A stretch of DNA of 64,000 nucleotides from assembly GCA_002269645.1 (NCBI GenBank), contig NIVC01002285.1, forward strand, positions 62,001 through 126,000, given 5' to 3'. This DNA is from Macrostomum lignano (Eukaryota). This document shows positions 1 through 64,000 of the stretch, in pieces. The notes under the pieces are model-generated. The model was given only the letters and a program-made list of their open reading frames with translations. It had not been told where the DNA came from and did no database searches. The number at the start of each line of letters is the position of its first letter. Positions within the stretch are counted from its first letter, which is position 1. Position numbers and translations under genes: made by a program.

Positions 1-150
1 GAAGCTGTGTATCAACGAAGCGGCGCTCAGGATATCGTTGGCGAAAGCAATCTGGGTCGTAGGCATAATGACCTAGGAGCAAAAGAACTGCCATTACATG
101 GCAGTCACAGCCAGCTGTTCGGCTACCCAGAAAGAGGATCCACTGTTTAA
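1..150 (-). pseudogene. Possible degenerate SWIM-type Zn-finger remnant of a transposon-derived protein
   Basis: The minus strand reads LGSRTAGCDCHVMAVLLLLGHYAYDP. This resembles the C-x-C...GxRTxGxCxHxxxxLxxLGY tail seen in invertebrate transposon-associated SWIM proteins. The upstream frame is broken. Confidence 0.3.
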
Positions 151-454
151 AAAGTCTTCTGCATGGCTGCATGGTGTAGCAGACTCCCAATGAGTCCCGT
201 TTTCGACTTCCGGGCTTCACCAGATGGCTCAAACAACTCCCGATCATGAGGACCCCACTAAAGCAGCGTAAAAATGATGCGATGCGTGCTCATTAAGGGA
301 TGTGTGGCAGGGGGTCCGTACAGAAATTATTTTTAAGGCTCAGGTGGGTGACCCAGCTATATGACCAGAGCCGAATTTGTGAATTTTCTATCCCGTCATA
401 TGTTTCCCATTAGATGAATTCCCTGACTGTAATCTCGTACAGTCTCTAATACTG

Positions 455-1256
455 GAATAACTCATACAGGCTTTAAGCTAGGGTGCTGATTTTTGACTTG
501 CCAACGCATCTCGCGTGCGTCAAGAGAAAAATAAAGTTTCGTAGCTCTGCCTTGAGTAGAAGTGTCTGTCAGCGAATGTCAAGCTGGACCCCCAAAATAC
601 ACTACGGAGATAGGAACACAGTTTGCAGGTGAATAACTCGTACAGGCTTTAAGCTAGGGTGCTGATTTTTGACTTGCCAACGCATCTCGCATGCGTAAAG
701 AGAAAAATAAAGTTTCGTAGCTCTGCGTTGAGTAGAAGTGTCTGTCAGCGAATGTCAAGCTGGACCCCCAAAATACACTACGGAGATAGGAACACAGTTT
801 GCAGGTGAATAACTCGTACAGGCTTTAAGCTAGGGTGCTGATTTTTGACTTGCCAACGCATCTCGCATGCGTCAAGAGAAAAATAAAGTTTCGTAGCTCT
901 GCGTTGAGTAGAAGTGTCTGTCAGCGAATGTCAAGCTGGACCCCCAAAATACACTACGGAGATAGGAACACAGTTTGCAGGTGAATAACTCGTACAGGCT
1001 TTAAGCTAGGGTGCTGATTTTTGACTTGCCAACGCATCTCGCATGCGTCAAGAGAAAAATAAAGTTTCGTAGCTCTGCGTTGAGTAGAAGTGTCTGTCAG
1101 CGAATGTCAAGCTGGACCCCCAAAATACACTACGGAGATAGGAACACAGTTTGCAGGTGAATAACTCGTACAGGCTTTAAGCTAGGGTGCTGATTTTTGA
1201 CTTGCCAACGCATCTCGCGTGCGTCAAGAGAAAAATAAAGTTTCGTAGCTCTGCGT
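455..1256. repeat. 176-bp tandem repeat, about 4.6 near-identical copies
   Basis: The unit start GAATAACTC recurs at 455, 631, 807, 983 and 1159 (period 176). A degenerate partial copy lies at about 1290-1345. Confidence 0.95.
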
Positions 1257-2004
1257 GTATTTTAAGCCGTTTTGTTGAGTTGCATAATAATACACTAAGG
1301 AGATAGGAACAAACTTTATATGTGAATAATTTGTACAGTCTATTTTTAAATGCTGAGATATTTTACGTGGTTTTTTTTCTTGATTGCGTCAAAGTTTTTG
1401 TAAAAATTTAAAGCGTTTCGTTCAAGTAAAGAAAAGTTACAGCGGCTTTGTTAAAATTTGAATGTAAATCTGAATGTCAATCGGGAAATAATTACGTTAA
1501 AGATAATTAGTTTAAAAAAAGATATTTACTTTCGATTTTTCTCATTAGCTTTAACACCAACAACGAAAAAAGACATAATGTAGACATGTAGTGCAAGCAA
1601 AACCAAGAATGGACTCAATGGATCCTATATATTCACTTTTGTTATAGTGGTCATTTAAATAGGAAAATTGTTATAAGATTGAGGTGGGGGTGGAGAAGAA
1701 CTTTCTTAGAACGGTTGTTTTTGAATTTGCTGACACCAGTGAGGTGGGGCGGATTCCTCGTTTGAATTGCCGCCGGCGTTGAGTTCGCACGAATAAAACC
1801 GGAAAAACGCGCAGACGAATCACAACGAAATTTCTTCTCCTGTTTTACTCCGACAGCCGGGTTCTCAAGTCCGGGGGGAGGGTAGTTGTAATCGTAGCGG
1901 AGCGGTCGTATAGCGGCCCGGTCGTTCAGATCCGTAGACTCAATTGGTCTTGACACCGTAAATCTGCTTTGGAATTGTCGTACTGATTACTGTCAGTAGA
2001 GTAG

Positions 2005-2660
2005 CGCTGCCACCACCGTAATTTGATCCGTATTACGGAACGTTGGGATCTCAGAGCTCGCTTAGAGTTGAGATCGATTCGGTTGTTTAACGCCCCACGG
2101 GCAAATGACTCAAGATAACTATTATGGGCTTCGTTAACGAGATAGACTTAATTATTAGTTAATTAATATTATTTATTGATGTTGTACTAGCAGGCGTAAA
2201 TTGGCAAAATAAAGTTAAATTCAGACGATTGATCCTCGGCCGGTGCCGGGTGGGACGACTAACTGAACAAACTAGTAGATCGAGACTAAATAAGTACTAA
2301 TTTAACTTCGTGCACAACAGGAAATTAAACACTAAACAGACGAGTACACGAGGGTTCACGAAGCGGAACGGAACGGAAAACGAACAAGTAGGAGGCAGGG
2401 GAAAGGAAAGATGAAAACTTGCGGCCCGAAATGGCCTTAATAAATAGTGGGGCGATGTCATCCGGACGGGGATGGAGCAGCAGATGGGGCAGGAAGGCGA
2501 AGGATGGGGCAGGAGATGGGGCGAAGGATGGGGCAGGAGATGGGGCGAAGGATGGGGCAACGGACGACAACAAAGCCGGGAATGAGAATAACAAAAAAAT
2601 TACGCGCGACGGCAAAAGATGGGGCGAGGGATGGGACATGGGACGGCGCAACGGGTGACA
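2005..2660 (-). mobile_element. Putative LTR-like segment with possible tRNA-Leu PBS
   Basis: The minus strand begins TGTCAC at 2660, has AATAAA (plus strand TTTATT 2172-2177) and is followed by TGGTGGCAGCG (2015-2005), a tRNA-Leu 3'-end complement. It has internal 24-bp GATGGGGC repeats (2480-2560). No partner LTR is seen and the CA-to-PBS spacing is atypical. Confidence 0.3.
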
Positions 2661-5600
2661 CAGAACGCGAGAGTCATTGCGGTGAGGTCACCTGTTCCAA
2701 ACGTGGTAGTGCGCCCTACCACAAGATGATCATAGGATGTAGGACAAAACTGAAAGAGATATCAATTTCATTTTATGATCATATAAAGCCAAGGCACTCA
2801 TTAGTTTCATGGTCTAGTTGATTAGGTTGGAATTAGAAATGTTATGAAGCAAATTTGGTTGGACAATAAAACTCTACTGCAAGATGTCTATCAGCTATGA
2901 TAAGAAATTTAGCAAAAAATTAGTAGCAATCAAAAATGTAGCAAGAATTTGAAGCTTCTTTATGCCTATCTCTTTAGTACGTACGTTTAGACTTAAGTGT
3001 AGCCCTACTTTACTATGGCTATGCAACATTTTGGCAAAGTAATGTTTAGGCAAATAATGTTTCAACAAAGTATTGTAGTTTTAGCAACTTTATTTATAAA
3101 CGCTTTTATTTCATTGACACAATGCTACATACTTTAATAATTACTGAACTTGCTATAAAAGAATTTTCTCTATATAGGCCTAATAAAAGAACCTGGTGGC
3201 AATTAAGACTACTTTTTTAAATCACTACAATTTTTTTCTGATTTTTTAAAGTGCAGTTAAAGGTTTGTTACCTATTTATTAAATTGACTTTAACTCTTTA
3301 CGACTTTAGGCCTAGGCCTATTTGTTAGATGGCTATGTATTAATATTTTGGTCAATGGTATTTTTGTTTGCTGCTAGTTTGTCAGCTATTCTTTTGTTTG
3401 CAAAAATACAATGTAGTAATTTTGTCTACTACAGAATAATAAGACTAAAACATGATTCCAGTACATATAATATTGAAAACAAATATCTTTCTATCTTAAA
3501 AAGTATTTATAGTAGTAGTAAAGATCAAGAACTCATTACATTATTAGAACACAAGCATGTATATAAAAAATATTGATTTTTTCCAAGTGACCCAAGCCCA
3601 AACATTGACCTACAGGCTATACTCATGTACTAACTTTTTGTTTATATAATAAGTAAGCATTGCAACAGGGATAGCAAATGCATTATCATCATTGGATAGG
3701 GCTCAGAATAGCTAGCCAATCCTATTTAAGAATTTAACCAAAAACTTTACCTTTAATATTTGTAAGTCCATAGGGGCCTAGCTTGTAAATTTTCTTTTCT
3801 CAATAGAAATTTAAAATTTATATTATTTTTCCTAGAAAGATTTCAATAAACAAAATTTGCTTGCAAAAAATGACATTGTATTATTAAACTCATTTTGGTT
3901 TTGTATAACTCGTAATATATAATTTTTTAAATTAGCTTTACAAGCTATTCAGCTATACTTTCATTTTTCTTTTTAAAAAATCATTTTATGTGCTGGTAGA
4001 CAAATGACCTTGCACTAATATTTTAGCCACTATGTTAGGTTGGCAATTTGTCTGCCTTTTAATTTGTATGCTTCAAGCTAGAAAATTTAGCCCTATGTAT
4101 TTGTTTAAATCTGCATTGGTTATTCCATCTGCTATGGGCCTTCAATTCCAAGGGAAAGGTAGTAAAAATATTGTAGTCAAGCAGTCTTTATCTTCTATAT
4201 ATAATATAACAATTTTTGAATTTGACAAAATGTTTTAATACTTTGCCAAAACATTACATTTGTGATTCCCCAAAACATTAATTTGCCAAAATGTCACATA
4301 GCCTTTACTATAAATATTCATTCTTTAATTTCCTTGCTTTCTGTCTTGACTATGGATAGGTATAGTCAAAATTGTTATATTTTAAATCACTAAAGGTATC
4401 ATAGCAGCAATAGAATAAATAAAACTAAATATAGATTATTATATTAGCAAGTGTTAATTAGTAATTCTAGTTCCACCAGTGAATGAGCTATGCCTGGTGC
4501 CGCCAAAGAGAGCAAGAAAACCCGAGGCCCCACTAGGGGCCAAGGGTGAGTGAATAATTTCTACCCATGGCGGCCAAAGGCCGACATGGGCTAGAAAGTA
4601 TTTATGAGTAAATAAGTTAGACTCCCATGCATTTTGAAATTTCATGTTTTTTCTTTAAAAAAATGCTCCTGTTTTGCAACCACTGCACTGATTGAGTTGA
4701 GTGAAATGTCGATCGATAGAAAACTTTTAGATCTATTAAATGAATATACTTTTTCCTACAAAGCTTTTTGAGTTTTGGCTTCAAAGCAGTGCAGTTAGAT
4801 GCGCAATGCAAAAATCTACAAGTCTCTAAAGTTTTGTTTTCCTACAATTCTGCAGTGCTGAAAAAAATTACATGACTTTCATATTATTGCTCATTATAAT
4901 TTTGAGAACATGGTGCGAATAATCCAACTTTGAATTTCTATAGCATAGTTGCTGTACTATATTGGTTTGAATTTCTGCCATCTGATTTCACTGCTTTTGG
5001 GTTGAAAATCAATCAGAAATCGATAATTTGTGATTTTTGGCTGATTGTGTGCCAGAAAAATGGGTGATAAAATTTTTAAAAGAATGGTAGATCAAATGCA
5101 GATACTGCAACAAGTTGTACTAATGTCTGGCTAAAATTTACCAAGTTTTTGAGTGTCTGCAACAAGTGCTCATATATCAAAAGTGATTGGAAATCGATCA
5201 GAGTAGGGATTTTTTAATATTTTGCTTGAAATCAGGCAAAATAACACAATTGGACAGTATTATTTTTATGACGGCTGATTTCCCACAAAACAAGGCATAT
5301 TTGTGTGCAATTTCTAGAGATTCAGTTCATTGGGTAAAAATTATCGATAAAAAACTGAAAACTTGACTTTTTACTCTTATGCTAGTTTTGGGGCTATTTA
5401 AACTGGAAATGGTAACAATTTTGCACTGAAACCTATGCACAGTGTTCCATATAGCTAATTTAACAAATTTCTTGAATTTCATAACTATTCAATGTTTTTT
5501 CATGTAAAAAATGCCTTTTGCATCAAAATTCATCAGATTAAGCTGCTTTGCACTTTGCACCGGACTAAACTCAACTCAAAACACTAAATGTATGATGTGG

Positions 5601-7161
5601 CAGCAATATGGTGATATTGCTGTGCAATGAAAGCTAAAGTTGCTAACATATTTAGCCATCAACCATGCAAAAAATAAAAGCAAAAAGTAAAAACTATTTA
5701 TTGGATTGAATTTTGTTCTTCTTGAGTTCCTTTATTCATTGTGTAATATTAGGCAAGAACTATTGGGAGCAATGAGCAAGCTAAACGGTGTTAAAAACTT
5801 GAAAATGCACAAATGGGATGCTTGTTTTGTCACCAAAATCAGAATTTGACACAATTGAGGTAAACTGGGAGGAAATCTCCAATCTCGAAGTCAATCCTGG
5901 GATCCCGGGATTTCCAGTTTTTTAATATCGGGATCTCAGGATTGAAAAAGGCTGGGATTTTGCAACCCCTACTCATGTTGTGTCACCAATTCCTGTCTCC
6001 ATTTTTATTAATCGGTTAATCCCAATGCCCAATGGCAAATTTCAGTAACAACAATGCAATGATGAGTTAGAGTCTGTATCTGCCACTGGTTTTTTTATTT
6101 TGTTAATAACATGGGTAACGGAAGTGAGTAATAGACAGTAACTTAAAAGTTACTAGGTTTTGTATAAAGTTGCTTAGGCTAGTGTAAGCTACTTTTTAAA
6201 AAGTGGTAACTTAGTACAGTAATGCAAGTTAGTTTTTTGAGTAACTTGCCCAACACTGAGTACAGATAATACTATATAGATAAAATAAATGTTAAGTGTT
6301 TGGAAAATTTATCATTTTGGAAGTGTTTGTTTGGTTCATAGATTTTATCTCTAAAATCTTTAACTACTAAATAGACAAAAAATACCCATGGATATATGTA
6401 GCATCTAGTATTATAATTGGGAGAAAGTGTTTGTCATTTTTGTTTTATTGCATAAATTTAAACCCTTTTTTCAAAATGTCTATGACCATAATTCTTATCT
6501 TTCATCATAGATATGTAACACTTAGCTAACCTGGTCATCCTGACTAGGTGCCAGAATAGCCAGGCAGGTGTGTTGCAGAACTGATCAATCTAGCTTTAAA
6601 AATTGTCAAGGGATTATACAAGAAAAACAATTGACAAATTAAATAAAAAGAAGATAAACTTCTTGAGTGCTTGAAAAACAAACAAGGCAAAAAAAGCAAA
6701 AGAGAACTAAATTAGTTGTAGCCAGACAAAAATGATTTAAATTGTATAAAGTGTAAAGCTATATTGCAAAAAGGCTCTCTAGATATAGGTATGTCACATT
6801 TCTATGGCAAAAGATATGGCATTTCTGGGTAAAATTCAGTTTGTGTAAATTTTTATTATGTATAGTTAAAAATACAACTAAACAACTTAGTACAAAAACA
6901 ACAAATTTTGCAACAGGTGTTAGTTAGCAAAAATTCTTCTTTCAATATTTGCTTTTTTCAGATTCAGTATCTAGAAAATCTTTTTTGGTTAATTGGTAAA
7001 AATGTCATGCTATTTAATGCAATTGGAATGAATCTTCACTATATGAATAGAATGGAGATTCTCATCGCAATTCAGTTATGCGAAAGATATCTTAGTCTCA
7101 TTCTATATCATATGTATCTATGCTTCAATCCTTCAGCAAAGGCCGCCAGAGCCGCCACAGA

Positions 7162-9428
7162 ATGCAGCAGGGACAGCGTCTTCTAGCCAGTCTGGGGCAT
7201 CGATGCAACAATCTGCTTCTGCCCGGCTCGCCGCTTGCCACTTGCCTGCCGCTCGTCATTGACGGGCACAGACTGGGCCTGGTGAAACCCGACATCGCCA
7301 GAATCCTCACCGCCAGGTGCCCATCTGTCTTCCACTACGGCTCCGGCGGCCGCTCCCTGACGCTGGCCGATGGTCTGTCTGGCTTTCGCCCGGTTAGCAA
7401 CGCCATGGCAACGGCATTTGAGCAGCTCAGAACTGACGGAGTTTTTCCCTGCCTGACTAAGGGCTGGCGAAATGAGCTGTACGCTGCCAGGCTGCGGTCT
7501 ACCAGACAGCCTGTCTTTGAGGTGCGGACAGCTGGGATGTGACTGGACTTGGGAAATGCCCAGCATCTGGCTTTACCACCGCAGGTATGCCAGGCCGAGT
7601 CTTGAGACTGACCTCTGTCCACTGGCATGGCCTCCCCAGTCTACTGACATCCCAGTCTACTGACATCCCAGTCTACTGACATCCCAGTCTACCGACACCC
7701 ATTCTACTGACACCCCAGTCTACTGACACCCCAGTCTACTGACACCCCAGTCTACCGACACCCATTCTACTGACATCCCAGCCCATGGCCACCCCAGTGT
7801 ACTGACACCCCAGTCTACTGACACCCCAGCCTACTGACACCCCAGCCTACTGACATCCCAGTCTACTGACACCCTAGTCTACTGACATCCCAGCCCATGG
7901 CCACCCCAGTGTACTGACACCCCAGTCTACTGACACCCCAGTCTACTGACACCCCAGCCTACTGACATGCCAGTCTACTGACACCCCAGTCTACTGACAT
8001 CCCAGTCTACTGACACCCCAGTCTACTGACACCCCAGTCTACTGACACCCCAGTCTACCGACACCCATTCTACTGACATCCCAGCCCATGGCCACCCCAG
8101 TGTACTGACACCCCAGCCTACTGACATCCCAGTCTACTGACACCCTAGTCTACTGACATCCCAGCCCATGGCCACCCCAGTGTACTGACACCCCAGTCTA
8201 CTGACATCCCAGTCTACTGACATCCCAGTCTACTGACATGCCAGTCTACTGACACCCCAGTCTACTGACATCCCAGTCTACTGACATCCCAGTGTACTGA
8301 CGTCCCAGTGTACTGACACCCCAGTCTACTGACACCCCAGTCTACTGACATCCCAGTGTACTGACACCCCAGTCTACTGACATGCCAGTCTACTGACAAC
8401 CCAGTCTACTGACACCCCAGTCTACCGACACCCATTCTACTGACATCCCAGCCCATGGCCACCCCAGTGTACTGACACCCCAGCCTACTGACATCCCAGT
8501 CTACTGACATCCCAGTCTACTGACATCCCAGTCTACTGACATGCCAGTGTACTGACACCCCAGTCTACTGACACCCCAGTCTACTGACATCCCAGTGTAC
8601 TGACACCCCAGTCTACTGACATGCCAGTCTACTGACAACCCAGTCTACTGACATCCCAGTCTACTGACATGCCAGTCTACTGACATCCCAGTCTACTGAC
8701 ACCCTAGTCTACTGACATCCCAGTCTACTGACATCCCAGTCTACTGACATCCCAGCCTACTGACATCCCAGTCTACTGACACCCCAGCCCTTGGCCATCC
8801 ATCCCATCCCATGGCCACCCCAGCCCAGCTAACCGGGGTCAAACGATCCTCTCCCGAACAGGTTGAGCGCAGCGCGGCCTCCCTGCTGGGCATCGCGCAG
8901 TGGGGCTGCCACGTGAACGGCTACACAGTGGCAGCGGACGGCAGCCAGCGGCCGGTTGCCATGTGGCTGGCCAGGCGGTCGCTAAGCAAGCCAACGTGGC
9001 CCGGCCACCTGGACAACCTGGTTGGCGGCGGCCTGCCCAGCGACTGCGACTCGCCAACGCTGAACGCCCGCAAGGAGGCCCAGGAGGAGGCGGGCATCCC
9101 GGCCGCGCTGCTGGACAGCCTGCAGCCAGTCGGCACCGTCAGCTACTTCTACGAAGACGAACGCGGCGTATTCCCCGACGTGGAGTACTGCTACGACTTG
9201 GCCCTGCCCGACACCTTCTCGCCTGTTAGCGTCGATGGCGAGGTGGCGGAGTTCCGCCTGGTCCCGCTGGCCGACCTGCCCGAGCTGATCGCTCAGCCGG
9301 ACTTCAAGCCGAACAGCGGCCTGGTGTGCTTGGACTTCCTGCTGCGCCGGGGCTGCCTCAGCCCGGATACGCAGCCGCTGTACGACCTGCTGATGGAGAT
9401 GTGCCATACCCGACTGCCGCTGGACTGA
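7162..9428 (+). CDS. Nudix hydrolase with N-terminal DUF4743 (YJR142W / plant NUDT20-like), 308 aa; exons 7162-7521, 8862-9428
   Basis: Phase-0 intron GAG|GTGCGG ... CTAAC...CCCGAACAG|GTT joins PVFE to VERSAASLLG. Motifs GWRNELY, GCHVNGY, MWLARRS..KPTWPG.LDNLVGGG and the Nudix box variant RKEAQEEAG are present. Confidence 0.92.
7630..8790. repeat. Intronic minisatellite, 16-bp unit CCCAGTCTACTGACAT (Nudix intron)
   Basis: About 70 tandem variant units are directly visible. Confidence 0.95.
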
Positions 9429-9740
9429 GATGTTTGGTGGCTGCCGATATGTATCGAAAACAGGCTTTCTGAAGACTGTTTACCTATGAACAATATAGTA
9501 AATATAGTTTGTGCGCATTTTTAACTTTTTTATTGGTCTGAGACCGTTAATTTATGATGCTGGATGCGTGTTTATAATAGTACTATTAGTAGCATAAACC
9601 ATAGCCTTGCTATGCTCTATTTTCATTTCGTAAAAATATAACCTTAGAAGCATATTATATAGATTTGTTAATAATTTTTTTATTTGGAAATTTTTAATTT
9701 GATGACGAATTGATGTTTAGCTCTTGGCACTAATCAGATC

Positions 9741-9872
9741 GCCTTTTCCGCCCACGCACATGACATCGTATGGCCTTTTCCGCCCACGTACGTGACCTCG
9801 TATGGCATTTTCCACCCACGCACATGTCCTCGGATGGCCTTTTCCACCCACGCACATGTCCTCGATGGCCTT
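9741..9872. repeat. 32-bp tandem repeat x4 in the Nudix-SLU7 intergenic region
   Basis: GCCTTTTCCRCCCACGCACATG... starts at 9741, 9773, 9805, 9837 and 9868. Confidence 0.85.
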
Positions 9873-9994
9873 TTTACCTACTTACCTGCTCTGATTTGAT
9901 CTCACCATGCTAGCATTCGTACTTTACAAAAAAGAATATAATTTCGCATAAATATCCTGCATGCGCTACTAGTTCAGCTCAGCAGTAGTCAGCC

Positions 9995-12815
9995 ATGTCT
10001 TTTCTACCAAATCTGCCGCCCTCCGTGCTGGCAAAAAATGCGGACGCCGAAGCGCTGGGCGCCAGGCGCAGCAAGGAGGAATATCGCAAGATGAAGGAGC
10101 TGGAGGAGGCCCGGAAGCTGGCGGCAGTGCCAGCCATGAAAGACGAAGAGGGCAAGGACATCAACCCGCACATACCGCAGTACATCATGCAGGCGCCCTG
10201 GTACTACGGCGCCCTTCACCCCACCCTGAAGCATCAGATTAAGCCGGCGGGCGAAGACGAGAAGCGCCAGCCGGATACGACTGCCTCAGGCGAGATCATC
10301 ACCATGGCCAGCGGCGGCAGCGAGGCCCTGAACCGCTGGTACAAGCGCGGCCAGGCCGCCGGGCCCCGGGCCACCAAGTATCGGAAGGGCGCCTGCGCCA
10401 ACTGTGGCGCCGCCACCCACCAGGCCAAGGACTGCTTCCAGCGGCCCAGGGCCCGCGGCGCCAAGTGGACTGGGGAGGACATTGCGCCAGACCAGCACGT
10501 GCAGCCGGACTTGAAGCTGGACTTCGAGGCCAAGCGGGACCGGTGGAACGGCTACGATCCGGCCAGCTACAGGCAGGTGATTGACAGCTACGCCAAGCTG
10601 GAGGAGGCCAGGAAGCAGGTGCGATCCAGCAAGCAGGAGGCCGGCGGCGAGGAGGGGGTGAGTCGCTTTGGATTGCGCATGCTGCTTTGATTTCGGGATA
10701 TCATGATAGCGCGGGTGAGGCACAGGTCTGGGGAGCACCTTTGTACTGGGAGACTAGAGATGAGTCAGGTATGTTAGAAAGACGGGATGGTATGAAGCTA
10801 GTGGGTGAGATAGAGAGATTGCGGGTGAGATCATTAGAGATAGCGGGTGAGATTATTGGAGATAGCGGGTAAGATTATCAGAGATAGCGGGTGAGATTAT
10901 TGGAGATAGCGGGTAAGATTATTAGAGATAGCGGGTGAGATTATTGGAGATAGCGGGTGAGATCATCAGAAATCGCGGGTGAGATTATCAGAGATAGCGG
11001 CTTGAGATTATCAGAGAAAGCGAGTGAGATTAAGAGAGATAACGGGTGAGCTTATCAGAGATAGCGGTTTGAGATGATCAGAGATAGTGGGTGAGATTAA
11101 GAGAGATAGGGGGTAAGATTATCAGAGATAGCAGGTGAGGTTATTGGAAATAGCGGGTGAGATTATCAGAGATAGCGGGTGAGATTATGAGATAAAGAGA
11201 CCATGCAATCCCGTGGAATTGCCCAAGCGCTTATGCTGCGAATTCTGCTTCCAGGAGCAGCGTGACGACGAAGACCGGTACGGAGACGAGATGGCGATGC
11301 CCGGGCAGAAGTTCGACTGCAAGGAGCGGCAGTCGGTGAGGAACCTGCGCATCCGGGAGGACACGGCCAAGTACCTGTACAACCTGGACCCCAGCTCGGC
11401 CTACTACGATCCCAAGACCCGAGCGATGCGAGGCAATCCTTTTGAAGGCCGCGACGTGTCCGTAGAGGAGGCCCCGTTCGCCGGCGACAATTACATCCGT
11501 TACCAAGGCGACGCGTTGCCAATGATGGAGCAGCAGGTGTTCGCCTGGGAGCTGCAGGCCGAGAAAGGCGTCGATGCGCACCTGCAGGCCAATCCGACCC
11601 GCTTGGAGCTGCTGCACCGCGAGCTGGACGAGAAAAGCAAAGAAATTGGCGGCCAGATCTCACAGCAGATCCTCGAGAAGTGAGTTGCTGTTTGCTCTTG
11701 CCTGGTCTCACCCTTCCTCTGATCTAATCTCACCCTGCTGATCCTATCTCACCCTACTCTGACCTAATCTCACCCTTCCTCTGACCAAACCCCACCCTTT
11801 CTCTGATCTAATCTCACCCTTCTGATCCTATCTCTCCCTACTCTGATCCTATCTCACCCTACTCTGATCCTATCTCTCCCTTCCTCTGACCTAAATCTCA
11901 CGCTTCCTCTGACCTAATCTTACCCTTTCTCTGATCTAATCTCACCCTGCCTCTGACCTAATCTCACCCTTCCTCTGACCAAACCCCACCCTTCCTCTGA
12001 CCAAACCCCACCCTTTCTCTGATCTAATCTCACCCTTCTGATCCTATCTCACCCTACTCTGATCCTATCTCTCCCTTCCTCTGACCTAAATCTCACGCTT
12101 CCTCTGACCTAATCTTACCCTTTCTCTGATCTAATCTCACCCTGCCTCTGACCTAAATCTTACCCTCCCTCTGACCAAACCCCACCCTTTCTCTAACCAA
12201 ATCTCATCCTCCCCCTGACCCATCTTACCTTTACTCTTACCCTTCTAAGCTCTCTCCCTCCTCACCCAATGTCACCTTTAAAAGCCTTCAAAACTCAGCT
12301 AAAATAAAAAGATGCACGCAACGCCGCACCCGCACAGGTACGGAGGCCAGGAGCACCTGCGCGCAGCGGACAGCGAGGCTCCAGAACTGTCGGCGCTGTC
12401 GCAGACTGAGCAGTACGCCGAGTACTCCCGCACTGGCACCCTGCTGCGCGGCGCCGAGGCCCCGGCGGTCCGGTCTCGCTACGACGAGGACAAAAAGCCG
12501 CTGAACCACACCAGCGTGTGGGGCTCGTACTGGGAGGCCGGCAAGTGGGGCTACAAGTGCTGCCGGTCCACCATGCGCAACGCCTACTGCACGGGATTGA
12601 AGGGCCGCCTGCCGGCCGCCGGGCCGCCGGCTGTTAAAGACTCGACCGCAGCTGCCTCCGGCTCAAAACGGGCCGCCGCTTCCAATGCTGACGACGGATC
12701 TGCGACGGCAGTTGCGGAGAAGAAGAGGAAGCAATCCGAGTCGGAGAGCGACAGTAGCAGCAGCAGCAGCGGCAGTAGCAGCAGTGACGACTCTTCTGAT
12801 TCTGATTCTGAGTGA
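9995..12815 (+). CDS. SLU7: Pre-mRNA splicing factor SLU7, 521 aa; exons 9995-10657, 11255-11679, 12338-12815
   Basis: Motifs INPHIPQYIMQAPWY, Zn knuckle CANCGAATHQAKDC, KRDRWNGYD, VRNLRIREDTAKYLYNLD, and HTSVWGSYW..GKWGYKCC. Splice sites GGG|GTGAGT to CCAG|GAG (phase 0) and GAA|GTGAGT to ACAG|G (phase 2, KYGGQEHL) are consistent. Confidence 0.97.
10802..11193. repeat. Intronic minisatellite, 22-bp unit GCGGGTGAGATTATCAGAGATA (SLU7 intron 1)
   Basis: About 18 tandem variant units. Confidence 0.93.
11705..12225. repeat. Intronic minisatellite, ~22-bp unit TAATCTCACCCTGCCTCTGACC (SLU7 intron 2)
   Basis: About 23 tandem variant units. The core is the reverse complement of the intron-1 unit core. 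Confidence 0.93.
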
Positions 12816-12884
12816 CCTGAAGACTTTGTGACTGACCGTTGAGTACTTGAATGTCGATATGAAAATACTGGCTGCATGTAAAGC

Positions 12885-13262
12885 CGCATAGCAACCACTT
12901 GACAACTGCATAGCAGCAGTACAGCAACCACTTGACAACTGTATAGCAACCAGTTGGCAACCGCATAGCAACCAGTTGGCAACCGCATAGCAACCAGTTG
13001 GCAACCGCATAGCAACCAGTTGGCAACCGCATAGCAACCAGTTGGCAACCGCATAGCAACCAGTTGACAACCACATAGCAACTGTATAGCAACTAGTTGA
13101 CAACCGCTTAGCAACCAGTTGACAACCACATAGCAACCGTATAGCAACCACTTGACAACTGTATAGCAACTAGTTGGCAACCGTATTGCAACTACTATGC
13201 ACTAGCCGCATGGCAACCGCACAGCAACCGCGTACCATATGCGTGGTATAGCAAGTGTGGCA
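12885..13262. repeat. 22-bp minisatellite GCATAGCAACCAGTTGGCAACC downstream of the SLU7 stop
   Basis: Tandem units are visible. They explain the spurious VAMRLPTGCY ORFs. Confidence 0.92.
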
Positions 13263-13899
13263 ACCGCTTAGCCACCAAAAGTCTGCTTGTCGTGCAAAAT
13301 TTTCTCTACCTATTTTTATCCTTTATATTCGTGTTTGAAAGCCAATAAGCACCTTGGCCTCCTTTGTCTTTGTAATCTTCTCAGTAAATTGCTTCTTGAT
13401 TCTTTTTCAAGTTTTTCAAAAATCAAATTTGAAATACACGCTTTGTAAGCTTGGTCACGCTCTCCCTAGTTACTTTGTTCATCCAAGAATTACCCAAATA
13501 TATATGCCCAATTAAATCTGTTCTTCACTGACTATTGTTTAATCGCTACTTTCAGTACTCCAGTCTGCATATGTTTGTTTCTTTTGTAAATCAGACAAAT
13601 ATATATTACGAGTTTATTCTCAATCCGAGGTAACAGGTTGTAAAATTGTTGCTTATTGATGCGTTGTGTACTTTTTAAATATACCTGGACCCCGTCTGAG
13701 CTTGCCGCTGCACTGGGCAAGATGCATCTGAAGCAATGACGTGTCTTCTTTGCTCTGCTTTTAGTAGCATGTTAATATGACTTATTCATGCTACCTACAG
13801 TTTAACAGGGTCGTCTCCGGAGAGGGATCCCTCTTCAGCTGGTCGTTTGACTTTTCATTGATTGGGTCATTGATTCAGTCATTCTTATTATTTTGGTCA

Positions 13900-14400
13900 T
13901 CTTCAGCGGGTCATTGGATCATAAAATGGTCGTATCCCTCATCTGGTCATTGGTTGGGTCATGAAACGGTCATATTCTTCAGCTGGTCATTAGTTGGGTC
14001 ATGAATGGTCATATCCCTCATCTGGTCATTGGTTGGGTCATGAAACGGTCATATCCCTCATGTGGTTATTAGTTGGGTCATGGAATGGTCATATCCCTCA
14101 TCTGGTCATTAGTTGGGTCATGAAATGGTCATATCCCTCATCTGGTCATTGGTTGGGTCATGAAATGGGCATATCCCTCATCTGGTCATTAGTTGGGTCA
14201 TGAATGGTCATATCCCTCATCTGGTCATTAGTTGGGTCATGAAATGGGCATATCCCTCACCTGGTCATTAGTTGGGTCATGAAATGGGCATATCCCTCAT
14301 CTGGTCATTAGTTGGGTCATGAAATGGGCATATCCCTCATCTGGTCATTAGTTTGGTCATGAAACGGTCATATCCCTCATGTGGCCATTGCTTGGGTCAC
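13900..14400. repeat. 40-bp minisatellite GGTCATTAGTTGGGTCATGAAATGGTCATATCCCTCATCT
   Basis: About 12 tandem units upstream of the ECO1-like gene. Confidence 0.93.
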
Positions 14401-14516
14401 TAATATTGCGCTTTAGCCAGCCAATGTCCGGGCGATCCAATGCGATGGATTAGGCAGGGATTTAGCCATTCTGTCATTAATCCTGCCTGCCGTTTCCAGC
14501 CTGGCCGGCCTCTCGC

Positions 14517-15800
14517 ATGTCTCCGACCTCGCCAGCCGCCTCCGCCCTCGCGTCCGCCCGACGCCGACTGTCGACGCCGCCGGCCGCTGGACGTCGGTCG
14601 CGGGGCAGCCCGGCAGGAGGCGGCGGCGGAGTTTCCAAGAAACGAAACTCCCTTGGCGGTCCCGGGCCGCACCTGGTGCAGCTGAACCTGGACTTCGGCC
14701 AGAGCAACCTCGGAACGGTCACGTGCTCAGGCTGCGGCATGGTGTACTCGGCCGGCAACCAGGCTGACGCTGTTCGGCACGCGAGGTTTCACGCCAGCCG
14801 GCGGCCGGCTGCTGCGGCGGCAACAGCGGCAGCGTCGGCTGCGTCGGCCAGCGCGTGGCGAGGCCAGCAGGCTGTGAAGGAGTTCTTCAACGGGGACCGG
14901 ATTGTCCGCGTGTCTCCCGGAGCCGGCGGCGGCGTCGGCTGGCAGCGCGCCAAAGAGATCTTCCGCCTGATGGACGAGGAGCTCGGCCAGGGCACCGAGC
15001 CGGATGCCTACAGCGGCATGCTCGTGTTGCTGTACGTTCGGCATCAGGTGAGTTGTAACACCCTGTGCTAGTCTGTAACACCCTTGCTAGCCTGTAACAC
15101 CCTGTGCTAGCCTGTAACACCCTGTCCTAGTTTGTAACACCCTGTGCTAGTCTGTAACACCCTTGCTAGCCTGTAACACCCTGTGCTAGTCTGTAACACC
15201 CTGTGCTAGTTTGTAACACCCTGTGCTAGTCTGTAATACCCTGTGCTAGTCTGTAACACTCTGTGCTAGTTTGTAACACCCTGTGCTAGTTTATAACACC
15301 CTGTGCTAGTTTGTAACACCTTGTACTAGTCTCTAACACCCTGTGCTAGTTTGTAATACCCTGTGCTAGTCTGTAACACCCTGTGCTAGTCTGTAACACC
15401 CTACCATTCCCTGCAACACCCTACCATACCCTGCAACACCCTACCATACCCTGCAACACCCGCCGCCATTTGCAACCTACTCAAGTCGGGCATAGTCGGC
15501 TGCTGCATCGCCGAGCCGATCCGCACCGCCTACCGCCTGCTGCCGCCAGTTGAAGGTGCCGAGGCGGCCACCGAGCGGGACACGGAGCCGCTGCCAGCCC
15601 AGTGCGGCATCCACAAGGTCTGGTGCCAGTCAGGTCACCGCCGGTCCGGCGTGGCCACCGCCCTGCTGGATGCCGCCAGGTCCTGCCTGTACCTGGGCCT
15701 GCAGGTGCCCCTCAGCCTCACCGCCTTCACCGCGCCAACACCCAGCGGCTACCGGCTCGCCTGCCGATACCTGACCACCGACAGGCCATTGGTATACTGA
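14517..15800 (+). CDS. ECO1: Eco1/ESCO-family cohesin N-acetyltransferase, ~281 aa; exons 14517-15047, 15486-15800
   Basis: PIP-like QLNLDFGQ, C2H2 finger CSGCGMVYS....D...HARFH, and acetyltransferase motifs IVGCCIAEPI, CGIHKVW....RRSGVATALLD and AFTAPTPSG...A..Y...LVY*. Phase-0 intron CAG|GTGAGT to TCAAG|TCG. The true N-terminus may extend through an upstream exon (acceptor at 14499). Confidence 0.92.
15055..15460. repeat. Intronic minisatellite, 20-bp unit CTGTAACACCCTGTGCTAGT (ECO1 intron)
   Basis: About 17 units, then 3 units of a derived 20-mer CTACCATACCCTGCAACACC. Confidence 0.93.
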
Positions 15801-15929
15801 TTTTATTATTAACAATAATGCAGTTATTTATTGTAACTTTTCAGTGACCATTTTTTTCGCGGATGGCCTCATTTTTTCTTTAAAAGTGGGATTTAAAGAT
15901 CACCCAGTTAGTTCGGGATTTAAAAATGT

Positions 15930-16570
15930 CCCAATTAGGGATTCAAGAAATCCCAATTAGGGATTCAAAGATATCCTAATTTGGGATTTAAAGATTAAGA
16001 TTTAAAGATATGCTGCAATTAGGGATTTAAAGATATCCCAATTAGGGATTCAAAGATATCCCAATTAAGGATTTAAAGATATCCCAATTAGGGATTTAAA
16101 GATATCCCAATTAGGGATTTAAAGATCTCCCAATTAGGGATTTAATGATATTCCGATTAGGAAATCAACGATATCTCAAATAATGAAATAGGGATTTAAA
16201 GATCTCCCAAGTAGGGATTTAAAGATGTCCCAATTAGGGATTTGAAGATATCCCAATTAGGGAATCAACGATATCTCAGTTAGGGATTTAAAGATATCCC
16301 AATTAAGGATTTAAAGATATTACAATTAGGGATTCAAAGATATCCCAATTAGGGATTTAATGATATTCCAATTAGGGAATCAACGATATCTCAGTTAGTG
16401 ATTTAAATATATCCCAATTAGGGATTTAATGATATTCCAATTAGGGAATCAACGATATCTCAGTTAGTGATTTAAATATATCCCAATTAGGGATTTAATG
16501 ATATTCCAATTAGGGAATCAACGATATCTCAGTTAGGGATTTAAAGATATCCCAATTAGGGATTTAATGA
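15930..16570. repeat. 23-bp minisatellite GATATCCCAATTAGGGATTTAAA
   Basis: Tandem variant units with an internal inverted repeat ATCCC/GGGAT. Confidence 0.92.
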
Positions 16571-17104
16571 CATTCTGATTCCCAGCAAGGATCTTATATA
16601 TTTTATCTTTGATTTTCATTTCTTAACTCTCTTCATATTTGCCATCTACTTACATGTATTTCACTGCAACTGCGTCCATCCTTAATGGAAGTCTTTGTTT
16701 GTCTCACTTTCAGCGTGTTTTCTATAACTGCTCTTTGTACTCAGCTCAGTGTCCCCGAGTATGGTGATACACTTGATTTGCTATTTACTAGTAGTAAATT
16801 TTTCCATGTATTTTATAGGGCCAATCGAGCGCATAGCATCTGTATGCGTTTCAATTTTTATGGCCGTCTGCCATTTACCAACTTTTCCTATCTAGCCATG
16901 TGATGCCGCCTCAGCGTTATAAATGAACCAGCTAAATATAAATGCGCTTTGTGAGACAAAAACTGTACTGCACAAATTGAATATATGTACTCTGTTAAGT
17001 ACTCACGGTGTTCAATCATTGCATGATAATTACAATCAATAGGGAACAGCATTCCCTTCTGCGCAACAAGAATGTGGTCCTCTACACAATTATACACTAT
17101 CCAT

Positions 17105-17775
17105 ATCTTGTTGCACACTGTACACATCTAGTTGCACACTGTTCACATTTAGTTGCACACTGTACACATTTAGTTGCAATACTGTACACATCTAGTTGCA
17201 CACTGTACACATCTAGTTGCAATACTGTACACATCTATTTGCAATACTGTACACATTTAGTTGCAATACTGTACACATCTAGTTGCACACTGTACACATT
17301 TAGTTGCACACTGTACACATTTAGTTGCAATACTGTACACATCTAGTTGCACACTGTACACATTTAGTTGCACACTGTACACATTTAGTTGCAATACTGT
17401 ACACATTTAGTTGCACACTGTACACATCTAGTTGCAATGCTGTACACATCTAGTTGCACACTGTACACATCTAGTTGCAATGCTGTACACATCTATTTGC
17501 AATACTGTACACATTTAGTTGCAATACTGTACACATCTAGTTGTACACTGTACACATTTAGTTGCAATACTGTACACATCTTGTTGCACACTGTACACAT
17601 CTTGTTACACACTGTACACATATTGTTGCACACTGTACACATCTTGTTACACACTGTACACATCTTGTTGCACACTGCACATCTTGCACACTGTACACAT
17701 CTTGTTGCACACTGCACATCTTGCACACTGTACACATCTAGTTGCACACTGCGCATCTTGCACACTGTACACATG
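17105..17775. repeat. 21-bp minisatellite CTGTACACATCTAGTTGCACA
   Basis: Tandem units. They explain the spurious HCTHLVA ORFs. Confidence 0.93.
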
Positions 17776-18309
17776 TACACCATTTACACAGCTGCAAAGT
17801 GATTGCTCTGTACAGACTTTTTAATCCATCGCCTAACGTGAAGCTTCAAGCAGCACTTTATTCAGCTTCACGGCACTGCTACATAGCAACTCTCCTTACT
17901 CTTTCGCACTCATTTATGGAGCTCGGTGGCTGAGCGGAATAAGAAAGGTTGGGAGGAGAGCTGGGCTGCAATTCAATCAGTATTCGCGCTTGAACTGCAG
18001 AGGCCATGCAGACTAATTGGGTCTCTGAGGAAACTGCTTGTCTTCTCTGTGCCCGCTCTTCAGTGCACTCGCGTTCCAACTGAGAAAACTCTCCTGTCTC
18101 TCGTGCCTGCTTCCAAGACGGAATTCGATTAATTACGGCCACCACTGAGTGCTGCAAGTGGCCGCTCAATAGCAAAGCTCGGCATTCGGAAATTCGCCTT
18201 CTGCGTTCGTGGCTTAACTATGAACTATGAAAGCAACGCTGTGTATGGGAGCTGAAGATTAGTTCAGTTAAGGTCACCACTATCCCCAGGTCTTCGGTCT
18301 GTGCCACCG

Positions 18310-18970
18310 TCAGCCTCCCAGATCCTCAGTTGCTGGGCCGTCCTCCCAAATCCTCAGTTGCTGGGCCAGCCTCCCAAATCCTCAGTTGCTGGGCAGCCGT
18401 CAGCCTCCCAAATCCTCAGTTGCTGGGCCGCCGTCAGCCTCCCAGATCCTCAGTTGCTGGGCCAGCCTCCCAGATCCCCAGTTGCTGGGCCAGCCTCCCA
18501 GATCCTCAGTTGCTGGGCAGCCGTCAGCCTCCCAGATCCTCAGTTGCTGGGCCAGCCTCCCAGATCCTCAGTTGCTGGGCCAGCCTCCCAGATCCTCAGT
18601 TGCTGAGCCAGCCTCCCAGATCCTCAGTTGCTGATCCAGCCTCCCAGATCCTCAGTTGCTATGCCACCCTCCCAGATCCTCAGTTGCTATGCCACCCTTC
18701 CAGACCCTCAGTTGCTATGCCACCCTTCCAGACCCTCAGTTGCTATGCCACCCTTCCAGATCCTCAGTTGCTATGCCACCCTCCCAGATCCTCAGTTGCT
18801 ATGCCACCCTCCCAGATCCTCAGTTGCTATGCCACCCTCCCAGATCCTCAGTTGCTATGCCACCCTTCCAGACCCTCAGTTGCTGCTATGCCAGCCTCCC
18901 AGACCCTCAGTTGCTGGGCCAGCCGCTCAGATCCTCAGTTGCTGGGCCGCCGCCACCCTCCCAGATCCCA
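18310..18970. repeat. ~28-bp minisatellite CCTCCCAGATCCTCAGTTGCTGGGCCAG / ...GCTATGCCAC
   Basis: Tandem units that change gradually from one variant to the other along the array. Confidence 0.92.
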
Positions 18971-19539
18971 GTTCATGATTCAGCAATCAGCTGGGGTGAC
19001 ATGGGGAACAGCTGTTCCCAGCTGCTCGCCTTGTGCTGCTCTTCACCAAGCGCTGCACTTTTATTATTCTATCAGAACACAAGACCGAGCAGCTGAAAAA
19101 AAACTAATCAAATCAATTAATGGCCTTACAAAAGGCGCACTGTACGCTTTGATCGTCCCATGCGACTTCAGTCCGCCGAATAGTCCATATGTGAAGCCCT
19201 GGGTCCCTCCTGTATAATGGATGAGCTGTTGGAGAAAAAAGCAGACTAAAGCCCAACAGAGGACAGCAATTGGCTTCTCGTGCACTGCTGCAGCTGCTGC
19301 CAGATCTGCTTTCGCGATCTCCCCCCTCCCCAGCCATTCATCATAAAATGATGAAGCATTGGGTCGGGCAGGCGAGGAAAAAATCGGGGATGCTGATGGC
19401 GAGAGCACTGGTGAATTCTCAACTGCAAGTCCAACTCAAATTTTATGGCGAGCCATAATAATACTCTCCTTATGCAGATTTCCGAGTTGTATTTCATTTT
19501 ACATGAGCCGCGCAATAGCGGCATTTAGTGTGATTTTAG

Positions 19540-20345
19540 CCTCCGATATCAGCCTTGGCGCCCACAATACCCGCCTTGGTCTTGGCGCCGCCGATATCAG
19601 CCTTGGCGCTCCCAATATCGGTCTTGTCAATTCGACCTGGACGCCGCGATATCAACCTTGGCGCCCCTAGATTCAACCTTGGCGCCCCTAGATTCAACCT
19701 TGGCACCCTAGATTCGACCTTGGCGCCCCTAGATTCAACCTTGGCGCCCCTAGATTCAACCTTGGCGCCCCTAGATTCAACCTTGGCACCCTAGATTCAA
19801 CCTTGGCACCCTAGATTCAACCTTGGCACCCTAGATTCAACCTTGGCGCCCTTATATTCGACCTTGGCACCCCTAGATTCGACCTTGGCGCCCCTAGATT
19901 CAACCTTGGCACCCTAGATTCAACCTTGGCACCCTAGATTCAACCTTGGCACCCTAGATTCAACCTTGGCGCCCTTATATTCGACCTTGGCACCCCTAGA
20001 TTCGACCTTGGCGCCCCGATATCAACCTTTGCGCCCCGATATCAACCTTGGCGCCCTTATATTCGACCTTGGTGCCCCTAGATTCAACCTTGGCGCCCTT
20101 AGATTCGACCTTGGTGCCCCTAGATTCAACCTTGGCGCCCTTATATTCGACCTTGGCGCCCCTAGATTCAACCTTGGCGCCCCGATATCAACCTTGGCGC
20201 CCCGATATCAACCTTGTCGCCCTTAGATTCGACCTTGGCACCCCTTATCAACCTTGGCGCCCCTAGATTCAACCTTGGCACCCCTAGATTCAACCTTGGC
20301 GCCCCTAGATTCAACCTTGGCGCCCCTAGATCCAATCTTGGCGTC
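19540..20345. repeat. 21-bp minisatellite AACCTTGGCGCCCCTAGATTC
   Basis: About 36 tandem variant units. Confidence 0.93.
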
Positions 20346-21292
20346 CCCGGCATGGCTTCAGTTACAATTTCGGCGCTGTTACACATGTAAAAGCAGGTGG
20401 GTTTGCCCGCCACCCCATTTGCCTTATAAATAAAAGGCTAATAAGCGGCTCAATTAGTCAGCAGGCAAAATAATTTTAGAGAAAATTTGCCAAGTTCGCA
20501 ACAAATTGCAGTTCCAGCCCGTACTCCCCCAAGCAATAACTGCAAAGAAGACTTGGATTTCGGATGGTTTTGCTGGTAGTTGTTGGCCCAATGTGGCCCA
20601 ATAGGCTATTCTATTTATGCAATGCTGTGCCACACTAACTTAACCCCGCCCCGAACCTTAAGTGTTCAGCTTAATGCCTTGCTTCTAGTCGGGTTGTTGG
20701 CGAGGCGGTGGAAAGACAGACAGATTACACTTGGGCATTAAAGGAGGGGTTTAACCCGGCTTGGCGAGACTAAAGCCTTTCTCGTCTGGGGTTCTGTAAT
20801 ATGCAATGTACATAGCTGGGGGAGAGAAGTGTGAGCGTCTGGACCTGCAAAGACCCCAAGCGAAGGACCAGACAGGGGAGTAGGTAGAGAGGAGGGAAGG
20901 AGAAATGTACAGTGGGGCTTCATTTTCAACAGCCCCCCCCTGTCACCCCGCTGTCCGTCCGTCCCCTCTCTCCCCTCGGGGTTGGGCTTGGAGACAAACC
21001 GTTCATGTATAGAATAATGCGGTGGCTTCGGCTATCTTTTTAGCTGACTGCTTTTGATCCTTCAAAGAGTTGTGCTTGCTTGCCCTGTGCCTTCAAGCAA
21101 AGAACTGCCTCTGCCTACCCGGACTGCCCTCAGTCCCGTTTTCCCGCGTTTCTTCTGGCTTTTCGGGCAGCAGGCCGGGACAAAAGCCTCATAAAGCATA
21201 TTTTCCAAGGGGATTCCAGGAAAGCAAGAAGAGGTGCGACGCGGTCTGCTGACTTGCTGCTTTGACAGCCTTCTCTGTGGTGGCTAGCGAGC

Positions 21293-24200
21293 ATGAGGTA
21301 ATTCCTGCGAATATTGCTGCTCCGTACGCTTACGACTTACCTATATTCACAACCCAATGTCAAGCTTGGCGCCCCACATGTCAATATTGACGCCCCACAT
21401 GTCAATCTTGGCGCGCCGCATGTCAATCTTGGCGACCCACATGTCAATATTGGCGCCCCACATGTCAATCTTAGCTCCCCGTGTCAATCTTGGCGCCCTT
21501 ATGTCAATCTTGGCGCTCTCATATCAATATTGACGCCCTCATGCCAGTCTTGGCCCCCTCGTATCAATATTGGCGCCCCACATGTCAATCTTGGCGCCCC
21601 CGTGTCAATCTTGGCGCCCTCATGTCAATATTGGCGCCCTCATGTCAATCTTGGCGCCCTCATGTTAATCTTGGCGCCCTCATGTCAGTCTTGGCCCCCT
21701 CGTATCAATATTGGCGCCCCGTGTCAATCTTGGCGCCCTCATGTCAATCTTGGCGCCCCTCACGTCAATCTTGGCGCTCCTCATATTAATCTTGGCGCTC
21801 TCATGTCTTGGCGCCCTCATGTCAGTCTTGGCGCCCTCGTATCAATATTGGCGCTTCACATTTCAATTTGGCACCCCACATGTCAATCTTGGCGCCCCGT
21901 GTCAATCTTGGCGCCCTTATGTCAATCTTGGCGCCCTCATGTTAATCTTGGCGCCTTCATGTCAGTCTTGGCCCCCTCGTATCAATATTGGCGCGCCACA
22001 TGTCAATCTTGGCGCCCCACGTGTCAATCTTGGCGCCCTCATGTCAATCTTGGCGCTCCTCATATTAATCTTGGCGCCCTCATGTCAGTCTTGGCGCTCC
22101 TCATATCTTGGCGCCCTCATGTCAATCTTGGTGCCCTCATGTCAGTCTTGGCGCCCCCATATCAATCTTGGCGCCCTCATGTCAATCTTGGCGCCCCGCC
22201 CCTCCAGCGACCTGCAGTCCTCGCAGCCGACTTCGTCAACCCGACGTCGAGCAACCCCGCCGGAGCCGCCGACGCCGCTGGAGGCCGCCCTATCGGCTGG
22301 CGCGGCCGACGCCGAGCTGGAACGCCTGCTCGACCGTCGCGATGAATTCGGCGACGACGCCCTGACCGAGGAAGTTGAACGCGCTGACACCGAGGCCGAC
22401 GCCGCCGTTCTGTCGCTGCTGACCCGACCGCGCCTCGCCGAGCGCTGCTGGCAGCCCGCGCTGTTCGCTGCCGCCCGCTGCGGCCGCTCCGGCCTGCTGC
22501 AGCGCCTGCGGGATGCCGACCCCGCCGCCTGGCGCAGGGCGGTTCGCTCAGCGGGTCCTGATGGTCGCCGGGTGCTGCACCACGCTGCCGCAGGCGGAAG
22601 GGTGGAGGCCATGCTTCGGCTTCTGCGGATGCTGCGAATGCATCATCATCAGCAGCAACAGCCGGAAGCTGCGATGGATGACGCCGGCGCCGAGGAAGAA
22701 GCTCCTGATGAGGCTGAGGAAGCTGCGGATGGAGCTGATGAAAAGCGGCGAGCCGAAAAAAATTTAGAGCAGGAGGCGGAGGTGAGTGCGCTGCATCGGC
22801 ATTCGATGGCTACTTGTTGTTGTCGGAAAGGCTGCGGGGTGTCAGGAGAGGTAGCAGGATGTCAGGAGAGGTAGCAGGATGTCAGGAGATGTAGCAGGAT
22901 GTCACGAGAGGTAGTAGGATGTCAGGAGATGTAGCAGGATGTCAAGAGAGGTAGCAGGATGTCATGAGAGGTAGCAGGATGTCAGGAGAGGTAGCAGGAT
23001 GTCAGGAGAGGTAGTATAGGATGTCAGGAGAGGTAGTATAGGATGTCAGGAGAGGTAGCAAGATGTCAGGAGAGGTAGCAGGATGTCAGGAGAGGTAGCA
23101 GGATGTCAGGAGAGGTAGCAGGATGTCAGGAGAGGTAGCAGGATGTCAGGAGAGGTAGTAGGATGTCAGAGGAAAAGATCAGCGCATTTCTACACGCCCT
23201 CAATCCCCAGGCCCTGGACACCGAAGAGGACTTCGCCGAGCTGGTGTACGCGGTGGACTGCCGCGGCCGCACCTTCCTGTCCGAGCTGGCTGACCTGCAC
23301 CCGCAGGCGCTGCCGGAGCTGTGGCCGGCGGAGCTGCCAGGCGGGCTGGCCCGCGTGCTGGAGCTGCTGGACCCGCCGCTGCAGGGCCTGACGGACCTGC
23401 CGGATCGCCAGGCCGCCCTGGAGACGGTGGCCATCGCCCAGGAGCCGGTGAAGCGAATCGTGCGCAGCCTGTCCGACCTGCCAGACGGCGAGCGGTCGGA
23501 CGCGGCGAGGCAGCTGGTGCGGCTGTCGCAGTCGGCCTCGTCGCCGAAGCTGCTGCCGGCGCTACTGCGGCTCGGCCTGGTGCGTCCGGCCGACTGCGAG
23601 CAGAGCTTCGTGCTGGAGCTGGTGAAGGCCGGCTGGCTGACCGCCGCCTCCCAGCTGATGCGCCTGCAGCAGACCCGCCTGGTCGAGACCTGCGTTGCCG
23701 TGGCCGCCGCCTGCGGCTCCGCGCGGCCGCTCGAGCAGCCCCGGCCGCGCCCAGCAGCCACCCCGGGCGGCCTGGCCGCCTCGGCCGGGCGCTGGCTGAA
23801 GAGCGGCGAGCAGGCTGGGGACGACGCCAGCGTGGACAGCGGCGCCAGCAACCGCGAGCGCCTCCGTCGGGAGGCCGTCACTGTGGCGCTGAACGCCCTG
23901 GACGCCGTCTATTCCGGCGCCGACGGGCACTGGAAGGCGCGCGTTCACCGGCACTTCTTCAGCGGTGGAGGCGGCGCCGGCGCCCTGGCACTCGCTGATG
24001 CAGCCCCGGAGCTGCTGGCGGCGCCTGCGCTGGCAGAGTACGCCGACCGGCGCTGGGCGGACGGCCCGGACGCCGCGGCCGGCTGTCTGGGCTTCGGCAG
24101 TCCGGCCGGCGGGCCGCCGCGGTTCTCGCCGAGGACGAAGCACGCGGCCCGCCTGCTGAGCCTCCTGCTGTTCCAGCTGCTGCTGACGGTGCAGGCGGCC

Positions 24201-25166
24201 GTGGGGGCGGGCCCGACCGCGGCCAGATGGTCCGGCCTGGAGACGGTGCTGGTCATCTGGCTGCTGCTGCAGCTGGTGCAGGAGATCGCCAGTCCCGCCT
24301 GGGATGGCGGCTCCGCGCTGCCACCGCTGCCGCCGCTCATCTCCGCGCTGCTGTTGCCGGTGTCAGCCTGCGCTGTCTCAGGCATCGGCCTGATCGTCTG
24401 GGCGGTGGCCAGCGGCGTGCCGGGCCCCGGGGTGCTGCTGGCTGCCAAGATTCTGCTGTGCCTGAGCGCGGCGCTGTGGTCCTGCCGCCTGCTGGCCGCC
24501 CTGCGACCCTGCCGGCTTGCCGGGCTGCCCGTGCAGCAACTCCTGCTGGTGCTTCGGCGGGACTGCTGGCCCATGGCGGCGTCCCTGCTGCCAGGATTCA
24601 CCTTGGGCGCCGCGCCCTTAGTCAGCCTGCTGGTCGCTGTGACCTACGCTGCCTCTTCTCCGGCCTATTCTATTCTAGTTGGCGTCTGCCTGTTCCTGCT
24701 GCTGCTGCTCTGCTGGCTTCTAGGAGCAAGATTCTGCGTCACCCTGGCCGAGGCCGGCGATCTGGCGGTCGGCAGGCAGCGCCGGTGCCGCCTGGCCGCA
24801 GCTGAGGCGCTGACGCCGGCCGGCTGCCTGCCCGCCCCGCTGAACATCGCCTACGCGGTGCCGCAGGCGCTGCTGCTCGGCCGGCGTCTCCGCGACCGCC
24901 TGACCGGCCAGGCCGACGCGGACATCGAGGCCGCAGCCGCGCTCAACCGGCAAGATGTCTATGGCAACGGTTGCCAGGGAGGCGGCGGCGGGGGAGACGT
25001 CGGGGCAGCCTCGGGCCAGCTGCTTCTCGGCGGCGGCACCGGGGGCGGAGGCGGCGGCAGCTGGGGGGCGGCGCACAAGGAGGACCGGCAGTTCCAGCTG
25101 TTCCAAGCCGCTGCGTTTCGCGGAAAGCGGCACAATTTCCAGCGGGCCTGGCCGCCGGCGAGCTAA
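21293..25166 (+). CDS. Highly diverged ankyrin-repeat TRP-channel-like protein (TRPC/TRPN/TRPM-related), ~844 aa; exons 21293-21297, 22208-22781, 23211-25166
   Basis: ATGAG|GTAATT splices in phase to CCTCCAG|C, and GAG|GTGAGT splices in phase 0 to ...CAATCCCCAG|GCC. The spliced length of 2535 nt is a whole number of codons. Ankyrin-like segments TPLEAALSAG, GRRVLHHAAAGG and DCRGRTFL; pre-S1 LLAAPALAEYADRRW and FSPRTKH; six hydrophobic segments; TRP-domain-like RQRRCRL...LPAPLNI. Confidence 0.72.
21360..22197. repeat. Intronic minisatellite, 20-bp unit TGTCAATCTTGGCGCCCTCA (TRP-like intron 1)
   Basis: About 40 tandem units. It shares the CTTGGCGCCC core with the 19540-20345 array. Confidence 0.93.
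22838..23169. repeat. Intronic minisatellite, 20-bp unit GTAGCAGGATGTCAGGAGAG (TRP-like intron 2)
   Basis: About 16 tandem units. Confidence 0.93.
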
Positions 25167-25799
25167 GGGGGGCTCGATTTGTTTTTTTTCAGCTGCTTTT
25201 GCATCGCTAAAGTGCACTGACCCTGGCTGGCTAAAAGTACATTAATTGCCGAGTCGATTTGACTGACAGGTGACGTAAGTCGTTTCCAATCCGCCCACTG
25301 TGTTTTACCTGCTAAGCCAGTCTCACTAGCGCGCCTGCGGCATTTGCATATTTAATGACTATATTAGTAAGCTATAGTTAATATCATTATTACGGCAATA
25401 TGATTCAGCGAAACTCGACAGCATGGACTTTTATACGCTGCTACTTATCGAAATTATCGAGCTGTCCTTCACAGTTTCACGCCCTCAGTCGCCAGCCCCT
25501 GGCTTTTTAGTCTCCTAGTTTTTTTAACACAAAGCTTTTGTTCGAAATTGCAACAGAAAACAGCACTAACTGGCGAGTTTTAATCTAACCAATCAGTCAC
25601 GTGACTCACTTTCACCTTTTTAGCTTTGCATCCTATATATACATGTATCTGTCAAATCTTGATTGCATATGCAATATTATAAATATATTTTTGGCATCTA
25701 TCAAAGCACTATTTGAATTAGTTGGATACCGCTGAGCACTTCCTCATCAATGTGTTTGACTCGCTTTAAATTCTAATATGAAAATACGGGTGTAGGTGC

Positions 25800-26430
25800 C
25801 TCGGGTCCTTCGAAACTTCACCATGGCTAATTCGGCCCGCTCAAGGTTTGTGTCTCTTCTCAGCTCTCTCCTCTCGTTTCTTCTCCCCTCTCATCTCTTT
25901 CCTCTTCCCTCTCTATACCCTCTCCTTTCCTCTCTCATCTGGCCCACAGCAATGATCTGGGCTTAGCTGTCAGGGTTGCAGGCACACAGCATAGTACATG
26001 TGCATGTATAGACAGGGCCGCAGCTGGCCAATCAGCGTGCGCCGCGCCATCAGTCAGGGCTGGGGGGTAAGAAAAAATGGGGCTGGCGCTGCAAATGCTG
26101 TACGTTCGTGGCCAATCAGAGAGCAGCTGGGGAATTGTTGTCGCCCAGGAAATTCACTGACTGGGATCGAATAAGATTTAATTGTGGGTTCCAGGGTTGT
26201 AGCCTAGTGGTTGGAGCAGGACTCGGCAAACTGCGCCCCGAAGGCCACATGCGGCCCACGAAGCCTCTCTATCCGGCCCGAGGGTCCTCTGAAATTTCAA
26301 AAGCAGCAATCCTGCCCGCTCGGGGTTCGTGTCTCTTCTCAGCTCTCTTCTCCTCTCTCCCCTCTCCACTCCTCTCCCCTCTTTTTCTCTCTCTTCTCCT
26401 CTCCTTTTTAATAATTTGGCCCGCAGCCAT
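25800..26430. repeat. Diverged direct duplication of ~170 bp (about 25800-25960 and 26280-26430)
   Basis: Both copies carry GGGTCCT..GAAA.TTCA...GCCCGCTC..GGTT.GTGTCTCTTCTCAGCTCTCT, a CT-rich tract, and TGGCCC.CAGC.ATG. Confidence 0.7.
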
Positions 26431-26797
26431 GCGCTCGATTCTCGAGGTCGGGAGTTCGATTCTCGACCCACTCGACGGAACAATTTGTGTCCTTGACCAA
26501 GACACTCAACTCTGCATTGCTTCAGTTCACCCAGCTGTAAAATAGGCGACAGCATCGATCACCTCGTGTAAAAAATAGGTATCAAATATCTAGTATGTAT
26601 GAAAAATTTACAAGATCTAAACAAACAAAGACATGTATGTAAAAAGACATAGTAAGTACACTGCATAGGAAAAATCATAGACATTCAGTTTGTGTGGATT
26701 TGCAGTCAGCAAGCCAACAGTCTGTGAAAAGGGCCGCCCATGAAGTGCTGCAGCAGCGGGCGCGTGTCCGGGTCGCGCACCAGCCCCGGGTTTCGCT

Positions 26798-27964
26798 TCA
26801 AGTAGGCGAGGAAGGCGCTCTGGCTGGCATGGTACGCCAGGCTCGCCGCGTAAGTCGTCCGAGTTTCTCTGCGATCGTCGACAAGTGCCGGTTTCTCTCA
26901 GTCAGACTCTGGAAAGCCTGCGAGTGGGCAAGGAGCAGGGCTGAGTCGTGCGTGAGGGGTTAATGGCAATGAGGATACCGATGTGAATATGAATATAGCG
27001 ATATTCACCTAGAGACACCGATATTCATCTAGAGACACCGATTTTCATCTAGAGACACCGATTTTCATCTAGAGACACAGATATTCATCTAGAGACACCG
27101 ATTTTCATCTAGAGACGCCGATATTCATCTAGAGACCCCGAAATCTATCTAGAGACACCGATATTCATCTAGAGACACCGATATTCATCTAGAGACACCG
27201 ATATTCATCTAGAGACACCGATTTTCATCTAGAGACACCGATATTCATCTAGAGACACCGATATTCATCTAGAGACACCGATATTCATCTAGAGACACCG
27301 ATTTTCATCTAGAGACACCGATATTCATCTAGAGACACCGATTTTCATCTAGAGACGCCGATATTCATCTAGAGACCCCGAAATCTATCTAGAGACACCG
27401 ATATTCATCTAGAGACACAGATATTCATCTAGAGACACCGATATTCATCTAGAGACACAGATATTCACCTAGAGACACCGATTTTCATCTAGAGACACCG
27501 ATATTCATCTAGAGACACAGATATTCATCTAGAGACACCGATATTCATCTAGAGACACCGATATTCATCTAGAGACACCGATATTCATCTAGAGACACCG
27601 ATTTTCATCTAGAGACACCGATTTTCATCTAGAGACACCGATATTCATCTAGAGACACCGATTTTCATCTAGAGACGCCGATATTCATCTAGAGACCCCG
27701 AAATCTATCTAGAGACACCGATATTCATTTGGAGACGCGATATTCATCTAGAGACACCGACATTAATCTAGAGACCTACAGACGGATTCGAATAGGCAAT
27801 AGCTTCCCCCATAGCAACTAAACAAAGCCGAGTACCTCTTTGAGCCGCTGCTGCCTCTGCTTCTTCTTCAGCCGGCAAAGCCGAGCCGCCTCTCGATTCT
27901 TCTTCCGCCTGGCGTCCTCGGCAGTTTGAGCTGCAGGCGCCACGGCAGCTTGGCAGTGCTTCAT
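26798..27964 (-). CDS. Minimal bZIP protein, 82 aa as written; exons 27964-27836, 26917-26798 (an alternative frame extends to 26706)
   Basis: Basic region RRKKNREAARLCRLKKK. The phase-0 intron GAG|GTACTC ... CACTCGCAG|GCT continues a perfect Leu heptad: LKEAFQS LTERNRH LSTIAEK L. An upstream in-frame extension to 28027 has no ATG. Confidence 0.8.
27005..27775. repeat. Intronic minisatellite, 20-bp unit GATATTCATCTAGAGACACC (mini-bZIP intron)
   Basis: About 38 highly homogeneous units. Confidence 0.95.
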
Positions 27965-28163
27965 CGTTGGTGCAATGTCTGGCTGGTGCACTCTGAGTAA
28001 CAATGACTTTTTATGCCAAACTGACACTCCCCTGCGCTATTGTTGAGCACCTTTGAAAGAAATTTATAAATAGCGATGAAGTAATCTGCAAAGGCCAAAT
28101 ACTTCGTTAATAAAATCATAAGCAAATTAATGATTAACTTAGTAAAGCAATTCAGCAGGAATG

Positions 28164-28170
28164 TGACTCA
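28164..28170. promoter_or_regulatory. AP-1 site TGACTCA about 200 bp upstream of the mini-bZIP ATG
   Basis: Exact TRE consensus; function untested. Confidence 0.35.
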
Positions 28171-29155
28171 GATTCGAAAATAGATTCCATTGTGGCTCAT
28201 GTCTAATTTGTGTTCGTGACGCCCACACAAGTCGTTTAGTTGAAAATACTAGTATGAGCGTACACTAATTTCAACTCACAATCTGTTTGCAAATGCTCGT
28301 ACTGCATGAATAAGGTAAAAAACAAACCAGATAGGCGTCTCTCCAAAACTGTTACCAAATGGCTATTCTGGAACTTTGGCAACAAAATCCAACAAAATGT
28401 GCCATAAACAGTGAACAGTTTTCGTTAGAACAAAATCTCAAGTCGGGGAATTCCCAAAGTGCGAGCAGCATTATATTTTGTGAAGCAAACTGTCAATTGA
28501 AAAGAATCGCCAGTTCAAACTGACCTACTCACAGTAGGCTATAATGTTTATTACATATATTTTGTAGCTCGTACGGCCAGCCGAGCAGTCAGTGTACACT
28601 TCAAAAAGTACACCGAAAACCTGCTTGTTTCTTGTACTGCACTTGGCAAGAGAGAGAGATATGGGGGAGAGAGAGTCCAATGTACATAGACCGCCATATA
28701 GCTCTAACCTGAAGTCTGTGACGCAGTTAAAATCCAGGTGACTAAAAATAGTGAACCCTTCTCACAACAAGCACTCAGCACTGCAGCCGCTCAGGCCCTT
28801 GTTGAGGCCAGACTGGGACTGCTTGAGTACCCAAAAAAAAGATAAAATTCCTAAAGCTCAAAAAGTTCACGTAGTCGATAAGACTGTGAAATTTTAACTA
28901 ATGCGAAACTTCTGAGATAAGGCTTTAACTCAGCTTAAATTAATGATGTATATTTCATAGAATTCGAGCAAGCACAATACCAGGGTTTTGCGTACATGTA
29001 TCACGCATCTTACGAGTAAAAATGCTCCGGGACAAACGAATGCCACCGACAAATGAAAAATAGTACTTTAGTGTATAAAGGATTAAACAGACGCAGTGAA
29101 GATTATGATTCGGTGTCAGTTAGTTAATCTGCAGTGCCATATTGCTCATCTACAA

Positions 29156-29950
29156 TCAGTGCGAAAGCTGCATACACGCCGTCTCCAGCTTCACTGCGGA
29201 CTGCGGCGTCAGCAGAAAGGGCGTCAGGCCGCTGCCGCAACCCCTGGGAGTCGTCAGCGAAGGCAGCTCGGAGTCCGGTGGCGGCGCCGGCTGCAGCGAC
29301 AGACTCGCCGGCCTGCGGGCCTGCGGCGGCTCATGTGGAGTCTGCGGTGTCGGCGGCGCCGCCAGCCAGACAGACGAAGGCGAAGAGGGCGACGAGGAGA
29401 GGAACTGCGAGTCATCGGCGTCCGCGGCCATCGGGCCGGGCAACTGGCAGTGCGCCCGGTGCGACCTCAGCTGCGCCTCCAGCTGGGCCCTGGCAGCGGC
29501 CAGCTCGGCCACCTCTGCCTCCAGGTCCCCGTTGGCCGCCTCCAGATCCCTGACACAGTCGGCCAGCGTCTCCAGCCGGTCCTGACGGCGCTGCCGGCAC
29601 TTGGCAGCCGCGGCCCGGTTCCGCTCGCGCCGCCTGGCCAGACGGTAAGAGTTCAGGCTAGCTGCCGCGGGTCGCGGCGCCTGCTGAGGCGGCACCTGCG
29701 GAGCAACGGCGGCGGCGGAGCTGATGACGACCTCCTGGCTGGCTGGCCAGGCCTGCAGGTCGATGGCAGCGGGGACCATCGCCAGCTGCTGATGCTGGAG
29801 CGGCTGCTGCACTGCCGGGGCGGCCGCCAGCACAATCTGCTGCTGAGGCTCGCGATTCTCCAGATCGTTCGGCGTCTTGGCGATGAGGAACTCGCTGAAG
29901 TAGCCGGTGTCGGTGCGGCGGTGTCGCAGGAACTTCAGACTTTTCACCAT
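29156..29950 (-). CDS. Fos/ATF3-family bZIP transcription factor, 264 aa, single coding exon
   Basis: Perfect Kozak GCCACCATGG. Basic region RRRERNRAAAAKCRQRR, five-heptad zipper ending LRSHRAHC (the Fos/ATF3/JDP2 HxxxC signature), and a Pro/Ser-rich C-terminus. Confidence 0.9.
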   Translation of the reverse strand: MVKSLKFLRHRRTDTGYFSEFLIAKTPNDLENREPQQQIVLAAAPAVQQPLQHQQLAMVPAAIDLQAWPASQEVVISSAAAVAPQVPPQQAPRPAAASLNSYRLARRRERNRAAAAKCRQRRQDRLETLADCVRDLEAANGDLEAEVAELAAARAQLEAQLRSHRAHCQLPGPMAADADDSQFLSSSPSSPSSVWLAAPPTPQTPHEPPQARRPASLSLQPAPPPDSELPSLTTPRGCGSGLTPFLLTPQSAVKLETACMQLSH

Positions 29951-30081
29951 GGTGGCAAGCGGTTGCTTTCAGTCTTCTGTTAGTGTAGCTTTCGCTCTGG
30001 ATTTCCCGGCGTATTCTGCTTGGGCTTGGGGAAAGAGCCTTGAAGATCTTGGCCAGTATTATATAGGGTATTCCCGCTGGC

Positions 30082-30088
30082 TGACTCA
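30082..30088. promoter_or_regulatory. AP-1 site TGACTCA about 130 bp upstream of the Fos-like ATG
   Basis: Exact TRE consensus; a CRE-like TGACGCCA lies near 30233. Confidence 0.35.
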
Positions 30089-30464
30089 TGCTGCTAATTT
30101 TATCCGCTATTTTTAGCGCATGAGCCATGCATGAGCGGGAGAGGAGAGGGCCACGCCAAGCGGAATTCCAAAGTTAGGCAAAGCCGAACGGCTGCTAAAA
30201 TTAGATCGGTCTGCAGCGGTCTTCAGGCCGAGTGACGCCATTGGCGCTCTGGGAGTACAGTTGGAGAGAGAGACAGAATGGACACTTTCGGGTGCTATAT
30301 TTTCTAAGTGCAGCGCTAGCTTTAGTGTGATAGAGAGGCGAATCGGTGCAACTTGGCTTGTTTTGAAGTCGGTACCAAAATTTTCTAAAAATATCTCAGT
30401 AGAAATTTCCATTTCACATAAAGTCGTGAGCGCAACTACATGTACCTCATTTGTCGTGAGCGCT

Positions 30465-31572
30465 ACTACCTCATCTCAGACGCTTCAGTGAGCGCCTCTA
30501 CCTCATCTCAGACGTTTCAGTGAGCGCCTCTACCTCATCTCAGTCGCTTCATTGAGTGCCTAGCTACCTCATCTCAGTCGCTTCAGTGAGCGCCAAGCTA
30601 CCTCCATCTCAGTAGCTTCAGTGAGTGCCTAGCTACCTCATCTCAGTAGCTTCAGTGAGTGCCTAGCTACCTCATCTCAGTAGCTTCAGTGAGCGCCTAG
30701 CTACCTCATCTCAGTAGCTTCAGTGAGTGCCTAGCTACCTCATCTCAGTAGCTTCAGTGAGCGCCTCTACATGTAGCTACCTCATCTCAGTAGCTTCAGT
30801 GAGCGCCTCTACATGTAGCTACCTCATCTCAGTAGCTTCAGTGAGTGCCTAGCTACCTCATCTCAGTAGCTTCAGTGAGCGCCTCTACATGTAGCTACCT
30901 CATTTCAGTAGCTTCAGTGAGCGCCTCTACATGTAGCTACCTCATCTCAGTAGCTTCAGTGAGTGCCTAGCTACCTCATCTCAGTAGCTTCAGTGAGCGC
31001 CTCTACATGTAGCTACCTCATCTCAGTAGCTTCAGTGAGCGCCTCTACATGTAGCTACCTCATCTCAGTAGCTTCAGTGAGTGCCTAGCTACCTCATCTC
31101 AGTAGCTTCAGTGAGCGCCTCTACATGTAGCTACCTCATTTCAGTAGCTTCAGTGAGCGCCTCTACATGTAGCTACCTCATCTCAGTAGCTTCAGTGAGT
31201 GCCTAGCTACCTCATCTCAGTAGCCTCAGTGAGTGCCTAGCTACCTCATCTCAGTAGCTTCAGTGAGCGCCTAGCTACCTCATCTCAGTAGCTTCAGTGA
31301 GTTGCCTAGCTACCTCATCTCAGTAGCTTCAGTGAGTGCCTAGCTACCTTATCTCAGTAGCTTCAGTGAGCGCCTAGCTACCTCATCTCAGTAGCTTCGG
31401 TGAACGCCTAGCTACCTCATCTCAGTAGCTTCAGTGAGCGCCTAGCTACCTCCATCTCAGTAGCTTCAGTGAGTGCCTAGCTACCTCATCTCAGTAGCTT
31501 CAGTGAGCGCCTCTACATGTAGCTACCTCATCTCATTCGCTTCAGTGAGCGCCTAGCTACCTCATCTCAGTC
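30465..31572. repeat. 34/42-bp minisatellite GCTACCTCATCTCAGTAGCTTCAGTGAGCGCCTA
   Basis: About 30 tandem units with two length variants and an internal AGCTAC/GTAGCT inverted repeat. Confidence 0.94.
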
Positions 31573-31849
31573 GTGAGCGCCCCTGGTTACACAGCTGCGA
31601 GGTTTAGCATTGATCGTCGTGGCATTCTTGTGAATTTTGGTACAACAAAGAAAAAGAGTTTTTAAAGAATAAAAAGCCAATTGTAACAATTAAACTACTG
31701 ATCATTAGTAGTGTTGAACGGTTTTTAAGAACAATAAAACTAACACGCGAATGCATTGAGCGGGTTTATTAAACAGTAGTTAGCGCATATTGCAGAGTTG
31801 AGAAAATGCAGGAGTTAAAAAAGTCAATCAATCACTCAGCTGCCAAAGG

Positions 31850-33711
31850 TCAATCCTTCTCTGGCACGCCAGCAAGCTGGGTGAGAAAGCGCCATTCCTC
31901 ATCGCTGACTGGCTGCACAGAGAGCCTGGGGCAGGTGCACAGTGCCAGGTTGCGCAGCGGCCCGCCGGACTGCTTGTGCGCCAGGTGCAGCTCGCGCAGC
32001 TCCGCCAGGGGCAGCGGCCGCGGCAGCTCCGACTCGAATTTCACGTCGACAGCGAACCAGCGCGGATTGGACGGCTGGGAGGCTGCGTCGAAGTGCGCCC
32101 GTCCGGGTTCGAACTGGGTCGGGTCCGGGTAGCCGCGGCTGAGGGGCGGATTCCGGTTGGATGGGGCGGACTCCGGTTGGATGGGGCGGATTCTAGATGG
32201 ATGCAGCTGAGGGGGGGCGGATTCTAGATGGATGCAGCTGGGGGGGGGCGGATTCCAGTTGGATGCAGCTGAGGGGCGGATTCCAACTGGATGCAGCTGA
32301 GAGTGGGGGGGCGGATTCTAGATAGATGCAGCTGAGGGGGGGATTCTAGATATATGCAGTTGAGGGGGGCGGATTCCAACTGGATGCAGTTGAGGGGGTG
32401 GATTTCAGTTGGATGCAGCTGAGGGGGGCGGATTCCAGCTGAATTCAGCTGAGAGTGGGGGCGGATTCTAGATATATGCAGTTGAGGGGGGCGGATTTTA
32501 GATGGATGCAGCTGAGGGGGGCGGATTCCAGTTGGATGCAGCTGGTGCAGCTGAGGGGGCGGATTTTAGCTGGATTCAGCTGAGGAGGGGCGGATTCTAG
32601 ATGGATGCAGTTGAGGGGGCGGATTTTAGCTGGATTCAGCTGAGGAGGGGCGGATTCTAGATGGATGCAGTTGAGGGGGCGGATTTTAGCTGGATTCAGC
32701 TGAGGAGGGGCGGATTCTAGATGGATGGAGCTGAGGAGGGGCGCATTCTAGATGGATGCAGTTGAGGGGGGCGGATCCTAGATGGATGCAGCTGAGGAGG
32801 GGCGGATTCTAGATAGATGCAGCTGAGGGGGCGGATTTTAGCTGGATTCAGCTGAGGAGGGGCGGATTCTAGATAGATGCAGCTGAGGGGGCGGATTTTA
32901 GCTGGATGCAGCTGAGGGGGGCGGATTCTAGATGGATGCAGCTGAGGAGGGGCGGATTCTAGATGGATGCAGTTGAGGGGGCGGATTTTAGCTGGATTCA
33001 GCTGAGGAGGGGCGGATTCTAGATGGATGGAGCTGAGGAGGGGCGCATTCTAGATGGATGCAGTTGAGGGGGGCGGATCCTAGATGGATGCAGCTGAGGA
33101 GGGGCGGATTCTAGATAGATGCAGCTGAGGGGGCGGATTTTAGCTGGATTCAGCTGAGGAGGGGCGGATTCTAGATAGATGCAGCTGAGGGGGGCGGATT
33201 CTAGATGGATGCAGCTGAGGGGGGCGGATTCTAGATGGATGCAGCTGAGGGGGGCGGATTCCAGTTGGATGCAGCTGGAGGGGGGCGGATTCCAGTTGGA
33301 TGCAGCTTGAGGGGGGATTCTGCAATCACAAAAGCAGGCTACTCACCTAACAATACGGGAAATGCCAACAATGCCAGGCTGCTTGCAGTTGCTGTGGTAG
33401 AAGAAGGCCAGGTGGCCTGGCTGCATGCTGTCACGCAGGAAATTCCTGGCCTGGTAGTTCCTGACACCGTCCCAGACGGCTGTGCCATCGGGCTGCTGCC
33501 TGAGATCGTCAAGGCTGAACTTCATCTCCTCGCCATTGGCCTCGATGCGGCTCTCTGGCTCGGATTTGATCAGCCAGCGCTGCCAGGCTGCGGCCGCCTG
33601 CACTGGCTTGGCTTTGGCCGGCTTCTTCACTGCCAACTGTGCAGCTGATTGCTGCTTCTGCTTGCTGCTGCTTTTTATTGGCTGCCGCCGCCTCTTTGAT
33701 TTGCCCGCCAT
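31850..33711 (-). CDS. THYN1: Thymocyte nuclear protein 1 (EVE domain), 217 aa; exons 33711-33347, 32138-31850
   Basis: Motifs WLIKSEPESR, WDGVRNYQARNFLRD, AFFYHSNCKQPGIVG, YPDPTQF, PRWFAVDVKF and RLSVQPV..EEW. Phase-2 intron AG|GTGAGT ... CCCCTCAG|C. AATAAA on the minus strand at 31770-31765. Confidence 0.96.
32140..33315. repeat. Intronic minisatellite, ~30-bp unit GCGGATTCTAGATGGATGCAGCTGAGGGGG (THYN1 intron)
   Basis: About 39 tandem variant units. Confidence 0.94.
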
Positions 33712-34328
33712 GAGTTTTGGTTGGCCATTGGGGTGGTTTTATGGCTCAAAGTGATCTCATTGTGGATAATAATAGCCTAATAATCTTAACTGCATTTTAA
33801 AATTTTAAGCAATAGAATCACTGAGATCCTGGGTTTAAATTTAAACTGAAATTTGGGATGCCCAATTGAAAACCCAGATGCTAGCTGGCATTAGTAGAAA
33901 AATTAACATTAAATAAGATATAAATAATTCTATCTTAAGCATCTCAAAATTGTAGAACTCTGCAAACTTTAATGTTTATAGATTATTCAAATTTGACAAT
34001 TGATAGAAGCTTGAAATCCTAAGAATCCTAATAATTCTAAAAGTATTAATATGCTTACTTTAATTTTAAATCAAAATATAAACTATAGAAAAATATGGAA
34101 TTTAAAATTAAATGACAATTAGCTTGGAAAAATGGGTTGCCAATTTGGCATCTAAGGTCCAAATTTGAGATTTTAAAATTAAAGTTGAGGTAAGGTAGCA
34201 TGCTTTAGAAGGTAAAGAAAGATAAAACTGAAAATCAACATAGATTATATTCTTTCAATGCATTTTGGTCTAACAATCTTCAGGTCTGGTGTATTTTTAG
34301 TCACACAACAACTTTTATAAGAGATAAG

Positions 34329-35203
34329 CAGTGTTGGGCACCAGTCCGTTAATAAGCGTTAATCCGTTAATAAGCGTTAATAAGCGTTAAGATTTTTCAT
34401 TAACGTTAACGGACTGTCGTTAAGATTTTTTTGAACTAACGGATTAACGAATTTGCGTTAAAAATTTTGAGAATTAACGATAAATTCATCGTTAACGGTA
34501 GTGTCTATGTCAATGACCAAAGACGCAAAGAAGGAACGAAAAATAGAAGTCTTACAAGAATTTTAAACATTACCTATATGCTTACCTATATGCCTAAATA
34601 TAATCTCTTTATTTATGACGATGATCATACAGACGTACATGTAATTAACAACTTCTGACAAATAAACTTTAAAATAATGAATTAAAATAGTGTGAAACTT
34701 TATTTCTTGCGCGTGAGCATCGATCGCTTTGATTCACTTCTGTCCCAATCTTTCGCAACTTTCTGCTGCGCCTGCTAATGGTACTGAAACAACCTTCCTA
34801 TGCGTATTTAATTATGAATTTCTCGCTATTAGCTTTTAAGTTTCAAATAAAATAAGTTACTTTTTTACCCTATGCTTTACTTTTAGTAGTATTATGCATG
34901 CAAGTTTTTAAAATGATTATTTATTACTTTTTTAGCTTTCAAATCGCTTAGATGACCTCTGTGTTTCGCTTAAAAGATGGAATAGCAAAGACGTGCAATA
35001 CGAAGTCTGTTTTGGAAAAAACGTGCAAGATTTCCGTATTTTCTGTGTTAACTTTAACGAATTAACGCTTATTAACGATTATCAGTTAACTTTCAGTTAA
35101 CTTAACGAAATTAGGAGTTAAAAAGTTAAGATTTTTTTGTTTTAACACTAACGCTTTTGCTATTAACGGAAGTTAAGATTTTCATTAACGGTGCCCAACA
35201 CTG
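34329..35203. mobile_element. Non-autonomous hAT-type MITE, 875 bp
   Basis: 14-bp TIR CAGTGTTGGGCACC / GGTGCCCAACACTG. Perfect 8-bp TSD GAGATAAG at 34321-34328 and 35204-35211. Many subterminal TAACG/CGTTA motifs. Confidence 0.95.
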
Positions 35204-35314
35204 GAGATAAGCAAACAAATGTTTACTGTACAGTCCAAGGGGCAGATCATGGGCAGAATTTTCAAAGTAAATGAGCAGAGATTACAAGTACATTGTTCAG
35301 GTTTGTGCCTTCAC

Positions 35315-35990
35315 TTAGAACACCTTGAGCAAATGGCCCGCACCACTATGGGAGGGCTGAATATTTAGATTTGGTTTTTGGTTTTTAATGTACATGGATT
35401 CAAGTATATTATGCCTAAAGTCAGTCCTACACCAATCAATAATTTTGAACTGCTGAGTTTGCTCAATTTCACAACAACTGTTGCAACACAGCAGTTGGTC
35501 TTGGATAGCCAAACTGTTCAAGCAATGCTCTCTGACTCTGGTGTACCAGTGCCTTTTAGTTTTACCTATATAGACCTGTAATGTTCTGGTCAACAGAACA
35601 AGAGAACTTATACACAACACCTGCCGCCAGAGCAAGAGGAACATGGGATTTCAGTCTACTAACGTATTGGCCGACCTTAGCAGTGCAGAAAACTATCTTA
35701 ATAGGCGTGTTAAAGAATTAATGGAAGCTTTTCTCAATTTTCTTCTTCAACAGGTTAGAGCAGCTACCATAGAAAGGCAAGACCATGCTCAGGCAAGTTT
35801 TTAATACATCCTTATCAGAAGCAAAACTTGGTTTGTCCATCATTTAATTAGAGATGAATCTATTGATTTCAGTGCTAATGACATTTCTGGGAGTGGGAAA
35901 TTGATTCATTCTCAGAGTTTTGGTAATTTTGATCGATAATATCTGTTTTCTGTTTTTTCCAGCTGGCCAATAAAAAAGCCGCGCATTAAT
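35315..35990 (-). mobile_element. Penelope-like retroelement 3' fragment (RT thumb end plus GIY-YIG endonuclease), pseudogenised
   Basis: The minus strand reads LPFYG...LKSHVPLALAAGVVYKFSCSVDQN-(frameshift)-YIGKTKRH..TRVREH...FKIID......ILESMYIKNQKPNLNIQ, with stops and frameshifts. Confidence 0.85.
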
Positions 35991-37457
35991 TATGATAAGT
36001 TCTCTGCGCGCACCCACTCCCAGCCTGCTCTTTATCAGTCCTGTCTGGCTGGGGTGCTCGGGGGTTTTGCCTATTCCTATTTTTCTGCCTTGTTAGCCAA
36101 GCCAGCCTTAGGCTCCTTAGGCTCTCTCAACCGCGAAGGCGAGGCCAAGGGCAAATGGTGCGATATCCTGATTGACTTCTGAGTGACACTGGCGCCCCAG
36201 ACCAAGCAGGGGATGCGACTTCCTGAGGGCAATGGCCCAGAGATGCACTTTCTGACTGCTCCCCCCTTTCTGGCTACTGCCTGGCCGGCGGGAGCAGTAC
36301 CTTGTTGTTGTTGTTGTTAGGCTCCTTAGACTCTTGCTACCCTGGCACTCCATGTTTGCTTGCCTTCTCTTTGCCTCACTCTGCCATGGTTCTTAACCAC
36401 ACCTCTGCCAAGCCTCAGTCATGCCACTTCTACTGTTTGTTCGAGCTCTCACTACGAGCACTACCACTGCACGTTCACCGCCATCACTTTATCACCATTG
36501 CCTCAAACTCATCGACCTACTCTGCCTTCTACCATCAAACTTTTTGTTGTTTAGCCGCAAGTGCATTGTTTACGAATCCAACTAGTACTTTAATTAAACT
36601 TTAACCTATCTCTGTTGGCCACCTAGATGGAATTAATAATAGCAAGCCTAACTGTCCTCTCATATGCTATAATAAACAAAGTCTGGCCATTGCCCACATC
36701 AGTCGCCATTATTGCCAAGTGCTACCACTACAAAAAATGCCTCAGCCATATTTGTCTTCATTGATTATTTTCGGGGCTGCCATATTATTGTCACATAAGA
36801 TTAATTAATTTTAGTTAAGGTGTAATCAATTACTATTATAATATTAGTATAATATTAATATTTGAATGTTACTATGATATGATTATGTATGCAACATCCA
36901 TCAGGATACAAGACAAGAGGATGCCAGTTCCAGAAAAAAATGGCATTATGGCAATAATTAATAATTTATGCAAAAAAATGGTAAGCAAAATGCTAGCAAA
37001 AATTTAATTTTGATATATACTGAGATTAATTCAACAAGTAGATATTGGGTTTATAATGTTACAATAGCATTTGGAAACCTCTAGGAACTACTACTAAATA
37101 GATAAAGCCTGTAAAGCAAAGGTACTACAAGTTTGAAGTATCTAGATAGTATAATTTTGAATGTTACTTATACATTTATTTCTGAGAATCCTCTGACAAA
37201 TCCACTACATAGCTTATAGCTGCTATAAATTTGCGTGCAGCACCTCAATATAAGCTCCACTCCGTGTTTCACTGTATGTCATGTCATTTCACTGCATGTT
37301 CAGTTTAGTTCAGATATCGTGACTTGTTTTAAAATGAATGTTGAACTAAAGATTCTCAGAAATACATGCATTTAAAGTTGAAAAAATCTTTATAGAAGTA
37401 AAAAAAACAGAAAATACATATATAAACTATAGTATAAAAAATTAGTATGCTAAATTC

Positions 37458-37600
37458 GGCCGTAGCCCAGCGGTCTAGCGCAGCTGCTCTGGTGTGCCAG
37501 CGACCCAGGCTCGATTCAAAGTGCAGTCACATTAATTTGGGGCTGAATTGGAATCTCGGCTTGGCTCTGCTCGTGCAATTAACGGCCTTGAGAGCCAACC
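37458..37600 (+). mobile_element. tRNA-derived SINE-like element, copy 1
   Basis: Pol III A-box-like TAGCCCAGCGG and B-box-like GGCTCGATTC. The body GGAATCTCGGCTTGGCTCTGCTCGTGCAATTA is shared with 44010-44120. Confidence 0.65.
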
Positions 37601-38415
37601 CCCCCAAGGCGCATTGAAGTGTACATGCCTAACGATAAAATAAAGTTAGGGCCGCGCTGTACACTCCTGTGTGAGTGTGTGCCTGCGTACGTATCCGCGC
37701 GCTTGTATGCCTGCTCAGGGGAGTCGGCGGAATGGGCAGTAATGCCTCTCGCCGGTTGTGTGCCTATGTCGCTTAAAGTGCGCCAGGGTGCACACAAACT
37801 CCCCTGCCTCTAATAAAAATGCTGAATTCATGTTCTTAGATCTTAAGCTTTAATTTTTTACGTTCATTAAGACTTGATAAAGCCGACTGTCTCAAGTTTT
37901 TTAGTCTTATTCTCTGACAGTTCTGACTGTCAATATGCATCTTCTTACTGACTGCCTGCGATTTAGGGGGGGGGGGGGGCACAAGGGGCACGCGCTCCCC
38001 GTCAGTTCTGTGCATCCCAGATAGAAAAGATGCTGATATTGTTACAATAGGCAAGTTTTATGTTAGCGCCCCCTCTTCGATAAATTTCCGTATCCGCCCC
38101 TGAAATCCTCCGATCCGTCTTCTTCTATTTCTTCAGTTTTCCTGTCGTCTAGCTCTTACTAGGATTTCTTTCTAATGTTACGAGGTTTGGGCTATATAAG
38201 TTTGCTGACAAATGCAGGTAAGCTATAAGCTCCAATGCCACATTTGCCACAAGAACCATGGAAACGTTAAATGTTATATGTTGGCGACCTCTATCACAAC
38301 TTTCAGCCTTCTTTGCCTAGTAGCATCAAATAGCAATGCAGTATAATAATTATATTGGTATTTTAGCTGCATTTGCGTAGATTTTAATTTATAGATTTTT
38401 CAGTTTTTTATATAA

Positions 38416-39200
<785 letters not shown>

Positions 39201-40309
39201 AAGTAAGTTCCACTCACGGAATCATTGCCATCGCGAAAAAAACATCGAATGCTCCGTCAGTAGCGTCGGCGATTCTACGGTCGAACAGGCGGCTTCTGAA
39301 GACGGTGTCGCAGGACTCATCGACTGTCCCCGGGAGCTATAACTGGGATTCTTGAGCCAGTAGGAAACTATGGTTCAAACCAGCTTAGCCGTAACCTCCG
39401 GTTGTCGGACCTCCTTCTCCGGTGATTCTGGGGTAGGATTGGCACTTGGCTCATTTTACTGTCTCTTGGATTTCAATTAGAAGCTGTAATAGCCATAAAA
39501 CTATGTATTACTATAAGTAGGTCTGCTTGTATTATAAGTACTCTTAAGATGCCATCTAATCAACTTTTAAGCTCAAAACTTTGGTAAGTCTTCCAATTTT
39601 CTAGAAACGAAGTGTCCCTGCATGCAGTATAGGACTGTAAATACAGATGTGAAAGCAGAGGCTCTTGGCAAATTTTGAAACTGTCAAATCAAATCAAGAC
39701 AAAATTTTGGAGAAACTTTTACTGTAATTTTTTCAATTTTGCCTGCTTGGCGCGTCCTTTTTTCGCTGTTTTTGCTGCCTTTTTGCATTCAATCATCTCA
39801 AAAATTTTGCCGGATAGGTGAGGTGCAGAACCTCTGGACGAAGTTCCTGCATCACTAACTGAGTAAGGAGCCATAAGATGCATTCAACTCCGACAAAGCC
39901 GGGTCGCCATCTCAAATCCGAAACATCATAACGCTGAAAACTAGAATAGCATCGGTCCTATAAAGGGCATTGCTAGCACTTTTGGTGTTATGATATTTCG
40001 GATTTATGATGGGCATTGTTGGTAAAGCGTTTTCGGTGCTGTGATATTTCGGGTTTGTGATCCCCAAGCACCAGCGGAAGTGAAGCAATTGGGTACTGTG
40101 AAGGCATCTCTAATGAGCTTGGATAATCGTTGACCGCTCAGAGTGAAGTTGCTTCGTCATTTTTTAGAGTTAGCAGGTCAGCGGGTCATCAGGGATTAGC
40201 GCCAAGATAACTAACTAGTGCAGTATACTCCTGCAGTAACTTGGTGCAGTCAAAGTATAGGGGGCACCAACCAAAGAGTTTTCACATGGGATATTAATGG
40301 GAAATCCAG

Positions 40310-40809
40310 TAGAGTATGTTCCATATGAGCCTTCTCGGTACTGCCCTTGGTGATACTTGCGGTGCATGAACTTGCTTTCATCGATTGCTTACATCAATTC
40401 CAGCACCGCCCAGCTGCATTGGATGGTCAATGATGTACTGCGCACAGACGTCACGAATGAAGTTGAGCCAGTCTACAGCAGTTGTGTGACTAATCTGGAC
40501 TTCATGCACAATGTCAGCAAGCTTGGCATTTGGTGACCAGAAGTACACAACATCCATTAGTTATACCAGCGATAGATGGCTCCCTTCGAAGAATGACCCA
40601 CGGCGACTTGATCGATGTCGCTTGCACTCCTTGCAGGACCAGCACCAGCCATTAACATACTCAGCTTCCTGTCGACGTTGTAGCCTCATGGCAATGCTGC
40701 AGACATCACACTTCTGAGTGTTCTTCAGAAGGTGGTACTTGGCAAGCCATCGCATAGCTGCATCAGCATCCGGCAGTAGTACTACCAAATCTCGATGGTT
40801 GGTGTCCAT
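40310..40809 (-). mobile_element. Merlin / IS1595 (ISXO2-like) DDE transposase pseudogene, N-terminal half
   Basis: The minus strand reads C..C....WCWSCKECKRHRSSRRGSFFEGSHLSLV*LMDVVYFW...TAVDWLNFIRDVC......QLGGAG then, after a 1-nt frameshift, IDESKFMHRKYHQGQYREG. These are hallmark Merlin motifs. Confidence 0.88.
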
Positions 40810-42087
40810 GTCACAGAGCTCATTTGTAGGTCACATTTCTCCTGGTGGAACAATGTTGCTTGAAGCAGGTGGACGTCCTGCTGGCATTTTGTCCTTGCTG
40901 AAATGCGTTTTTACGTGTCAAATATTTTAGAGCGGTAAACTGGAAGATCGCCCTTCGTACGTCTACATGTATACGGACAGGCGTGCCTACGAGCATATAG
41001 CGTGCCTATATGCGCGCTACAGATGATATACAAAGTAAAAGTACAGCATTTTATATGTAATGTAAGGGTCTGCATCAACTTGACAGATCCGACAGTCAGC
41101 CTACATTGACGTGGCTTATTGAATCAAGTAATCTCTTTACGAAAGGGCGTTCTCAAAGCAGACTTGAGGCTGATTCTCGTCCAAATCCAAGCGGCTTTTC
41201 AGCTCGCAAGAGTAACCCACTTAAGAGGGTTTTTCACAAAGCGAAACTTTAAAAAGACAAATACAGCAGAAAAAATGAGTGCTTTGCAGTTCGTGAAAAA
41301 TCAAGAACCCGTCTATGATTGTTTACGCATAGATAGCGGAGCGGAGAAGGCAAAAAAGTTTTTTCTGACGTCTGCACGCGCGTGCCTTCTTGCCGTTCTT
41401 CGCGCACTTCATTAGCAATTCGACCATCGTTAGGGAGGTCAAACAAGAAGAAGATTTCGATTGTAGACAGCATGAGACCCTTTGATCCTCATGAGATTTT
41501 TATCCTCAGATTGCTCTGTACTGACTGTAGCTGTCTGCAGTGTCTGCCTTCATTTCTGCTGATATTGATTTGTCTTACAGTGTCTGCAAGCACGGATCCA
41601 GCCTGCACTGCACCGTTCAAAGGCACACGCCCCAGACACAGCTAGTATTGGCGGTATTGCTGATGAAAAATGATCAAAGCAAGCGACTTCAGCTGTCCTG
41701 TCAGATTAATTTGCATGCTCAAGCATGCTGTTTGATTCCTACTACTGCAGCAACGTGAAAGATATCGGCAGTGTCAGGCGGAATAAGAGTTCGGCGGAAT
41801 TCTCCTGGCCTCAGCAGATAAGACTCCGGGCCAGCATCCATCTGCATTTCACATCAAAGGCGACACTTGGGACAGCCAATGAAATTACATGTTGCAACGC
41901 AGACATACGAGTGCGAGCATCAAGTGGAAAGCAGCCGTTGAGATCTTCAGCTCGTGCTCAGACGTTCGCGTCAGTAATAAGGATAATTTCTTGAGAGGCC
42001 GATCGCGTGATTACTCCCAGGCTTGATCGCCTCGGGAGGCGTCGCAGAGTCTTGGGTAAGCCGAGCGCTTGTTGAAAAATTTGTTCA

Positions 42088-43941
42088 TGCAAAAGATGTA
42101 CCGGTATGTAACCAATGCAACCATCTTCACCGTTGCTCATGCTAAAGATGTACCGGTATGTAACCAATGCAACCATCTTCACCGTTGCTCATGCTAAAGA
42201 TGTACCGGTATGTAACCAATGCAACCATCTTCACCGTTGCTCATGCTAAAGATGTACCGGTATTTAACCAATGCAACCATCTTCACCATTGCTCATGCTA
42301 AAGATGTACCGGTATTTAACCAATGCAACCATCTTCACCGTTGCTCATGCTAAAGATGTACCGGTATGTAACCAATGCAACCATCTTCACCGTTGCTCAT
42401 GCTAAATATGTACCGGTATGTAACCAATGCAACCATCTTCACCGTTGCTCATGCTAAAGATGTACCGGTATGTAACCAATGCAACCATCTTCACCATTGC
42501 TCATGCAAAAGATGTACCGGTATGTAACCAATGCAACCATCTTCACCGTTGCTCATGCTAAATATGTACCGGTATGTAACCAATGCAACCATCTTAACCG
42601 TTGCTCATGCTAAAGATGTACCGGTATGTAACCAATGCAACCATCTTAACCGTTGCTCATGCAAAAGATGTACCGGTATGTAACCAATGCAACCATCTTC
42701 ACCGTTGCTCATGCTAAAGATGTACCGGTATGTAACCAATGCAACCATCTTCACCGTTGCTCATGCTAAAGATGTACCGGTATTTAACCAATGCAACCAT
42801 CTTCACCATTGCTCATGCTAAAGATGTACCGGTATGTAACCAATGCAACCATCTTCACCGTTGCTCATGCTAAAGATGTACCGGTATGTAACCAATGCAA
42901 CCATCTTCACCGTTGCTCATGCTAAAGATGTACCGGTATGTAACCAATGCAACCATCTTCACCGTTGCTCATGCTAAAGATGTACCGGTATGTAACCAAT
43001 GCAACCATTTTCACCGTTGCTCATGCTAAATATGTACCGGTATGTAACCAATGCAACCATCTTCACCGTTGCTCATGCTAAAGATGTACCGGTATTTAAC
43101 CAATGCAACCATCTTCACCGTTGCTCATGCTAAAGATGTACCGGTATGTAACCAATGCAACCATCTTCACCGTTGCTCATGCTAAAGATGTACCGGTATT
43201 TAACCAATGCAACCATCTTCACCGTTGCTCATGCTAAAGATGTACCGGTATGTAACCAATGCAACCATCTTCACCGTTGCTCATGCTAAATATGTACCGG
43301 TATGTAACCAATGCAACCATCTTCACCGTTGCTCATGCTAAATATGTACCGGTATGTAACCAATGCAACCATCTTCACCGTTGCTCATGCTAAAGATGTA
43401 CCGGTATGTAACCAATGCAACCATCTTCACCGTTGCTCATGCTAAAGATGTACCGGTATGTAACCAATGCAACCATCTTCACCGTTGCTCATGCTAAAGA
43501 TGTACCGGTATGTAACCAATGCAACCATCTTCACCGTTGCTCATGCTAAAGATGTACCGGTATTTAACCAATGCAACCATCTTCACCGTTGCTCATGCTA
43601 AAGATGTACCGGTATGTAACCAATGCAACCATCTTCACCGTTGCTCATGCTAAAGATGTACCGGTATGTAACCAATGCAACCATCTTCACCGTTGCTCAT
43701 GCTAAAGATGTACCGGTATGTAACCAATGCAACCATCTTCACCGTTGCTCATGCTAAAGATGTACCGGTATTTAACCAATGCAACCATCTTCACCGTTGC
43801 TCATGCTAAAGATGTACCGGTATGTAACCAATGCAACCATCTTCACCGTTGCTCATGCTAAAGATGTACCGGTATGTAACCAATGCAACCATCACCGTTG
43901 CTCATGCTAAAGATGTACCGGTATTTAACCAATGCAACCAA
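42088..43941. repeat. 52-bp tandem repeat, about 35 very homogeneous copies
   Basis: Unit AAAGATGTACCGGTATGTAACCAATGCAACCATCTTCACCGTTGCTCATGCT, head to tail with no spacers. Confidence 0.97.
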
Positions 43942-44009
43942 TGCTCAAAATGTCTATTAGTTATAAATTTCAATTTTTTAAATTCTGCTTAGCATGTCAT
44001 TCGGGGGGG

Positions 44010-44120
44010 GGGGGCGTAGCATAGTGGGTCCAGCGTGGCTTGATTTCAAGTGCAGCAAAAGTAATTTGGGCTATACTGGAATCTCGGCTTGACTCTGCTC
44101 GTGCAATTAGCCTTCCTGTA
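44010..44120 (+). mobile_element. tRNA-derived SINE-like element, copy 2 (more degenerate)
   Basis: Shares GATT.CAAGTGCAG...AATTTGGG and GGAATCTCGGCTTGACTCTGCTCGTGCAATTA with 37458-37600. Confidence 0.6.
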
Positions 44121-44940
44121 GGGGAGGGTGCTTTCTCATCTTCGACTCTTCATATTTCGGACGCTTCCCATTTCCTACCAGCTAAACCCTAACCCTAACT
44201 GAGATATGAAGAGTCGGAGTTGTGAAAGAAGCTGCTAAACTGAAGTGTCAAGGATGTGAAGCCTCAGCCTTAGCCACCAACGGGCGGTAAAAGGAAATGG
44301 ATACGAATCAAAACGGAAATGAGCATAGTGCGAGTCAGGGAAGAAAATCGTATTAAAAGAGTCAGATGAAATCGAGACAAAGGGAAACGCTTCATCGAGC
44401 TACACGAGTCCAATTACACGAGTCCAGCTCGTATCATGCATGAAACTGGAAATTCTGGCAACCCGCGGATACCGGGGGATTGAGAGACTTGAGACTTGAT
44501 AGTCAACAGTAAAGTTTTTGCTGTGTAAAATTTTATTTACACATTGATTAGTGAGAGAGACATTCCGGGAACTTTTGGGACAGCCCGGAAATGCCAGGTT
44601 TGAATCGAGAATAGAAAGCAGATGGGAGAGCCATTCTGCATTAGCAGATCCTGAACCCAATACGAGTGGGGAAAAACCAGAGACTCTGGGGTCTAGAATC
44701 GGGCTGACGTCAGCAAATGATGATGAGCTCAGTTCTCAAGTAGCTCCCCTATGCAGCCAATGGCTGCCGAGCAGTGATCCGTCACTCCTGCCCGTTCTGG
44801 ATTTATAAACCAGATGCGATCTTCACTCGCGCCCCATTAATTCCCAGCTTGGGCGGCTGACTCGTGCTACAGAGAGCGCAGGTGCACAGTCTGTACGAAG
44901 ATCATCGAACTCAATCACCAATTCTTGTCAGAGCCGACCA

Positions 44941-47888
44941 ATGCTGCCGCTGCCGATCATCGCTGAGATGCAGAACTGCAGCTCAGTTGGCAACTACAGC
45001 TGGGCCCACTGCCCGCAGCCGCTGGACTTTGAGGTATCGCTGACCTTTAAATGACCTCCAGTCTGATCTATAGGAACAAATTCATAAAATTACGCAACAC
45101 GGCCTTGCTATGTACACTTGTGCTCTGTGCTGACTTTGTCAAGAAAGTAAATAGAAGAGGGGGAAAAGAGGAGAGAGAAGAGAGGACAGAAGAAGGGAGA
45201 AAAGAAGAGAAAAAGAGGAGAGAAAAGAGGAGTCAAGAGGAGAGAGAAAAGGGGAGAGAAGAGGGGAGAGAAGAGGGGAGAGAGGAGGGGAGAGAAGAGG
45301 AGAGAGAAGAGGGGAGAGAAGAGGAGAGAGAAAAGGGGAGAGAAGAGGGGAGAGAAGAGGGGAGAGAAGAGGGATGAGAAGAGGGCAGAGAAGAGGGGAG
45401 AGAAGAGGGGAGAGAAGAGGGGAGAGAAGAGGGGAGAGAAGATGGATGAGAAGAGGGCAGAGAAGAGGGGAGAGAAGAGGGGAGAGAAGAGGGGAGAGAA
45501 GATGGATGAGAAGAGGGCAGAGAAGAGGGGAGAGAAGAGGGGAGAGAAGAGGGGAGAGAAGAGGGGAGAGAAGAGGAGAGAGAAGAGGAGAGAGAAGAGG
45601 GGAGAGAAGAGGAGAGAGAAGGGGGGAGAGAAGAGGAGAGAGAAGGGGAGAGAGAAGAGGGCAGAGAAGAGGGGGGAGAAGAGGGGAGAGAAGAGGGGAG
45701 AGAAGAGGGGAGAGAAGAGGGGAGAGAAGAGGTGAGAGAAGAGGACAAAGAAGAGGGGACAGAGATTCGGAATTCCCATTTAGCAGCAAGTTGACGATTC
45801 GGCCATAGACATCAGGACAAAGAAGGATGCCAGCTGCAGCCCCATTCCATAGAAATCAGGCTTAAGCATCGACTTCCATGCAGTAAAGATCAGAATTATT
45901 AACGTGGTTGCTTTTTTCCCGTCTGCAGCAAAATGGGATCTCAAGTCTAATCAGGGCAAGCATAAAAGCCTGAAAGCAAACACACTTCCGGTGTGCTCCA
46001 TTTGAGTAGTTCGGCTCGCCCGTGTATCAGGGCGATAGAGATCAGTGCCAACCCGTAAAATTTGCATTTGGATGTCAATTCTTCTCTGGGCAATCAGAAA
46101 AGCGTAAAAGAAAAATAAAATCATAATTCTCAAGCTTGGAAAGAGGGACACCTTGCATTAGCATGAGGTGACTTTGCTGTTTTCAGTCAGTTGTTCAATC
46201 GTAAGTCATTCACCTCATCCCCATTCGCGACCCACAATAGGCTTGCCTGATGCTGCCCCTCACCCTGCTGGCTCTGTCGCTGAACTCGTGGGCGCTGGCC
46301 ATCTTCAAGCGTCACATCTCCGCCAACAGCACCATGCTGCTCTGGATCTGCAGCCTCTGCACCTGCGAGATCTGCCTGAACACCTGCCTGATGGCGCACT
46401 TCATTTTTTACCTGGCCGCCCGACCTTGCGACGAGTTTCCGCACTACAGCGCCGACCCGGCAACCGTTGCCATGTTTCACCTGGGCGGCGTCGTGCAGAC
46501 CCTGGCCCTTGCCGCGCTGCTCTTCCGCAACTGGACGTTTGCCGCTCTCGCCCTCGTCCGATTCGAGGCGGTGCTGCGCGTTACCAGCCGGCGCCTTTTA
46601 AACCGACGTCGCAGCCTGCTTTTGATGGTTGCCATGGCAATAATCGGCCTCGGCGTGAGCGCGGTGCGCGCTCTCCGCACGAAAGCTGTGTACTGCGACG
46701 AAGAGGGCAGCGGCCAAGCTGTGGTCCTGCCGCACCTGTACCAAAGTCCGTGGTTCTTCTATTTCGAGGCGCATTTCTGCGGCCTCCTGCAGACCATCGT
46801 CCCGCTGCTCTGCGTCATTGGGCTTTCTGGCGCCGCCGCCATCCGCCTGGTGTCTCGACAGCGGGCCAACACGCGCGCTGGCCTGCGCCGCCACCCGCAT
46901 CAGAGATCGGTAGGCTTGAGTGAAGATCAGAGGGCTTGAGTGAAGATCAGAGGGCTTGAGTGAAGAGCAGAGGGCTTGAGTGAAGATCAGAGGGCTTGAG
47001 TGAAGAGCAGAGGGCTTGAGTGAAGAGCAGAGATCGGTAGGCTTGAGTGAAGAGCAGAGGGCTTGAGTGATGAGCAGAGATCGGTAGGCTTGAGTGAAGA
47101 GCAGAGGGCTTGAGTGATGAGCAGAGATCGGTAGGCTTGAGTGAAGAGCAGAGATCGGTAGGCTTGAGTGAAGGTCAGAGATCGGTAGGCTTGAGTGAAG
47201 ATCAGAGATCGGTAGGCTTGAGTGAAGAGCAGAGATCGGTAGGCTTGAGTGAAGAGCAGAGATCGGTAGGCTTGAGTGAAGAGCAGAGATCGGTAGGCTT
47301 GAGTGAAGATCAGAGATCGGTAGGCTTGAGTGAAGAGCAGAGATCGGTAGGCTTGAGTGAAGCCCTGATTCCGGCTCGTAATCCTAGAGTTTTTCATGAC
47401 CCCTTAATGTCCAGTCAGCTACGTCAGCTTCTGCTGCACTTCAAGAGGATCTGGACAACTCAGACGGCCAGGACAGTTCAGATCGAGTTTACGTCCTGGT
47501 TGTCTACCTGTGCGTGATCTTCCTGATCTGCGAGCTGCCAGTGGTTGTACTGTACAACCTTGAGCACTTTGCTGAGATGGGCGGCAACCTGTTCTGGGTC
47601 AGCAATGTCTGCATCGTGGCTGACTCGGTGCTCAACTTTTTGGGCTACGTGGTGACAAACAGCCAGTTCAGGCGGCACCTGCTCTGCGGCGGCCTGCGAG
47701 ACCACCGGCCAGGGGGTCAACTGCGCCTGCCCCCGGCGATACTCATGGCGGCGGGGGGCGACTCCCTCAGCGCCGCCTTCTCATCCCGCGGTCGCCGCAG
47801 CCGTCCCAGAGACGCGATCGTGCTGGACGCGGCGGCAGCGACAGCAGCAAAGGAGCTGCGCGATGACCGATCTTTGAATGATATTTAG
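44941..47888 (+). CDS. Class A (rhodopsin-like) peptide GPCR, FMRFamide-receptor-like, 411 aa; exons 44941-45033, 46241-46909, 47415-47888
   Basis: N-terminal exon with NCS/NYS sequons; seven TM segments; TM3 RNWTFAALALVRFEAV (DRY variant), TM6 FLICELP, TM7 ADSVLNFLGY. Both introns are phase 0 (GAG|GTATCG to AATAG|GCT; TCG|GTAGGC to GTCCAG|TCA). AATAAA at 48070. The exon-1 link is inferred. Confidence 0.85.
45155..45760. repeat. 12-bp polypurine repeat GAAGAGGGGAGA (GPCR intron 1)
   Basis: Almost purely purine plus strand over about 600 bp. Confidence 0.95.
46900..47360. repeat. 27-bp minisatellite AGATCGGTAGGCTTGAGTGAAGAGCAG spanning the GPCR exon-2 donor site
   Basis: The first unit contains the functional 5' splice site. 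Truncated ~20-bp units are interspersed near the start. Confidence 0.93.
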
Positions 47889-48494
47889 ACTTAAAGCGAT
47901 GGCATTGACCTATCTGGATTAAGAAGTTTTAAGAGGCGGCTGAGATCTCAGAGTTTCTGATAGGTAAAGCAGTGTCTGCAACAACTGATATCGATTGTAG
48001 CGGGCTTGCATTGGTGATTACTTGTTGTGGATTTTCTTTTACACTCGTGAAGTAAATTCAAAGCGTGCTAATAAAGCTCTCTAGTTCGTGCGAATTGAAA
48101 TTGTCGCCTGAAAGAGTAGCTTTTTCATAAAGAAGAGCGCTCAAAAGGAATGCAAAAATTTCTTAATGGATTGCTTAAATAAAGCCGCAAAGGCTGAACC
48201 GCTTATCGGAGCTCCAGGGAATCTTCTCACAAATGAAGACCTTAATCTGTTCACGGAAGCCCGGAATACAGTCTGAGTTCACTTTGCAGATTAGCGTCCT
48301 GAGTCCGGCTTTCTTGCTGTCCATTCTTCATTTACTTTTAAGCACCAGCAAGTGGCCAAAATTCAGCAATTTCGTGTCGTTTTTCACTCGCGCAACCGTG
48401 TTCAGAAACTTCACTCTTAAGTTGATGATTAAATCTTGTTCAATCAGAACTTCTAGTCAGGAACATTCTGGCAAGTTGGCACAGTTGATGCACG

Positions 48495-50060
48495 GCCCAC
48501 TCTACCATGTCCCACTCTACCCTGTCCCCACTCTACCCTGTCCCCACTCTACCCTGTCCCACTCTACCCTGTCCCCACTCTACCCTGTCCCACTCTACCC
48601 TGTCCCCACTCTACCCTGTCCCACTCTACCCTGTCCCCACTCTACCCTGTCCCACTCTACCCTGTCTCCACTCTACCCTGTCCCCACTCTACCCTGTCCC
48701 ACTCTACCCTGTCCCCACTCTACCCTGTCCCCACTCTACCCTGTCCCCACTCTACCCTGTCCCACTCTACCCTGTCCCCACTCTACCCTGTCCCACTCTA
48801 CCCTGTCCCCACTCTACCCTGTCCCCACTCTACCCTGTCCCCACTCTACCCTGTCCCACTCTTCCCTGCGCCACTCTACCCTGTCCCCACTCCACCCTGT
48901 CCCCACTCTACCCTGCCCCACTCTTCCCTGCGCCACTCTACCCTGTCCCCACTCCACCCTGTCCCCACTCTACCCTGCCCCACTCTTCCCTGCGCCACTC
49001 TACCCTGTCCCCACTCCACTCTGTCCCCACTCTACCCTGTCCCCACTCTACCCTGTCTCCACTCTACCCTGTCCCACTCTACCCTGTCCCACTCTACCCT
49101 GTCCCCACTCTACCCTGTCCCCACTCTACCCTGTCCCCACTCCACTCTGTCCCCACTCTACCCTGTCCCACTCTACCCTGTCCCCACTCTACCCTGTCCC
49201 ACTCTACCCTGTCCCCACTCTACCCTGTCCCCACTCTACCCTGTCCCCACTCTACCCTGTCCCACTCTTCCCTGCGCCACTCTACCCTGTCCCCACTCCA
49301 CCCTGTCCCCACTCTACCCTGCCCCACTCTTCCCTGCGCCACTCTACCCTGTCCCCACTCCACTCTGTCCCCACTCTACCCTGTCCCCACTCTACCCTGT
49401 CTCCACTCTACCCTGTCCCCACTCTACCCTGTCCCACTCTACCCTGTCCCCACTCTACCCTGTCCCCACTCTACCCTGTCCCCACTCTACCCTGTCCCCA
49501 CTCCACTCTGTCCCCACTCTACCCTGTCCCACTCTACCCTGTCCCCACTCTACCCTGCCCCACTCTACCCTGTCCCCACTCTACCCTGTCCCCACTCTAC
49601 CCTGTCCCCACTCTACCCTGTCCCCACTCTACCCTGTCCCCACTCTACCCTGTCCCCACTCTACCCTGTCCCCACTCTACCCTGTCCCACTCTTCCCTGC
49701 GCCACTCTACCCTGTCCCCACTCTACCCTGTCCCCACTCTACCCTGTCCCCACTCTACCCTGTCCCCACTCTACCCTGTCCCCACTCTACCCTGTCCCCA
49801 CTCTACCCTGTCCCCACTCTACCCTGTCCCCACTCTACCCTGTCCCCACTCTACCCTGTCCCCACTCTACCCTGTCCCCACTCCACTCTGTCCCCACTCT
49901 ACCCTGTCCCCACTCTACCCTGTCCCACTCTTCCCTGCGCCACTCTACCCTGTCCCCACTCCACCCTGTCCCCACTCTACCCTGCCCCACTCTTCCCTGC
50001 GCCACTCTACCCTGTCCCCACTCCACTCTGTCCCCACTCTACCCTGTCCCCACTCTACCC
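48495..50060. repeat. 15/16-bp C-rich minisatellite CCCCACTCTACCCTGT
   Basis: About 100 units. They explain the 628-aa and 524-aa HSTLSPLYPVP ORFs. Confidence 0.96.
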
Positions 50061-50764
50061 TCCTATCACTCTACCTTATAGAAATAAATTCCAATCTACG
50101 CAAGGCGTCTCCAAGCTGAGGTTTACTGGAATTTAGCTCAGGACACCCCAGATGAGCAGGATAAAGGAAAAAGAAAAAGTAATTTCTGTAATTTGCAAGG
50201 CCAATCCGCATGTCGAACGGAGATTCACTTTAGCATCTTCTGTTTGCAGTCCTGTCACTCTTGTGTGTGACAGGGTTGAGCAAGATCTACAGAAGTTTTC
50301 ACTCACCGTCAAGAACACAGCAATCCGTCATGATGCGGCTGAGTTCGAGGCTTAGCTTACCTAATTAAGGCCGCAGAGATGCTGTCGCAAAATGCTGTTT
50401 TGCGGCTCAAAATTTTAGCCAGGCTTACAGATCCAAAGACCACATCAAAAGAAATGACCAACGAGCTCTATTTAATTCCTAATTGAATGTATAACAGACT
50501 GACAGGTGGCCAAATTTTGCCAAATTTTATGTATTGGCCTCAATCTTCGGATTAGCCCATCCTTTCACTACCTTTCTTAGGTATAGTACCTTAGATCCTA
50601 TCCCACATTCACGCTGATTTGAGGCTGAAAGGAGCGGGAGGCCCAGCAAGATTATGAGTATGAGCTCCTTTGTTCAAAATCACTGAAATGAACTCCACTC
50701 CCATGTCTCGTGACGCCCCCAATTGTCCCCATTACTAGACCGTACACCCACCTCATTTTAATAG

Positions 50765-50890
50765 CCAATCACGATGAAGGCTAGTCAGGTGACGTCACTC
50801 GGTTGCTTGGCGACGCCGGTCAAGGGCAGTTCAAGGTCCTGTGCATCTCCTGTGCATCACGAGTCACGCGCATGATCTCAGCGCTATTTA
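50765..50890 (+). promoter_or_regulatory. Promoter-like cluster: CCAAT, palindromic CRE, RFX X-box-like motif, TATA-like element
   Basis: CCAAT at about 50765, TGACGTCA 50790-50797, GTTGCTTGGCGAC 50802-50814, CTATTTAA at about 50883, and a downstream donor CAG|GTAATG at 51196. Confidence 0.45.
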
Positions 50891-51809
50891 AGCAGCTCGT
50901 TTTCCCACCGACCTTCGGAGCCGCGAGTGACACGTTCGGCTCTACACTTTCGGGACCCGTGCACCCTCACCCTGGATGAGAAACCAGTTCCCTAGGATCA
51001 CCAGCAGTTCATCCCCGAATTTAAATCAACCTGCGAGATCGCGTATTCGATCCTCACCTAGCTAATTCGTCAAATCCCAATACCTGATTGATTTAACTCC
51101 ATCAACTCCATCCAGTCGTAAGCTGCCACTGCCTTAAGGTTAAGCTGCGAGAGTAAAGTGATGTGCTGCAGATATAGAGGAGAAACTGAATTTCAGGTAA
51201 TGTATAATTAGCAAATTTACCACCAATACAATATGCCCGACTAAAAAAGTACATATAAGCTCCGAGACCACCGTGCATCACTACGGAGTCTGGATACCAC
51301 GTAGTGTACTTAATCGAAATAGTGCATACAAGCGCTAGTTGAAGAGGAAATCACAGTCTTATCGCTGTCACATCTCCAGAACCATACGAGAGTCGCGGGG
51401 AATTAGGAAATAGTAAAGCCCTTGGGATACCGCGCTCCAGGGTCGAAAGAATCCTCGTTTTGGCATTAGTCTGGACTACTTCATTGATACTTCGCATAGA
51501 GTCCCTTAAATTCGTTGCCCGCAAAAGGCTGGGAGCTCAGTCTCATTAGTGAAAGGTCCCCGGGTGCCACTTACTTCTACGCAGAAGGCTGGAGGCGCCC
51601 ACGCCTTTGGCGTGTACCTATATAAAACACCCCGCAGCCTCAGTTTGGTTCGAGGGACCTTTGCCACTCAGCCACACCACAAGCAACCCACTATGAACTA
51701 AGGGAAGAAACTCGTAGTTCGAGGGAGCAGGGGTGTTCGGAGCCAGAGCCTATAGTCGCACGGGTTACATGTACATCAATAGATACATGTAGATAAGATG
51801 TGATATGAT

Positions 51810-52371
51810 CAGGGGAGTCGCCATGGATTTTATATGGTGGGGGCACAAAGCCAAGAATTCAACATGTACATGACCAAATTCCTACATTTCCATTATTTTG
51901 AGAAGCGTGTTGTCAGCGCTCATTTTGGCGCCGCTGCAGGCATTCCTTTTAGCGCCGTAGATACTCATTTTAGCGCCGCAGGCATTACTTTTAGCGCCGT
52001 AGATACTCATTTTAGCGCCGCAGGCATTCCTATTAGCGCCGTAGATACACATTTTAGCGCCGCAGGCATTCCTATTAGCGCCGTAGATACACATTTTAGC
52101 GCCGCAGGCATTCCTATTAGCGCCGTAGATACTCATTTTAGCGCCGCAGGCATTACTTTTAGCGCCGCAGGCACCCATTTTGGCGCCGCAGGCACTCATT
52201 TTGGCGCCGAAGGCACTATATTTTAGCGCCCTCAAGAAAAATTATTTATTACCACAACGAGTCACAAGGTGGTGGGTGAGGGGGACAATGCATTGGCATG
52301 TCCTTCCATAGCTTTTACTGGGGGACATTTATGTCCCCCCTGCCCCCCCCCCCCCGGTGGCGACGCGCCTG
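51810..52371. mobile_element. MITE-like element carrying an internal 42-bp minisatellite (51925-52230)
   Basis: Imperfect TIRs: CAGGGGAGTCGCCA at the left end versus CAGGCGCGTCGCCA (reverse complement of the right end), 12/14 identical. The TSD is only partial (ATATGAT/AAATGAT). The internal unit is TTTAGCGCCGTAGATACTCATTTTAGCGCCGCAGGCATTCCT. Confidence 0.55.
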
Positions 52372-53555
52372 AAATGATAGTACGATGATTATCGTATCAT
52401 ATCAATCGCATTAAAAAACAGTTAACAGCCACCCCTAGGATTGCAGTTTGTTAACGCTATGATTCACTACCGCGCTAGTACACGCTCGTACTGTACATAA
52501 ACTCTCCACAAACATGCATGCTCAAATCAATTTTAAAATAGGGTCTGAAAACAGACTGTAGCAATAGCGCTATATTGTAAACATAATCTCTTGTCGCTTT
52601 AAATTTTTCCAGGGCATATTCACTCGAATGTTGTTAAGATAGATACTTTGCTGTAGGGTGTAATTGCGAATGACTAGCGTGATACGTACTATTCATGTTC
52701 TATTTTAATAAGTTAATCCTATATCCTTGCCTTCTATAATTAATATTCCAGAAAACTTCTTATAATTTCGTACAGTAAAGTATTTATGTACTTGTATATG
52801 TTTCAAAACACAACAGCTCAATCTTTAAGAGCAACTTAATTTCTTTTCGAATCTACCCAAAAAAAGAACTCTGTTGTTAAAAATCCAGGTTATCTTGATA
52901 AAAGCTAAGGACCACTGTATATAGCTATATACAGTGGTCCTTGATAAAAGCTTGTAGCATTCATTGTCTTGCAGCTAGATTTAGTTTACCTCATATAAGA
53001 GGTAAGCTTTGGAGACAGTTCCGCTATCTTTCTTTGCAGTGATTTTTTAAATTTCCATGAACATGAACGAAAAATATCCCTAAATCAGTCGCCATTTCAA
53101 TTTTTGCCACTACATCGGTGGGTACACCAGAAACGAGTCCCATGAAGACCGCTCCTGCTTCGCTGAATAAGTAAAGAAACGATAAAAGTAGTGGGATTTT
53201 AAAGTCTGACGCTCTAAATATACTACCCTACCTCTCCCATGTCTCTTCACAAGGGTTAGGCATAATTAGCCTCTTCTAACACTTTACTATAATATGTTGT
53301 TTTCCGGTAAAATTTTATCGTCGCAAAAACTATAACAAATTAATGCTCTGTTTTAATTAAGTTGAATCAAAAGCTTTCAATCTACGTCAAAAATTCCTCT
53401 TAAAAAATTATATAAAGGTATTTTTCTAAAAAAAAATAAGCATATGCCCTAGCTAATTGGAACCATAGTAAAAGATTTAGGATTTATCAATTCAATTTTT
53501 AACTTTTCACAAATTCGCCTGTTTTGTACGCTTTGGTTTTGTTCCTCGTATCAGA

Positions 53556-56500
53556 ATGCTTACAGTAGAAAAAAGGAGGACGCGCCAAAGGGAATTTCGT
53601 GGGCCGGAGCCCAACAGCGTTGGAATTGTAAGTGAATAAATATCTTAATTTTTTCTCTTACATCTATAAGTATGTATAGTGTGTGATATAAAATTTTAAA
53701 AATCAAATACTAATACTGTGTTTATAATACAGTGATGTGATGACACATATAAACCCAATAGTTTCGGCAAAATGAATAGAACAAGAAACGTCTACGACTG
53801 TAACTACAAAAGCCTTGGATAATGCGAAGTACAAGATAACCCATTTTTAACATTATTTAAAAAAGAAAATTAATGGGCGAACTCTAATGAAAAATACGCG
53901 TCAATTGTTATTGTGTTAATGTTATGCTTAAATCAGAGTTGAAATTTATTGTTTTAAATTAAGATAAAAGTTATAAATTATAAAAAGTTATAAATGCAAA
54001 CTTTTGAAGTTTTAAACATTTATAAAGCCTTTCTTCTTTTCACTCATTAAAACGAGCAATTTTGAAGGCCATACAAATGCTGGAAAACAAATTCAAAGTA
54101 GCTTTACCTCCACTTTCAAGAAAGTTTTAGTGTATTCTAATCTCTAAATAAAAATCAGAATGCTGTTTCTTTCTGAATTATATAGTGTCTCTAAATCAAG
54201 ACTTTATAACTTTCAAATTTTTGAAGAGATGGCTAATAAAGTACAGAATATATTGTTTTAAATGTCTAATATATGGGACTATTAGCGAAAATTGTTTTAT
54301 GGTTTTTAATACTTATAAATTTATAAGAACATAAAATAAACATTTTTTACTCAACGAAACAAAATTTGTATTACAAGTAAACAAAAATTTATAACCCCAA
54401 ACGCATAAAAGAGCAGCGAATAGATAATTAATTGTCGATTAAAACATGTCTTGAAATCAAGCGAAGTTGTTCTAATTAAAAGCGAAGAAGAATGAAGCGG
54501 TTCTTTCACTATCGAATTCTTTGAGGAATCGCTGCTCACAGTCATGTCCAAAGCAAATTAAAAGAATTCGAAAATTCGCCTGAAACGGCAGGATTAAAAC
54601 AAATCCATCTATTTTCGTAGCTGGGCCGAACACCGGGCAGCGGCGGCGGCGACTGGATCATCCAACAGAGCCGGGAGGAGGCCGCCCGCCGGGCGGAGAG
54701 GGACGCCGAGGTCCGCGCCCAGGCCCTCATGGACATGCGCAGCGACTGGGAGCAGCAGACCAACAAGCGGCTGCAGCGCAAGGCCGTCAACCGCCGGCTG
54801 CAGGAGTACCGGCGCCAGATGGAGATGCGCATCGAGGAGCGCCGGGACCGACTGCGCGCCCTGCTGGAGGCTGACGAGCGGCGCCACCTGGAGGAGATGG
54901 ACGCCAGCCAGGAGACGGTGCTGGAGCGCCAGGCCAAGATGCGCGAGCGGGCCAAGCAGCTCAGGGAGGAGAAAGAGGCGGAGCGGCAGCAGCTGGTTGA
55001 GCAGAAGATGAACGAGCTGTGGCGGGAGCAGAGCGAGGAGCTGCGCACCAACCTGCAGAAGCGGCACCTGGCGGAGGTCATCGCCGAGCGGGACAATCAG
55101 GTGACCGTCTTAGCAAGCTCCAACTGTCTTACCCACCAACTGTCTCACCCGCCAACTGTCTCACTCACTAACTGTCTCACCCACCAACTGTCTCACCCAC
55201 CAACTGTCTCACCCACCAACTGTCTCACCCACCAACTGTCTCACCCGACAACTGTCTCACCCACCAACTGTCTCACCCGCCAACTGTCTCACCCACTAAC
55301 TGTCTCACCCACCAACTGTCTCACCCACCAACTGTCTCACCCACCAACTGTCTCACCCACCAACTGTCTCACCCACCAACTGTCTCACCCGCCAACTGTC
55401 TCACCCACCAACTGTCTCACCCGCCAACTGTCTCACCCACTAACTGTCTCACCCACCAACTGTCTCACCCACCAACTGTCTCACCCACCAACTGTCTCAC
55501 CCACCAACTGTCTCACCCACTAACTGTCTCACCCACCAACTGTCTCACCCACCAACTGTCTCACCCACCAACTGTCTCACCCACCAACTGTCTCACCCGC
55601 CAACTGTCTCACCCACCAACTGTCTCACCCACCAACTGTCTCACCGCCATCGCATCCGCAGGTGCACCTGAAGAAGCGCCTGGAGGCGCAGCGCCAGGCA
55701 GAGGAGCGCTATTTTCACGAGCTGTGGAAGGACGAGCTGGCAGCCAAGGCGGAGCGTGAGGAGCGGGACCTGGCGGAGCGCAAGCAGCGCGAGATGGAGA
55801 CGGTGGCGGTGCTGGAGCAACAGCGGGCCGCCTTCAAGGCCAGACGCGACGAGGAGCTCAAGCTGAAGGAGGAGGAGGCTCAGCTGGTCCGCGAGATGGA
55901 GGAGCTCCGAAAGGTGAGCAGGGTTGCACAGCTCACCAGCCCCAAGTCAGCCCAGGTTTCTCCCGGAGCATTTCCCAGGGAAAAACACTGACTCGAACCC
56001 GCAGGTGGAGGCGGCTCAGGCGGCTGAGGAGCGGCGCCGCAAGGAGCAGGAGACTCGCCGGATGCTGGACCGCAACATCCGCCTGCGGATGCGCCAGAAG
56101 GCCCGCGAGGCCCAGGAGGAGCTGGCCTTCGACATGAAGATCCTCGAGCAGCTGGCCGAGGAGAGCCGCGTGGAGGAGGCCAACACCCGGGCCAGGAAGC
56201 TGGCGATGAGGGAGGAGGACCGCAGATACCGCGAGTACCTGCGCAACATGATGGAGGAGGAGAAGGCCAGGTGGGTTTCCCTGGAATTAGTCTCACACTC
56301 CAGCATCTGTCTCACGAATTCCGCAGTCACTCACCGATCCCGCACGGTCACTCACCAATCCCGCACAGTCACTCACCAATCCCGCACAGTCACTCACCAA
56401 TCCCGCACAGTCACTCACCAATCCCGCACAGTCACTCACCGATCCCGCACTCTCAACGATCCCGCACACTCAACATTCCCGCACACTCACCAATCCCGCA

Positions 56501-57256
56501 CACTCACCAATCCCGCACACTCAACAATCCCGCACACTCAACATTACCGCACACTCACAAATCCCGCACACTCAACATTCCCGCACACTCACGAATCCCA
56601 CACAGTCACTCACCAATCCCGCACACTCACCAATCCCGCACACTTACCAATCCCGCACACTCAACAATCCCGCACACTCACGAATCCCGCACAGTCACTC
56701 ACCAATCCCGCACACTCACCAATCCCGCACACTCACCAATCCCGCACACTCAACAATCCGCGCCCAAACCCGCAGGGAGGCGGAGCTGGAGCGTCTTCTG
56801 GACGCGGAGATCCAGCAGCAGTGGCAGAAGCGGGTGGACCAGTGGCGCCGCGAGAAGGAGGCGAGGCGGCAGCTGCTGGAGCAGGTCATGGCGGAGCGGC
56901 GCACGCAGATCCAGGAGCGCCTGCTGGCCAACGAGCGGCGGCAGCGGGAGGCCGCCGAGGAGAAGGCGGAAATCCTCGCCCGCATCGAAGCCATGAAGGT
57001 GGAGGAGCGCGAGGAGGCGGCCGCCCGTCATCAGAAGAATCTAAACTTCGGCGAAGAGCTGAAGGCGCAGATCAACTTCAACGAGCACCTGCGCCAGCTG
57101 CAGGAGGAGGAGCGCCGTCAGGAGGAGGAGCGGCTCCGGCAGGAGCGGGAGCGCGAGCTGGAGCGGCTGCGGGCCGCCGCCAACATGGAGTGGATCGACC
57201 CCAAGATGCACCCCATGCGGAAGGCCTGGATTGCCAGCGGGAAGAGCCTCTACTGA
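53556..57256 (+). CDS. CFAP53: Cilia- and flagella-associated protein 53 (CCDC11), 516 aa; exons 53556-53627, 54621-55100, 55662-55913, 56005-56270, 56776-57256
   Basis: N-terminus QREFRGPEPNSV, then RIEERRDRLRALLEADE, KMRERAKQLREEKE.ER, LWREQSEELR, EKEARRQLLEQVM.ER and C-terminal HPMRKA. All introns are GT-AG and in phase (0,0,0,2). Spliced length 1551 nt. Confidence 0.95.
55120..55645. repeat. Intronic minisatellite, 16-bp unit CCAACTGTCTCACCCA (CFAP53 intron 2)
   Basis: About 33 tandem units. Confidence 0.95.
56320..56760. repeat. Intronic minisatellite, 17/21-bp units CCAATCCCGCACA(GTCA)CTCA (CFAP53 intron 4)
   Basis: Tandem variant units. Confidence 0.92.
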
Positions 57257-57444
57257 CCGCCAAACTGACCCTCCACTGCGCTGCTGATTCTCTCTCAATC
57301 TCCCCTCTCCCCATCTTTTCTGTCTAAGCCTCCTATGACCAGGGGCTCGAGCCATCGACTATTTAACTCCCTAGGAGTGCAGGAGAGTCCACAATCGTAT
57401 AAATGAGTGCAGCGCCTACTAACCGTTATAGTCGTTTATATTAG

Positions 57445-58170
57445 GCTTGGTGGGGGTGGGTGCTGGGGTTGGCTTGGTGGGTGTGGATGCTGGGGTTGGC
57501 TTGGTGGGGGTGGGTGCTGGGGTTGGCTTGGTGGGGTGGGTCCTGGGGTTGGCTTGGTGGGGGTGGGTCCTGGGGTTGGCTTGGTGGAGGTTGGCTGCTG
57601 GGGTTGGCTTGGTGGGGGTGGGTGCTGGGGTTGGCTTGGTGGGGGTTGGCTTGGTGGGGGTAAGTGCTGGGGTTGGCTTGGTGGGGTTGGCTTCTGTGAT
57701 TGGCCTGCTGGGGGTTGGCTTGGTGGGGGTGAGTGCTGGGTTGGCTTGGTGGAGGTTGGCTGCTGGGGTTGGCTTGGTGGGGGTGGGTGCTGGGGTTGGC
57801 TTGGTGGGGGTGGGTCCTGGGGTTGGCTTGGTGGAGGTTGGCTGCTGGGGTTGGCTTGGTGGGGTGGGTGCTGGGGTTGGCTTGGTGGGGGTTGGCTTGG
57901 TGGGGGTAAGTGCTGGGGTTGGCTTGGTGGGGGTTGGCTTCTGTGATTGGCTTGCTGGGGGTTGGCTTGGTGGGGTGAGTGCTGGGGTTGGCTTGGTGGG
58001 GGTGAGTGCTGGGGTTGGCTTGGTGGAGGTTGGCTGCTGGGGTTGGCTTGGTGGGGGTGGGTGCTGGGGTTGGCTTGGTGGGGGTTGGCTTGGTGGGGGT
58101 GGGTCCTGGGGTTGGCTTGGTGGAGGTTGGCTGCTGGGGTTGGCTTGGTGGGGGTTGGCTTGGTGGGGGT
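57445..58170. repeat. G-rich ~27-bp minisatellite GGGGTTGGCTTGGTGGGGGTGGGTGCT
   Basis: Tandem variant units downstream of CFAP53. Confidence 0.94.
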
Positions 58171-58724
58171 GAGTGCCAAAATCAAAATATCTTTGCCAAT
58201 AATTATCTCTGAACAAATGATTAATAAGGATGTGCCTCTGTCTCGAAGAGGTCTGAGCAATTTAAACGAGTTTCACCTCTTCTTATCTTTCTCCTCTCCA
58301 AGCATCTTCAGCCTGCAGTCTCCGGGTCCAGCACTCTCGCTTGTTGCTTAGCTGTTGTTTGTTTAAATCGAGCAATTTCACAGCAGTTTAGGCTCACGGT
58401 TCCCGCGATTCCCTTGTCTTATCTGCCGGGAACTCGCTGATCCCGTATTGAATTTTTGAGACTTCTTCAGTTTGCTCCGCTATTGTTCAGTGTATCATAT
58501 ATGAATATGAGATCGCTACTGTACTCACCGACCGTAAATACACTAGATAACCTTGTTTGTCCTTGGAACTGGCTGTGGCGTGAGGCGCTTGGAGGAGTCC
58601 AGTTATATTTATTGATTGAAATGAGTTCAACAAAATCCTCAATGGCATTTTACAGCCTTCTGTAGTAATGGTTAAAATTTATTAAATTTTTTGCCGAATA
58701 AAACTTCGGAGTGACATTCTCATA

Positions 58725-59710
58725 TTAGTTGTCAGTCACACACCGCTAAATCACAGTTGTCAGTCACACACTGCTAAATCACAGTTGTCAGTCACAATGC
58801 TAAACCACAGTTGTCAGTCACAATGCTAAACCACAGTTGTCAGTCACAATGCTAAACCACAGTTGTCAGTCACAATGCTAAACCACAGTTGTCAGTCACA
58901 CACTGCTAAATCACAGTTGTCAGTCACAATGCTAAACCACAGTTGTCAGTCACACACTGCTAAATCACAGTTGTCAGTCACACACTGCACAATCACAGTT
59001 GTCAGTCACACACCGCTAAATCACAGTTGTCAGTCACACACCGCTAAATAACAGTTGTCAGTCACACACTGCTAAATCACAGTTGTCAGTCACACACTGC
59101 TAAATCACAGTTGTCAGTCACAATGCTAAACCACAGTTGTCAGTCACACACTGCTAAATCACAGTTGTCAGTCACAATGCTAAACCACAGTTGTCAGTCA
59201 CACACTGCTAAATCACAGTTGTCAGTCACAATGCTAAACCACAGTTGTCAGTCACACACTGCTAAATCACAGTTGTCAGTCACAATGCTAAACCACAGTT
59301 CTCAGTCACACACTGCTAAATCACAGTTGTCAGTCACACACTGCACAATCACAGTTGTCAGTCACACACTGCTAAATCACAGTTGTCAGTCACACACTGC
59401 TAAATCACAGTTGTCAGTCACACACTGCTCAGTCACAGTCGTCAGTCACACACTGCTCAGTCACAGTTGTCAGTCACACACTGCTCAGTCACAGTCGTCA
59501 GTCACACACTGCTAAATCACAGTTGTCAGTCACACACTGCTCAGTCACAGTCGTCAGTCACACACTGCTCAGTCACAGTTGTCAGTCACACACTGCTCAG
59601 TCACAGTCGTCAGTCACACACTGCTAAATCACAGTTGTCAGTCACACAATGCTAAATTACAGTTGTCAGTCACACACTGCTAAATCACAGTTGTCAGTCA
59701 CACACTGCTT
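58725..59710. repeat. 26/28-bp minisatellite GTTGTCAGTCACACACTGCTAAATCACA
   Basis: About 36 tandem units that decay towards 59900. Confidence 0.94.
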
Positions 59711-60099
59711 AATCACAGTTTCCAGTAACATATTGCTCAATCACACAAAATCTTTAGTCACACTGCTCAATCACACACAATTTACAGGCACACACTGCTC
59801 AATCACACACAATCTACAGGCACACTTCTCAATCACACAACATCTTGAGCCACATTCTGCTCAATCACACAACATACTGAGTCACACACTGCTCAGTCAC
59901 ACAACATATTGATATTAAGAAGTCGTGAAGACTCTTATAGGTAAGACAGAAGTCGTGAAGACTCAAGGTTACAAGCCGTGAAGGCTAAACTTAGGATTAG
60001 GGATTAGGAAATTAGGTGAAATACATGTATTGTAAGCATAGGAAATGTTTAGGCTTGAAATAAAAAAATCGTGAAGATATTAATAGATTGACGCCTACT

Positions 60100-63090
60100 G
60101 CTGGACACCCTTGGTCTCAGGAAACGCCATAATTCCGGACTTAATTAGAAATACAGTGTTATACCGCTCGGGCATTCACCAGAGATTTCTAGGAAATCAA
60201 GTAAATTCTAAGAACGAACAAGCAAAACTCTGGGACGACTTAGTGACAGGAGTGGGATATACTCGTTTAAAAGAAAGCAGTCAACCCCGAGTACACGATC
60301 TGATGATGAGAACATTCGGATTGACGGACGCTGAGAAAGCTCGAATTCTACCAGCGTTCCTGCAGCCAGATGCACTGAAAACTTGCGACACGTAGAACAA
60401 CCGGAAAACATCAGAAACGACTAACACTGTTTAGCGACTAAACGACTAACGACTAACACAGCTAACACAAACTTTAATGACGACCTAAGACACGAAAACC
60501 GACAACGGCCAGGCTGCGCAAGCGCAACTCTGGACATGCAGGATGGCACACGATGAAGATGTCAATAATTTCATAACTGACATTCGACGATTGGTGGAAA
60601 ACGCGGTGTACCAAGAGGCTGCATCAGAAGGAGAAGAAGGAGCGGAAAATAGAAGGGCACGAATAGCCAGAAACCAGCAGATTTTGCAAGATGCGCTGAT
60701 CTAGACGGTCAAACAGAATGCATTACCGGGACTGCGACGTCACCTGATGTCCAAGATAATAAGAGCAACAGAGGATTTGCTGAAGTTTGCACTATGGCAA
60801 TCTATGAAAGAGTATGATGAAGAGGAAAACATTAAGCGTCAACTCATCGCTGTAGTCGAAAAATGAGAACTGAACGTCAAAAGTTAGAAGAGACGCTAAC
60901 AACGTTGAATGCGAAAGAAGACAATGCTGGAATCACATGTCAGTGGTGCGACAGAACACAAGGAATCCGATTGCCGAAAGCTGAAGAACGAACAGCAACC
61001 ACTGGAGCCACTGTACCAACAAAGCCACGGCCGACAACAGGTCCGATGTGACAAGTGCAAGAAGTTTGGTCACACCGCAAAAACCTGTCGCAGCGACAAG
61101 ATATGCTTCAACTGCAACAAGATGGGACACAGTGCGCAACTGTCGAGCGCCCAAACAACAAGAGCAACAAGACAAAGCGTTTACCAAGCGGATTTTGAAG
61201 GACAGCCGTTTTGACGGAAGAACCAAAAATCCAAAAACCCATCCAGGGTACGCCGAGTAAACCAGAAATCGCTAGACAAGAGAAAGTAAGTACAACGGAA
61301 CCGACCGAGAAAACCCAGTGGACAGAACCCACTCTGGAAGAACGCCGAGAGCGAAGTAAAAGACTGAACAAAAAAGTAGTCTATGTCGCGTTAGAGGAGA
61401 CCAAAAAACTACGGATTCTGGAACTGGACGAACGAAAAGAAGCCGTAATGCAGGACCTGGTCAAGCCAACAGGCACGACGATTAAGTCACAGGAGACGCA
61501 AACGTCAAACGAGGTGGCGATTCCAAATGGACAAAAAACGGAACCATTTTACCTACGTCAGTTCGAGGAGAGATGTACACGCACACATCATGACGATGAT
61601 CTGTTGTTTCACAAAGTTTGCAATGGCACGAGCCGTACCAGACTTGACAGCACAGACAACAGCTACGACATTGTCCGAGACATTCAGGATATTTGGTATA
61701 CCTAGAGAAGTGACAACAGACAACGGACGGAAATTTACAGCGAAACTGTTGGAGGAAGCTTTCGCACTGATGGCAGTCAAACACATACTGTGTTCATATA
61801 CTCACCGAGGAGTAACTTTATGGAACGATTACATTCAACACTCGAGAAATCACCAGAAACAATCTGTAGCACAGGAAGCACTGTAGAGATTTCCAAAATA
61901 CAGTGCAAAGTAAACTACTATAAGTAGTAACGTAAAAATGCGAAAAAAAAACTCGAAAGCTTAAAATTCCAAATTGTCACACTCTTTTTTTAAGACCACG
62001 AAAGCAACAAATGATCATCTTTTGCAACATTTAAATTTAGAACTCTGAATATGGTACGAGTATTTGATGCTCAAATCTAGTGTATTCTAAAGGGTCTAAT
62101 TTTTAAAACGCAAAACTGTCAACTACTAAAAATAAGCAGTTTTCCGCAAGATTTTCCCATAAATACAAGCCAAAATCCGAGCTAAAAATCTCAGACTCGG
62201 AGCAGCCTCAAAACACCTTGGGCATACTGCAGAAGCTAATCGAGGCTACATATCTGAGGGAGAAGCAAACCAATTGGTGAGCCTTTGTTCGAGCTTTTGT
62301 TATTTGGATTACTGAGAGCGATTTTATTGCCGGCCGTTATTGATCAGTTGATTTAACTGAGTTCATTGAATTTGAGGCCTCACATTTTCCTAAGGGATTG
62401 GATAGGATCTGTGGACCGATTCCGATACCCTTAGAGGATTATTGATTTATTGATTTGGATTATCCTAGAGTAACCGATAGGAGCAAACCACTCCGATTCC
62501 GTTATTTCTAGAAGAAGACGCCCTTTTTGGAGGACCTCGTTATTGTTATAGAAAGTTGACTTTGTTATTAGGGCGCATCGTTGATATTGCTTTTTGAATC
62601 TGAGGCCTATATTGATTTCTGCATTCGAGGAATACTGCGACGTCAACGGATTTAATTGTTACGCTGTCACCTTCGGCCGATTTTAGACTTCAAGAAGACT
62701 ACCCCGGGAGGAACAGCTCTACAGACACGCGCGACAAAGAAGAGGAGCCCGCAACAGTAAGTGATCACTAAATTTTGTTCCCAGGCTTAGGGTCTGGAAG
62801 TGGGAGTCTTCGGGTGACTGATCACCACCCGATCAAACTCTTCAGCACAAAACCGAACGCACAAACAAACTAGCTCGTAACAAGGGGCGACAGCAAACGA
62901 CTCTACAAGTAGGTGACAGAGTCAAGAATACAAAACCACTAAGAACTGCAAAACATCAACCACGATTCTCGGGACCGTATAGAGTGATTCGGAAATTCAA
63001 CGAAACGAATGCGGCCATTCGATCGGATGACAAGAACAAGGAACCAATCCGGGTACACGTCACTACATATCGCGCCAAAAGTGGTTGATT
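60100..63090 (+). mobile_element. Decayed Gypsy/Ty3 LTR retrotransposon: gag with two CCHC knuckles, integrase core and GPY tail; protease/RT/RH not seen
   Basis: Gag CDKCKKFGHTAKTC and CFNCNKMGHSAQ (61040-61140). Integrase FQMD...MICCFTKFA...FGIPREVTTDNGRKF, frameshifted to YSPRSNFMERLHSTL (61520-61850). C-terminal LQVGDRV...KHQPRFSGPYRVI (62822-63088). Confidence 0.88.
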
Positions 63091-64000
63091 TTCAGATGTT
63101 TTGACGCAAAAAACGCAAATTATACTACTATCTGAAAATGAAGTAAGTAGTATACAAAAACGCTATCCTAAGCGTGATATGGCAATATGTAGTCGTAATA
63201 ATCCATGTGCTCATATATGTACATTAATTCCATGTACATTAATCCCTATCTATCTCAAATTGGATATGTACATTAATTCCATGTACATTAATCCATATCT
63301 CAAATGTCCATGTCTATCCCCAATTCTATATGTACACTTACATTAATCTACAGTGTCATCCCCAGACGTCCCGCGCGCACCAACATTACATGTACAATGC
63401 TACATGTACACAGAGGTGAGAATTACTAATCTCATCTACTACCAAATGAGTCAACTAACCGTGTAGCGTACATCATGTATAAGTATTTACAATGGAGATA
63501 TATTTACATTTAATCAGTAGCATATTACAGGAATCAAGACATGTACACCATCACCAGCAAATAGAATATACAGAAAATTTTACATTGTTTTTCAATAATT
63601 TTCTCTTCATAAATGATTTTAAACAGGTTTGACATGCAAAATATGTACAATAGATTTTTACATTGGCAATTTCGCCACACGCAATGCAAAAATGTTTTAT
63701 GTACATTGAAATATATACAGCAAATAGATTCTGATAAATACAGCAGTATTACAATGCAAATTATGTACAATAAATAGATTTTACTAATTTAATATTGCAA
63801 AATGTACATTGAATCGTCAGTTATAATTGGATTACATTATTTATAGCCATAAGGCCTGCTGCAGGCCCCGTACACACGTTTTGTCAGGACGCGCTGAAAC
63901 GTCTTGTCCATATTGATCGTGTGTATGGTACAAGACGCCTTGTCGCGCCTGAACTGAAACTGCGGCAGTTTCAGGGAGCCGCCGTGTAGCAGGGCATTGC

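Follow-up and report, generated by a model that had tools for sequence, protein, structure and literature searches.

Exon 2 of the SLU7 gene of the flatworm Macrostomum lignano lies between two intronic 22-nt minisatellites that are related in inverted orientation and are predicted to pair with each other across the exon. The arrays and the way they are related and oriented, the gene model, the copy-number variation and the thermodynamic prediction were all obtained directly; on this basis we consider that this is probably (roughly 0.55) a neutral, fast-changing minisatellite pair that recreates a circRNA-promoting geometry, with minor exon 2 circRNA and/or exon-skipped by-products as the most likely outcome. 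The arrays would be two descendants of one 22-bp minisatellite, lying inversely in the old introns on either side of exon 2. In a pre-mRNA that still contains both introns, they could pair imperfectly over ~300 bp, with one 11-bp and one 6-7-bp helix per 22-nt unit, and this duplex would bring the 3′ splice site of intron 1 to the 5′ splice site of intron 2 around exon 2. The resulting minor circular RNA and/or minor skipped mRNA would be by-products rather than parts of an established regulatory circuit.

The SLU7 locus and its genomic copies

The locus belongs to Macrostomum lignano Mlig_3_7 (contig NIVC01002285.1) and lies within the 64-kb stretch of DNA that was analyzed as a whole, hereafter the window. 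The gene has three exons coding for 521 aa, and its identity as SLU7, proposed by the sequence-only reading, was borne out by a Pfam Slu7 (PF11708) match with E = 3.6e-89 and full-length profile coverage. This match spans residues 175-426, exon 1 ends at residue 221, and a CCHC zinc knuckle (CANCGAATHQAKDC motif) is readable in the translation of exon 1. Over its 521 aa, the product matches the SLU7 part of UniRef model P0001 with 100% identity, the exons match loci encoding NCBI protein P0121/PAA58561.1, and exon 2 is included in all four M. lignano protein models compared for SLU7. A protein search with full-length SLU7 gave no match from read-archive assemblies, and the Rfam and tRNA scans across the window gave no matches. 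The features of the locus are the following:

9995..10657, + strand: SLU7 coding exon 1, with its ATG at 9995 (translation in frame with exons 2 and 3)
10658..11254, + strand: intron 1, 597 nt, GT...AG, 66% taken up by array 1 (splice sites read directly)
10799..11192, + strand: array 1, a 22-nt minisatellite, 17.9 copies, 81% matches (Tandem Repeats Finder)
11177..11735, + strand: predicted closing part of the duplex, 11177-11187 (GGGUGAGAUUA) with 11725-11735 (UAAUCUCACCC) (MFE structure)
11255..11679, + strand: SLU7 exon 2, 425 nt, encoding the core of the Slu7 domain
11680..12337, + strand: intron 2, 658 nt, GT...AG, 81% taken up by array 2 (splice sites read directly)
11706..12241, + strand: array 2, a 22-nt minisatellite, 24.9 copies, 79% matches, unit TCTCACCCTTCCTCTGACCTAA (Tandem Repeats Finder)
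12338..12815, + strand: SLU7 exon 3, the last coding exon, with its stop at 12813-12815

The proposed limits of exon 2 also held, as canonical splice sites flank both of its edges (AG at 11253-11254 and GT at 11680-11681).

Three near-identical genomic copies of the locus were found on separate contigs, all with the inverted array pair. Assembly redundancy is documented for M. lignano (PMC5730564); because the arrangement repeats on three separate assembly contigs, the pair is not an assembly artifact. The exons are 98.8-100% identical across the three copies, exon 2 being identical in copy L001 and carrying five synonymous differences in copy L002. The arrays vary in copy number (17.9, 17.9 and 24.3 for array 1; 24.9, 32.9 and 23.9 for array 2), and such differences among near-identical loci are typical of unconstrained minisatellites. 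As the three copies are only ~1% diverged, their agreement is uninformative on long-term conservation. A candidate diverged paralog (P0002, 86% identity) proved to be SLU7 itself with frameshift errors of an older assembly and gives no comparison. The search for SLU7 homologs returned no other Macrostomum species, the next matches being tapeworms (~57% protein identity) and flukes (~53%).

The inverted arrays and their predicted pairing

Both arrays are minisatellites by their head-to-tail units in the 10-100-bp range, imperfect copies and variable copy number. Array 1 has the Tandem Repeats Finder consensus TAGCGGGTGAGATTATCAGAGA and the unit GGGTGAGATTATCAGAGATAGC; its sense strand is 69% purine, its units are in register, and it contains 15 GGTRAG and 26 YAG motifs. 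Array 2 is 76% pyrimidine, lacks both AG and GT dinucleotides and shows a higher-order period of 195 nt (Tandem Repeats Finder). Read as its reverse complement, array 2 shows homology to array 1 in a common 11-mer plus TCAGAG: the reverse complement of its unit, GGGTGAGATTAGATCAGAGAAA, aligns with the array 1 unit as GGGTGAGATTA--TCAGAGATAGC. The 11-mer GGGTGAGATTA occurs seven times on the + strand, always in array 1, and seven times on the - strand, always in array 2, with no further copy in the 64 kb outside the two arrays. Aligned without gaps, the two arms show 70-79% complementarity in inverted orientation. Between array 1 and exon 2 lie 62 nt, and between exon 2 and array 2 another 26 nt. 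The sequence-only reading had described inverted arrays of one 22-nt period with a common 11-nt core, set ~60 nt before and ~25 nt after exon 2 and bracketing it from both flanking introns, a description that agrees with the two measured periods of 22, the core counts, the distances and an innermost predicted pair that encloses the exon.

The window holds ~28 distinct tandem arrays, almost every intron there having its own minisatellite, and the commonest array period is 20-23 nt, so that a common period of 22 says little by itself. The arrays were compared through 29 consensus units (the units at 46913 and 47013 overlap, leaving 28 distinct arrays), and among the 406 inverted comparisons the SLU7 pair scored 28, where the next best scored 15. 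A window-wide inverted-repeat scan (arms of at least 24 nt, spacing of at most 4 kb) found 26 pairs, 25 of them listed, and at least 20 of these come from the SLU7 arrays. SLU7 is thus the only strong inverted array pair of the window, in line with the claim that no other gene there had such a complementary pair. Given the orientation, the chance that two random cyclic 22-mers share an 11-mer is ~22*22/4^11 = 1.2e-4. Related neighboring arrays are common in the window, but in direct orientation, which suggests that the local spawning of related arrays is general here. The related arrays at 19652/21357, considered as a second inverted pair, were rejected, being direct-oriented with no exon-like GC peak between them. 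Other short inverted pairs in the window may be the ends of small transposons.

Folding of the 10658-12337 pre-mRNA segment gave an MFE of -619.7 kcal/mol with 300 inter-array pairs (152 AU, 135 GC and 13 GU; 296 expected in the ensemble), and the three genomic copies fold alike (300, 316 and 364 inter-array base pairs). The innermost predicted pair, 11203-11703, closes a 500-nt loop that holds exon 2 and both its splice sites, and in the ensemble 11150-11254 and 11680-11790 are expected to share 44 pairs. Self-fold energies are low (-76.5 kcal/mol for array 1 and -10.5 kcal/mol for array 2), leaving little competing self-structure; array 1 self-pairs are absent from the MFE structure, and pairing across the exon is predicted on thermodynamic grounds to outcompete pairing within the introns. 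The suggested pairing in register over about 400 nt was recovered in part: it is largely in register, but it is interrupted and covers 300 of the 394 nt of array 1, and its perfect helices never exceed 11 bp.

Dinucleotide shuffling of array 2 gave -513 ± 8.7 kcal/mol, ~107 kcal/mol short of the real fold (z ~ -12), and inter-array pairing was greater than in any of 32 substitutions with other arrays of the window, which is not the outcome that the earlier reading had named as refuting it, a duplex energy no better than for random pairs. Fifteen helices of at least 8 bp were found in the real fold, against 2-6 in the shuffles. About two thirds of the energy gain is compositional, a purine-rich array facing a pyrimidine-rich one: shuffled array 2 still pairs with ~254 nt of array 1, and the unrelated array 55120-55645, substituted in its place, gives -594 against -620 kcal/mol with 262 nt paired.

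Possible consequences for splicing

Inverted Alu pairs flank circularized exons in primates. Reverse-complementary matches promote back-splicing and exon skipping, 13 nt being enough in C. elegans zip-2 (PMC8330042), and short reverse-complementary intronic matches flanking circularized exons are also described elsewhere (PMC8938519). SLU7 resembles these cases, as complementary sequences lie in both introns flanking exon 2 (seven copies of the 11-mer per array, 300 predicted pairs), upstream and downstream of it and close to its splice sites, and are predicted to pair across it; the imperfect duplex of ~300 nt is also like an inverted Alu pair in size. In contrast to Alu pairs or zip-2, the SLU7 arms are neither unique sequence nor dispersed retroposons; they are locally generated tandem minisatellites whose helices of 11 bp and 6 bp recur periodically, and they vary in length from one gene copy to another. 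In addition, the introns around exon 2 are short, and a back-spliced or skipped product is a prediction here. The locus could plausibly be an instance of a mechanism already known, and we infer from the fold and the layout that the duplex may form in vivo and may affect splicing.

Circularized exons are usually, though not obligatorily, flanked by long introns. At 597 and 658 nt, the introns around SLU7 exon 2 both fall below the M. lignano mean of 1.1 kb (PMC5730564), and if splicing is fast and co-transcriptional, intron 1 may already be gone when array 2 is transcribed. It is possible, although we hold it unlikely, that the arrays are inert bystanders in introns spliced before any duplex forms, with circRNA, skipping and editing no higher than background. 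The short introns would fit this, as would the short and interrupted helices (at most 11 bp), the free drift of array copy number among genomic copies and the presence of exon 2 in every annotated protein model compared. However, with just 26 nt of intron 2 ahead of it and a self-structure of -10.5 kcal/mol, array 2 should be free to pair once made, and in C. elegans much shorter complementary stretches are effective (PMC8330042). A literature search found no paper on circular RNAs of M. lignano.

Skipping of exon 2 would produce the frameshifted isoform that had been suggested, as 425 is not a multiple of 3, with a stop 23 codons into exon 3 and a shortened protein retaining roughly the first quarter of the Slu7 domain and no more. 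The idea that this isoform would be unproductive through junction-dependent decay did not stand: because the stop lies in the last exon, and not upstream of the last exon junction as in AS-NMD, the skipped mRNA is not a classic junction-dependent NMD target, while NMD by 3′ UTR length may still apply. The duplex had also been put forward as an ADAR or siRNA substrate. ADAR editing is plausible, since planarian flatworms have ADARs (PMC8797187). The siRNA part of the proposal is weakened, because a duplex whose perfect helices are at most 11 bp would be a poor Dicer substrate.

Autoregulatory unproductive splicing, through poison exons and AS-NMD, is known in SR and hnRNP genes. SLU7 is likewise a splicing factor whose alternative product would be frameshifted; unlike those genes, it has no conserved regulatory element, and the premature stop would lie in the last exon. 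A selected switch, by which SLU7 as a second-step splicing factor regulates itself via a 425-nt circRNA or a frameshifted skip isoform, seems to us improbable, as does the related idea that copy-variable intronic minisatellites are tunable clamps and the SLU7 pair a selected self-limiting one, with array length setting the output per gene copy. The geometry and the predicted duplex are as such a switch would have them, the host gene encodes a splicing factor, skipping would shift the frame and truncate the Slu7 domain, and the pair is kept in all three gene copies. Yet junction-dependent NMD would not apply, the non-pairing positions of the array 1 unit (ATAGC) are conserved to the same degree as the pairing core, and the array copy numbers vary among gene copies, which at ~1% divergence are silent on long-term conservation; the closest relatives for comparison are the tapeworms and flukes, at ~57% and ~53% protein identity.

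Origin of the arrays and their genomic setting

The position of intron 1 is within 1 aa of an intron of Schistosoma mansoni SLU7. In the coral Pocillopora verrucosa, an intron lies only 1 nt from the mRNA position of intron 2; at that position, no intron was found in SLU7 of S. mansoni or Lingula. The introns being at old positions, the arrays are secondary and arrived later. A new-intron or introner origin of intron 2 was rejected on the coral intron, despite the absence of one in S. mansoni and Lingula. An inverted segmental duplication including the unique flanks was also rejected, because the unique flanks of introns 1 and 2 show no similarity, direct or inverted (p = 0.17-0.83).

In foldback transposons, the terminal inverted repeats consist of short subrepeats in tandem and vary in length. 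The SLU7 locus resembles them in having two inverted short-unit arrays of variable copy number around a central segment, and the window holds further short inverted pairs that might come from transposons. The arrays could be arms of such a mobile element, or have come from an inverted segmental duplication, instead of local re-seeding, an origin compatible with the other explanations but in our view improbable. A foldback element would combine inverted arrays with target-site duplications and be dispensable to the host gene; at SLU7 what lies in the center is a conserved coding exon of the host, with an old intron on each side; neither a target-site duplication nor similarity of the flanks in either orientation was detected, and the array unit occurs nowhere else in the 64 kb. 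Chance, or a by-product of a purine-rich array lying beside a pyrimidine-rich one, is a very improbable source of the complementarity: the pairing kept by shuffled array 2 and by the 55120 array and the commonness of 20-23-nt periods would favor it, but the exact 11-mer and TCAGAG stand at nearly the same offset in both arrays, with seven perfect copies in each and none elsewhere (~1e-4 even before the second block is counted), and both the inverted alignment score and the number of long helices exceed those of all the comparisons.

The reading as a neutral minisatellite pair places the arrays among the ordinary intronic minisatellites of M. lignano (~26 others in the window). They share with these the size of the unit, the imperfection of its copies, the presence of higher-order periods and differences in copy number between copies; what sets the SLU7 pair apart is that no other pair in the window shows inverted homology around an exon. 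Should the duplex form, it would represent an exon-looping intron pairing built of tandem minisatellites instead of dispersed repeats, of which a limited literature search found no earlier case. In a genome with 15% simple and tandem repeats (PMC5730564), where most introns hold a private minisatellite, there may be many such pairs. As M. lignano is amenable to transgenesis (PMC5730564), the arrays could be deleted or resized to relate repeat length to circRNA or skip yield. The strength of the duplex, if formed, would follow array copy number and thereby provide a natural allelic series, in which the three gene copies already differ.

Minisatellites flanking SLU7 exon 2 and their genomic copies

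The SLU7 gene and its two intronic arrays comprise the following features:

9995-10657, + strand: SLU7 exon 1
10799-11192, + strand: array 1 in intron 1 (tandem-repeat search: period 22, 17.9 copies, 81% matches; unit started at the core, GGGTGAGATTATCAGAGATAGC)
11255-11679, + strand: SLU7 exon 2
11706-12241, + strand: array 2 in intron 2 (period 22, 24.9 copies, 79% matches, higher-order period of 195 nt; unit TCTCACCCTTCCTCTGACCTAA)
12338-12815, + strand: SLU7 exon 3, the last exon

When joined, the exons encode 521 aa, which match the Pfam Slu7 profile over its full length (E = 3.6e-89) and show 100% identity to SLU7 of Macrostomum lignano. The sequence-only reading had placed exon 2 and its 425-nt length correctly, along with the array distances (62 nt before the exon and 26 nt after it). 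Exon 2 was included in all four M. lignano SLU7 protein models compared. An apparent 86% paralog, P0002, was rejected, being the same SLU7 gene carrying frameshift errors from an older assembly.

The reverse complement of the array 2 unit is GGGTGAGATTAG[A/G]TCAGAG[A/G]AA and has two stretches in common with array 1, the 11-mer GGGTGAGATTA and, offset by 2 nt, the block TCAGAG; the proposed reverse-complementary arrays of ~22 nt, with an 11-nt core and a second block, were thus recovered, both with period 22. All seven + strand occurrences of the exact 11-mer fall in array 1 and all seven − strand occurrences in array 2; the rest of the 64 kb has none. Array 1 is 69% purine (GC skew about +0.6) and fills 66% of intron 1 (597 nt), while array 2 is 76% pyrimidine (GC skew about -0.75) and fills 81% of intron 2 (658 nt). 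Homology ends at the array edges; no similarity was found between the unique intron flanks in either orientation. In array 1, conservation is as high at the non-pairing positions (ATAGC) as in the pairing core.

The 29 array consensus units of the window were compared pairwise in both orientations. Arrays 1 and 2 formed the best inverted pair (score 28; runner-up 15), in line with the earlier remark that no other such complementary pair occurs in the window, and an inverted-repeat scan of the whole window returned 26 pairs, at least 20 of them from the SLU7 array locus. Their score falls within the range of the direct neighbor pairs 46913/47013, 19652/21357, 58727/59734, and 15054/15391 (named by array starts). 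Related adjacent arrays are therefore common here, arrays 1 and 2 being the only inverted case. A common period says little by itself, since 20-23 nt is the commonest in the window. The inverted pair around the SLU7 exon is real, and chance does not account for it.

The 521-aa protein (PAA58561.1, PAA59225.1, PAA60308.1) is coded on three contigs of GCA_002269645.1, with exon identities of 98.8-100%, only synonymous differences, and identical SLU7 proteins. Such copies are in keeping with the redundancy known for the DV1 assembly, which stems from extra chromosomes (PMC5730564). Locus L003 places the window at NIVC01002285.1:62001-126000. All three loci carry the inverted pair in differing sizes, so it is no assembly artefact and its arrays turn over rapidly; on long-term constraint, copies this young are uninformative.

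Intron lengths and array copy numbers in the three SLU7 loci
Window (L003, 5995-16815): intron 1, 597 nt; intron 2, 658 nt; array 1, 17.9 copies; array 2, 24.9 copies
L001: intron 1, 595 nt; intron 2, 832 nt; array 1, 17.9 copies; array 2, 32.9 copies
L002: intron 1, 736 nt; intron 2, 635 nt; array 1, 24.3 copies; array 2, 23.9 copies

A NUDIX-SLU7(-ESCO) locus is found on each contig (L001 4001-6993, L002 4001-6937, window 9995-12815). Between 7000 and 15800 of the window, a NUDIX gene (stop near 9428), SLU7 (9995-12815), and an ESCO-type acetyltransferase gene (from about 14517) are closely spaced on the + strand, and UniRef models fuse NUDIX with SLU7. Polycistronic trans-spliced units are known in M. 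lignano (PMC5730564), so a single primary transcript may cover all three genes.

Intron 1, which follows residue 221, sits no more than one residue from an intron of Schistosoma mansoni in the alignment; for intron 2 (codon K363, ILE-K-YGG), neither S. mansoni nor Lingula has an equivalent. In the coral Pocillopora verrucosa, an intron separates VLEK from YGG, 1 nt from intron 2 in the mRNA; window 11679/12338 and coral 6010/6178 (L006) have an identical mRNA context (GAGAAGTA), in phase 2 and phase 0, respectively. Either an intron slid by one base, or this site gained an intron more than once. From these alignments, both introns are probably old and were colonized by the arrays later, which counts against mobile-element insertion as a recent source of the introns.

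Predicted duplex and fold controls

The segment 10658-12337 (1680 nt) folded with a minimum free energy of -619.7 kcal/mol, compared with -314.6 kcal/mol in total when the two introns and the exon were folded separately. In the predicted fold, 300 of the 394 nucleotides of array 1 pair with array 2 (152 AU, 135 GC, and 13 GU, in 55 helices), with two helices from a typical unit, of 11 bp (GGGUGAGAUUA with UAAUCUCACCC) and of 6-7 bp (UCAGAG with CUCUGA). Register is kept through the whole of array 1, as anticipated for about 400 nt, while the longer array 2 bulges out 48, 16, 16, and 14 nt. Exon 2 and both its splice sites lie in a 500-nt loop, closed by 11203-11703 as the innermost pair. The partition function gave 296 expected inter-array pairs, the paired bases of array 1 all being partnered in array 2, and the other two SLU7 copies folded alike (316 and 364 pairs).

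Dinucleotide-shuffled versions of array 2 still reached -513 ± 8.7 kcal/mol, with ~254 nt of array 1 paired, so that the specific sequence adds ~107 kcal/mol (z about -12) and about two thirds of the predicted energy gain is due to purine-rich versus pyrimidine-rich composition. Helices of at least 8 bp numbered 15 in the native fold and 2-6 in shuffles. Array 2 was also exchanged for 32 pieces of matching length from the other arrays of the window, none of which exceeded the native 300 nt of inter-array pairing. The nearest substitute came from the unrelated array 55120-55645 (-594.3 kcal/mol, 262 nt paired), a 16-nt array (CCAACTGTCTCACCCA) having TCTCACCC in common with array 2. In all-against-all duplex predictions with 260-nt pieces, the native pair (-206.6) lay ~2 SD below the mean (-101.5 ± 53.8), and several G-rich/C-rich pairs outdid it (best, -253.7). 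The predicted duplex is hence better than for random minisatellite pairs, as the sequence-only reading supposed, but its margin over other arrays is small.

Possible consequences for splicing

Complementary matches in flanking introns promote back-splicing and skipping, 13 nt being enough in C. elegans zip-2 (PMC8330042), and are also ADAR targets (PMC8938519); ADARs are present in planarian flatworms (PMC8797187). The geometry of the SLU7 pair fits these cases: it is a known circular-RNA-promoting architecture, but made from unusual building material, homologous minisatellites. We found no paper on circular RNA in M. lignano.

With exon 2 skipped, a stop would be met 23 codons into exon 3; the predicted protein, 244 aa long, would lack all but roughly the first quarter of the Slu7 domain. 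As this stop lies in the last exon, junction-dependent NMD would not act on the product, which weakens the suggested unproductive splicing. The suggested siRNA substrate is weakened as well, since perfect helices in the predicted fold reach only 11 bp and Dicer products are thus unlikely. Prompt linear splicing is favored by the shortness of both introns relative to the mean of 1.1 kb for the species (PMC5730564). Together with the conserved ATAGC and copy-number drift, these points weaken a regulatory role. We favor, at a probability of roughly 0.55, a neutral arrangement that would yield at most minor back-splice or skip by-products. That the pair is inert is the next most likely reading, a distinctly less probable one. 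A selected autoregulatory switch, which the flanking geometry would allow, is possible but unsupported and very improbable.

The sense strand of array 1 contains 15 GGTRAG motifs resembling 5′ splice sites and 26 YAG motifs; these decoy sites would be masked if paired with array 2. The 536 nt of array 2 contain no AG or GT dinucleotide on the sense strand and 33 branch point-like CTRAY motifs.

Other repeats of the window

The M. lignano genome is saturated with intronic minisatellites, and the window holds ~28 distinct arrays (1-64000), with periods clustering at 16 and 20-23 nt and most C-rich on the + strand. Its exons are GC-rich (65-75%), each intervening intron being largely one private array. 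A third period-22 array of unrelated sequence (AGCAACCAGTTGGCAACCGCAT) lies at 12884-13192, ~70 nt past the SLU7 stop codon, and shares CTAGTTGC in inverted orientation with array 17094-17774. Arrays 19652-20348 (period 21) and 21357-22196 (period 20), ~1 kb apart, share CTTGGCGCCC in direct orientation, with no exon-like GC peak between them. The 24-nt unit at 2496-2559 (GGCGAAGGATGGGGCAGGAGATGG) includes GGGCAGGAG, which we take to resemble the classical human minisatellite core. Two very homogeneous arrays, 455-1256 (176 bp × 4.6 copies, 99% matches) and 42081-43940 (52 bp × 35.8 copies, 97%), seem of far more recent origin than the SLU7 arrays, with their matches of about 80%. Lastly, the short inverted pairs 3017-3055/4265-4303 (39 nt, 85% complementary, 1.2 kb apart) and 34347-34370/35054-35077 (24 nt, 96% complementary, 0.7 kb apart) could be terminal inverted repeats of small DNA transposons.

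Follow-up and report, generated by a model that had tools for sequence, protein, structure and literature searches.

In P-loop channels such as the TRPs, the re-entrant loop constitutes the conduction pathway. Polycystin-1 (PKD1), whose six-helix domain resembles that of the TRPs but is defective in the pore region, is a non-canonical subunit of the PKD1–PKD2 1:3 complex, and TRPM2-S and MLSN-S (TRPM1) are short, poreless, dominant-negative isoforms of TRPM origin that can inhibit the full-length channels. To our knowledge, a separate full-length gene that keeps S1–S6 and the TRP region and is devoid of the loop alone has rarely, if ever, been described; a literature search on the identifier Mlig027838 and on pore-less TRP paralogues found no report. 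The Macrostomum lignano gene BOX15_Mlig027838g1 described here, as read from its sequence, is very probably a TRPM-derived gene of this kind. It has in common with the TRPM channels (TRPM2, TRPM4, TRPM8, and TRPM1/3) the six-helix layout, the 'G...D' pair of the S4–S5 linker, and a TRP helix followed by a Pro-rich TRP box 2 at a 37-residue spacing, but differs from them in being without the pore helix, the selectivity filter, the Cys-loop, the S6 Asn, the TRP-box Trp, and the S3 WNxxD motif, in having no Pfam match to the SLOG/MHR1-2 N-terminus, and in giving, alone, no significant direct sequence match. The likeness to PKD1 lies in the defective pore region; PKD1 joins intact TRP subunits rather than making a pore itself, and co-assembly is putative for Mlig027838. 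PKD1 comes from a TRP subfamily (TRPP) that is unrelated; its S5–S6 region is still long, and its extracellular N-terminus is very large. TRPM2-S and MLSN-S are splice or truncation products, whereas Mlig027838 is a separate full-length gene with S5, S6, and the TRP region that is without the loop only.

The gene occupies positions 21293–25166 of the window (the whole 64,000-nucleotide stretch analysed, positions 62,001 to 126,000 of contig NIVC01002285.1) and consists of three coding exons (Table 1), the joined translation of which, 844 residues long, equals protein PAA59227.1 (paralogue A in the following). The GenBank model derives from a genome-guided RNA-seq transcript assembly (PMC5730564). 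Apparent open reading frames in intron 1 (LGAPHVNLGAP...) are the translated minisatellite repeat, and an Rfam search of the window gave no match.

Table 1. Features of the Mlig027838 gene, in window positions; aa, residues of the encoded protein.
Feature	Position	Strand	Remarks
Coding exon 1	21293–21297	+	ATGAG, then gt donor; start codon and two bases; sequence read
Intron 1	21298–22207	+	Nearly all 20-nt minisatellite (21357–22196, ~42 copies)
Coding exon 2 (aa 2–193)	22208–22781	+	Ankyrin-like repeat(s) at ~aa 85–145 (22455–22637), then an acidic low-complexity stretch
Intron 2 (gtgagt...ccccag)	22782–23210	+	20-nt minisatellite inside (22840–23169)
Start of coding exon 3; cytoplasmic helical domain and pre-S1 (aa 194–504)	23211–24143	+	Strongest conservation with paralogues B and C
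S1–S4 helices (aa 505–625)	24144–24506	+	S2 'QE' pair invariant in the family; S3 'WNxxD' lost
S4–S5 linker RLAGLPVQQLLLVLRRD and S5 (to ~aa 672)	24507–24647	+	G631 and D644 invariant; aligned to TRPM 'LGP...D'
S5–S6 turn AASSPA (aa 673–678)	24648–24665	+	Site of ~55 missing residues (pore helix, filter, Cys-loop); anchor spacing, alignments, contiguous DNA
S6 (aa 679–705)	24666–24746	+	Very Leu-rich; 'LCWLLGARF' in place of 'LINLLIAKF'
Degenerate TRP helix VGRQRRCRL (no Trp), then TRP box 2 LPAPLN (24828–24845)	24747–24845	+	S6–TRP permutation score, spacing
Gly-rich low-complexity tract	24978–25064	+	One G is deleted in copy g2 (window 25063)
Conserved C-terminal helix AHKEDRQFQLFQAAAFRG... 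and stop codon	25065–25166	+	Aligns with B and C; predicted helical at aa 812–839

The first-pass annotation had pointed to an intact, GC3-rich open reading frame of 1956 nt, and this is the case: the frame is exon 3 (23211–25166) and contains its own terminator only, compared with 3–18 stops in each of the other five frames. The coding sequence has GC contents of 0.79/0.55/0.84 at the three codon positions (73% GC overall), showing a strong codon periodicity, and Ala, Leu, Gly, Arg, and Pro make up 58% of the residues. The gene might be a functionless, decaying relic, which lost its pore after duplication, drifted under relaxed constraint, and is transcribed and open by luck or youth. The strongly biased GC-rich composition and the fast divergence fit relaxed constraint; on the other side stand the intactness of all 844 codons, where ~15 stops are estimated to occur by chance in exon 3 alone at such GC content, and the codon periodicity itself.

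Direct searches with Mlig027838 do not reach the TRP channels. Pfam, including Ion_trans, gave only Ank matches below threshold, both for the 667-aa open reading frame and for the full-length protein, phmmer against the PDB gave no TRP match, and a profile of paralogues A and B gave no match in the PDB at E <= 10; hhalign of A and B against paralogue C with TRPM1/3 reached 44% probability in the transmembrane region. A word-indexed homologue search returned self matches only for Mlig027838, low-complexity words being dominant, and no match for the transmembrane domain of paralogue C. In a HMMER search of 1.84 billion proteins, only M. lignano relatives and none from other species were found, as might also be the case for a decaying copy; one of them, Mlig011463 (paralogue C), matched at E 3.2e-6, and in BLASTP the two align at E 4e-15 over aa 292–552 (28% identity), from the cytoplasmic domain through S4. 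Mlig011463 in turn matches the PDB structures of TRPM1/3/4/5/2/7/8 (E 3.5e-12 to 1e-5), the aligned region extending from pre-S1 to LPPP. It keeps a pore helix and a pore loop of 60 residues with 'LLLAFGE' and two Cys, together with 'LINLLIAKF', 'TWRRYRYQLL', 'WNLID', and LPPPVN. A profile of all three paralogues matches TRPM2 in the PDB at E 4e-12, the addition of A and B having improved the E-value from 3e-8, and that of TRPM8 is improved as well.

The TRP matches listed for Mlig011463 and for the family profile are all TRPM, the other entries of the profile being three designed ankyrin-repeat proteins, which match the N-terminal repeats; TRPC appeared only in a Foldseek list, behind TRPM8. 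As judged on solved structures through the paralogue and the family profile (TRPS being unsolved), the transmembrane domain is of melastatin type (TRPM-like) and not of TRPC or TRPN type. The derivation of Mlig027838 from a TRP channel is supported transitively, via Mlig011463. The relationship to TRPs expected in the first-pass annotation, which proposed alignment with TRPC, TRPN, and TRPM, has thus been found for the last of these, only by way of the paralogue, the direct match not being significant. The same annotation called the protein ankyrin-TRP-like, a name of which the ankyrin part has a weak signal. Pfam Ank_3/4/2 score 16–21 bits, below the cut-offs of 22–27 (E 3.5e-4 on the exon-2 fragment), and no single stretch passes alone, although the three-paralogue profile matches designed ankyrin proteins at E 1.5e-6. 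The GRxxLL and AAAGG motifs of the N-terminal region are invariant across all three paralogues. The label goes back to one or two weak repeats. An LSDAT/SLOG (MHR1/2) Pfam search gave no match in either Mlig027838 or Mlig011463, in which ~490 and ~380 residues, respectively, precede S1. At the other end of the protein, the C-terminal helix AHKEDRQFQLFQAAAFRG aligns with AHRELRQYQLFQAGALRG in paralogue B and FKLVQAVALRT in paralogue C, and may be an assembly helix.

Six hydrophobic segments are found in Mlig027838 (aa 505–529, 535–557, 562–590, 595–625, 648–672, and 677–705), with basic residues flanking the predicted cytoplasmic sides, in the six-helix layout of TRPs; helices are also placed there in a low-confidence structure model. 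The S1–S4-like helices, the S4–S5 linker (RLAGLPVQQLLLVLRRD, aa 628–644), and the mere ten or so residues between S5 and S6 reported by the first-pass annotation are all present, the last as TYAASSPAYS (aa 671–680, window 24642–24671). The interval between the Asp of S5 and the 'LLxA' anchor of S6, a count independent of alignment details, is 51 residues in both genomic copies of the gene, compared with 104 in paralogue B, 106 in paralogue C, and 99–108 in TRPM1/2/3. Such an interval has room for two helices and a turn of 4–10 residues, and none for a pore helix or selectivity filter. By anchor spacing and alignments, the re-entrant pore loop (pore helix and selectivity filter) between S5 and S6 is absent from Mlig027838, as had been suggested, and this pore-less structure is well supported.

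The site of the loss corresponds, in Mlig011463, to the S5/pore boundary, where a phase-0 intron absent from Mlig027838 is located. The exact position of that intron, and the repeat-rich and redundant nature of the Mlig_3_7 assembly (PMC5730564), would be in keeping with a pore-coding exon or segment dropped in annotation or assembly. We regard this as scarcely credible. One open reading frame runs from S5 through the turn into S6 without a gap or N run, and an uninterrupted coding stretch cannot hide an exon; an identical region is present on an independent contig, NIVC01002360.1; and the model was built from transcripts (PMC5730564). A missing exon or assembly deletion, for which the first-pass annotation had advised a check, is rejected on these three grounds.

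The second contig carries a copy of the gene (g2) with the same short loop, and the occurrence of the loop in this near-identical copy rules out an assembly artefact as its source. The two copies are 99.8% identical in the coding sequence and 99.7–100% in the flanks, with only four differing sites in 2.5 kb, flanks and coding sequence being equally similar, and they are thus alleles or products of a very recent duplication. The differences comprise two non-synonymous sites, one synonymous site, and one frameshifting indel, by which g2 loses the conserved C-terminal helix, and this pattern would be expected of a decaying gene; dN/dS between copies that are 99.8% identical is uninformative on selection. 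AlphaFold2 with a three-sequence alignment gave a pLDDT of 43 for Mlig027838 (best local values 67–79, at aa 260–340) and 50 for Mlig011463, and the models were used for helix positions only. In Foldseek, the Mlig027838 model returned TRPM matches, none of which was significant, and the weak Mlig011463 model matched TRPM8 at E 2.5e-5.

Around the missing loop, the gating motifs are degenerate, essentially as first annotated (LCWLLGAR in S6, VGRQR at the TRP box, and a surviving LPAPLNI). The S6 segment 'LCWLLGARF' has lost the Asn of 'LINLLIAKF' in Mlig011463, TRP box 1 (VGRQRRC) has lost the Trp of TWRRYRY, and the S3 'WNxxD' motif of the TRPMs and paralogue C is lost as well. From the S6 anchor to TRP box 2 (LPAPLN) the distance is 37 residues, the very value seen in Mlig011463 and TRPM1/2/3. 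In a permutation test, the ungapped S6–TRP segment of Mlig027838 gave z = 5.1 in the comparison with C and 7.0 in that with B, and no significant score directly against TRPM1 (z = 0.6).

It could be argued that an unrelated low-complexity six-helix membrane protein has acquired TRP-like motifs by chance, since neither Pfam nor the PDB gives a direct TRP match and Leu/Ala-rich helices align readily with each other. We consider this highly improbable and reject it: the match through S4 to Mlig011463, an unambiguously TRPM-like protein, is significant database-wide, all elements follow each other in the same order in the two proteins, with the ankyrin-like N-terminus first and the C-terminal helix last, the S6-to-LPxP spacing is identical, the S6–TRP score exceeds permuted sequences by the margin given above, and the inclusion of A and B sharpens the profile match to TRPM2 and TRPM8.

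The closest relative of Mlig027838 is paralogue B, the C-terminal ~880 aa of UniProt A0A1I8FW91 (33–37% identity, E 6e-37), which comes from an older assembly, where the 3136-aa model is chimeric, and is known here from the protein only. Both paralogue B and Mlig027838 lie downstream of an ESCO-type acetyltransferase. The two share the degenerate S6/TRP motifs, an identical LPAPLN within LPAPLN(I/L)AYA, and the C-terminal helix. In contrast to Mlig027838, the S5–S6 linker of B is of full length, but is rich in Ser, Thr, and Ala without a recognisable pore helix, and B retains a Trp near TRP box 1. That a paralogue of this low identity, the pore of which is also degenerate, still has LPAPLN(I/L)AYA and the C-terminal helix in common with Mlig027838 suggests long retention after the loss of pore function.

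These comparisons also bear on decay. An identity of only 28–37% to the paralogues, and the disappearance of nearly all gating motifs (S3 WNxxD, S6 Asn, and TRP-box Trp), are what a gene drifting under relaxed constraint would show. Drift, however, does not readily account for the LPAPLN, the S2 QE pair, the S4–S5 Gly/Asp, and the C-terminal helix that are common to Mlig027838 and the pore-degenerate B despite ~65% divergence, for the unchanged 37-aa spacing from S6 to LPxP, or for loops that follow the positive-inside rule, as read in the sequence. On balance, we hold a functionless relic to be rather unlikely.

We consider it probable that Mlig027838 is a transcribed TRPM-type paralogue that has lost its pore loop and is likely a non-conducting, channel-shaped subunit, or else a sensor or scaffold. 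In the proposed course of events, a gene with a short ankyrin-like/helical N-terminus and without the melastatin SLOG domain, so far seen only in Macrostomum lignano, would have undergone an in-frame loss of ~55 residues, by which the re-entrant pore loop was removed and S5 and S6 were reduced to a simple hairpin of two helices; this loss falls at the position of the intron still present in the intact Mlig011463. As pore helix, selectivity filter, S6 Asn, and TRP-box Trp are all missing, a canonical tetrameric cation pore would be impossible for this protein. The retention of all six helices without the ~55-residue loop points to a channel-shaped protein that is probably without the usual ion conduction, and since the protein has retained the S1–S4 bundle, the Gly and Asp of the S4–S5 linker, TRP box 2, and the C-terminal helix common to the paralogues, a non-conducting channel-shaped subunit is most likely. 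Such a subunit could co-assemble with and modulate the intact paralogue, or act alone as a membrane sensor or scaffold.

Voltage-sensor-like domains can conduct by themselves; the proton channel Hv1, which consists of a voltage sensor only, is an example. Conduction by a non-canonical route, either through a wide, filter-less S5–S6 bundle or through S1–S4 in the manner of Hv1, would find some support in the retained S1–S4 bundle with its invariant Gln-Glu pair in S2. The composition of S6, almost purely Leu, Val, Cys, and Phe, favours instead a hydrophobic plug, the acidic and polar residues of S3 are lost, and no sign of a polar pathway is seen; a conducting protein is accordingly very improbable. 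More tentatively, and at a level that we would still call doubtful, Mlig027838 and paralogue B may constitute a small Macrostomum clade of 'pseudo-channels', in which the pore was lost long ago and which have been kept by selection, either as non-conducting partners of Mlig011463 or as stand-alone S1–S4/TRP-domain sensors. They would then be TRP subunits without a pore that arose by natural evolution and have genes of their own.

Whether it serves as a regulatory subunit or a sensor, acts as a dominant-negative subunit or scaffold as the first-pass annotation proposed, or is a relic, the role of Mlig027838 can so far only be conjectured from its structure; if only a relic, the gene would be of low interest. 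RNAi and transgenesis exist for M. lignano (PMC5730564). If maintained by selection, Mlig027838 would be a natural experiment on the roles of the TRP scaffold beyond conduction, such as assembly, the sensing of ligands or lipids, and the regulation of intact subunits. The divergent, ankyrin-headed, SLOG-less TRPM-like lineage to which it belongs in a basal flatworm bears on the evolution of TRPM/TRPS and on flatworm TRPM pharmacology.

The coding sequence of the annotated gene BOX15_Mlig027838g1 (PAA59227.1, 844 aa; product, protein A) spans exactly positions 21293–25166 of contig NIVC01002285.1 in window numbering. Its third exon is the 1956-nt ORF described as intact in the first-pass annotation, and it is so: the frame has no internal stop, against 3–18 in each of the five other frames. 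The CDS has 73% GC, compared with 53% in the introns and 43–51% in the flanks, and GC1/2/3 values of 0.79/0.55/0.84, and so clearly shows the periodicity of coding DNA. Genes of this assembly were annotated in GenBank from a genome-guided RNA-seq transcriptome, using StringTie, TACO, TBONE, and TransDecoder (PMC5730564); the exon structure, 5-nt first coding exon included, therefore mirrors transcripts, and the gene is transcribed. Both introns are packed with 20-nt minisatellites, and long "ORFs" over them, for example 21314–22345, are repeat translations. About 30 minisatellite arrays (periods 12–52 nt, up to 100 copies, 80–97% identity) occupy introns and intergenic DNA of the window, some within the spans of the downstream first bZIP gene and EVE-domain gene, consistent with the 15% of the M. 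lignano genome made up of tandem repeats (PMC5730564).

Coordinates of features of Mlig027838g1, its surroundings, and related loci (window positions unless stated)
Feature	Position	Strand	Remark
Coding exon 1	21293–21297	+	ATGAG, gt donor after; DNA read
Coding exon 2	22208–22781	+	DNA read
Coding exon 3	23211–25166	+	DNA read; 1956-nt ORF
Hydrophobic segments, protein A	aa 505–529, 535–557, 562–590, 595–625, 648–672, 677–705		n = 6
Minisatellite arrays, examples	7634–8787, 26999–27775, 42081–43940, 48496–50061
Minisatellite arrays	19652–20348, 21357–22196		Common CTTGGCGCCC core
Slu7 gene	end at or before 12815		Upstream
ESCO1/2-type acetyltransferase gene	14502–15800	+	Upstream
Two bZIP genes (one Maf-like), EVE-domain gene	26798–33696	-	Downstream
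Possible retroelement fragment	38671–38962		37–54% identity to P0006 residues 2084–2182
Second copy, g2	NIVC01002360.1 10001–13952		Product P0002
Mlig011463	NIVC01001061.1 6001–9447		Paralogue C

Searches with protein A gave only ankyrin models, all under cut-off, and no melastatin SLOG domain in Pfam, and no TRP match by phmmer against all PDB chains; a profile of protein A and its nearest paralogue (B) likewise had no match in the PDB. When 1.84 billion representative proteins were scanned exhaustively with HMMER, only four relatives emerged, all from M. lignano. Two are versions of the same gene from an older assembly; the third, paralogue B (33–37% identity), is the C-terminal ~880 aa of P0006, a chimeric 3136-aa model; the fourth is Mlig011463g1, paralogue C (28% identity; database-wide E 3.2e-6). 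Paralogue C can be recognised unmistakably as a TRP channel of the melastatin type: it matches the structures of TRPM1, 3, 4, 5, 2, 7, and 8 from pre-S1 to the LPPP motif (E 3.5e-12 to 1e-5). It has a pore helix/filter (LLLAFGE), two pore-loop cysteines, such a pair being a TRPM feature (PMC13143021), and the hallmark motifs in S6 (LINLLIAKF), the TRP box (TWRRYRYQLL), LPPPVN, and S3 (WNLID). Foldseek with its weak AlphaFold model found TRPM8 (E 2.5e-5), then TRPM3 and TRPC6/3/4. This protein is short (763 aa) and apparently intact, with an ankyrin-like/helical N-terminus lacking the SLOG domain, an arrangement unusual for proteins with a melastatin-type transmembrane domain.

Protein A aligns with paralogue C over the cytoplasmic domain, pre-S1, S1, and S2 (pairwise BLASTP E 4e-15), and their S6-to-LPxP segments align without gaps (z = 5.1, a score attained by 1 of 300 shuffles; z = 7.0 for A against B). 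A three-paralogue profile matches TRPM2 at E 4e-12, compared with 3e-8 for C alone, so that A and B add signal without diluting it. Judged from these alignments, the homology of protein A to TRPM-type channels is well supported, although transitively, through paralogue C; the TRP-like assignment of the first-pass annotation stands in this form, and a TRP origin is not demonstrable from the protein A sequence alone. Among solved structures, TRPM is the TRP subfamily closest to the family of these paralogues, and a chance resemblance of an unrelated membrane protein to TRP is essentially excluded, with a very small residual probability. The AlphaFold models from the three-sequence alignment (pLDDT 43 for protein A, 50 for C) are unusable for the pore-loop question; Foldseek hits of the former to TRPM4/8/5/2 (E 0.06–0.5) are only suggestive.

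The six hydrophobic segments agree with the proposed S1–S4-like and S5/S6-like helices, and the quoted S4–S5 linker and turn strings (RLAGLPVQQLLLVLRRD and TYAASSPAYS) are present. Between the S5-start Asp (RRD/MIDM) and the S6 LL(I/G)A motif, anchors invariant in this family and in TRPMs, both genomic copies of protein A have 51 residues, against 104 in paralogue B, 106 in C, 104 in TRPM1, 99 in TRPM3, and 108 in zebrafish TRPM2; from the S6 anchor to LPxP, the distance is 37 throughout, except for 38 in B. The shorter span can accommodate two membrane helices and a 4–10-residue turn, but not also a turret, pore helix, and filter, which confirms the proposed absence of the pore loop. The genomic ORF runs uninterrupted from S5 through the turn into S6, which leaves no place for a missing exon, and a one-off assembly deletion is ruled out by the same sequence on a second contig (g2; CDS 99.8% and non-repeat flanks 99.7–100% identical), a copy that also fits the DV1 assembly being known to be redundant (PMC5730564). 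An annotation or assembly artefact is thus essentially excluded, as the least probable reading of all. The sole CDS intron of paralogue C (phase 0, after Q556) falls exactly between S5 and the pore loop. Its position matches, to within one or two residues, the 5' limit of the deletion in Mlig027838, which is intronless there. One possibility is that the deletion took out the intron along with ~160 nt at the start of the exon that follows it; another is a shift of the acceptor site, with later loss of the intron.

All three paralogues have an ankyrin-like GRxxLL...AAAGG region, a helical cytoplasmic domain, the S2 Gln-Glu pair, S4–S5 Gly, S5 Asp, LPxPxN, and a C-terminal helix (RQFQLFQAAAFRG/RQYQLFQAGALRG/FKLVQAVALRT). 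The ankyrin label is weak: the three-paralogue profile matches designed ankyrins (E 1.5e-6), but individual stretches all fail, and protein A has one or two weak repeats under Pfam cut-offs. Compared with C and TRPMs, S3 WNxxD and the S6 Asn are gone from both A and B. The degeneration noted in S6 (LCWLLGAR) and the TRP box (VGRQR), with LPAPLNI surviving, is confirmed; the TRP-box Trp is also lost in A, and a Trp remains in B, displaced by one position. The S5–S6 linker of B, known only from the chimeric model, is full-length and Ser/Thr/Ala-rich, with no recognisable pore helix. Bit scores are 136 for A–B, and 66 and 32 for A and B against C, which places A nearer to B than either is to C. 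An ESCO-type acetyltransferase paralogue (P0006 residues ~740–1050, 49–54% identical), fused to B in the old gene model, adjoins B as its counterpart adjoins Mlig027838, an arrangement indicating that the pair was duplicated as one segment long ago. In the simplest history, this duplication would have been followed by pore degeneration in the common ancestor of A and B; in A, the loop would then have been deleted altogether. P0006 residues 2084–2182, resembled by the possible retroelement fragment, lie just downstream of a reverse-transcriptase match (1870–1944) and upstream of the TRP-like part.

In protein A, the canonical conduction pathway is absent and the gating motifs are degenerate. 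It is most likely unable to conduct as a P-loop channel, and ion conduction by a non-canonical route is improbable. The S1–S4 bundle, TRP box 2, and the C-terminal helix include assembly and coupling parts in TRPM and TRPC structures; their retention points to a subunit or sensor that has the shape of a channel but does not conduct, for which co-assembly with the intact paralogue C would be the most testable version. That Mlig027838 is instead a transcribed relic under relaxed constraint seems rather unlikely: the extreme Ala/Leu/Gly/Arg/Pro composition, the fast divergence, and the frameshifted tail of g2 speak for it, but the ORF is long and intact with codon periodicity, and motifs are conserved with paralogue B. 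The frameshift in g2, a 1-nt G deletion in a poly-Gly (G-run) tract corresponding to window position 25063, replaces the conserved C-terminal helix; either one copy truly carries this disabling mutation, or the long-read assembly has a homopolymer error here.

Altogether, Mlig027838 is a genuine gene, transcribed and of TRPM-type descent, that lacks a pore loop. It is one of two paralogues with a degenerate pore, alongside an intact one, and its product may serve as a non-conducting subunit or sensor. In M. lignano, a tractable flatworm, this pore-less gene is directly testable.
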